A DNA stretch of 20,000 bases. It comes from an uncultured virus (IMG/VR IMGVR_UViG_3300003690_002253) (lineage: Duplodnaviria > Heunggongvirae > Uroviricota > Caudoviricetes). The position numbers and the translations under genes were made by a program. The stretch is taken from the IMG/VR virus record IMGVR_UViG_3300003690_002253; one strand, 5' to 3'. Shown one piece after another: positions 1 through 20,000 of this stretch; positions within the stretch are counted from its first letter, which is position 1, and each line of letters starts with the position of its first letter. The notes under the pieces were generated by a model. The model saw only the letters and a program-made list of their open reading frames with translations. It had not been told where the DNA came from and searched no databases.

Positions 1-225
1 ACCGTTAAGGTCAAAATTGACTACAGCATCTGCTGTCACTGTGGCATCACCACCGATAGCAACCCACGTTGTACCGTCATCAGGTGACATTTGAAGTTTA
101 ACGGTGCCGCTACCGAAAGTACCTTCAACCACCATTTGCCCGACACCGCCGGGCCAATCAAGGGCAGTAGAGTTGCCGTCAGAATCAACACCATTAAAAA
201 CTTTCGTAAGGCTAGAATTAGCCAT
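1..225 (-). CDS. Hypothetical beta-rich, virion-like protein, partial (runs off the left edge); not in the ORF track
   Basis: ATG at 225 with AAGGAGA (235-241) 9 nt upstream. The frame is open to position 1: MANSSLTKVFNGVDSDGNSTALDWPGGVGQMVVEGTFGSGTVKLQMSPDDGTTWVAIGGDATVTADAVVNFDLNG. The GTFG..TV.LQ.SPDDG.TW pattern resembles small phage beta-sandwich proteins (recall, not a search). Confidence 0.8.
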   Translation of the reverse strand, partial: MANSSLTKVFNGVDSDGNSTALDWPGGVGQMVVEGTFGSGTVKLQMSPDDGTTWVAIGGDATVTADAVVNFDLNG

Positions 226-239
226 ATCAATCAATCTCC

Positions 240-803
240 TTATCTAATTCTCTGAGTAGTACCATAAGCAGCACCAGAAGCTGCCGATCTTGCGGGAGAA
301 TAGGCAATCCCAGCTATACCAGTGGGAACTGGCGCGTCTCCACATTCGAAAAAGGTCTGATAAATTGTAGTAGTTGGCGTCATCATCCCCATTTGATCAG
401 TGGCGACAAACACCAAACTTAAAGCACCATAATTAGTAATGCTGTTAGCCTCCGCAGACGACAAAGTGAATGTATAGTCTGTTGCTGACCCTGTCATAGC
501 GTCAAAAGTGTCGCTTGCAATTGTAGTTGCTCCCTGCTTAAGAGTAACAACCAAATTAACGTAAGAAGATCCACTGTCCTCAGAGGCTCTAACGGTCACT
601 ACGTGCAAGTCACTCGCCACAGGATCTGTCACGCTGCCCAAACCAACTTGAAACGTCTCCGGAGTGTCATCGGCATGAGTAACTGACACATAGTCATCGT
701 CGTCGTGACTTACCTCGTCTATCATAGCCCAAAGATCAGAACCCGACGATGGACTCCAGTTCCCCTCACTGACGTCAGAATTTGGGCGTGCAAATTGTGT
801 CAT
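240..803 (-). CDS. Hypothetical acidic Ser/Thr-rich protein, possibly virion or tail-associated
   Basis: 187-aa ORF with AAGGAC SD at 812-817. Alternating beta-strand patterns (VNLVVTLKQG, TDYTFTLS). Function is inferred from composition only. Confidence 0.7.
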   Translation of the reverse strand: MTQFARPNSDVSEGNWSPSSGSDLWAMIDEVSHDDDDYVSVTHADDTPETFQVGLGSVTDPVASDLHVVTVRASEDSGSSYVNLVVTLKQGATTIASDTFDAMTGSATDYTFTLSSAEANSITNYGALSLVFVATDQMGMMTPTTTIYQTFFECGDAPVPTGIAGIAYSPARSAASGAAYGTTQRIR

Positions 804-846
804 AACGTTTTGTCCTTAAACAAACTCCACTCCACCATTCTACACA

Positions 847-1191
847 TCATATCTGACTACCTCCATAATACAGGTACCAAATGACAAACAACTGGAAAGC
901 AGTGACGCCGAGTGTTGCACCCCACCCCCAACCTGATCGTACCTTACGCAGCCACTGACACAAGCGAATAACTAGATATGTATTCAGCACCTTGAGCGCA
1001 CACAAGAGCCCAATACCGTTTATGTTGTGAGAATTTCCCAATTTGATAATAAAAACAGCGAGAGGATTCTTCTCAAACTCTAACAGTGTTGGACCCATGT
1101 GTACTGACCAAAACACATCTACCGCCGTCACCATGAAAATAATGAATAAGCAGCATTCAAACATCATGTTGGCTTTCCGCAGCTTACGCAT
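847..1191 (-). CDS. Small membrane protein, DUF5658-like
   Basis: 114 aa, three hydrophobic segments and a D...G....E.NP motif (VDVFWS...GPTLLEFEKNPL). GGAGG SD at 1199-1203. Confidence 0.65.
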   Translation of the reverse strand: MRKLRKANMMFECCLFIIFMVTAVDVFWSVHMGPTLLEFEKNPLAVFIIKLGNSHNINGIGLLCALKVLNTYLVIRLCQWLRKVRSGWGWGATLGVTAFQLFVIWYLYYGGSQI

Positions 1192-1262
1192 ATGCCGCCC
1201 TCCGTGGCTTGCATGTTCGACTGTACTTAACTCCTAAGGCAGAATAGAAACCCCCAAATGTT

Positions 1263-1841
1263 CTACCCTTCAGTCATATAGCTATCACGGGCATATCCAA
1301 ATGTTTCAAAATCCTCACGATAGATGTCCCATATCCTATCCGCCACGCTCTGGTCAGCGTAATACTCTTTGGGAGACAAGTGATAAGAACTTTGAAAAGT
1401 ATTTTCTCGAAACTTGAAATCCTTCGGAAAAGAAGGGATCTTTTTCAAATCCTTTTCCAAACATTCTAAATGAATAAAGTAGTCCACGTCTTCAATCCGT
1501 GGACCCAGCACAAAAGTGACCGGGAAAATGTGTCCCGGAACACCGTCTTTTCTGGTCACCGGAAACGGATGATGCACAAAATCCGGAAACGAATCAGGAT
1601 GATAAGCAGACTCGCTAATCAAGTTCATCCACTTCCACACCGACAACGCACGAAGATAAGGATTTCTAACAGAGCATACCACCTCATACTCGGCATACTT
1701 GGGATCACAGCCAATATCATGTGTCATGCGAAAATCAAACGAGTACGCCTGCTTCAAACACTCAAACACGTACCTAGAGCCGGTCCTCGGTAAACCCCAG
1801 TAGACAAGTTTTTCGCTGTGGATGTAATTCACATTCGCCAC
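1263..1841 (-). CDS. Sulfotransferase family 2 (Sulfotransfer_2-like) protein
   Basis: 5'-PSB-like PRTGS, 3'-PB-like SVRNPYLRALSVW and C-terminal IYREDFETFGY. GTG start. Confidence 0.85.
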   Translation of the reverse strand: MANVNYIHSEKLVYWGLPRTGSRYVFECLKQAYSFDFRMTHDIGCDPKYAEYEVVCSVRNPYLRALSVWKWMNLISESAYHPDSFPDFVHHPFPVTRKDGVPGHIFPVTFVLGPRIEDVDYFIHLECLEKDLKKIPSFPKDFKFRENTFQSSYHLSPKEYYADQSVADRIWDIYREDFETFGYARDSYMTEG

Positions 1842-1843
1842 CT

Positions 1844-1878
1844 AAAAGGGGCCGAGAACATTGTCCCCGGCCCCTTTT
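1844..1878 (-). terminator. Intrinsic terminator-like hairpin, possibly bidirectional
   Basis: AAAAGGGGCCG (1844-1854) and CGGCCCCTTTT (1868-1878) form a perfect inverted repeat. On the minus strand the stem extends by G-U pairs (GGGAC/GUUCU) and is followed by UUUU. Confidence 0.75.
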
Positions 1879-2006
1879 GTTGCACGCGTGCAATTAACTC
1901 TGAACTTATTTAGTAAGCCCCCAGAGAGTGTTTGGGGCTCTATTAGAAACAGCTTAATGCTGTGTTACTACAATCTAACAGATGCGAATACATAAACCAA
2001 TATTTA

Positions 2007-2606
2007 TTAGTAACGCAACAACCCCCACACTTGACTGTCGACATAGTGACTACCAGAGGCCGGAGTACGGTTGTTTTTGTCGTACTCTTTCCTGACATAC
2101 ACAGCCTCTCGCTTGAGTCCTTCCATAATGAAACCCGCAGCCGAAGCACACTTCTGAGACGCGATGTTTGACACCAGTATCTCCGCCGTTAATCTTCGTA
2201 GGTTGAGAAAATTGAAGGAAAAGGACGCACCACCTTTAACAATAATCTTCCCTATCCCCATGCCCCTGTAATCCGGCATGAGGTCCCACCCTGCATCAGC
2301 ACAACGATTGATGTAGTCAATGTTAGCAAGCTTGAAAAATCCTACGACGTCCTTTTCTTTGCCCTCTCGCTGCACCAGCGTAAGAAACAGCTTGTCGGGC
2401 TGGTTAACATCTGTTTGCATGCTGTCAAACCAGCGCTCTTGATCCTCTTCGTTAACAATGGTGCCGGTGTGCGTGTTCCCCCACGTTTCCGCTTTCAGCT
2501 CTGACAACAGCCGTAGGTCTCCTCTCGCTAGCTTGCGGAAACCAAAGTTCTCGTCACACACATAAAGGGTTGGTATGTTCATCGAGCCTCCACCAATCAA
2601 AGTCAT
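2007..2606 (-). CDS. GNAT N-acetyltransferase, RimJ/RimL family (PseH-like)
   Basis: Acetyl-CoA motif A (PDYRGMGIGK), NLRRLTAEILVSNIASQK..AAGFIMEGLKRE and IDYINRCADAGW. The start is either 2606 (ATGA overlap with the upstream stop) or 2582 (GGTGGAGG upstream). Confidence 0.9.
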   Translation of the reverse strand: MTLIGGGSMNIPTLYVCDENFGFRKLARGDLRLLSELKAETWGNTHTGTIVNEEDQERWFDSMQTDVNQPDKLFLTLVQREGKEKDVVGFFKLANIDYINRCADAGWDLMPDYRGMGIGKIIVKGGASFSFNFLNLRRLTAEILVSNIASQKCASAAGFIMEGLKREAVYVRKEYDKNNRTPASGSHYVDSQVWGLLRY

Positions 2607-3406
2607 TCAACATTTCTGATAGCTCCCTCATAGGAGATGGGACGCAATAAGGTCTCACCCTCCGTAGTGAAGGAGACCGCGTCTGATACGTGACGCCCCG
2701 GAAAAGGACCTCCATAGGGAATGTCCTTCTTCGTAGCCATACAGAAAAACGGAAAAACATAGTCTACGGACATGTCGATTATCTTGAATCCCTGATCTGT
2801 AAATTTGCGTAAAAACAAACGTTGGCAGGCATCCCCGTGCTTGTAAATGTGCCAACGACTATCAATTCCCGGCAGTGAAAACGTGTTACGTGTCCTGAAT
2901 GCCGCCAAGTTAATAATACCATTGGAATTAGATGACAAGTTGTATTTCCAACAACAGGAACAATAAACAACCCGGTCTCGATTCTCCTTGTCCGTAAAGT
3001 ATCTCATTACCATCTCGGTGTCAAAACCCACCTTACACGGTATGTAGTCATCTTCTATCAGGAAGGAGAAATCCAAGCCATCCGCATGATTGATCAATGC
3101 GTGTTCCCATGCCCCATATGAGAAGGCGTAATTCGGTCGTGAACAAATAACCCACTCACGATCATCTTCAGAGTTCTTAGCTTCAATGATGGAAACAGCT
3201 TCCTTGTAAACTTCATCATCAGAGCCATCTTCACGCAGGTTACAGACGAAAATCACACGCTCTATGTGTGTGGCACACTCCGTAAGAACCTTCACGTGCT
3301 CACGAAGACAATAAAGAGGGTCAACATCTCCCCAGTGTTCTGTCCACGAACGACGAGGGCCGAAGTATACCGCACAAACGTATCCCGTTCTCATGGTCTC
3401 AGGCAT
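2603..3406 (-). CDS. Putative GT-A-fold glycosyltransferase-like protein (paralog 2)
   Basis: DFSFLIEDDY (DxD-like motif after a beta-strand) and RPNYAFSYGAW. It lies between sugar-pathway genes and overlaps both neighbours. Confidence 0.6.
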   Translation of the reverse strand: MPETMRTGYVCAVYFGPRRSWTEHWGDVDPLYCLREHVKVLTECATHIERVIFVCNLREDGSDDEVYKEAVSIIEAKNSEDDREWVICSRPNYAFSYGAWEHALINHADGLDFSFLIEDDYIPCKVGFDTEMVMRYFTDKENRDRVVYCSCCWKYNLSSNSNGIINLAAFRTRNTFSLPGIDSRWHIYKHGDACQRLFLRKFTDQGFKIIDMSVDYVFPFFCMATKKDIPYGGPFPGRHVSDAVSFTTEGETLLRPISYEGAIRNVE

Positions 3407-4262
3407 CTACAGTAGCTCCTCCCGACAACACAGAGAAACCCGCCATGTCTTCCACATGCAAATCTTCTGGAAAGATATGAACCTTCCGTTGCTGCGATTC
3501 AACAGAAGACATCCCGTGCTTATGAGCATCTTTTACCACCAGCTGGATGGGAACAAAGACAACAGAGCCGTTACAGTTACCGAAATAAGACATTTTACGT
3601 GCGCGGTAATGCATGAAAGGCATGTAGTACTCCGCCGCCATATTTCGAATGCTTAATCCCTTGTCCTCGAATGTTGTCAAAAACTGTGCTTGAGCATGAG
3701 GCCCATTACTCTTACCAACATCATCCAAGTAGAACGTATTTCCATTGTCACGAAACACTTTAACGTTGATGAGCCCGTTAGAGATGGCAGCATGCCCCGG
3801 ATCGTGTTTACCTGCGGAGACAAACCACGAAGCACAGAAAAGAACGTTCTCCCTGTCCTCTTCCGTAGAGTAGTACCGAGAGAGTATCTCCGCATCAAAC
3901 CCGTGTTTACAAACCACGTAGTCGTCTTCTACCAAGAAAGCAAAGTCAATGTCGTCACAGTTCCCTTGAAGCGAGGCGTTCCATGCGCCATAAGAAAAAT
4001 GCTTATTGGGACGACGAAAAAGAGTAATAGGGATGTCAGTCGTCTTCTGATACTCAGCTACCTTCTTTTCCATCTCCTCAAAGTGTGCAAGATGATGATC
4101 GTCCGCATTGCAGGGAATTATTATGCTGTCAATACACGTAGCATTTTTGAAAAGCCACGGGAGATAGTCGTCCACATAGAAGTTGAGAGTGCCCCTCTTC
4201 TGGCCGCACCTCGGTCCGAGAAAAGTAGCGCTGATGTAAGCTATTTTATGTCCATTCCACAT
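3399..4262 (-). CDS. Putative GT-A-fold glycosyltransferase-like protein (paralog 1)
   Basis: DFAFLVEDDY and RPNKHFSYGAW. Colinear similarity to 2603-3406. Starts 1 nt after the aminotransferase stop. Confidence 0.6.
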   Translation of the reverse strand: MWNGHKIAYISATFLGPRCGQKRGTLNFYVDDYLPWLFKNATCIDSIIIPCNADDHHLAHFEEMEKKVAEYQKTTDIPITLFRRPNKHFSYGAWNASLQGNCDDIDFAFLVEDDYVVCKHGFDAEILSRYYSTEEDRENVLFCASWFVSAGKHDPGHAAISNGLINVKVFRDNGNTFYLDDVGKSNGPHAQAQFLTTFEDKGLSIRNMAAEYYMPFMHYRARKMSYFGNCNGSVVFVPIQLVVKDAHKHGMSSVESQQRKVHIFPEDLHVEDMAGFSVLSGGATVDA

Positions 4263-4263
4263 A

Positions 4264-5385
4264 CTACCACCCAGACCTGATCACACTCACAATGTGGTCT
4301 ATATCTTTAGCCTCGACCCACCAACCACACGGAATACAAATCATGTCTGAGCACACCTCGTCTGTGCCGGGGAGGGGAACTCGGTACTTGGCAAGACAGG
4401 TATGCTTGTCGTTACGGTCATGTACTCGACTACACGCAATCCCTTCCCCCTGCAACTTCTTCACAAAGTCATCTCTTCGCTCTACTCGCAATGTGTAAAT
4501 CCAGTACGAGGAACGACATCTCTCAGGCATGTGATCCAGCAATGTAATGCCATCTACGTCACCCAAGGCAGCATCATAAAGCATCCCGTTGGTTCTATGA
4601 GCATGGACGATTTCTTTGATTGATGCGAAGTTCTGGATGCCGATGACGGCATTAATGTCATTCATGTGGAACTTGTATCCCCATTCTGACACGTTCTGCT
4701 CGCACCGCATGTCAGGACTCTTCTCCCGATCCAATCCAAACCACCTGAGCAGCTTGGCCCTTCGATGCGACTCGTAATCAGGAGAGATGAGCACACCACC
4801 GTCACCTGTTGTAAGGTGTTTGATGGCCTGAAAGCTGTGTGCCACGAAATTACCGTGGTTCCCAAGCACCTTTCCGTCCCATTCTGCCCCGAAAGCATGG
4901 GCAGCATCCTCGATAATGGGCGGTCTGTAGCCATAAAGGTGCTCAGATTCGTCCTGAACGGCCCTCAGAGCGTCCAGATCGCACGGAGTGCCTCCCCAGT
5001 GGACAACCATGATCCCAGCGACGTCTGGCCCCAGCTTACGCCGTAGATCCTGCATATCTACATTGCAGGTGGCCGGGTCGGTATCTACCCAGCGAATGTC
5101 GTATCCATTCGCCAGTATGGGGAAGTTGGTAGCTGTGCAGGTGAGAGGGATCGTGAGTATCGTGTTACGATCGCCTGCATGCTTTCGAATAAGGTGCAAT
5201 GCCAGATGAAGAGCAGACGTACCAGCATTCACAGCAGCACACAAAGAAGTACTCGTGTACTCCTTCAGTAGCTCCTCGAACTCGTCAACCTTCGGACCTT
5301 GTGCAATGTATCCGGATTGAAGAACGTCACTGAGAGGGGATGTCACGCCCTCGGCGACAAAGACTTTGAACAACGGGATGTTCAC
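4264..5385 (-). CDS. DegT/DnrJ/EryC1/StrS-family PLP-dependent sugar aminotransferase
   Basis: QGPKVDEFE, VNAGTSALHLAL, IIEDAAHAFG, PLP-lysine motif SFQAIKHLTTGDGG and GYKFHMNDINA. GTG start with AAGGAG SD at 5392-5397. Confidence 0.95.
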   Translation of the reverse strand: MNIPLFKVFVAEGVTSPLSDVLQSGYIAQGPKVDEFEELLKEYTSTSLCAAVNAGTSALHLALHLIRKHAGDRNTILTIPLTCTATNFPILANGYDIRWVDTDPATCNVDMQDLRRKLGPDVAGIMVVHWGGTPCDLDALRAVQDESEHLYGYRPPIIEDAAHAFGAEWDGKVLGNHGNFVAHSFQAIKHLTTGDGGVLISPDYESHRRAKLLRWFGLDREKSPDMRCEQNVSEWGYKFHMNDINAVIGIQNFASIKEIVHAHRTNGMLYDAALGDVDGITLLDHMPERCRSSYWIYTLRVERRDDFVKKLQGEGIACSRVHDRNDKHTCLAKYRVPLPGTDEVCSDMICIPCGWWVEAKDIDHIVSVIRSGW

Positions 5386-5388
5386 TTG

Positions 5389-5754
5389 TTACTCCTTGGA
5401 TTTAAATGGAATCGCCTCCCCGTTTCTTCGTAGTATATCAAAACATTCGGTACAACCCATGTGTGTCCCCTCATGTGATGAAATATAATGATAGGCTCTA
5501 ACCTGCATGTTTGAAGTGAGCCTCCATCGAGAAGCCATCCCAGTCAGCAGTTGATACGTGGACTTGACGTCCTCTCGTGCCTCTGCCTCTCGCAACTTTG
5601 CCGCCTCTTCAGAATCCTCTATCTGCTGCCGCAACTCAGATATTCGCGTTTCAAGAGCACCAACATGCTGAAGCGAAACCATGCTGAATACTACCGAGGA
5701 TGTTAGAAGAAGACAAAACAACAAGTTAAGTCCGATTTCACGTCGCATAACCAT
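5389..5754 (-). CDS. Membrane-anchored coiled-coil protein with a C-terminal His/Cys motif
   Basis: N-terminal hydrophobic helix, coiled coil (LETRISELRQQIEDSEE) and HY...H...H.GC.EC. GGAGG SD upstream. Confidence 0.7.
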   Translation of the reverse strand: MVMRREIGLNLLFCLLLTSSVVFSMVSLQHVGALETRISELRQQIEDSEEAAKLREAEAREDVKSTYQLLTGMASRWRLTSNMQVRAYHYISSHEGTHMGCTECFDILRRNGEAIPFKSKE

Positions 5755-6073
5755 TTCCTCCTAGGGTTATCTTCCCTTCTGTACTTCGTGGCGGTGCTTG
5801 GGGTCTCGCCGGAACCGGGAATGGAATAGGGATGACTGGCTGTATCTGAATGAATATTGGTTTACTCATCATCTCCAGCTGCCCCTTTTCCAGCGCCTCA
5901 AGCCGCTGGTTAACACTCTGACCATCTCCATGGTCAACTTCGTACCTACGAACTTCTCTTCCTGTTAAGCCTCCCAAAAGAAGCAGAGATATAACAGATA
6001 AAAAAGAAGCAATCCTACTCTTTCGCCGAACTTTGACTTTTGATCCAACAAGATCAACAGATTGATGAGACAT
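5738..6073 (-). CDS. Hypothetical single-TM protein with a Pro-rich tail
   Basis: Basic stretch, then TM (IASFLSVISLLLLGGL), short coiled coil and PVIPIPFPVP. GGAGG SD upstream. Confidence 0.7.
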   Translation of the reverse strand: MSHQSVDLVGSKVKVRRKSRIASFLSVISLLLLGGLTGREVRRYEVDHGDGQSVNQRLEALEKGQLEMMSKPIFIQIQPVIPIPFPVPARPQAPPRSTEGKITLGGNGYAT

Positions 6074-6103
6074 TTTCGCCCTCCTTGGCTTAAATCTCGA
6101 AAT

Positions 6104-6331
6104 TTACAGGTTCCTCGCATACACTTGCCAAAACACATGGCCACACAAAAAGCCTGCCATAAAAGATATGACAGGCCACTGTCTTGCCGACTCGTATAAC
6201 ACAACACTAACCGTAGCATCTTCGTTCCCGGTGCAAAGAAGATAGGCGTCCCAACTTCCCATCGCGAGAACAATAAATACGATTAACATCCGTGTTATAA
6301 CTACATGATCCATCTGAGCCTCCTTGCTCAT
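6104..6331 (-). CDS. Small two-TM membrane protein
   Basis: 75 aa with two hydrophobic helices. The internal ATG at 6313 (MDHVV) follows AAGGAGG and may be the real start. Confidence 0.7.
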   Translation of the reverse strand: MSKEAQMDHVVITRMLIVFIVLAMGSWDAYLLCTGNEDATVSVVLYESARQWPVISFMAGFLCGHVFWQVYARNL

Positions 6332-6404
6332 CAGAGTCGCTACATATATTTTCCTTTTTTAGACTGCCTGAGTCTAGGTCATCCCTGTTAATTAACGCTG
6401 GTAA

Positions 6405-7463
6405 TTACAGCAACGCAGCTAGACGTCCGAGTTGTGCTGTCTTACCAAACTGATTAGGACTACCTGTGCGTACCAGCCCGGGCATCTTCTCCGCCCGGTG
6501 CTTAAACCAGTTTTCCCTCGCTGCCCTTGCTTCAGGTGACATATACTCCTCCATCCATTCCTCACCCTCTCGAAGATCTCCGGGCACCCGCTCCTGCTTA
6601 TCGTTCCACTTAAGAGCCTCTTGCGCCTCTTGTGCATTAGTAACGTGCTTCCCCGTAGCTTCGTAATAATTACGCTTAATCGTGGCTAGGAACGCTTCTG
6701 ACTCACGACGGCTTGAGAAATAGTTGGCATAAGACTCTGGATTCTGGCGGTAATAGTCTTGAGACGACTCTCCAAGGTATGTTTTAATATCGTCGTAGTA
6801 GCTCGGGCGATAGTATCGATCCAACTCGGTCCCCGTGGTCGTCGCGCTCGGTGATTGCGATGCATGCGTTAATTCATGTCCGAGCACCTCTGCGCCTTTA
6901 TCCTTGGTGACCAGTCCTCCATACGGATTTGTTGATGGCATGGTAATCCGCCCAGTAATGGGGGAGTAAAACCCGCCGAGACCGATAGCATCCCCTTCAC
7001 CGCCCAGATTTTGATATTCTCGCGCAAAGCCTTCACGTGTTAGCGTGGTAGCAGGAATTTTACGATCAATCGATTTATCAGAAATATCCTGCGTATACGG
7101 TTGCTCAACTCGCGGGTTAGATGCCCGCCACGCTTTGGCGTGTTGTTGCGCTCCCGCTCTATAACCTTTCGGCAATACATCTGCTAACGATACTGACTTA
7201 CGGTCTACAACGGCACGCAAAGATGACCCGGGATAATCTGGCGGCAGTCTCGTGGTATCTACGCCAGCTAAATGCTCCGGGTTTTGGTGTTTAGGGGGAA
7301 GAATTGCAGGTGGAGCTACTGGCTTGATGGTCGTGAACGGGTCCATCGAACCGCCCACCGAATAGGGGTCATCCTCATAGACCCCAAGCGGGCTGTCGCC
7401 CGGCCATGCCTTCTTCTCCATGGCAGCTAGACGTCCGAGTTGTGCTATTTTTTGTAAGTGCAT
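6405..7463 (-). CDS. Leader-bearing protein with a zincin-like HExxH metallopeptidase motif
   Basis: Start reassigned from 7505 to 7463 (MHLQKIAQLGRLAAMEKKA), which matches the sibling leaders and removes the overlap. GGFYSP..GRITM, LGHELTHASQ (HELTH at 6864-6878) and a downstream RESEAF. Confidence 0.75.
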   Translation of the reverse strand: MHLQKIAQLGRLAAMEKKAWPGDSPLGVYEDDPYSVGGSMDPFTTIKPVAPPAILPPKHQNPEHLAGVDTTRLPPDYPGSSLRAVVDRKSVSLADVLPKGYRAGAQQHAKAWRASNPRVEQPYTQDISDKSIDRKIPATTLTREGFAREYQNLGGEGDAIGLGGFYSPITGRITMPSTNPYGGLVTKDKGAEVLGHELTHASQSPSATTTGTELDRYYRPSYYDDIKTYLGESSQDYYRQNPESYANYFSSRRESEAFLATIKRNYYEATGKHVTNAQEAQEALKWNDKQERVPGDLREGEEWMEEYMSPEARAARENWFKHRAEKMPGLVRTGSPNQFGKTAQLGRLAALL

Positions 7464-7477
7464 AGTGAGTAGGCCGT

Positions 7478-7975
7478 TTACCGCTGGTAATTCCGGTAGT
7501 TCCATAGCTTGGGGTAATTAGTCTGCCGGAGTCGCTGCATCGACCGCTTGTTTTTCTGGTACTGAGGGTTAAGTACCGTGCCGTACCCAGAAGGTGCTGG
7601 TACTCTCTGCCTCATGTAATTGAGTCGTCCTTGTACTTCCTCGGGAGTAGCATCAGCCCATGGGTTATTCTGTACTACTCCGTGGGGATCAGTAAGCTCA
7701 CGATAATTATGCATCTCTGCCATCCACTTCTGGTATGCCTCATTGGTCCTCACCGTCGGAACGCCCGGATGCTTCCAGCCCTTAGGTTTATTAGGTATTC
7801 CCGCACTAAAAGGAGCTAGTCCAGAGCCCTTCGGCCCATATAGCGGTTTATTCAATTCCGCAGGAGGCGGCACGCCAGCAAGATTTGGAATCCCTCCACC
7901 TTGTGGAGCCGCGTCCTGAGCCATCTTCCCCATGGCGGATAAACGTCCGAGTTGTGCTATTTTTTTAAGATTCAT
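7478..7975 (-). CDS. Leader-bearing hypothetical Pro-rich protein
   Basis: 165 aa, begins MNLKKIAQLGRLSAMGKMA. Confidence 0.8.
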   Translation of the reverse strand: MNLKKIAQLGRLSAMGKMAQDAAPQGGGIPNLAGVPPPAELNKPLYGPKGSGLAPFSAGIPNKPKGWKHPGVPTVRTNEAYQKWMAEMHNYRELTDPHGVVQNNPWADATPEEVQGRLNYMRQRVPAPSGYGTVLNPQYQKNKRSMQRLRQTNYPKLWNYRNYQR

Positions 7976-8059
7976 TATGTGGTGCCTTTATTCTCGCAGA
8001 CCCAGCCAGATCTGGCGGGTGGATCGGGGCGACTGACTGGCTGGAAAACTCTCTTCTTC

Positions 8060-10246
8060 TCAATCACGCGCTCTATTATCCTCCACGCGCCATTCCATGT
8101 ATTTAGGCAGCTGATTCAAAATTAGGCGCTTCGCCTGCTCCGTAGTAATACTCGGATCTTCCTCAATTTGGTTCTTTATGGCCTTTATCCAAGTCACTAT
8201 TCTCATCGCTTGAAGGCGTTTTTTATCCGCGAGTTCTGCGTATGCACGAATACTATTTAGAGGGTACCCCGGCTCATATAGCAGCGGCGAGCCGGTCATG
8301 ATCGGCGGGAGACTGTACTTGTCTCTCCGGTTGCGATAATAGCTCGGATCTGTGGCCCAGTCCGGCATCTCTGCGAACTCTTTAACTTCATTGAGAACTC
8401 TCTTAAGAGGGTTGGCCCGGCTATTAGCATGTATGTGTGGGTCGTTGTAGTAGGCAGGGCGGTTAGGGCCGTGCGGCAGATTGCTACGTAAGACCTGTCG
8501 TCCCAATGGATCATAAAGCCGCCGACTACGTTCATCTGCATACCCCTCTCCCCTCCGCAGGTGGGCATGCTGCGGGTCGCGCGGGTAGTCGTACTCTCCT
8601 CTTTTACGACTTATATATCCGAGTAATGAATTATCCTCCCTGTAGGACTTCCAAAACTCGTCCGCAAAAGGCCGCTGTCCCGGAGCCATTGTTGTCGTAT
8701 GAGGTGTATGAGAAGGATGAAGCTTAGACAATTGATGAAGCAGATTGAAGTAATTCTGTTGTGCCTTCGTGGCGCGGTCGCGGGGTGCACGATACTCTTT
8801 ATCCACCAGCCGTCCATACTGATGGCCGGTGAGGTTGTAAAAATCGTTTGTGTCGTGAATGTAGTCGCCGAATACCGTCCCGCGCTGCAATCTGCCTCCG
8901 GGACCATACAACTTCTTCATAAGCTCTATCTCACGCTTAGGATCTTTTGAAGGTCCTCCATATGCTGCATTCACCAAAGCCTTCGCCGCAGCGGGATACG
9001 ACTTTTCCTCTATACCGGCTTGACCCATATTTTGACGTGCCGTATCTAATCCCTGCCGAGCTGCCTCGCCAAAACTGAATGGCGACGGTTCGGGGCGGTC
9101 TCGGAAACCCCGTGTTTGCCGTTGACGATTCGCGCTCTCCGTGAGTCCTCTTATTATCTTAGTTCTGAGGTCTGGGCTGACTTGCCTCGTCAACTGAGCT
9201 AAGAGAGGAGAGTTCTCTACACCCTCCGGATCACTTATGGCGGATTGAGCGAGATCCCCGTGAAATTTCCTCTGCTCTTCTCTATATATCGTCGGCATAT
9301 CGTCCGCGATAGATCGCTGAACACCTGTTATCGCTAGTCCGAACGGCGAGAGACTTCTGACGATATCAATAACAGCTGAGCGAGTGGGATGCTCTTGAAG
9401 GCGATGAGCCGCACTTCGCTGCATGCTGGGATATACCTCTCTTCCTGTTTCACGCCACAAGGCCCGAGCAACAGGATCATTCCTACTAAAACTATGAGGC
9501 AACAAACGTAACGCATCACTCCCTTGTATACTTTTTGTAAGTTCTTCTGCCTCATCAGAAGTTAAGTTAGCCAGCTGACCAATTTGTCGAGCATAACTCG
9601 CAGGCTGCTGATACATAACTTGATTAGTTGATTCAAAAGCTGCTGCCGTGGCAGCTCCAATAGGTACAGCCTTATTTATTAATCGCAAAGCATTAGCCGT
9701 GCTCTGACGTGTACGGTCAAGAACGCGCGGAGTCTCTGATTTAGGTTTGGGAGGATTCCAGCCCTTGGGGACGAGAGACAGGGGGCCCTTCGGCTTCAGT
9801 GGTTTGAGAAATCCCTCTGCACTCAAGCCCGGTGGCCTGTCCAGCCCGGGATAACGTGGGTTAATAATAGCACGACCTAGATCAAGCGCTTTTATAGGCT
9901 GCCCCACGGGAACACCAGTGATACCACGAGTAACCTTACCCCCGGCACCCTGAATCGCTTTTAAAACCGCCCGGGAGAAGGCAGCCTTCTCCATGGCTGC
10001 TTGACGTGCATCTTGATAATCCAAGATATTTTGTGAGGACAAACCACCCGGCACTAAACCCTGCGTCCCCATCATTTTCCTCACCCTCGGAGCCACGAAC
10101 TGGTCCATGATGAGACCCATGATGTCGGTTCTCCTCTGCGGGGGCGCAGTCACCACGGGAGCAAATCCCTGACCCAACTGATTCAACAGCATCAAGTCCG
10201 TCTGCCCAACCTGACGTCCGAGTTGTGCTATTTTGTGAAAACGCAT
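8060..10246 (-). CDS. Large leader-bearing hypothetical protein with a split leader
   Basis: 728-aa ORF. Begins MRFHKIAQLGRQ, with RQAAMEKAA at residues 81-89. Confidence 0.85.
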   Translation of the reverse strand: MRFHKIAQLGRQVGQTDLMLLNQLGQGFAPVVTAPPQRRTDIMGLIMDQFVAPRVRKMMGTQGLVPGGLSSQNILDYQDARQAAMEKAAFSRAVLKAIQGAGGKVTRGITGVPVGQPIKALDLGRAIINPRYPGLDRPPGLSAEGFLKPLKPKGPLSLVPKGWNPPKPKSETPRVLDRTRQSTANALRLINKAVPIGAATAAAFESTNQVMYQQPASYARQIGQLANLTSDEAEELTKSIQGSDALRLLPHSFSRNDPVARALWRETGREVYPSMQRSAAHRLQEHPTRSAVIDIVRSLSPFGLAITGVQRSIADDMPTIYREEQRKFHGDLAQSAISDPEGVENSPLLAQLTRQVSPDLRTKIIRGLTESANRQRQTRGFRDRPEPSPFSFGEAARQGLDTARQNMGQAGIEEKSYPAAAKALVNAAYGGPSKDPKREIELMKKLYGPGGRLQRGTVFGDYIHDTNDFYNLTGHQYGRLVDKEYRAPRDRATKAQQNYFNLLHQLSKLHPSHTPHTTTMAPGQRPFADEFWKSYREDNSLLGYISRKRGEYDYPRDPQHAHLRRGEGYADERSRRLYDPLGRQVLRSNLPHGPNRPAYYNDPHIHANSRANPLKRVLNEVKEFAEMPDWATDPSYYRNRRDKYSLPPIMTGSPLLYEPGYPLNSIRAYAELADKKRLQAMRIVTWIKAIKNQIEEDPSITTEQAKRLILNQLPKYMEWRVEDNRARD

Positions 10247-10260
10247 GACATTATTCTTGA

Positions 10261-10594
10261 TAAAAGTGGTGAGCTGGGCAATAGCACCGAGGTTGATGAG
10301 TCACTGGTAGGCATAACCTAGACATCTCCAATAAACTCACCGCCTTTAAGTCTCTTGCCACTACCCGGCAGAAGAGACCGGTTTTGCGTGCAGAGATAAA
10401 GAGCGAAGGGGGTCTGAGGTACCCGAAACTCCTGCTCTGCCGCTCCTACTGCCCGGAGTTCCGTCGACGAGGTTTTTTCCCCAGCAGAACCCAAGGGAAG
10501 ATCCCCGAAAAGCCTCCCCTAATAGCTACTCGTGTGGTCAGGTTCCCGAAAACCCACCTCGCCCAAGCAGCCTGCGTACTCACCCGGTAGTCGC
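10261..10594 (-). ncRNA. Candidate structured RNA of unknown family
   Basis: A ~400-bp gap without a convincing ORF. It contains several nested helices whose G-U pairs work only on the minus strand, plus a UUCG-capped hairpin (see findings). Folded by eye only. Confidence 0.5.
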
Positions 10595-10617
10595 ACTAGC
10601 GCCTCCAAATCCATTTA

Positions 10618-10673
10618 ATCCGGTATTCCTCCATGAATAGTCAGTCCGTAGGTTACGGCACGGGGTAATCTTG
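10618..10673. repeat. 56-bp direct repeat, copy A
   Basis: 54/56 identical to 11164-11219. Covers QDYPVP-stop plus the downstream non-coding DNA. Confidence 0.95.
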
Positions 10674-11153
10674 CAAACGATTGATACTAAATTGACCTTC
10701 CGCAAGATCTTCAAGATACGGCTGATTTAACTTAGCAGCTTGTCCGGGAGCACGCTTACCCGGCGAAGATGGAATAGTATAACGTGATGGAGCGCCTAGC
10801 CCAGAAGCACTTAGATCGGGATATTTGAATGCTGGATGACCCGGCATCACCAGAGGACCAGTAAAGCCGGGATTTTTCTTACGTGCTGCCTGCATCAACT
10901 GGGCATACTGTCTCTGCTGATGAAATTTAGCCATAGGGCTCAAAGATTCCAAATCTCCAGTCCCATGAATTAACTGACGAATACCTTCTGGTGATTGCAG
11001 CTGCTGTTTAAACGACTTGACAAGCTCGGCATCCTTTGGCACCTTTGGTAGCTTTGGCGGCTTAACACCAGAAAGAGCTTTACTAACTGCCCGTTGGCCC
11101 ATCTTTTCCATGGCAGCTAGACGTCCAAGCTGTGCTATGTGTGGGTAGTTCAT
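10653..11153 (-). CDS. Leader-bearing hypothetical Lys/Pro-rich protein
   Basis: Start reassigned from 11180 to 11153 (MNYPHIAQLGRLAAMEKMG). Ends QDYPVP. Confidence 0.8.
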   Translation of the reverse strand: MNYPHIAQLGRLAAMEKMGQRAVSKALSGVKPPKLPKVPKDAELVKSFKQQLQSPEGIRQLIHGTGDLESLSPMAKFHQQRQYAQLMQAARKKNPGFTGPLVMPGHPAFKYPDLSASGLGAPSRYTIPSSPGKRAPGQAAKLNQPYLEDLAEGQFSINRLQDYPVP

Positions 11154-11163
11154 TTTCACTTTT

Positions 11164-11219
11164 ATCCGGTATTCCTCCATGAATAGTCAGTCCGTAGGTT
11201 ACGGTACAGGGTAATCTTG
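11164..11219. repeat. 56-bp direct repeat, copy B
   Basis: 54/56 identical to 10618-10673. Both mismatches are at third codon positions of PVP. Confidence 0.95.
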
Positions 11220-11684
11220 ATGGGGAAGAGCCTTGGATGGCTTTCGCGGACCACGAAGCAAACGGTTAAGCGGCTCTGCTAACCCTCTCACTTTATCGAT
11301 TATCTCGTTCGACTTCTCTCCACCGGGACCATACCCACTAGAAAGAGCAGCCCCACCACCAACTGCACCCACCGTGGCACCAGCACCCAGTATAGCTGAT
11401 CGAATTTTCTTGGGATCATACTGACCACGTTGAGTTAAAGGACGAGTTCCAAGCGGCTTATCCCCTTTCAGTATATTTAGGTATTGGTCATGCGGTATCC
11501 CATACCGCTTCGCAAGGCGTTCCAAGTCGGGGCGGAGTCTACCCCCTACGGACGAGGGTGCGAATGGACTAAAACCGCGAGCGACAGCGGAAGTTGGTGG
11601 CTTAGGTTTAAAAAAGGCTCGCTGAGCTGCCTTCTCCATGGCAGCTAGACGTCCAAGTTGTGCTATTTTGTGGTAATTGTTCAT
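11199..11684 (-). CDS. Leader-bearing hypothetical protein with a Gly/Ala-rich hydrophobic helix
   Basis: Begins MNNYHKIAQLGRLAAMEKAA. Contains AILGAGATVGAVGGGAAL and ends QDYPVP. GGAAGG upstream. Confidence 0.85.
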   Translation of the reverse strand: MNNYHKIAQLGRLAAMEKAAQRAFFKPKPPTSAVARGFSPFAPSSVGGRLRPDLERLAKRYGIPHDQYLNILKGDKPLGTRPLTQRGQYDPKKIRSAILGAGATVGAVGGGAALSSGYGPGGEKSNEIIDKVRGLAEPLNRLLRGPRKPSKALPHQDYPVP

Positions 11685-11722
11685 GGTATTACCTTCCAGC
11701 CTACAGGCTGCAATTTACTTCT

Positions 11723-12382
11723 CTACTTTACACCCCGTGGTTTTCCGACCCACACCAACTTAGCTTGAACTGTACCAGACTGAGGATTCACCTTGAAGGG
11801 ACCCATCTTATAACCACTCTCCTGAGCCAATATCCGATACGCAGACAGCCTAGGTTGACCCTGTTTGTCAATGCTGAGGGAGAGCACTCCCTTAGATCTT
11901 GACCCATCAATTATTTTCAGCATTGAAGCTTTCATATCCTTCGGCTGGTTGACCCAAAACTTGTCTGCGAATTTTTGGTCTCTGATTCTCAGCTGTTTAA
12001 TCCGTTCTGGTGTGAGCTTGGTAGCAGTGGTTGGTTTAGCTGCCGGAGTAGTTGCTACTGGTTTAGTCGGAGGTACAGCTGCTGGCTGCGCCGGTTTAAC
12101 TGGCATAGCTGCTGGTTGCGACAACGGGGCATCTCTGTACCCCTTCACCCCCTTACCATAAAGAGGATGGGTCGAATCAATCAGGTGGGGAATCTCAGGT
12201 GTCTCATTCAGTCGTCGGGGAAGATATGCCTCCCTCCCCGGCATCTCAGGTGCGGTAGGAACCTTCGGCGGCTTTGGTACCGCCGTTGGTATCTTTGGCG
12301 TTTTTTTGAACAGTGACTTCGGAACAGCCATCTTTTCCATGGCAGCCAAGCGACCCAGATTAGCCATATGGTCAAAATTCAT
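11723..12382 (-). CDS. Leader-bearing hypothetical basic Pro/Ala/Thr-rich protein
   Basis: Begins MNFDHMANLGRLAAMEKMA. QPAA/KP low-complexity linker and a probably globular basic C-terminus. Confidence 0.85.
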   Translation of the reverse strand: MNFDHMANLGRLAAMEKMAVPKSLFKKTPKIPTAVPKPPKVPTAPEMPGREAYLPRRLNETPEIPHLIDSTHPLYGKGVKGYRDAPLSQPAAMPVKPAQPAAVPPTKPVATTPAAKPTTATKLTPERIKQLRIRDQKFADKFWVNQPKDMKASMLKIIDGSRSKGVLSLSIDKQGQPRLSAYRILAQESGYKMGPFKVNPQSGTVQAKLVWVGKPRGVK

Positions 12383-12396
12383 TACTTGCTCATAAG

Positions 12397-15300
12397 TTAA
12401 GGTACTGGAATTGGTATACCTGTATCTGTTGTTGGCTTAGGAACAGCTGTATCTTCCTCTTCAGGTGGTGCGGTAGGTACTGCACCGGGCTCTTCGGCAG
12501 TTCCGCCGGGGACTTCTTCAGATGGTATGGTAGATGCCCCTATCTCAGGCTCTGCGGCAGTGGCAGCAGCCTCGTTACGCTGCTTGAAATACGCATCAAC
12601 TTGTGCTTTTGAAAACCCGGCGTGTCGGCCCATTTCATAATAAGTTATATTATATTCTGAGTTCGTATCGCTTCCACTTCTTGCGTCGGGGAGGACATAT
12701 TGGTCGAGCTGTGCCATAAGGGATGCGTTAGCTCCGGCATCAGCATCGGCATCAGCTCCGGCACCAGCTCCGGCACCAGCTCCGGGAGCATTCGCGTTAG
12801 CCTTCTCTGCACCGCCGAACAGACTACCGAACACCATCGGAAGGATAAACATAGCAAGTCCGGCCATTCCTGCCGTGGTGTTGCCACTTATTAATCCTCC
12901 AACACCTAAAGCTCCTCCAGCAATCATAAGTAATTTCAGAATAGGACTCATGTTCGCTACAGCCTCTGGTCCCATGACCATGCCCAGCAACGAGTCCATA
13001 CCAATCGACTTAGTGAACTTGTTAATATTTTCACCCATGCCGCCCAACAGATTGAAGCCGCCTGCTCCCATCTTGTCCAGAAGCATGGCTTTAACCTTGT
13101 CATGGCCTTCAGTCTCAATTATATGTTCAATAATCTTTCCTTCTTTCGCGGCAATGAACAACTTACCTAGCTTCGTCTCAGGATCTCCCAGCTCCGCGAC
13201 CATTTCGAGGTCAATACCCAGCTTTTCCGCAATGGCTTCGATGGCTCCGGGACTGTTCGTTAGCTTGTCGTATGCCTCTTGCCCAGCGAGGAGTGTGACG
13301 CCTCCTCCTACCGTTCCCCCTATCACCTTCCGAGTTAGGCTACCCGGTCTGGGCTCCGGGACAGCCGGTGTGACGGGAGAAGTGCCCAATGCTTGCAGAG
13401 CTGCGGTGTTCCTCGCCGCCCGACTGTCTGCCTCTTCAGCGTCTAAGCGAAGCGTCTCAGCTCTCTGTAGCCGAATCAACTCTGCCGCGTCAGCGTCTTC
13501 GCCGAAATCTAGCTTAAGTTGTCTCTCTGGTGTTGGCTTACCAGTGACTTCGTCGATGGCCTGCTGTGACGCCGGATTCGGCTGACGAGGACCATGCGTT
13601 TGCTCCAGCGGTTTCCGGCGGCCAATATTGGGAAATAGCTCAAGTTGCTCAGGTTGACCAGTCAAAACAGAGCCAGCGCCTAGATCAATCTCTTGATACC
13701 CCGCCTCAACCCTTCTTCTATTGTAAGCAGCCGGACTCTCCCCCCGACGCTGGTTTATCACTTGTCGTTGTGTGCTGGGTATAGGTGGTCCTTCTGGCGT
13801 CGTTGGTGTTACTTTTGGTTTTACTTTTTCTGGTGATGATAGTGATGCTGGCCCTTCAGGCACGTCTAGTTTCTTTGGTGGTGTGAACAGTCCAGTTGCG
13901 AGTGTTTTTGTAACCTCCGGGTCTGGTCTGACGGGGATGTTAATTACGTTGGACCCGCGCGATCCCAGCCCTCCCTTTATCGGCTTCTTGGGTGTGACCA
14001 CTGACTTCGGAACAGCCACCTTTTCCAGTAGCTGGGGGATATTTACCGCTCGCAGCTCTGTAATAAACTCATTTCCTACCAATCCCGCAGCCTTTTCCAG
14101 TGCGTTAGGTAGCAATTCAACAGCGAGACCACTGTTAATCAGACCGCCAAAAAAGGCACACGGGAAAGGAGCATAGCCCGCTTCCTTGAGCATCTTAATT
14201 GCATCTTGCGGAATATGTACGCTTGCAAAATCAGCAGCGCGAGCCCACCAACCGTCTGAACCACCGGGCTTACCTGTCACAAATGGACGCCGAGGCTGAT
14301 GTGCTGACAGGCCAGCTGACACTCTATCTGACGGACTCGGAACTGCGTAAGTACTTGCTTTTCCAGTCGATACCTTCTTCGGTACGGGCATGGGAGGACC
14401 AAGCTCCTTCGGCGCTGTCCCTTCATAGAGCTTTAGTCCGGGCCTGTTGTAACTCCAACGTCGATCCTTGGATAAGGGATATTGCTTGTTTTTACCAAGA
14501 AGATAGTCTTTAACAGCCGCATCCGTACGTCTCTCTTTCTCTCGCTCCCAGTCACGTGTGGGAGGATTATTAAACTCCTCGCGTACCCATTCCTCATGCT
14601 TCATGTCAGGATGCACAGCGTTACAGTCATGACGTGGTCGCTGATCCGCTGGCTGCATGGCGTATTTCGAAAGAGCAGCCTTCTCCAAGGAAGCCTTCCA
14701 CTCTTCATGAGTCTGATTGGGATGTACTCCATGGCAATCATGTCGCGGAGTCTGATCAGCAGGCTGTTCGGACTTACCGTACTTGTCCATTACTGAACTA
14801 GCTATCTGTGTCCCAACACCAAACGGCTCTGCCTTATTTCCATCTTCGTCTACAAAGTCAGCATGCTCCCGTTCGGTACCATGCTCATCAATGTACTCCC
14901 ACCGCCAGTTTTGACGATAAATTTTCTTACCGTCAGGTGTAGTAGCGAATAGTTCCCTGTCCTTTGGGTGCTCTTTCTTCTTCTCTTTCTTCGCGTATTT
15001 ACTCATCGCCTCTTTTGCATCGTCTACGTAGCTGTCCTCGTCTTCCTCCTCTTCTGCATGCTCGTCATCTTTGTCCCTGTTGAGATATTTGTATAACCCA
15101 TAACCACCTAATCCCAGCGCACCCGCGCCAACAGCCAGCTGGGGCCAGTGGTCCCCTAACCAGTCACCCTTATCATCCTTAGCTGTAAGACCTGTCGCTT
15201 CGGCGTCCTGTTTCAGGGTTTCCTGCCTCGCTTGATCCGTGTGAAGTGGTGTCGCCGGTACACCATCCGACTTCGGGTCTTGTTCCTCACGCCACTTAGT

Positions 15301-16992
15301 GTCCGCTGCCCGCCTCTTCCCAGCCGGGGACTTCGGGTCCAACGAGTCAACCGCATAGCCCTTGTCGGCGCGGCGCTGGTCGTCCTCGGAATCCCGTCGA
15401 TGTCCGGTCCGTTCGAAGAATTCTTCGTCCGTGGCGTGGTCGCCAGTGATATCGGTGTCATCCCAGCTCAGCAGATTACGACCCCGGCCCGGGTTCCCGA
15501 AGGTATTGACTACTGGTGGGGTGGTATTGACTACTAGTGGGGTACCTCCCGGACCCCGCAACATGTAGGCCCCGCCACCGAGTACACCAAGCCCACCGGC
15601 AACAGCAGCAGTAGGTTTGAGGTATTTCGTTAAAGCCCTCTGCGCTACCTTCTCATATCCCTGCTTCTCCGCTCCTGTCTTCACATACTTATCAATGCTG
15701 CCCTTCTCAGTAGTATCCGGCAAAAAGCTGCCAGCACCGGGAGCAGTTACAGAACCACCCTGAATAGAACCGCCCGTACCAGACTCCGGCAAAAAGCTAC
15801 CCGCATTAGGAGCAGTTACAGAGCCACCCTGAATATCTTTCGAGTTTTGCGGTTCAGGTATCAGCCCACGCAATCCGAAGCGGCGTTCAGCTTGGTTGTA
15901 ACCCGGTCCAAAATTTCTTGGGTGCGGAGAGGGCTGTTGTCCCTGAAGCTGTCCTTGGATGAAAGTGCCTGTCTCATTACGAGGTTCACCGGGAATTCCC
16001 GGGGGCAACTGATCAGTTTTAAGCTTCAACTCGTAGCGTTGTCGCTGCAACTCCTCAGCTTTTGCGCGACCAAGGGAACTCCCATAACCAGCGGGATTAA
16101 ACATGGATGGATTCCACGGTTCCATCACCTGTCCACTGTCGGGTTCCTTCATGAGGGGCAGCTCCTGACCCGTCTTCACGTACTTATCAATGCCAGCCGT
16201 TTCCCATGTACCCGGAGCGGGGGGCTTTATCTCTGGTGGCACTGGCAGGCCACCTCGGAGCGATTTCAGGAAAGTTCGATCCACTTGTCGTTCACTTTGG
16301 GCTTTAGTTCGAGCCGCTTTTCGGTCGCCTCTAGCTAAAATTCGATCGACCCGACGATAAGTTCTCGGTGTAGCAGGCTTGTCACCACCACGAGGTTTTT
16401 GCTCACCTTGGGGTTTAATTCGGTCCACTTTTCGTTCGCCTTTAGCTACCATTCGGTCGGTCTGCCGCTGCTGCCGATCTCCTTGGCGTGTACTCTGACG
16501 GTAAGCTCTCTCGTCTGTCTTCGCATCTCCCGTCTTCATGAACTTGCTCAGACTCTCCCATGCAGCAGGACCAGTCGCGTGATCCTCGTCACGTGTGGTG
16601 AAGCTGACACCATTGTCCTCACCAGTAGAGGAACGCTGATCCTTGCTGTTGTCCTGAGCTGCATATTTATTAACGGCAGGAAATGCCATCTGGTTGCTCT
16701 GGTTTAGCTGATTAATGCTCGCCTGAACATCTTCAAGTCCTGCTCCACTGATATTGGCAGAGGACGCGTACGGATTCTGTGGGCCTTCGTTACCGGCACC
16801 AGCACCAAGTGAAGCGGCTCCTGCATATGGGAAGCTCTTACTCATGGGCCCTAAATGAGTAGGGGCATTCCCTACACCCGGCAATCCGGGGACGGGAGAC
16901 TGCTGGACAGCATTCTGGCCGCCAAGCATGCCCATGCCGTCGACATTTAAGCCTGCGTTGTCCTGAGCCGCTTTTGTGCGTTTTTTAGCCAT
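12397..16992 (-). CDS. Very large modular low-complexity protein, putative polyprotein or internal virion protein
   Basis: 1531-aa ORF with AGGA upstream. Many K-Y-[AVG], K-T-G and EK-x-[AG] sites, internal duplications and several Gly-zipper hydrophobic segments. Confidence 0.9.
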   Translation of the reverse strand: MAKKRTKAAQDNAGLNVDGMGMLGGQNAVQQSPVPGLPGVGNAPTHLGPMSKSFPYAGAASLGAGAGNEGPQNPYASSANISGAGLEDVQASINQLNQSNQMAFPAVNKYAAQDNSKDQRSSTGEDNGVSFTTRDEDHATGPAAWESLSKFMKTGDAKTDERAYRQSTRQGDRQQRQTDRMVAKGERKVDRIKPQGEQKPRGGDKPATPRTYRRVDRILARGDRKAARTKAQSERQVDRTFLKSLRGGLPVPPEIKPPAPGTWETAGIDKYVKTGQELPLMKEPDSGQVMEPWNPSMFNPAGYGSSLGRAKAEELQRQRYELKLKTDQLPPGIPGEPRNETGTFIQGQLQGQQPSPHPRNFGPGYNQAERRFGLRGLIPEPQNSKDIQGGSVTAPNAGSFLPESGTGGSIQGGSVTAPGAGSFLPDTTEKGSIDKYVKTGAEKQGYEKVAQRALTKYLKPTAAVAGGLGVLGGGAYMLRGPGGTPLVVNTTPPVVNTFGNPGRGRNLLSWDDTDITGDHATDEEFFERTGHRRDSEDDQRRADKGYAVDSLDPKSPAGKRRAADTKWREEQDPKSDGVPATPLHTDQARQETLKQDAEATGLTAKDDKGDWLGDHWPQLAVGAGALGLGGYGLYKYLNRDKDDEHAEEEEDEDSYVDDAKEAMSKYAKKEKKKEHPKDRELFATTPDGKKIYRQNWRWEYIDEHGTEREHADFVDEDGNKAEPFGVGTQIASSVMDKYGKSEQPADQTPRHDCHGVHPNQTHEEWKASLEKAALSKYAMQPADQRPRHDCNAVHPDMKHEEWVREEFNNPPTRDWEREKERRTDAAVKDYLLGKNKQYPLSKDRRWSYNRPGLKLYEGTAPKELGPPMPVPKKVSTGKASTYAVPSPSDRVSAGLSAHQPRRPFVTGKPGGSDGWWARAADFASVHIPQDAIKMLKEAGYAPFPCAFFGGLINSGLAVELLPNALEKAAGLVGNEFITELRAVNIPQLLEKVAVPKSVVTPKKPIKGGLGSRGSNVINIPVRPDPEVTKTLATGLFTPPKKLDVPEGPASLSSPEKVKPKVTPTTPEGPPIPSTQRQVINQRRGESPAAYNRRRVEAGYQEIDLGAGSVLTGQPEQLELFPNIGRRKPLEQTHGPRQPNPASQQAIDEVTGKPTPERQLKLDFGEDADAAELIRLQRAETLRLDAEEADSRAARNTAALQALGTSPVTPAVPEPRPGSLTRKVIGGTVGGGVTLLAGQEAYDKLTNSPGAIEAIAEKLGIDLEMVAELGDPETKLGKLFIAAKEGKIIEHIIETEGHDKVKAMLLDKMGAGGFNLLGGMGENINKFTKSIGMDSLLGMVMGPEAVANMSPILKLLMIAGGALGVGGLISGNTTAGMAGLAMFILPMVFGSLFGGAEKANANAPGAGAGAGAGADADADAGANASLMAQLDQYVLPDARSGSDTNSEYNITYYEMGRHAGFSKAQVDAYFKQRNEAAATAAEPEIGASTIPSEEVPGGTAEEPGAVPTAPPEEEDTAVPKPTTDTGIPIPVP
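12730..12785. repeat. 12-bp tandem repeat, coding (GAGAGAGADADADAGA)
   Basis: Units agctccggcatc / agcatcggcatc / agctccggcacc / agctccggcacc / agctccgg. Confidence 0.85.
14587..14766 (-). repeat. Duplicated 23-aa His/Cys module (period 111 bp)
   Basis: QPADQTPRHDCHGVHPNQTHEEW (14698-14766) and QPADQRPRHDCNAVHPDMKHEEW (14587-14655). Confidence 0.9.
15716..15835 (-). repeat. Coding tandem duplication (period 69 bp)
   Basis: IQGGSVTAPNAGSFLPE and IQGGSVTAPGAGSFLPD at 15785-15835 and 15716-15766. Confidence 0.9.
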
Positions 16993-17035
16993 GTGTCAGT
17001 GTTCCTGTCTTCATGTACTGGTCAATGCAGCTATG

Positions 17036-18223
17036 TTACTCCCCCAGATCCGATGAGGAGCTATTTTGCTGATCCTCGTAAGCTCTCATGGCGTCACCAG
17101 CCATAGTCGCCGGGGCCATAGAAGCTCCCAAAGCTCCCATCCCTGTGAGACCAACCTGCATAAGAGAACCGCCAAGATAGCCTAGCCCTGCACCGCCTGC
17201 ACCGCCAAGAGCAGCCCCGGGAATGCCCACCATTAAAGCACGCTTGAGTACTTCACGAAGTCGACTTCGCTCTTCACCCTCTTCATCTTTTCCCGGGAAT
17301 GCGAGCCCGTGTAAACCACCAGCAAGTGCACCAGCACCTCCGACTAATAGACCACCTCCTATGCCGCCTGCTATGGCTCCCTCACGTGGCATACCCTTTC
17401 CCGCTTCCATCAGTCCTAGCGAGGCATCCATCAGCTCTGCCGTGTTGCTTGTTGTTTCCGGCTTCGCGTACTTATCAATGCCGCCCTTATTTAGTTGCCC
17501 GCCCGGCCTTTTGCCGCCAAAAGCTTTACTCATCTCAGCAGACAACGCGTTAGGGGCACCACCTATGAACTGACCAAGACGACGTGACCCGTGCGCAATA
17601 CTTTTGGCAGCATCCAAGTTTCTTGGGATACCTTGCCTGCTTCCAGCGTAAACGTGACTTCCAGACGGAGTAGACCTACCAGCTCCCGAACCCCACGGAG
17701 TAGCCTTGTGAGCACCCAACAACTGCTCTGGAGTAGCCGAATTATCAACATTGGCCCTTATCTGCATATTCGTGAGGCCGTGTTTATTCGTTGGTAAAGA
17801 GAAAGGAGCACGAGCATACTTATCAATACCGCCCTTTTCCCCAATGACTCGCCCTGTATTACTCTGGCGGTCTCGCATCAGCGTGTTACCCAAGTCGACC
17901 CCAGCCCGAAGCGGTCCTCCGGGTGTCATATACCGTGCCATTCCTCCCGCGAGGCCCATACCCGTGTCTTCCGCCACGGTCTGCCAAAATTCCGTGGGTG
18001 TTCTTCCCCCAAACCCCGGGGCGGAGCGACGTTCAGGGTCGAGGAACTTGTAGGGTGCGGTGGTAGGTTCTTCTCTATCTAATCGGGTGGGTTCGCCAAT
18101 GGTATCGAACTGAGCCGTTCGCGCGGGGGTCGGCTCTGGTACTTCCTGCCCCTTCTTCTCTAAATATCGCTGACAGATGGCAGCAGTACGTCCAAACCTG
18201 TCACTGGCTTCCTTAAGTTTCAT
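17036..18223 (-). CDS. Hypothetical protein with a divergent leader, two KGGIDKYA sites and a C-terminal Gly-zipper hairpin
   Basis: Start reassigned from 18298 to 18223 (MKLKEASDRFGRTAAICQRYLEKKG), which removes the overlap with the upstream gene. Two long Gly-rich hydrophobic segments near the C-terminus. Confidence 0.8.
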   Translation of the reverse strand: MKLKEASDRFGRTAAICQRYLEKKGQEVPEPTPARTAQFDTIGEPTRLDREEPTTAPYKFLDPERRSAPGFGGRTPTEFWQTVAEDTGMGLAGGMARYMTPGGPLRAGVDLGNTLMRDRQSNTGRVIGEKGGIDKYARAPFSLPTNKHGLTNMQIRANVDNSATPEQLLGAHKATPWGSGAGRSTPSGSHVYAGSRQGIPRNLDAAKSIAHGSRRLGQFIGGAPNALSAEMSKAFGGKRPGGQLNKGGIDKYAKPETTSNTAELMDASLGLMEAGKGMPREGAIAGGIGGGLLVGGAGALAGGLHGLAFPGKDEEGEERSRLREVLKRALMVGIPGAALGGAGGAGLGYLGGSLMQVGLTGMGALGASMAPATMAGDAMRAYEDQQNSSSSDLGE

Positions 18224-18260
18224 TTTTCTACCCTTGGTTACTAAAGAGATGTAAAAACTG

Positions 18261-18920
18261 TCATCTGGGTCGATCCTCACTACCAAGTGGGGGCTCACCG
18301 AGACCCGGAGGCACGCCTAGACCGCCACCGAGACCGCCACCAAGAGGAGGCCAACCGCGAAGAGGATTACCACCGGGACCGCCGCCGTACGCTGGGAAGG
18401 GCAGTGGAGATCGCTGAGGGCGTGAGTCCTTCGGAAGCTTGAAAGGAGAATCGTCGGGATATCCGCCCCGTGGCCCGAAGGGCGATCTACCGAATGGGTT
18501 AGTCGATGGGTCAGGCCGATCCGTTGGCATGAGGTCAAGAGGTGCCTCGCCTCGCTGCTCCCGTGGAATCGACGGTACGCCGTACTGATACGGGTCATAG
18601 CCGGGGCCATATCCCATATCTGCCCCTGTGTTAGTAGGGTCATTAATTGCACTATCCATCATCCCCCGGATATCCTCGGAACCGTGAATATCGCGTAGAC
18701 CTTCCATCGAGCCGAGGGCACTAGCACCAGCACCAGCCCGAGTAGCGGGATGATTACCCCAGTTTTTACCTGAGCTGCCGGGAGCAGTAGGTTCATAATT
18801 ACCCCAGTTTTTACCTAAGCTGCCGGGAGCAACAGGTTGCTGGGCCTGCTTATACATGGCATCCGCAGCACTGGAGCGAGCAATATTAGCTATGAGACTA
18901 ATTGTGTTTCTGTCTATCAT
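18261..18920 (-). CDS. Hypothetical Gly/Pro-rich protein with a divergent leader
   Basis: MIDRNTISLIANIARSSAADAMYKQA followed by QQPVAP. AAGGA upstream. Confidence 0.8.
   Translation of the reverse strand: MIDRNTISLIANIARSSAADAMYKQAQQPVAPGSLGKNWGNYEPTAPGSSGKNWGNHPATRAGAGASALGSMEGLRDIHGSEDIRGMMDSAINDPTNTGADMGYGPGYDPYQYGVPSIPREQRGEAPLDLMPTDRPDPSTNPFGRSPFGPRGGYPDDSPFKLPKDSRPQRSPLPFPAYGGGPGGNPLRGWPPLGGGLGGGLGVPPGLGEPPLGSEDRPR
18753..18831 (-). repeat. Coding tandem duplication (period 45 bp)
   Basis: 18753-18786 and 18798-18831 are 33/34 identical (APGS[LS]GKNWGN). Confidence 0.9.
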
Positions 18921-18962
18921 TCTAGAATTCCTTGTTATTGTTGTTTCTGCTCACACTACTAA

Positions 18963-19370
18963 TTAGGGCATGCCATATCTAAGACTATCAATATCCATAT
19001 CCCCGGTTTCTATCGGAAGCGTTTGTTGCGGTCTCTCTTCCTCTTTCTGTCCAGTTAGTTGCTTGTAGTAATTAAGGAGAGGATCGTATGTACGCCCACC
19101 AAGAGCACCAAGACCACCACCAGCAAGAGCACCAATTAAGGCACCTCTACCGCCTCCCAGCAGTCCACCACCCAAAGCACCAATCCCAAGGCCACCTACT
19201 CCACCAATAATGGAGCTTTTGGCTTCAGGAGAAAGACCTTCCCAGTAACCCTTGACCGTGTCGCCAATAGAGCCGAACGAATCACCAATAGAACCCCAGT
19301 CAACAGCAAGCTTGACTTCTTCTCCACGGGCAGCCGCACGGGCAATATAGGCAATCAATTCCGCATTCAT
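18963..19370 (-). CDS. Small glycine-zipper membrane protein with a divergent leader
   Basis: MNAELIAYIARAAARGEEVKLA, then IIGGVGGLGIGALGGGLLGGGRGALIGALAGGGLGALGG (GxxxG repeats). Confidence 0.8.
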   Translation of the reverse strand: MNAELIAYIARAAARGEEVKLAVDWGSIGDSFGSIGDTVKGYWEGLSPEAKSSIIGGVGGLGIGALGGGLLGGGRGALIGALAGGGLGALGGRTYDPLLNYYKQLTGQKEEERPQQTLPIETGDMDIDSLRYGMP

Positions 19371-19387
19371 GCTGTAAATTCCACCAT

Positions 19388-19999
19388 TTAAAATTCTCGC
19401 GGCACCGACTGTGACGGCAGGGCACGGAGCGGCCCGCGACGTCCTGCCATGGTCAGGTCAAGGTCACTCATCCAGCCCGGATCGGGAGCAACAGGTTGCT
19501 GGGCCTGCTTATTCAAACCCGGAAACTTGGCCGCTTCCTCTGCTACCTGATTATCATCCCAATCCGGATAAGCCTGTCGAATAGCTGATTGAGGGTTTAA
19601 CCCCTGACTCATGAGACCCTGAACACGAGCTGCATCTGCCTTCTTTTCCAGCTTCTCAACCGTCTTTCCAAACAGCATACAAGCCAGCTTGAGACGCTGT
19701 GGTTTACAGAATCGAAGCTCAATGTAAGCCTTTTTCTCCCGCTTAAGACGCAGTGAAGAGTCAGAATTACCAAACAAGTCACACAATTTATTAGCCATGG
19801 CGTGCTTTCGCAACGCTTTATGTACAGTTTCTTTCATCTCATGCTGCCGATTCAAAGGGGGTGAAGAAGGGTTGTAAGCACCCATTTTGGGGACACGCCC
19901 TGCGGCGATCCTTCTCGCCATACGCTCACGAGTATTTCGATCTACAGCCCGCTGAAGCTGCTCTTCTTCTTTACGTCGCTTTTTCTCTCTAGTATTAAA
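19388..19999 (-). CDS. Hypothetical K-x-A-punctuated protein, partial (start beyond the right edge)
   Basis: The frame stays open upstream of the track's ATG at 19921 to the window edge (FNTREKKRRKEEEQLQRAVDRNTRER). Contains RKHA, EKKA twice, KLA and KQA followed by QQPVAP. Confidence 0.8.
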   Translation of the reverse strand, partial: FNTREKKRRKEEEQLQRAVDRNTRERMARRIAAGRVPKMGAYNPSSPPLNRQHEMKETVHKALRKHAMANKLCDLFGNSDSSLRLKREKKAYIELRFCKPQRLKLACMLFGKTVEKLEKKADAARVQGLMSQGLNPQSAIRQAYPDWDDNQVAEEAAKFPGLNKQAQQPVAPDPGWMSDLDLTMAGRRGPLRALPSQSVPREF

Positions 20000-20000
20000 A

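Follow-up and report, generated by a model that had tools for sequence, protein, structure and literature searches.

Organization of the array and its leader copies

The window analyzed here is a stretch of 20,000 nucleotides belonging to a 77-kb contig of an uncultured tailed virus. Between positions 6405 and 12382, it carries six consecutive genes which share a short leader peptide; all genes lie on the same strand, and their stops and starts overlap. The features of this array and its surroundings are as follows.

6408..6449, minus strand: seventh leader copy, at the C-terminus of the 352-aa HExxH protein (FGKTAQLGRLAALL-stop)
6864..6878, minus strand: HELTH motif of the peptidase-like cargo domain in ORF 6405-7463
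7407..7463, minus strand: N-terminal leader copy of the 352-aa HExxH gene (6405-7463)
7919..7975, minus strand: leader copy of the 165-aa gene (7478-7975), with Gly for Glu before the Lys
9981..10000, minus strand: second half (..AAMEKAA) of a split leader, repeat family D4
10001..10210, minus strand: insertion of 210 nt (70 aa) interrupting the leader of the 728-aa gene
10211..10246, minus strand: 728-aa gene (8060-10246), first half of its split leader, repeat family D3
10247-10652: ORF-free stretch of about 400 nt between two of the six genes
10614..10673, minus strand: 3' cassette-boundary repeat (family D6), copy 1, with the QDYPVP codons, the stop, and a spacer of about 35 nt
11097..11153, minus strand: leader copy of the 166/175-aa gene (10653-11153, or up to 11180 with the upstream ATG)
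11160..11219, minus strand: 3' cassette-boundary repeat (family D6), copy 2
11625..11684, minus strand: leader copy of the 161-aa gene (11199-11684)
12326..12382, minus strand: leader copy of the 219-aa gene (11723-12382), with most synonymous positions changed
12397..16992, minus strand: 1531-aa disordered glycine-zipper protein adjoining the array, with many [DE]-K-x-[AG] motifs
18261..18920, minus strand: 219-aa protein whose N-terminus resembles a diverged leader (..LIANIARSSAADAMYKQA..)
18963..19370, minus strand: 135-aa glycine-zipper protein whose N-terminus resembles a diverged leader (..LIAYIARAAARG..)

The six leader peptides described in the first-pass annotation were all recovered on the minus strand, the split copy reading from 10246 downwards, and the consensus tag has 17 residues: [FLY]-x-[KHQ]-I-A-Q-L-G-R-[LQ]-A-A-M-E-K-x-[AG]. 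The existence of a common DNA core was confirmed by the repeat families D1-D4 and by the alignment of the copies. The DNA pattern obtained by back-translating A-Q-L-G-R occurs six times in the window as compared with 0.05 times expected, none of 200 shuffles reached this number, and every match lies in the coding frame of the minus-strand ORFs. In the copy at 12326-12382, the codons have changed (GCA>GCT, CTC>CTG, GGA>GGT, CGT>CGC, and CTA>TTG) while the residues have not. The bodies located behind the leaders had been said to be unrelated, and this was also found here: when the first 22 residues were removed and 33 proteins were compared all against all by BLASTP at a cut-off of E<1e-4, no pair among the six gave a match. 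The C-terminal copy at 6408-6449 stops short of the K-x-[AG] portion.

As regards the bodies themselves, that of the 161-aa protein contains a glycine-zipper helix and has the motif HQDYPVP at its C-terminus, and the 166/175-aa protein likewise ends with QDYPVP. Glycine-zipper or TM-like helices are present in many of the tagged and neighboring proteins, and many of the cargo bodies are disordered or of the glycine-zipper kind and are not enzymes.

The leader contains no hydrophobic core of at least 10 residues, no twin-arginine motif, and no lipobox, and a charged residue occurs every three to six positions, so that the absence of a Sec/Tat-type core, as previously claimed, is directly visible in the sequence. 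The amphipathic character attributed to the leader turned out to be weak, since its Eisenberg helical moment (0.16-0.28) is equalled or exceeded by 79% of the shuffles. In the AlphaFold2 model of the 161-aa protein, which is of low confidence here (pLDDT about 58-60), residues 4-24 form a single helix, and a disordered linker comes next. Two other kinds of leader were ruled out: a RiPP leader in view of the size of the bodies (140-700 aa), and a class III/pilin signal because no hydrophobic segment follows K-x-[AG].

Conservation, relatives, and exchange of the tag

The motif was found at residues 5-7 in 18 of the 26 proteins examined, and at residue 10, 15, 20, or 46 in four further proteins, three of which have an in-frame Met five residues ahead of it. 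Two internal or C-terminal copies were detected among the 26 proteins using a regular expression, and an internal copy in P0015 was spotted by eye. Residues A2, L4, G5, R6, and A9 were unchanged in all 22 leaders compared; the Lys was present in 21/22 and the Glu preceding it in 16/22, being replaced by T, G, or K in the others. In seven pairs of orthologs, the leader core was 71-100% identical, whereas the bodies were only 36-53% identical (13/14 vs. 43%, 12/14 vs. 37%, and 14/14 vs. 48%, for example), and the identity of the leader exceeded that of the body in 10 of 11 pairs, the exception being w7975/P0007 (93% vs. 96%).

The contig L002, 18.5 kb of which (out of 64.6 kb) were covered, harbors six consecutive genes with a variant leader (IQQLAK.AA or IQQLGRMAA), and a homolog of the 1531-aa protein adjoins this second array. 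The L002:12643 protein shares 38% identity (E 7e-31) with P0025, a bearer of the window-type tag, and L002:5009 matches P0021 (E 2e-7). The fact that orthologous bodies in L002 carry a diverged, element-specific leader is as expected of an address tag co-evolving with its receptor. Internal tag copies are present in L002:6898-8862, L002:5009, L002:8867, and L002:10570, as well as in P0015. The element was originally described as an N-terminal leader, which applies to the six N-terminal copies, but the C-terminal and internal copies mean that it is not strictly N-terminal. At the level of sequence comparison, these data support the view that the leader is a true module under protein-level selection, which has been placed on unrelated bodies.

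The profile search carried out on 5.8 billion proteins gave 23 matches at E<=10, five of which were the window's own; all of them are uncharacterized environmental proteins, and none has been named. An exhaustive search with a mixed leader profile yielded eight matches at E<=0.001, namely four sequences of the query itself (P0006, P0010, P0030, and P0031), three relatives (P0007, P0009, and P0033), and P0032, which was rejected as a low-complexity false positive; this mixed profile is too weak for counting leaders of the L002 type. No relatives were found in the viral-contig collection using the leader pattern, the leader profile, the 728-aa protein, or P0005, and the species genomes gave no matches for the leader pattern or the 1531-aa protein. 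In GenBank phages, the DNA search gave one chance-like match of 61 nt, and the 187-aa protein flanking the array and the 1531-aa protein gave none; three leader peptide strings had no match in a literature text search. Scans of the DNA for Rfam families and tRNAs were negative. No tagged protein of this lineage matched any known family.

The array also carries traces of exchange at the DNA level. The two copies of the 60-nt 3' boundary repeat are 95% identical, non-coding bases included. In sequencing run X4, one contig joins position 10675 to 11667 (138 nt on the shorter side), so that two cassettes are missing, and several weaker leader-to-leader joints (sides of 33-36 nt) occur in sequencing-run contigs. 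The leader of the 728-aa gene is split by the 210-nt insertion, whereas the leader of its homolog P0002 (76% identical) is intact; the insertion is 61% identical over 72 residues to the N-terminal region of the unrelated protein P0005, and one contig of run X1 matches only positions 10008-10207 or thereabouts. The leader uses non-preferred codons (ATA 0.28, GCA 0.23, CTA 0.10, and GCC 0.17 of their own families), which are near-identical in nine of the ten copies, those of contigs L001 and L002 included. Since these codons have been retained across copies and contigs, protein function does not account for all of the conservation, part of which reflects a constraint on the nucleotides or an exchange in the recent past. 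Recombination between cargo cassettes would be made possible by the DNA that is almost the same at their 5' end (the leader) and their 3' end (QDYPVP plus spacer), and the cassette boundaries, together with the loss of cassettes at the strain level, suggest how such arsenals turn over.

Whether the shared ends are mainly recombination linkers, with leader DNA on the 5' side, QDYPVP plus spacer on the 3' side, and a peptide of little function, has to be considered in this context. The retention of non-preferred codons, the boundary repeat reaching into non-coding DNA, the X4 contig and the weaker joints, and the fact that the insertion landed within a leader are all in line with this explanation. 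A pure linker requires neither a fixed frame nor fixed residues, however, whereas five residues are unchanged in every leader, the reading frame is maintained in the C-terminal copy as well as in the internal ones, the peptide pattern is preserved on different DNA at 12326-12382 and in the L002 variants, and the tag persists on orthologs whose bodies are down to 36-48% identity; we therefore regard this explanation as improbable. An action of the conserved 5' sequence as RNA, in translation control or as a regulator site common to the six mRNAs, would account for the unusual conservation of the synonymous positions, but seems extremely unlikely: copies occur in frame at the C-terminus and internally, that at 12326-12382 preserves the protein and not the RNA, and the duplex energy between the leader and the neighboring conserved non-coding region (-38.8) is close to that of the shuffles (-37.5 +/- 3.7).

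Cargo domains and a possible link with virions

In the 352-aa protein, the residues H196, E197, and H200 and a downstream Glu (EEEA) are unchanged in all five of the HExxH homologs. The model of this protein has a mean pLDDT of 50 and gave no Foldseek match at E<=0.001 (best E 0.29); the top rows obtained with this low-confidence model include several zinc peptidases, all of them non-significant. Relatives of the HExxH domain were identified in three viral contigs. One of these, the 141-kb contig L078, encodes a 1576-aa protein (L078:7565-12295) in which the HExxH domain is fused with a 2H-SAK domain (PF22547, E 1e-9) and with one resembling the 728-aa protein (BLASTP E 3e-10), the next gene being a LigD_N/SNF2/intein giant; in L080, the HExxH relative adjoins giant virion-type proteins. 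On these sequence matches, at least two of the cargo domains are of the type seen in phage polyvalent proteins, i.e., effectors packaged in the head. Packaging in the head and processing by zincin peptidases have been predicted for polyvalent proteins in the available text of PMC5512222, and the window resembles this class in that its HExxH domain and the N-terminal domain of its 728-aa protein are joined in L078 to a 2H "Swiss Army Knife" domain. It differs in that the window has its modules in individual genes, every one of them tagged, instead of combining them in a single polypeptide; the available text of PMC5512222 contains no description of unbundled modules provided with a tag in this way.

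The first-pass annotation proposed that the leader is an address tag loading cargo into a virion or other particle. The part of this proposal concerning a real module on unrelated bodies stands, while the link with the virion is indirect and passes through the relatives of the cargo domains and the flanking protein. The Atlas clusters nearest to the 187-aa flanking protein (scores of 0.95, 0.93, and 0.93) are 82-100% viral, the nearest neighbors of the ORF 6405 body according to a language model are viral, and a mini-domain is common to the window and a T4-like viral contig. No capsid, portal, terminase, scaffold, or prohead protease gene was detected in the 20-kb window or the 18.5 kb of L002 with Pfam, PHROGs, and NCBIfam, applied to 22, 22, and 19 window proteins and to 16 and 13 L002 proteins.

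On the whole, we think there is about an even chance that the 17-residue peptide is a tag by which virion cargo docks, irrespective of where in the protein the tag is placed. Weighing against this reading are the lack of structural genes in the window and the 18.5 kb of L002, the lack of leader-bearing loci in the viral-contig collection and among GenBank phages, the tubulin of L002 mentioned below, the helix being not clearly amphipathic, the retention of non-preferred codons, and the many cargo bodies that are not enzymes. The tag would bring proteins of a changing repertoire to a single receptor while an uncultured marine tailed phage is being assembled; this receptor, which we infer to be a capsid component, would most probably be part of the prohead interior (scaffold, capsid, or portal), and the tagged proteins would be packaged and then delivered with the DNA.

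The partner of the tag might also be a non-capsid one, in which case the peptide would be a hetero-oligomerization helix of ejection or membrane proteins, or a signal for export or for a chaperone in an element resembling a plasmid, for example a conjugative system with polyvalent proteins. The glycine-zipper and TM-like helices in many tagged and neighboring proteins are compatible with this possibility, as is the lack of any match to the lineage in the viral-contig collection. In addition, L002 encodes a TubZ/RepX-like tubulin/partition GTPase (E 4e-13), which fits a plasmid too, and about 40% of the polyvalent proteins in the collection of PMC5512222 are located on conjugative elements, according to its available text. 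Against it, no type IV secretion, relaxase, or other export genes were found in the 38.5 kb formed by the window and L002, the nearest neighbors of both the flanking protein and the ORF 6405 body are viral, the HExxH relatives occur in viral contigs, beside giant virion-type proteins in L080, and the genes form a single-strand block in which stops and starts overlap; we consider a partner of this kind unlikely. The DegT relatives, which are 40-55% identical and spread over many bacterial phyla, give no clue to the host.

Possible processing of the tag and comparison with known systems

Cleavage at K-x-[AG], as originally proposed, is unsupported. The same residues can also be read as A-x-E followed by K. 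The prohead protease gp245 of the giant phage SPN3US follows an A-X-E cleavage rule (available text of PMC10052503), and A-M-E stands directly before the Lys in 16 of the 22 leaders. The pattern [DE]-K-x-[AG], which was picked post hoc and five of whose 22 occurrences are the leaders themselves, is found 22 times in 6405-19999, as compared with 6.2 +/- 2.5 times in shuffles (0/500 reached 22), and is absent from 240-6331. If the docking tag is cut, this would occur after the Glu (A-x-E|K) or near K-x-[AG], and the enzyme would be either the HExxH peptidase, which is itself tagged, or a prohead protease encoded elsewhere; we regard later removal of the tag as somewhat less likely than not.

It is quite unlikely that the leader is chiefly a removable propeptide, i.e., an element for recognition and cleavage by a maturation protease, with no targeting role. 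The sharp end of conservation at K-x-[AG], the agreement of A-M-E with the gp245 rule (available text of PMC10052503), the excess of the post hoc pattern, and the presence of a peptidase-like gene within the array would all be accounted for, but 12 conserved residues upstream would not be required for mere cleavage, the Glu is present in just 16/22 leaders, and the C-terminal copy ends ahead of K-x-[AG]. Moreover, no prohead protease of a known family was seen in the window or L002, and the peptidase fold is a prediction of low confidence (mean pLDDT 50, best Foldseek E 0.29).

The T4 capsid targeting sequence (CTS) was reportedly described by Mullaney and Black in 1996. In phage T4, the CTS of IPI-III and Alt loads these internal proteins into the scaffolding core and is then removed (available text of PMC3012670). 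What characterizes the T4 type, namely a cluster of proteins which are unrelated except for one short conserved peptide at a terminus, was also found in the window, and the likeness extends to the N-terminal position of the peptide and to the diverse and fast-changing nature of the proteins, as presented in the same text (PMC3012670). The window tag differs from the CTS in being longer (about 17 residues) and in occurring also at the C-terminus and internally; furthermore, no gp21-type protease or capsid gene was seen in the 20-kb window or the 18.5 kb of L002, and the window cargos are often disordered or membrane-like, some resembling polyvalent-protein domains.

In the Dar system of phage P1, DarB's N-terminal 30 residues are a packaging signal (available text of PMC9024508). 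There again, an N-terminal signal shorter than 30 residues sends a large anti-defense protein of the polyvalent type into the head, and several co-packaged proteins are encoded together, but the signal is reported in that text on one protein and not as a family-wide tag, and there is no common sequence with the window. The ejection and head proteins of SPN3US carry N-terminal propeptides of 20-24 residues (available text of PMC10052503), and the A-M-E before the Lys in 16/22 window leaders recalls them, but these propeptides are not reported in that text as one shared sequence, and the window Glu is not invariant. As for a bacterial microcompartment tag, no BMC domains were found in the window, and the helical moment is no higher than in shuffles. 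Duda and co-workers are said to have reported in 2013 on a C-terminal encapsidation signal of the HK97 protease. In encapsulin systems, a short terminal peptide docks the cargo inside an HK97-fold shell (available text of PMC8346489 and PMC11866011). The position independence of the window tag is reminiscent of the docking peptides at either terminus in the encapsulin and HK97 systems, but no shell gene was found by the array in the window with Pfam and NCBIfam, and there is no sequence relation.

In a more elaborate scenario, which we hold to be unlikely, a marine phage lineage not yet described would possess an address system of its own, self-contained and specific to the element. Polyvalent modules would have been unbundled into cassettes, swappable between strains by recombination, with the tag at the 5' end and, in some cases, QDYPVP plus spacer at the 3' end; the tag would be usable at either end or between domains, the doubly tagged HExxH peptidase would be the dedicated enzyme trimming the tags as well as the many hydrophobic-[DE]-K-x-[AG] sites in the neighboring giant disordered proteins, and a conserved 400-nt RNA-like element within the array would belong to the same module.

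Since the general principle is known from T4 and P1, what makes the present findings valuable is not a new principle but the distinctness of the tag, its independence of position, and its connection with polyvalent proteins. If the tag loads virion proteins, it would mark the injected protein arsenal of a phage lineage, and dark-matter proteins, peptidase and polyvalent-type modules included, would become interpretable. This would be a second, independent way of organizing effectors which are fused elsewhere into giant polyvalent proteins, and it would provide a short portable tag which could be tested for loading foreign proteins.

The leader array and the spread of the tag

All the substantial ORFs of the window lie on the minus strand, and six consecutive ones begin, as the first-pass annotation had claimed, with a shared leader peptide ending in K-x-[AG], defined here as 17 residues long. 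In a six-frame search, the core of this tag (the A-Q-L-G-R region) gave seven matches, every one in the coding frame of these six ORFs, six being N-terminal and one C-terminal. The back-translated core has 6 matches against 0.05 expected, a number reached in 0/200 shuffles. A looser pattern, which likewise matches coding frames only, adds two diverged copies.

Leader copies in the window
11723-12382, minus: N-terminal leader, 219-aa protein
11199-11684, minus: N-terminal leader, 161-aa protein
10653-11153, minus: N-terminal leader, 166/175-aa protein
8060-10246, minus: split N-terminal leader, 728-aa protein
7478-7975, minus: N-terminal leader, 165-aa protein
6405-7463, minus: N-terminal leader, 352-aa HExxH protein (ORF 6405)
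6408-6449, minus: seventh copy, ..FGKTAQLGRLAALL-stop, at the C-terminus of ORF 6405
18963-19370, minus: diverged N-terminal copy, 135-aa protein (looser pattern)
18261-18920, minus: diverged N-terminal copy, 219-aa protein (looser pattern)

The bodies behind the six leaders proved to be as unrelated as had been supposed, no pair matching at BLASTP E<1e-4 once the first 22 residues were removed, and the near-identical DNA core noted in three copies was recovered among the DNA repeat families, with weaker copies elsewhere. The amphipathic character attributed to the leader did not stand up: taken as a helix, it has a moment of 0.16-0.28, and 79% of the shuffles gave equal or higher values. In the AlphaFold2 model of the 161-aa protein (pLDDT only ~58-60), residues 4-24 form one helix, after which comes a disordered linker.

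Conservation is concentrated in the peptide. Across 22 leaders, the core residues A2, L4, G5, R6, and A9 are invariant, Lys12 and an Ala or Gly at position 14 are each found in 21, and Glu11 in only 16. In 7 orthologue pairs, the 14-residue core is 71-100% identical and the bodies 36-53% (best BLASTP segment), and leader identity exceeds body identity in 10 of the 11 orthologue pairs compared. At 12326-12382 the peptide is retained, most synonymous positions having changed.

When a profile of nine leaders was run against 5.8 billion proteins and 7,999 candidates were scored, 23 proteins were obtained at E<=10, five of them the window's own and the rest from environmental assemblies; none is named or carries a Pfam domain, and Pfam and PHROGs gave nothing significant. 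A broader mixed profile, searched exhaustively, yielded one new member only: the leader family is rare. The N-terminal placement previously claimed holds for 18 of the 26 proteins inspected, where the motif starts at residue 5-7, but C-terminal and internal copies occur too. In four others it lies at residue 10, 15, 20, or 46; in three of the four, a Met in the same frame precedes the motif by five residues, so that the start assigned to these three probably lies too far upstream. The regular expression detected two internal or C-terminal copies among the 26 proteins and missed three proteins: that of the split gene, that of a gene whose called start falls within the leader, and P0015, in which a further internal copy was seen by eye.

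On the leader-related contig L002, six consecutive genes carry a diverged tag, M-x-x-IQQLAK-x-AA or MTLIQQLGRMAAR; the contig also has internal and near-C-terminal copies, and a single internal one that is of the window type. The body of L002:12643 is homologous to that of P0025 (38%, E 7e-31) and the body of L002:5009 to that of P0021 (E 2e-7), both of these database proteins bearing the window-type tag. The two types are therefore interchangeable, element-specific versions of one module, as would be expected of a tag co-evolving with a receptor. Repeated D-G-D-G-D-G-K-V-x-D-G-T motifs are also present near the tag copies of L002.

Proposed cassette boundaries and a candidate structured RNA

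The leader is also marked at the DNA level. Its codons are minor ones in the window (fraction of family: ATA 0.28, GCA 0.23, CAA 0.37, GGA 0.24, CTA 0.10, GCC 0.17) and recur almost unchanged in 9 of 10 copies, among them the ones on L002 and on L001, another leader-related contig. At the other end of two genes there is a second repeat:

10614-10673 and 11160-11219: 3' repeat (60 nt, 95% identity) spanning the QDYPVP-stop codons and ~35 nt of spacer

Homologues repeat the C-terminal H-Q-D-Y-P-V-P using different codons. This (H)QDYPVP-stop ending, present on two tagged proteins (10653-10673 and 11199-11219) and their homologues (P0016-P0018), may be a second terminal signal; the giant 1531-aa glycine-zipper protein adjoining the array terminates in ..IPIPVP (12397-12420).

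Logan contigs from four sequencing runs (X1-X4), placed on window positions 6000-13000, break at leader copies. One X4 contig joins 10675 straight to 11667 (shorter side 138 nt, no letters between), which points to a strain devoid of the 175-aa gene and of nearly all the 161-aa gene. Several further joints, leader to leader or from the non-coding element to the start of another gene, have sides of only 33-36 nt and are hints. We infer that the gene ends double as recombination boundaries of cassettes.

The leader of the 728-aa gene is itself interrupted, 70 extra residues (10001-10210) separating ..L-G-R-Q from A-A-M-E-K... It is unbroken in P0002, a 76%-identical homologue, and in the database entry P0001 the gene caller placed the start downstream of the insert. 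The N-terminal region of P0005, an unrelated 489-aa protein, shares 61% identity with the insert, and one X1 contig matches ~10008-10207 only, unrelated sequence continuing on either side; the donor gene is therefore present in that community. Within the insert, contigs of X1, X2, and X4 show a 14-nt skip at 10128-10143 relative to the window, which may mean either a variant or a difference in frame.

The non-coding element interrupts the array:

10247-10652, minus: ~400 nt without ORF, ~87-90% identical to L001:318-700

The two copies have different neighbours, and conservation is far lower in the flanking proteins. The RNAalifold consensus, based on two sequences only, has 122 pairs, none of them broken, with 14 one-sided pair-preserving and 4 compensatory changes, as against 0-1 compensatory changes in slid controls. 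The shuffle control was weak (27/500), the single-sequence MFE z-score was ~-1.6, and Rfam gave no match for this stretch, which is put forward as a candidate structured RNA.

The HExxH cargo and the nature of the element

Four homologues were found for the ORF 6405 body, with H-E-x-x-H and a downstream Glu cluster invariant; the model of this peptidase-like body has a mean pLDDT of 50 and no Foldseek match at E<=0.001. The HExxH-domain profile matches three viral contigs. On the 141-kb contig L078, a single 1576-aa protein joins a phosphoesterase domain of the 2H 'Swiss Army Knife' kind to a stretch that matches residues 80-358 of the 728-aa protein of the window (E 3e-10), and also includes the HExxH domain as well as glycine zippers; the next gene encodes a 1874-aa LigD_N/SNF2/intein protein. 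On L080, the HExxH domain is part of a 937-aa protein whose neighbours are giant proteins of virion type. Polyvalent proteins (multidomain effectors of phages and conjugative elements) are described in PMC5512222 as head-packaged and probably processed by their zincin peptidases, P1 DdrB being the worked example. Two HExxH homologues (P0026 and P0027) and one L002 array gene (8867-10525) start with another conserved sequence, M-P-[FY]-K-S-x-x-Q-x-R in type, which matches phrog_1375 weakly (E 0.011-0.014) and may be an alternative head module.

The leader block has no match in Pfam, PHROGs, or NCBIfam. Three small membrane proteins lie downstream of it, as does a sugar-modification cluster:

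DegT aminotransferase (E 2e-73), GNAT, sulfotransferase, and two paralogues

The paralogues (2603-3406 and 3399-4262; 267 and 287 aa) lie between the DegT aminotransferase and GNAT genes with overlapping stop and start codons, and have no match in Pfam, PHROGs, or NCBIfam.

The indications that the element is a tailed phage are indirect, and include the viral-contig matches of the HExxH domain given above. The Atlas clusters nearest to the 187-aa protein (240-803; scores 0.95, 0.93, and 0.93) are 82-100% viral (Uroviricota), and those nearest to ORF 6405 are viral as well, with scores <0.9. A 100-residue stretch of the 1531-aa protein, with a repeated mini-domain, is matched by a small protein encoded on a viral contig (L003), where sheath, tube, sheath-stabiliser, and late-sigma genes of T4 type are also present:

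Window ~14560-15030 and L003:6189-6794: regions containing the Cys/His mini-domain, twice repeated, ..PRHDC..VHP...HEEW

Against a phage origin, no leader locus turned up either among the collected viral contigs or among GenBank phages, and L002 carries a tubulin GTPase that is TubZ/RepX-like (PDB 4ei7, E 4e-13; Pfam Tubulin, E 2e-8). A radical SAM/SPASM enzyme is likewise encoded on L002, the two genes (L002:1194-2624 and 13432-14343) lying beside the leader array. No capsid or protease gene was seen within the 20-kb window.

Residues 656-797 of the 1531-aa protein (~14560-15030) are its best-conserved part, 62% identical to the L002 homologue. A Gly/Ala/Asp run of the 1531-aa protein is encoded by four copies of a 12-nt tandem repeat (12730-12790), at which one X1 contig skips 151 nt, from 12600 to 12752.

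Proposed docking and possible processing of the tagged proteins

The most economical reading is that of a position-independent docking peptide, which would gather varied proteins at one receptor while a particle assembles; that the tag docks them into a virion is an evenly balanced proposition. The C-terminal signal of the HK97 protease is comparable. So are the T4 CTS (PMC3012670) and the P1 DarB signal (PMC9024508).

Of the putative processing boundary previously placed at K-x-[AG], what stands is that conservation stops there; the same residues can also be read A-M-E|K, in agreement with the A-X-E rule that was measured for the prohead protease of a giant phage (PMC10052503). The Glu varies between leaders, and one C-terminal copy ends short of these residues. 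The pattern [DE]-K-x-[AG] occurs 22 times in 6405-19999, as against 6.2 +/- 2.5 (0/500 shuffles reached 22), and is absent from 240-6331, but since it was chosen after the sequences had been seen and leaders account for 5 of the 22, this enrichment is a lead only. A candidate for the processing enzyme is the peptidase-like ORF 6405, which bears the tag at its N- and its C-terminus. The large disordered proteins (12397-16992, 17036-18298, and 18261-18920) contain recurrent motifs:

Hydrophobic-x-K-x-[AG] motifs: GGIDKYAK/R (x2), G(S)IDKYVKTG (x2), MSKYAK, MDKYGK, LSKYAM, LEKAA (x2), MYKQAQQP

A text search of the literature for the leader strings found no paper. That diverse proteins which are clustered and packaged can share a terminal tag is already known in principle; what differs here is the tag family itself, the placing of the tag at either end of a protein or inside it, the paired 5' and 3' repeats proposed as cassette boundaries, and the link to unbundled polyvalent-protein modules.

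What the first reader, a model, noticed from the sequence alone, without database searches (positions are those of the whole stretch)
10261..10594. Unrecognised multi-helix structured RNA in the largest intergenic gap of the leader-gene array
Minus-strand pairings seen (plus-strand coordinates): an imperfect closing helix 10584-10594 with 10357-10368; GCUGCUUGGG (10562-10571) with UCCGGGCAGU (10448-10457), 10 bp including four G-U; CGAGGU (10556-10561) with ACCUCG (10468-10473); a long interrupted hairpin 10483-10530 capped by UUCG (10506-10509); and GCAGAG/CUCUGC (10435-10440 with 10390-10395). A competing hairpin (GUCUCUU/AAGAGAC, 10350-10378) overlaps the closing helix, which hints at a switch. 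A second domain is closed by 10261-10273 with 10336-10348. UUUCGGG occurs three times. The G-U asymmetry points to the same strand as the genes. I do not recognise it as tRNA, tmRNA, RNase P or a riboswitch, so a novel ncRNA or regulatory leader is inferred.
Basis: partly seen in the sequence, partly recalled or inferred. Interest (0 to 1): 0.7.

Follow-up and report, generated by a model that had tools for sequence, protein, structure and literature searches.

The report
New structured RNA in marine phage
The gap between two virion-protein genes of an uncultured marine phage encodes an elaborately folded RNA of about 370 bases that is conserved better than the genes around it and matches no known RNA family, so its job is still open.

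Summary
I found two full-length homologues: a TARA contig (L002, 90% identical, flanking genes 61-73%) and an IMG/VR phage contig (L008/G001, 65% identical). On the three-sequence alignment, a nested nine-helix fold has 95.8% of cells paired (slid controls 42-49%). 29 of 112 pairs changed on both sides (slid controls 2-7; 0 of 500 shuffles). There are stops in all six frames and indels that are not multiples of three. No Rfam 15 family matches in any of the three copies, and ARAGORN finds nothing. Contigs from two RNA libraries carry it, and parts of it occur in runs of 17 marine studies. The true closing helix is 10578-10584 with 10268-10274, followed by UUUU. One reader helix is refuted and two are outcompeted. 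The flanking genes differ in all three genomes, so I favour an autonomous stable RNA. Its function is inferred, not shown. A conserved GGAGGA-AUG at the 5' end keeps a translation-linked role open.

The parts
10262..10636 (-). Whole RNA unit: 5' module, 5' tail, closed nine-helix body, U tract (about 375 nt)
   Evidence: This is the extent of similarity to L002 and L008. nhmmer with the two-sequence profile finds one full copy in the window.
10623..10636 (-). 5' module UCAUGGAGGAAUAC with a Shine-Dalgarno-like GGAGGA (10627-10632)
   Evidence: GGAGGA(N)UAC lies upstream of the RNA in 3 of 3 genomes. In the 33.8-kb G001 contig it occurs only there.
10606..10614 (-). Invariant AUGGAUUUG, 12-13 nt after GGAGGA. 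The ORF behind this AUG is not conserved (31, 23 and 5 codons)
   Evidence: Invariant columns in A4 and A7. I read the ORFs directly from the sequences. UGGAU can pair with the invariant GUCUA in the H9 internal loop (no covariation).
10586..10590 (-). CUACC, 5' strand of the candidate pseudoknot
   Evidence: Invariant in 3 of 3 and complementary to the invariant H8 loop.
10361..10365 (-). GGUAG, loop of H8, 3' strand of the candidate pseudoknot
   Evidence: Invariant loop on a stem that changes by 3 compensatory pairs.
10578..10584 (-). H1 5' strand GGUGAGU (closing helix)
   Evidence: 7 of 7 pairs with 10268-10274 in 3 of 3 sequences, none varying. Also predicted from each single sequence.
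10268..10274 (-). H1 3' strand GCUCACC
   Evidence: As above. Coordinates checked.
10524..10572 (-). H2, hairpin with internal loop and an apical UUCGGGAACC loop. It contains the longest invariant run
   Evidence: Helices 2 and 3: 9 pairs 100% paired (1 double change, 2 single) and 8 pairs 91% paired.
10494..10520 (-). H3, hairpin capped by UUCG
   Evidence: Helix 4: 12 pairs, 6 with changes on both sides. The stem sequence is replaced in L008 while the loop is kept.
10455..10493 (-). H4, hairpin with an A-rich apical loop
   Evidence: Helices 5 and 6: 8 pairs with 4 double changes, and 5 pairs 100% paired.
10445..10454 (-). H5 5' strand (closes the 3' domain)
   Evidence: Helix 7: 9 pairs with 10276-10285, 3 double and 2 single changes.
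10276..10285 (-). H5 3' strand
   Evidence: As above. Coordinates checked.
10386..10443 (-).
   Evidence: Helices 8-10: 4 pairs with double changes.
10379..10382 (-). H7 5' strand ACCG, pairs with 10286-10289
   Evidence: Helix 11: 4 pairs, 2 double changes, 100% paired.
10286..10289 (-). H7 3' strand CGGU
   Evidence: As above. Coordinates checked.
10350..10378 (-).
   Evidence: Helices 12 and 13: 10 pairs, 100% paired, 3 double changes.
10290..10345 (-). H9, long hairpin with an invariant internal loop GAUGUC and a variable tip
   Evidence: Helices 14 and 15: 6 double changes. L002 lengthens the tip by 13 nt.
10262..10265 (-). U tract 2 nt after H1, the probable 3' end
   Evidence: GCUCACC is followed by ACUUUU, AUUUUUUU and UUUUUA in the three copies. 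The simple terminator scan does not call it.
11160..11219 (-). Solo copy of the 5' module plus the preceding 'QDYPVP*' codons, without the RNA body, in front of the 175-aa gene
   Evidence: 60-nt direct repeat, 95% identical to 10614-10673. nhmmer E = 3.5e-9.
10653..11180 (-). Upstream gene (175-aa ORF). The leader MNYPHIAQLGRLAAMEK starts at 11153
8060..10246 (-). Downstream gene (728 aa) with a split leader. Its AUG lies 21 nt after H1 and has no Shine-Dalgarno of its own

Best explanation
The minus strand of 10262-10636 specifies a non-coding RNA of about 350-375 nt that belongs to a family not yet described.

Fold. A 5' tail is followed by a body closed by a 7-bp helix (H1). The body holds three hairpins (H2-H4) and a second closed domain (H5 enclosing H6 and H7, H7 enclosing H8 and H9). 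A U tract sits right after H1. The 5' tail probably folds back onto the 3' domain through the invariant CUACC-GGUAG pairing.

Shown: the RNA is real, non-coding, read from the gene strand, under strong selection for this fold, and present in RNA libraries.

Inferred (about 0.55): it is an autonomous module that yields a stable RNA, either ending at the U tract or cut out of the late virion-gene transcript. It then acts in trans through its invariant loops and junctions, as a scaffold or ribonucleoprotein, and is not the leader of one particular gene.

More speculative (about 0.15 within that): the exposed GGAGGA-AUG tail lets it engage ribosomes or another factor that binds GGA.
For: (1) Conservation above its surroundings. 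Window against L002: RNA 89.6% nt identity (311 of 347), flanking genes 61-73% nt and 48-59% aa. Window against L008: RNA 65% (225 of 346), while the neighbouring 1531/1309-aa proteins are 22-29% identical.

(2) Covariation. 112 pairs, 95.8% of cells paired, 29 pairs changed on both sides, 0 of 500 shuffles as high, slid controls 2-7. 28 such pairs by RNAalifold.

(3) The pattern of a functional RNA. Paired columns vary more than unpaired ones (39% against 28%, window against L008). 17-22 of the 112 pairs are G-U.

(4) Non-coding. 2-11 stops in each of the six frames of each copy. Indel runs are 6, 1, 1, 13 and 1, 1, 2, 1, 1, 1, 1, 2, 1.

(5) Neighbours differ in 3 of 3 genomes:
- Window: 175-aa leader gene, RNA, 728-aa leader gene.
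- L002: 420-aa-like gene, RNA, 164-aa leader gene.
- G001: 1309-aa gene, RNA, 68-aa ORF without a leader.

(6) A U tract follows H1 in 3 of 3.

(7) Contigs of two RNA libraries from two studies carry it (X10: 10340-10547; X16: 10345-10443 and 10431-10579). In all, 20 rows from 17 studies hold parts of it, 6 of them RNA rows.

(8) No known family matches.
Against: - No promoter was found (1 promoter-like site in 6000-13000, on the plus strand), and the terminator scan does not call the U tract. An independent transcript is therefore not shown.
- Contigs cannot show strand, ends or level, and RNA libraries can carry DNA.
- A conserved GGAGGA, then 12-13 nt, then AUG at the 5' end looks like an mRNA start. 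In 3 of 3 genomes the next gene's AUG follows 21-55 nt after H1 without a strong Shine-Dalgarno of its own. This fits a cis role.
- Only three full-length sequences exist, two of them 90% alike.
- The pseudoknot is invariant, so covariation does not support it.
- Folding z-scores are only moderate (-2.2 and -2.6).
- No binding partner is known.
Confidence: 0.55

Rival explanations
1. A cis-acting device in the mRNA. Ribosomes load at the conserved GGAGGA-AUG. The compact body, whose ends are joined by H1, then controls or hands over translation (or read-through of the U tract) to the next gene's AUG. It would be an oversized leader, comparable to a short upstream ORF with a structure-bridged start site.
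For: - GGAGGA, then 12-13 nt, then AUGGAUUUG is kept in 3 of 3 genomes, while the ORF behind the AUG is not (31, 23 and 5 codons; read).
- The next gene starts 21-55 nt after H1 in 3 of 3 and lacks a strong Shine-Dalgarno.
- The solo copy of the module sits 13 nt before a GUG and 19 nt before the AUG of the 175-aa gene, so it can serve as a start region.
- Small hairpins that bridge a distant Shine-Dalgarno to its AUG are known in phage T4 genes 25 and 38 (recalled, not checked).
Against: - The downstream genes are unrelated in the three genomes (728-aa leader gene, 164-aa leader gene, 68-aa ORF without a leader).
- A U tract directly follows the structure.
- Nine covarying helices with invariant loops are far more than any known leader needs.
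- With H1 formed, the Shine-Dalgarno would still be about 60 nt of chain away from the second AUG.
- The solo module is a recent 95%-identical duplicate, so it is not independent evidence.
Confidence: 0.2
2. A conformational switch. The long-range helices 10562-10571/10448-10457 and 10556-10561/10468-10473 would alternate with H2, H4 and H5, responding to a ligand or forming during transcription.
For: These helices pair in 28 of 30 and 17 of 18 cells across the three sequences. Slid controls give 30-49%.
Against: - Their covariation is no better than shuffles (332 of 500): one double change and two broken cells.
- The competing helices H4 and H5 carry 4 and 3 double changes.
- No Rfam riboswitch matches.
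- The downstream genes are not of one kind.
Confidence: 0.08
3. A selfish mobile RNA element, such as an intron-like ribozyme or a non-autonomous insertion, that lands between a start region and a start codon.
For: - Its place in the gene array differs in 3 of 3 genomes.
- The window's 175-aa gene looks like an 'empty site' of the L002 arrangement.
- An AUG stands at both borders in 3 of 3.
- The window has a P1-like hairpin, CCGGAUU/GAUUUGG, with a U-G pair.
Against: - No intron family of Rfam matches.
- The P1-like hairpin and the upstream 'MEEYRIK' frame are absent in L008, which has no AUG before GGAGGA.
- The flanks are complete genes, so there is nothing to splice.
- No joints appear in 4 of 4 laid runs.
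- No transposase, endonuclease or reverse transcriptase lies beside it.
- There is one copy per contig.
Confidence: 0.08
4. No functional RNA: a decayed gene, a DNA-level site, or chance pairings.
For: The whole-gap z-score is weak (-1.53). The region lies in a recombining gene array.
Against: - It is conserved better than the neighbouring genes.
- 29 pairs have compensatory changes.
- G-U pairs make the fold specific to one strand.
- There are stops in all six frames.
Confidence: 0.02

Closest known systems
GOLLD and ROOL RNAs (large ornate RNAs of phages and prophages)
   Same: Large, many-helix, phage-encoded RNAs of unknown function, defined by covariation, with conserved loops. GOLLD and ROOL form RNA-only cages through kissing loops, and ribosomes were pulled down with GOLLD (PMC12286853, abstract and passages). 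This RNA also has an invariant complementary loop/strand pair and a ribosome-binding-like tail.
   Different: - No Rfam match to either.
- About 370 nt, against about 580 nt for ROOL (recalled) and more than 800 nt for GOLLD.
- Not beside tRNA genes (0 tRNAs in the 20-kb window).
- It lies inside a virion-protein gene array.
- Multimer formation is untested.
phi29 packaging RNA (pRNA)
   Same: A phage RNA tied to head function. Its copies join through complementary loops (recalled). Here the RNA lies among genes for probable head-packaged proteins and has the complementary invariant pair CUACC/GGUAG.
   Different: pRNA is about 120-174 nt and restricted to phi29-like phages (recalled). No Rfam family matched here at E <= 10. 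Nothing shows whether the pairing here is between molecules or within one.
tmRNA
   Same: Similar size. A 7-bp helix joins the 5' and 3' parts. It has pseudoknot potential and an mRNA-like start signal.
   Different: ARAGORN and Rfam find none. No T-arm lies next to the 3' strand of H1 and no CCA is encoded. The start signal lies upstream of the closing helix, not inside the body.
Group I introns of phages
   Same: Size of 250-400 nt, a compact fold, a variable position among related genomes, and common in large phages (recalled).
   Different: No model match. It does not interrupt a gene. The P1-like hairpin is not conserved and no spliced joint was seen.
Structure-bridged or shunted translation starts (T4 genes 25 and 38; cauliflower mosaic virus 35S leader)
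   Same: A start signal or short ORF, then a closed structure, then the real start codon (recalled). This is the layout seen here in 3 of 3 genomes.
   Different: The T4 hairpins are tens of bases long, and shunting over hundreds of bases is known only in eukaryotic systems (recalled). Nothing here shows ribosome transfer.

Membership tests
Group I intron (Rfam Intron_gpI) | Match to the family covariance model | tested here: not met
   No hit at gathering score and none at E <= 10 in the window, L002 or L008.
Group I intron (Rfam Intron_gpI) | Interrupts a gene, so that the exons join to one product | tested here: not met
   It is flanked by a stop codon and by the next gene's start. The upstream 'MEEYRIK' frame is missing in L008. 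No joints in 4 of 4 laid runs.
Group I intron (Rfam Intron_gpI) | P1 with a U-G pair at the 5' splice site, terminal G, P3-P7 pseudoknot core | tested here: inconclusive
   A P1-like hairpin exists in the window, is weakened in L002 and absent in L008. I could assign no P3-P7 core to the covarying helices.
tmRNA | Detected by ARAGORN or by the Rfam tmRNA models; tRNA-like end with a T-arm | tested here: not met
   ARAGORN finds 0 genes. Rfam finds none. The bases before H1's 3' strand belong to H5, not to a T-arm.
RNase P RNA | Match to the Rfam RNase P models (P4 core) | tested here: not met
   No hit at E <= 10.
GOLLD / ROOL / OLE / HEARO / raiA (large bacterial and phage RNAs) | Match to the family covariance model | tested here: not met
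   No hit.
GOLLD / ROOL | Often encoded near tRNA islands of phages | tested here: not met
   0 tRNA genes in the 20-kb window. The feature comes from PMC12286853 passages.
GOLLD / ROOL | Homo-oligomer held by intermolecular loop contacts | not testable with these tools
   The candidate contact CUACC/GGUAG is invariant. Whether it forms within or between molecules needs experiments.
Riboswitch or cis-regulatory leader | Constant association with one downstream gene family | tested here: not met
   There are three different downstream genes in the three genomes.
Riboswitch or cis-regulatory leader | Expression platform (a terminator, or a hairpin that hides the start site) coupled to the fold | tested here: inconclusive
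   A U tract follows H1 in 3 of 3, but no canonical terminator is called. AUG(1) may pair with the H9 loop (invariant).
Protein-coding gene or pseudogene | An open frame kept among homologues, with indels in threes | tested here: not met
   Stops in all six frames of all three copies. Indel runs of 1 and 2 nt.
CsrB/RsmZ-type protein sponge | Many GGA motifs in loops, enriched above composition | tested here: not met
   By my count on A4, only about five GGA sites are kept in all three copies over 375 nt. That is about what the G-rich composition gives. The consensus motif is recalled.

The most novel reading that the evidence does not exclude
The RNA is a working part of the phage's head and ejection-protein module. 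Copies would join through the invariant CUACC-GGUAG pairing between molecules, as in phi29 pRNA rings or ROOL/GOLLD cages. The assembly would either organise the propeptide-bearing proteins encoded around it or be delivered with them, and its free GGAGGA-AUG tail would capture host ribosomes early in infection. That would be an RNA-based structural or takeover device in a large marine phage with no described counterpart.
Probability: 0.07. Interest if true: 0.9.

Novelty: categorically new. Interest (0 to 1): 0.72.

Why it matters
Large RNAs with elaborate conserved folds are rare. Each earlier class (RNase P RNA, tmRNA, group I and II introns, OLE, GOLLD, ROOL, HEARO) turned out to be a ribozyme, a machine part or an unexpected assembly.

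This one has nine covarying helices, invariant loops and a likely pseudoknot. It is the best-conserved feature of a fast-evolving virion-gene array, and it occurs in marine and vent samples from 17 studies, including RNA libraries. It gives RNA structural biology and phage biology a new, well-defined object.

The caveat on the label 'categorically new': it is new as a family, because every membership test failed. Its function is unknown and may yet prove to be of a known kind.

Tried and rejected
- Own genome: none is held for this window.
- Exact scans for more homologues. Two blocks of the RNA gave 0 hits in IMG/VR and 0 in GTDB genomes. Two other blocks found only the G001 contig in IMG/VR.
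- Chance hits in genomes. In GTDB genomes those two blocks gave 1 and 12 loci. One lies inside a coding region (L010). The model R1 does not recognise any of them (best E = 0.65), and 4 of the 12 scanned with Rfam gave 0 hits.
- GenBank phages, blastn distant mode: no match for the window copy or the L008 copy.
- Vibrio phage D181, the nearest cultured relative by portal protein at 26.6% identity: no R1 match in its 187 kb.
- Protein-guided scans with the 728-aa, 175-aa and 1531-aa proteins gave only L001 (unrelated, no leader motif), L002 and G001.
- Intron with exons 'MEEYRI|...': rejected, because L008 has no AUG before GGAGGA.
- N-terminal extension of P0002 as a translated RNA copy: no convincing similarity (best score 35).
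- Pairing of the RNA with the conserved leader mRNA: only 5-6 contiguous pairs, not kept in L002 or L008 (by eye).
- CsrA-type sponge: GGA is not enriched.
- Sigma-70 promoter or canonical terminator at the borders: none.
- Coverage. No laid RNA-library contig reached the flanking genes, and no joints were seen. Contigs cannot rank expression or show absence, so I draw nothing from this.
- Earlier findings of this scan: nothing by sequence or by place.
- Paper searches for the leader motif and an RNA 19-mer: 0 papers. Two topical searches gave nothing relevant; I saw the listings only.

Full report
CONTEXT. All long ORFs of the window lie on the minus strand. Most have no Pfam or PHROG match. 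The exception is a sugar-modification cluster at 1263-5385: a DegT-type aminotransferase, a GNAT acetyltransferase and a sulfotransferase. Six genes begin with the same leader, M-x3-4-(K/H)-I-A-Q-L-G-R-L-A-A-M-E-K. The gap 10247-10652 (406 nt) lies between two of them. No whole genome is held. The window's own protein cluster is recorded on a 77-kb contig.

THE OBSERVATION. Rfam 15 gives nothing at gathering score over the window. At E <= 10 in 10100-10800 there are only three chance-level hits. ARAGORN finds no tRNA or tmRNA. The whole gap gives z = -1.53.

HOMOLOGUES.
- A scan of metagenome contigs with relatives of the 728-aa protein returned one TARA contig, L002. Its stretch 289-705 is 90% identical to the gap, while the genes around it are 61-73% identical in DNA and 48-59% in protein.
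- A scan of IMG/VR with the leader DNA gave L004. A search of that 33.8-kb record (G001) found a third, diverged copy (L008), 65% identical to the window in the core.
- Nothing else turned up in IMG/VR, in one genome per GTDB species, or in GenBank phages.
- Sampled 31-mers of the stretch occur in 20 listed runs from 17 studies, all marine, seawater or hydrothermal vent. Six of these rows are RNA libraries.

STRUCTURE. RNAalifold on the three sequences predicts 112 nested pairs. Counted on the alignment, 95.8% of cells pair, against 42-49% when the partners are slid. 29 pairs changed on both sides, against 2-7 when slid, and no shuffle out of 500 reaches this. In L008 the stems H3, H4, H5, H6, H8 and H9 have largely different sequences that still pair, and the L008 sequence folded alone gives the same architecture (z = -2.61). 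Paired columns vary more than unpaired ones (39% against 28%), and 17-22 of the 112 pairs are G-U, so only the minus strand can form the fold. All six frames carry stops in all copies, and the indels are mostly 1-2 nt.

The fold, with coordinates checked:
- 5' tail.
- H1, 10578-10584 with 10268-10274.
- Hairpins H2 (10524-10572), H3 (10494-10520) and H4 (10455-10493).
- H5, 10445-10454 with 10276-10285. It encloses H6 (10386-10443) and H7 (10379-10382 with 10286-10289).
- H7 encloses H8 (10350-10378) and H9 (10290-10345).
- UUUU at 10262-10265.

Three are confirmed: GCAGAG/CUCUGC, the core of the UUCG hairpin, and GUCUCUU/AAGAGAC.

The 'closing helix' reduces to the invariant 5-bp CUACC (10586-10590) with GGUAG (10361-10365), which is the loop of H8. 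The stem under that loop changes by three compensatory pairs while the loop never varies. I therefore read this as a pseudoknot and not as a competitor. Because it is invariant, covariation cannot prove it.

The two long-range helices pair in 28 of 30 and 17 of 18 cells but show no covariation beyond shuffles (332 of 500). They clash with H4 and H5, which covary.

The helix 10261-10273 with 10336-10348 fails in L008, with 5 of 12 pairs.

A second possible tertiary pairing joins UGGAU in the invariant AUGGAUUUG to GUCUA in the H9 internal loop. It is also invariant.

THE 5' END. UCAnGGAGGA(A)UAC, then 12-13 nt, then AUGGAUUUG precedes the body in 3 of 3 genomes. The frame behind this AUG runs 31, 23 and 5 codons and is not conserved.

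In the window the first 40 nt of the unit, together with the last codons of the preceding gene (QDYPVP*), recur at 11160-11219. There they are 95% identical over 60 nt and sit in front of the 175-aa gene without the RNA body. This is a recent duplication and shows that the array recombines.

In 3 of 3 genomes the next gene's AUG follows H1 by 21-55 nt and has no strong Shine-Dalgarno. This layout keeps a translation-linked reading alive.

NEIGHBOURS. The RNA always lies on the gene strand inside the same module, which holds the 420-aa, 1531/1309-aa and leader genes, but between different genes each time. G001 also encodes a tubulin/FtsZ-like protein (GGGTGSG motif read; the name is recalled), a portal-like protein, a Holliday junction resolvase and an HNH endonuclease. 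CheckV rates its 33.8 kb as 15% complete, which suggests a genome of roughly 200 kb. The nearest cultured portal relatives are Vibrio phages of 187 kb and Salmonella phage Arash, at about 26% identity. A model of the 5' domain (R1) finds no copy in Vibrio phage D181.

EXPRESSION. I laid four runs.
- RNA library X10: one 209-nt contig, 10340-10547, with 1 other letter and 1 inserted letter.
- RNA library X16: two contigs, 10345-10443 (16 other letters) and 10431-10579 (1 other letter, 1 inserted letter).
- DNA runs X12 and X6: further pieces. X6 also covers 10790-10900.
- No joints were seen.

Contigs show presence in RNA libraries but not strand, ends or level.

WHAT IT IS. A conserved, non-coding, strand-specific, multi-helix RNA of a family absent from Rfam 15.

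HOW IT WORKS. This part is inferred.
- I favour an autonomous stable RNA that acts in trans through its invariant loops and junctions. The reasons are that its neighbours differ in all three genomes, a U tract follows the closing helix, and the conserved architecture far exceeds what a leader needs (0.55).
- A cis device linked to the GGAGGA-AUG start and the next gene's AUG is the main rival (0.2).
- A switch (0.08), a mobile or ribozyme element (0.08) and 'no function' (0.02) follow.

COMPARISON WITH KNOWN RNAS. The closest in kind are GOLLD and ROOL: phage-borne ornate RNAs of unknown function that form RNA-only cages (PMC12286853, abstract and passages). Membership fails for these and for group I introns, tmRNA and RNase P RNA.

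I searched full texts for the leader motif and for an RNA 19-mer and found no paper. Subscription journals and supplements are not covered, so prior description under another name cannot be excluded.

Noticed in passing
window minus strand, gene starts at 7463, 7975, 10246, 11153, 11684, 12382; L002 715 and 1379; G001 8680: Six genes of the window share the N-terminal leader M-x3-4-(K/H)-I-A-Q-L-G-R-L-A-A-M-E-K. Two genes in L002 and one in G001 have it too. The A-M-E fits the A-X-E motif after which the prohead protease of giant phage SPN3US removes N-terminal propeptides of head and ejection proteins (PMC10052503, passages). The leaders may therefore be cleavable head-targeting propeptides.
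   Followed up: partly
window 10003-10246 (-), residues 1-81 of the 728-aa protein: The leader of the 728-aa protein is split: MRFHKIAQLGRQ, then an insert of about 68 residues, then AAMEK. Homologues P0002 and P0003 have the uninterrupted leader. The insert is 65% identical to the N-terminal part of an otherwise unrelated protein, P0005. The gene looks like a recombinant mosaic right next to the RNA.
   Followed up: partly
window 6405-6455 (-): The 366-aa protein ends with a leader-like ...FGKTAQLGRLAALL*, a leader motif at a C-terminus. It appears as a copy of repeat family D3.
   Followed up: no
window 10614-10673 and 11160-11219: A 60-nt direct repeat, 95% identical, spans the last codons (QDYPVP*) of the 175-aa and 161-aa genes and the 40 nt after them. 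This is evidence of recent duplication or recombination in the array.
   Followed up: yes
window 1263-5385 (-): A sugar-modification cluster sits next to the virion genes: sulfotransferase-like, GNAT acetyltransferase, two unassigned 267-aa and 287-aa paralogue-like proteins, and a DegT/DnrJ/EryC1 aminotransferase (E = 2e-73).
   Followed up: no
window 12397-16992 (-); G001 2177-6106 (-): A giant 1531-aa protein (1309 aa in G001, 29% identical) has a conserved block KYAAQDNSK..STGEDNGVS..TRDEDHATGP, glycine-rich hydrophobic stretches and a GAGAGAGADADADAG repeat. It matches no family. In G001 the RNA lies directly after this gene.
   Followed up: partly
G001 contig 18011-19432 (-) (L012 1011-2432): A 473-aa protein carries a GGGTGSG motif, the tubulin/FtsZ signature (recalled). 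Its only PHROG match is weak and of unknown function. Tubulin-like proteins are typical of some very large phages (recalled).
   Followed up: no
window 10515 and 10523: Contigs of both RNA libraries (X10, X16) share T>C at 10523 and an extra C after 10515. The DNA contigs of X6 and X12 that cover these places match the window. This is most simply a widespread strain variant. Editing cannot be judged without DNA and RNA from one sample.
   Followed up: no
L002 1213-1362 (+): L002 has a 49-aa ORF with a hydrophobic stretch between its 164-aa and 728-like genes. It has no counterpart at that place in the window.
   Followed up: no

Follow-up and report, generated by a model that had tools for sequence, protein, structure and literature searches.

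Introduction

The nearest precedents for the locus reported here come from the heads of tailed phages. In phage T4, the internal proteins IPI-III and Alt, substrates of the prohead protease gp21, are otherwise unrelated proteins that share a short N-terminal leader, a 10-residue targeting propeptide ending in a protease motif (L/I-x-E, with Glu at P1). The T4 core proteins yield several fragments each, and an Asp at P1 prevents processing (PMC9026906). In phages phiKZ and SPN3US (gp175/gp245), sites follow the pattern A/S/G-x-E with A/S/G at P3, many paralogous head proteins have common N-termini bearing the motif (identical, with the cleavage motif, among SPN3US paralogues), and long regions are cut several times (PMC10052503, PMC5694885). 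The phage polyvalent proteins, in turn, are large and multi-module; after packaging, a zincin is predicted to separate their units (Iyer et al. 2017, PMC5512222). Our search of the open-access literature returned no described phage head polyprotein and no occurrence of the motif strings reported below.

In this work, we have analysed P0001, a protein of 1531 aa in which a short site recurs and which is encoded in a 20-kb stretch (the window) of a viral contig of 77 kb. We tentatively read it as a virion-internal cargo polyprotein cut at its linkers into about ten pieces, which we hold to be quite possible, if short of probable; 'roughly ten peptides', the number first proposed from the sequence, is reasonable only on condition that all linker sites are cut. 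The locus resembles T4 in the short leader that otherwise unrelated proteins have in common and that would end in a protease motif, and in the several cuts that P0001, like the T4 core proteins, may undergo. In contrast to T4, the leader sequence is unrelated, the Lys after the presumed cut takes the place of the Glu at P1 as the sole invariant residue, Pfam and PHROGs searches of the window gave no protease of the gp21 type (Peptidase_S77), and a chain of modules of 1500 aa has no T4 counterpart. With phiKZ and SPN3US it has in common a likely large genome, A/S/G two residues before the presumed cut, many paralogous proteins, N-termini that are shared and would carry the cleavage motif, and long regions that may be cut several times. 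There is no sequence similarity to those phages, P1 is variable here, and what lies between the sites is made of conserved modules, not of propeptide to be discarded. As for the polyvalent proteins, their association with a zincin-like MPTase is present here in trans only, through a leader-bearing neighbour of 366 aa whose HExxH domain occurs in proteins with InPase, LigD_N, 2H-SAK and SNF2 domains. P0001 itself, unlike polyvalent proteins, carries neither known effector domains nor an embedded peptidase, the peptidase-like protein being a separate gene, and neither an explicit linker motif that recurs nor a leader common to several proteins is found in the available text of PMC5512222.

P0001 is a modular protein of viral origin

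The coordinates of P0001, its sites and modules and the surrounding genes are collected in Table 1. The family is found only in viral and metagenome contigs (IMG/VR, marine metagenomes): a scan of 185,579 prokaryote genomes gave 244 pattern matches and no relative, and megablast and tblastn against 50,697 GenBank phage records gave no match to the ORF, to P0001 or to the 366-aa neighbour. The contigs of the relatives carry HNH, resolvase and tubulin-like genes, and CheckV estimates the completeness of a relative of 33.8 kb at 15%; the source is a marine tailed phage, probably a large one. P0001 and its leader-bearing neighbours matched no family in Pfam or PHROGs. With these two collections, genes for head, portal, terminase or maturation-protease proteins were not recognised in the 20-kb window, which counts against the cargo reading; the head location of the proteins discussed here is therefore an inference. 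Neither Terminase_6N nor Peptidase_S77 was matched in two related viral fragments, the latter search being uninformative because the control genomes were silent too.

Table 1. Positions of P0001, its sites and modules, and the genes around it
Feature	Position	Strand	Basis or remark
1531-aa modular protein (P0001), candidate polyprotein	12397..16992	minus	ORF and translation; homologues P0002-P0008
Acidic module, ~43 aa, most conserved of the family, site at each end	16540..16668	minus	alignment
Arg/Lys-rich cassette (aa 152-271, net charge +15), missing in P0002	16180..16539	minus	composition and homology
Small beta mini-domain (aa 680-715) in cassette between sites 663 and 735	14848..14955	minus	AF2
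His/Cys module 1 (QPADQ.PRHDC..VHP...HEEW)	14698..14766	minus	sequence
His/Cys module 2, tandem duplicate of module 1	14587..14658	minus	sequence comparison
Conserved helical bundle (aa 915-992), holds site 965, ends in site 989	14017..14250	minus	AF2
C-terminal hydrophobic Gly-zipper hairpin (aa 1344-1396)	12805..12963	minus	hydropathy and alignment
TKAAQ(D), N-terminal site-like (aa 6-10), possible end of a very short propeptide	16963..16977	minus	
Site VNKYA (aa 107-111; NKYAAQD at 108)	16660..16674	minus	
Site LSKFM(KTG) (aa 148-152; SKFMKTG at 149)	16537..16551	minus	
Site IDKYV(KTG) (aa 268-272; IDKYVKTGQE)	16177..16191	minus	within DNA repeat D1
Site IDKYV(KTG) (aa 433-437; IDKYVKTGAEKQGYEKVAQRA at 433)	15682..15696	minus	within DNA repeat D1
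Site YEKVA (aa 446-450)	15643..15657	minus	followed by QRALTKYLKP, as behind the neighbours' leaders
Site MSKYA (aa 663-667)	14992..15006	minus	
Site MDKYG (aa 735-739)	14776..14790	minus	
Double site LEKAA and LSKYA (aa 769-778; LEKAALSKYA)	14659..14688	minus	
LEKAA (aa 965), probably structural	14086-14100	minus	AF2
LEKVA (aa 989; LEKVAVPK)	14014-14028	minus	
Relic site in 43-nt spacer, ..IDQYMKTG.. then stop	16988..17035	minus	repeats D1/D2 and translation
Upstream 420-aa gene	17036..18298	minus	two IDKYA sites (17813-17827, 17465-17479) around a 116-aa module
Leader-bearing gene, 219 aa	11723..12382	minus	leader 12317-12376
Leader-bearing gene, 161 aa, C-terminus DYPVP	11199..11684	minus	leader 11616-11675
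Leader-bearing gene, 175 aa as listed, C-terminus DYPVP	10653..11180	minus	leader 11088-11147
Leader-bearing gene, 728 aa	8060..10246	minus	first half of leader 10181-10240
Leader-bearing gene, 165 aa	7478..7975	minus	leader 7910-7969
Leader-bearing candidate zincin-like metallopeptidase, 366 aa	6405..7505	minus	leader 7398-7457, HELTH 6864-6878
Two upstream genes (219, 135 aa), variant N-terminal leaders	18261..19370	minus	relatives in L004

The pieces between sites are 34-541 aa long and, as the sequence-only reading had claimed, compositionally distinct: the Arg/Lys-rich cassette has 26% R+K, aa 272-436 are rich in G/P/Q, aa 437-666 contain Gly-zippers and carry a net charge of -13, and aa 739-772 are His-rich. 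In the AF2 model, pLDDT is below 50 in 947 of 1100 residues, helix occupies about 87 of the 1100 modelled residues, and three folded islands, all small, lie between sites, among them the mini-domain (three strands, pLDDT 83-86) and the helical bundle (pLDDT 74-87). A string of small modules, mostly predicted to be disordered, is thus a supported description of P0001; because the alignment feeding the model held only 19 rows, low pLDDT is by itself weak evidence of disorder. His/Cys module 1 is present twice in a 201-aa ORF on a viral contig (L001), the C-terminal hairpin is kept in all homologues, and the C-terminal third of P0001 gave no usable match in the ESM Atlas.

Two other identities were considered and rejected. 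A tape measure protein is at odds with the low helix content of the model, and no tape-measure family was found in Pfam or PHROGs. A multi-core RiPP precursor would need 'cores' of 34-541 aa, which are too large, the window gave no match to a family of RiPP enzymes, and the leader-bearing neighbours, of 161-728 aa, also speak against it.

A short site recurs along P0001

The ten strings listed in the sequence-only reading are all present in P0001, and translation confirmed their DNA coordinates. Their core can be written [A/S/G]-[L/M/I]-[E/D/S/N]-K-[Y/A/M/F]-[A/G], in which Lys is the only invariant residue. The N-terminal KAAQDN, kept in P0002 and P0004, parallels KYAAQDN at aa 109. A further site at 1305, which had not been listed, has no conserved counterpart in the nearest relative of P0001. 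Could this recurrence be a functionless by-product of composition and internal duplication? Some of the sites are indeed duplicates: the two IDKYVKTG copies lie on a 27-nt DNA repeat (81% identical) that spans four sites and has a relic copy in the spacer, and because of this repeat and the tandem duplication of the His/Cys module not every site can be counted as independent. The widest pattern, [LIMV][EDSN]K[YFMAV][AVGM], was moreover defined post hoc, and its 11 occurrences against 0.23 expected (reached in 0 of 2000 shuffles) overstate the case because it was fitted to the same data. However, KY[AVG], which had been stated beforehand, occurs 6 times against a mean of 0.68, a count that none of 2000 residue shuffles reached, and [ED]K.[AG] occurs 9 times against 3.04 expected, reached in 9 of 2000 shuffles. 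In the nine proteins encoded at 1-6331, the comparison set proposed together with these patterns, KY[AVG] is found once and neither [ED]K.[AG] nor the post-hoc pattern occurs. With sites also conserved in distant homologues and common to unrelated neighbour proteins (see below), we regard a by-product as very improbable.

The residue preceding Lys in the 23 sites compared is E in 10, D in 7, S in 3, N in 2 and G in 1. The leaders of the neighbouring genes read A-M-E-K, [SAL]-L-E-K or Y-E-K is found at four of the internal sites, and 13 of the 23 sites have no E before Lys; this variability fits poorly with a strict Glu-specific protease of the T4 type. One residue ahead of the hydrophobic position, 10 of the 13 internal sites have A/S/G (P = 2.5e-4). 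The expectation that the sites would sit in short helices between modules held in part: AF2 places three or four of them in helices (148, 769, 989 and 965, with helix 762-773 terminating at the double site 769), and the others fall in low-confidence coil. Site 965 lies inside the predicted folded bundle and is probably structural.

The relic ..IDQYMKTG.. is in frame with the upstream 420-aa gene, beyond its TAA stop. Read-through from this gene into P0001 was rejected, given the second stop after the relic site and the start of P0001 in a different frame.

The same site ends the leaders of neighbouring genes

The site core also closes the N-terminal leader (..IAQLGRLAAMEK..) of six downstream genes and of 12 genes on related marine contigs, which bears out the claim that the internal motif matches the ends of the neighbours' leaders. 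The leader is an amphipathic stretch of about 17 residues, M-x2-4-[IM]A-x-LGR-x-AA-M-E-K, with a fixed distance from LGR.AA to the site. Its profile matches, from residues 3-17 onward, the N-termini of 6 genes in the window and of 12 ORFs at related loci; the sole match elsewhere is at the C-terminus of the 366-aa protein, which has a second leader-like stretch there (6414-6449). In the 728-aa gene the site part, AAMEKAA, is shifted to aa 81-89, and the 175-aa gene likely starts at a Met 9 codons inside its listed frame. The variant leaders of the two upstream genes read ..IANIARSSAAD.. and ..IAYIARAAARGEE..

Behind the leader, the junction EK[AVM][AG]-QRA..K.LKP is found in 5 stand-alone genes and also at 7 internal positions of the polyproteins, where the upstream sequences are unrelated. 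Inside the polyproteins, therefore, only the site part of the leader, its last 5-6 residues, recurs, and the conserved helix does not, as expected of a cleavage site and not of a binding helix.

Several sites are conserved and border exchanged cassettes

Among eight homologues, 9 of the 37 invariant alignment columns fall in the site windows, which make up 6.2% of the protein (binomial P = 3e-4). Four sites, the bounds of the acidic module and two EK.A sites, are conserved in homologues of about 22-27% identity: Y110, A111 and Q113 are invariant at VNKYA, L148, K153 and T154 at LSKFM(KTG), and K967, A969 and K991 at the sites of the helical bundle. The region aa 107-156 is covered by the BLAST matches to all distant homologues, and a 238-aa homologue on a contig of 25.6 kb consists of the N-terminal modules only, ending about 90 residues past GKYVKTG.

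Cassettes are exchanged at some of these sites. Homology with P0002 ends at aa 157, behind site 148, and restarts at aa 442, behind site 433; it ends again at aa 669, behind site 663, and restarts at aa 741, behind site 735, the cassette between the latter two sites being missing in P0002. Similarly, aa 145-278 of the upstream 420-aa gene are 87% identical to aa 681-814 of P0002, so that the 116-aa module flanked by IDKYA is part of a separate gene here and an internal cassette of the polyprotein there. Because homologues exchange cassettes directly behind them, the sites mark module junctions. The proposal that they mostly fall at module boundaries stands to this extent; against it, 8 of the 12 major homology breakpoints with the closest homologue are away from sites (e.g. 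819/910), the other 4 lying within 10 residues behind a site (P = 0.01), and site 965 is, as noted, probably structural.

These exchanges also bear on a reading in which the motif is never cut. The site would then be a short linear docking motif or simply the conserved 'head' of a mobile cassette, a recombination joint. The intact P0001 might serve as an ejection protein or as a multivalent, disordered scaffold, for instance, while the leaders would be targeting helices that stay uncleaved. Recombination at repeated DNA would account for the cassette exchange, for the 27-nt repeat over four sites and for the spacer relic. The heterogeneous residue before Lys is unusual among known head proteases, one site is placed within a folded bundle by the model, and the protease is only a candidate. 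We nevertheless think this reading rather unlikely, though deserving serious attention: the internal copies correspond to the end of the leader without its helix, site residues are still conserved in proteins of only about 25% identity, whose DNA is no longer similar, and the A/S/G preference upstream is typical of protease subsites.

A candidate metallopeptidase among the leader-bearing proteins

The 366-aa protein carries a near-invariant HExxH...E signature. H210, E211 and H214, in model helix 201-215, and the third ligand Glu, E268, in helix 266-284, each reach a conservation of 90% or more in an alignment of 45 sequences, and with helix 115-129 and strands 150-155, 179-181 and 186-190 the layout of the model agrees with the zincin description in PMC5512222. 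Structural comparisons gave leads of limited strength. Foldseek against the PDB found nothing at E <= 1e-3, the best match being lethal factor (E = 0.09); in VIA-align the best match was YbeY (Z 5.3, rmsd 3.6 over 110 residues), lethal factor scored Z 4.5, and about 30 of 50 rows were metallopeptidases or HExxH hydrolases by title, all of them under the tool's bar of Z 8; ESM Atlas matches, with scores of at most 0.88 and TM of at most 0.38, are leads only (DUF1570, WLM, M78, LPD23). At the sequence level, no Pfam family reached its cut-off, a relative (P0028) scored 26.1 bits with DUF6782, a putative metallopeptidase family, under the cut-off of 27, and the profile found only chance Gly-rich matches among PDB sequences (E ~0.3). 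Proteins of at least 900 aa account for 25 of the 90 profile matches, and 12 of the 60 matches scanned contain Pfam families, including LigD_N (4), 2H-SAK (3), InPase (2) and SNF2/helicase (1); the HExxH domain is thus embedded elsewhere in phage 'polyvalent proteins'. A prediction of the complex between the core of the 366-aa protein (aa 95-346) and a fragment that carries sites (aa 420-470) scored 0.00 and gave no verdict.

Zincins of the Lys-N type recognise Lys at P1'. It is conceivable, and in our opinion unlikely, that the candidate zincin is packaged together with its substrates and is the processing enzyme, reading the invariant Lys at P1' in place of a serine prohead protease; P0001 would then be a true phage polyprotein whose DNA-condensing, membrane-inserting and metal-binding cassettes are shuffled from genome to genome at the cleavage sites, the linkers would form a dedicated code for this enzyme, and tailed phages would have a way of maturing their cargo with a metalloprotease.

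Discussion

What could be the role of such a protein in the virion? Our current hypothesis is that 6405-19370 is a block of virion-internal proteins that would be packaged into the head and probably ejected. In its stand-alone members the leader may act like the capsid-targeting sequence of T4 and end in a protease site; P0001 would be a chain of cargo modules in which the leader helix was dropped and the site alone was kept between modules. A virus-encoded protease would cut these linkers, either in the prohead or after delivery, and the bond in front of the invariant Lys, behind the variable residue, is the most likely target. The released products would include the conserved acidic peptide of about 43 aa, the Arg-rich piece, the Gly-zipper/acidic pieces, the beta mini-domain, the two His/Cys knuckles, the helical bundle and a C-terminal piece of 541 aa with the membrane hairpin. 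The sequences themselves show the motif with its enrichment and conservation, its identity with the leader ends, the exchange of cassettes at sites and the viral origin; packaging, cleavage, the scissile bond and the protease are proposals built on them. Points against the hypothesis are the variable residue before Lys, with Asp, which blocks T4 processing, at 7 sites, the homology breakpoints away from sites, the position of site 965 in a predicted bundle, the poor conservation of site 1305 and the duplicated sites.

An alternative is that P0001, though cut at the sites, is a core or scaffold protein to be disposed of, in the manner of T4 gp22/gp67/gp68 or the long SPN3US propeptides; it would yield no functional cargo, and its fragments would mostly leave the prohead to free space for the DNA. 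That core proteins and long propeptides are fragmented at many sites is established (PMC9026906, PMC10052503, PMC5694885), and the predicted disorder of most of P0001 and its variable cassettes would suit such a fate. Against this stand the acidic module, the His/Cys knuckles, the helical bundle and the membrane hairpin, which are conserved family-wide and resemble working parts, and the presence of an enzyme-like protein among the neighbours with the same leader; we consider it improbable that P0001 is disposable.

Particle-internal precursors are also found in large eukaryotic DNA viruses, where cutting at a short repeated motif releases parts of the core that include basic peptides binding DNA: ASFV pp220/pp62 are cut at GG-X and vaccinia core precursors at A-G-X, and adenovirus has pVII and pX. 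Neither these viruses nor their cysteine proteases are related to the locus described here, and the likeness to a cargo polyprotein in P0001 is an analogy only.

If the linkers are cut, P0001 would be an unusually explicit, sequence-readable polyprotein of a tailed phage, with a targeting leader, a five-residue code and mobile cassettes. The processing predicted for packaged 'polyvalent' proteins, which has been little tested, would gain a testable system with defined sites and an adjacent candidate enzyme, and the leader and linkers would constitute a natural toolkit to load a capsid with several peptides. Even with uncut linkers, the motif would still be a conserved junction element of an unexplored lineage of marine phages.

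Recurring sites and a shared leader

The window's long ORFs are all on the minus strand, including that of a 1531-residue protein for which no Pfam or PHROGs family was matched. The sequence-only reading had described this protein as punctuated by recurring K-x-[AGV] sites, at which one protease would release about ten peptides. Every site string that it listed is present and in that order, with the DNA coordinates confirmed by translation, and the sites are enriched: against 2000 residue shuffles of the protein, KY[AVG] occurs 6 times versus a mean of 0.68 (six or more in 0/2000 shuffles) and [ED]K.[AG] 9 times versus 3.04 expected (reached in 9/2000). The wider pattern [LIMV][EDSN]K[YFMAV][AVGM] occurs 11 times versus 0.23 expected in the same shuffles, a significance that is overstated because the pattern was fitted to the data afterwards. 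The nine proteins of 1-6331 hold 1, 0 and 0 matches to the three patterns, respectively. The sites are not all independent of each other; a 27-nt DNA repeat is common to both IDKYVKTG sites and to the two IDKYA sites of the 420-aa gene upstream of the big ORF (70-89% identity to the reference copy), and the two His/Cys modules are a tandem duplication with a KY[AG] site before each.

In a profile of 23 aligned occurrences from the window's proteins, Lys is invariant (23/23), preceded by E (10), D (7), S (3), N (2) or G (1) and followed by Y (8), A (5), M (4), K (3), F (2) or V (1). The hydrophobic position is L (8), M (8), I (5) or other (2), the one before it A (10), S (3), G (3) or other (7), and the last A (14), G (4), V (3) or other (2).

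Six genes downstream of the big ORF open with the leader M-x2-4-[IM]A[QN]LGR.AA.[EG]K. Run over 732 ORFs (window and fetched related loci), the leader profile matches these six seeds and 12 more ORFs of related loci, at the extreme N-terminus bar one ORF with a probably mis-called start; it also matches the C-terminus of the 366-aa protein, and the two genes upstream of the 420-aa gene bear variant leaders. The claim that the motif matches the ends of the neighbours' leaders was borne out: EK[AVM][AG]-QRA..K.LKP comes after the leader in stand-alone genes and stands at seven internal polyprotein positions. Since it follows unrelated sequence there, site and leader end are, as judged from sequence, one element, the internal sites being the leader's end without its helix.

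The 728-aa protein has a split leader, with IAQLGR N-terminal and the AAMEKAA site plus ..SRAVLKA.. at residues 81-95, as if some 70 residues had been inserted. Directly behind the big protein's C-terminal membrane hairpin, the GAGAGAGADADADAGA run is encoded by four tandem copies of a 12-nt repeat. Pro-rich tails end three block proteins; homologues terminate in PPIPAMP or PPIPALP, and P-x-x-P is the ending of several neighbours in related loci. This tail may be a second, C-terminal signal.

Coordinates of features in the window and in related loci
Feature	Locus	Coordinates	Strand	Remark
1531-residue protein	window	12397-16992	-	ORF and translation
Leader-bearing gene	window	11723-12382	-	N-terminal leader
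Leader-bearing gene	window	11199-11684	-	N-terminal leader
Leader-bearing gene	window	10653-11180	-	N-terminal leader
Leader-bearing gene (728 aa)	window	8060-10246	-	N-terminal leader
Leader-bearing gene	window	7478-7975	-	N-terminal leader
Leader-bearing gene (366 aa)	window	6405-7505	-	N-terminal leader
Second leader-like stretch, 366-aa protein	window	6414-6449	-	..TAQLGRLAA..
Decayed site copy in spacer	window	16988-17035	-	..IDQYMKTG..
12-nt tandem repeat	window	12730-12790
Pro-rich tail, big protein	window	12397-12414	-	IPIPVP
Pro-rich tail, 161-aa protein	window	11199-11213	-	DYPVP
Pro-rich tail, 175-aa protein	window	10653-10667	-	DYPVP
Paralogous pair (267 and 287 aa)	window	2603-4262	-
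201-aa ORF	L001	6189-6794	+	..PRHDCN.VHP...HEEW
Tubulin/FtsZ-like gene	L010	2224-3675	+	PF00091
Tubulin/FtsZ-like gene	L017	2011-3432	-	PF00091

Predicted structure, conserved cores and cassette exchange

AlphaFold2 modelling of residues 1-1100 (19 aligned sequences) gave a mean pLDDT of 42.3 with 947 residues below 50, a low confidence whose meaning is limited by the shallow alignment. Folded islands are predicted at residues 680-715, as short helices at 762-773 and 799-807, and as a bundle at 915-992; the sole confident beta mini-domain falls in the cassette bounded by sites 663 and 735. The idea that the sites sit in short helices between modules stood in part: helix ends coincide with sites 148, 769 and 989, whereas site 965 lies inside the bundle, where it is probably structural, and the others are in low-confidence coil.

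Relatives of the protein are few (seven of similar length, two shorter, 14 marine metagenome loci and two IMG/VR loci). Four conserved cores, separated by variable cassettes, stand out in an eight-sequence alignment. KYAAQD and GKFMKT flank an acidic module of about 43 aa; the other three are a His/Cys knuckle, a helical bundle with LEK.A at its end, and a C-terminal hydrophobic hairpin. Site windows, 6.2% of the protein's length, hold 9/37 invariant columns (P = 3e-4). Ungapped homology to P0002, the closest homologue, is lost at residue 157 directly behind LSKFMKTG and regained at 442 directly behind IDKYVKTG, then lost at 669 behind MSKYA and regained at 741 behind MDKYG; the eight other major breakpoints are off sites (466/514, 552/572, 819/910, 1005/1228), so that 4/12 fall at most 10 residues behind a site (P = 0.01). 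That the sites are an uncut docking motif or a recombination joint seems to us less likely than not.

The 116-aa module between the upstream gene's two IDKYA sites is 87% identical to an internal P0002 cassette, and a 238-aa homologue on a 25.6-kb contig has N-terminal modules only, terminating about 90 residues past GKYVKTG. The 43-nt spacer that separates the 420-aa gene from the big ORF contains a decayed site copy. This copy continues the upstream gene's frame past its TAA stop as far as a second TAA and overlaps the ATG of the big ORF in another frame, resembling the scar left by a fission or a cassette move. The 201-aa ORF of L001, an unrelated-looking viral contig with T4-like sheath, tube and gp15 genes (CheckV 5% complete), is largely two copies of the His/Cys knuckle, so this module of about 23 aa exists outside the polyprotein too.

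A candidate metallopeptidase

The 366-aa protein combines the leader with HELTH. An exhaustive profile search gave 90 relatives at E <= 1e-3, 25 of them at least 900 aa long with the domain embedded. A Pfam scan of 60 of the 90 (27 weaker matches and three very short ones omitted) found families in 12, among others LigD_N (4), 2H-SAK (3), InPase (2) and SNF2/helicase (1), domain types described as hallmarks of phage 'polyvalent proteins' (Iyer et al. 2017, PMC5512222); DUF6782, a putative metallopeptidase, gave a sub-threshold match in one of the 12. H210, E211, H214 and E268 are at least 90% conserved (45 aligned sequences). The AlphaFold2 model (mean pLDDT 74.8, core mostly >90) places HExxH on helix 201-215 and E268 on helix 266-284, behind a small sheet, with the leader as helix 7-32 and a disordered linker behind it. 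Fold searches gave weak but consistent results: Foldseek against the PDB returned nothing at E <= 1e-3, its top rows being lethal factor and collagenases; VIA-align gave a top Z of 5.3 (YbeY), and about 30/50 rows are metallopeptidases by title, all under the tool's own bar; the top BFVD rows (E 1e-3 to 1e-2) are phage 'internal core protein', 'internal protein D', structural and polyvalent-protein-associated proteins.

Because the second leader-like stretch lies at the extreme C-terminus of this protein, both of its termini bear the element. Among its relatives, P0010 and P0011 carry Ala-rich helical tails at the C-terminus and an additional N-terminal PFKSKSQQRWMYA.. domain.

Viral context and proposed mechanism

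Among 185,579 prokaryote species (one genome each) the 1531-aa protein has no relative. The relatives' contigs are viral or marine, with tubulin-like, HNH and Holliday-junction-resolvase genes and many sugar-modifying enzymes. The genome probably exceeds 200 kb, since a 33.8-kb relative is 15% complete by CheckV; the window's own contig is 77,470 bp in the collection. In two distant relatives, L010 and L017, a tubulin/FtsZ-like gene (E ~1.5e-9) lies a few kb upstream of the big-protein homologue. The adjacent paralogues of 267 and 287 aa match no family, and their homologues in related loci share a conserved N-terminal ..GY.CACYFG.RRR.. stretch; with the adjoining DegT aminotransferase, GNAT and sulfotransferase-like genes they probably form a phage sugar-modification module.

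Because the window and the related loci examined yielded no recognisable capsid, portal, terminase or maturation protease, we infer a head location of the block proteins from leader logic and precedent. The scissile bond would most likely lie directly before the invariant Lys. The leaders' A-M-E, with the presumed cut after Glu, fits the A/S/G-x-E described for phiKZ and SPN3US (PMC10052503, PMC5694885), and the same place is also what a P1'-specific zincin would read. Asp is reported to block T4 processing (PMC9026906), so the variety of residues preceding Lys (E/D/S/N/G) speaks against an enzyme strictly of the T4 type; it would fit a P1'-Lys reader somewhat better. Cutting could also be the fragmentation of a disposable core protein, which we regard as improbable.

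The searchable open literature yielded neither a linker code common to a leader family nor cassette exchange at such a code. Functionally, the system resembles T4 CTS cargo, giant-phage head proteolysis and polyvalent proteins with MPTase processing, although the 1531-aa protein belongs to none of them by sequence and carries none of the recognisable effector domains of polyvalent proteins. We tentatively propose, at a little less than even confidence, that the block is virion-internal cargo and that a viral protease cuts the big protein at its linker sites. The leader would direct the stand-alone members, like the T4 capsid-targeting sequence, the site would be the cutting place, and the big protein would be cargo modules concatenated without leader; if every linker site were cut, some ten pieces, 5 to 541 residues long, would result.
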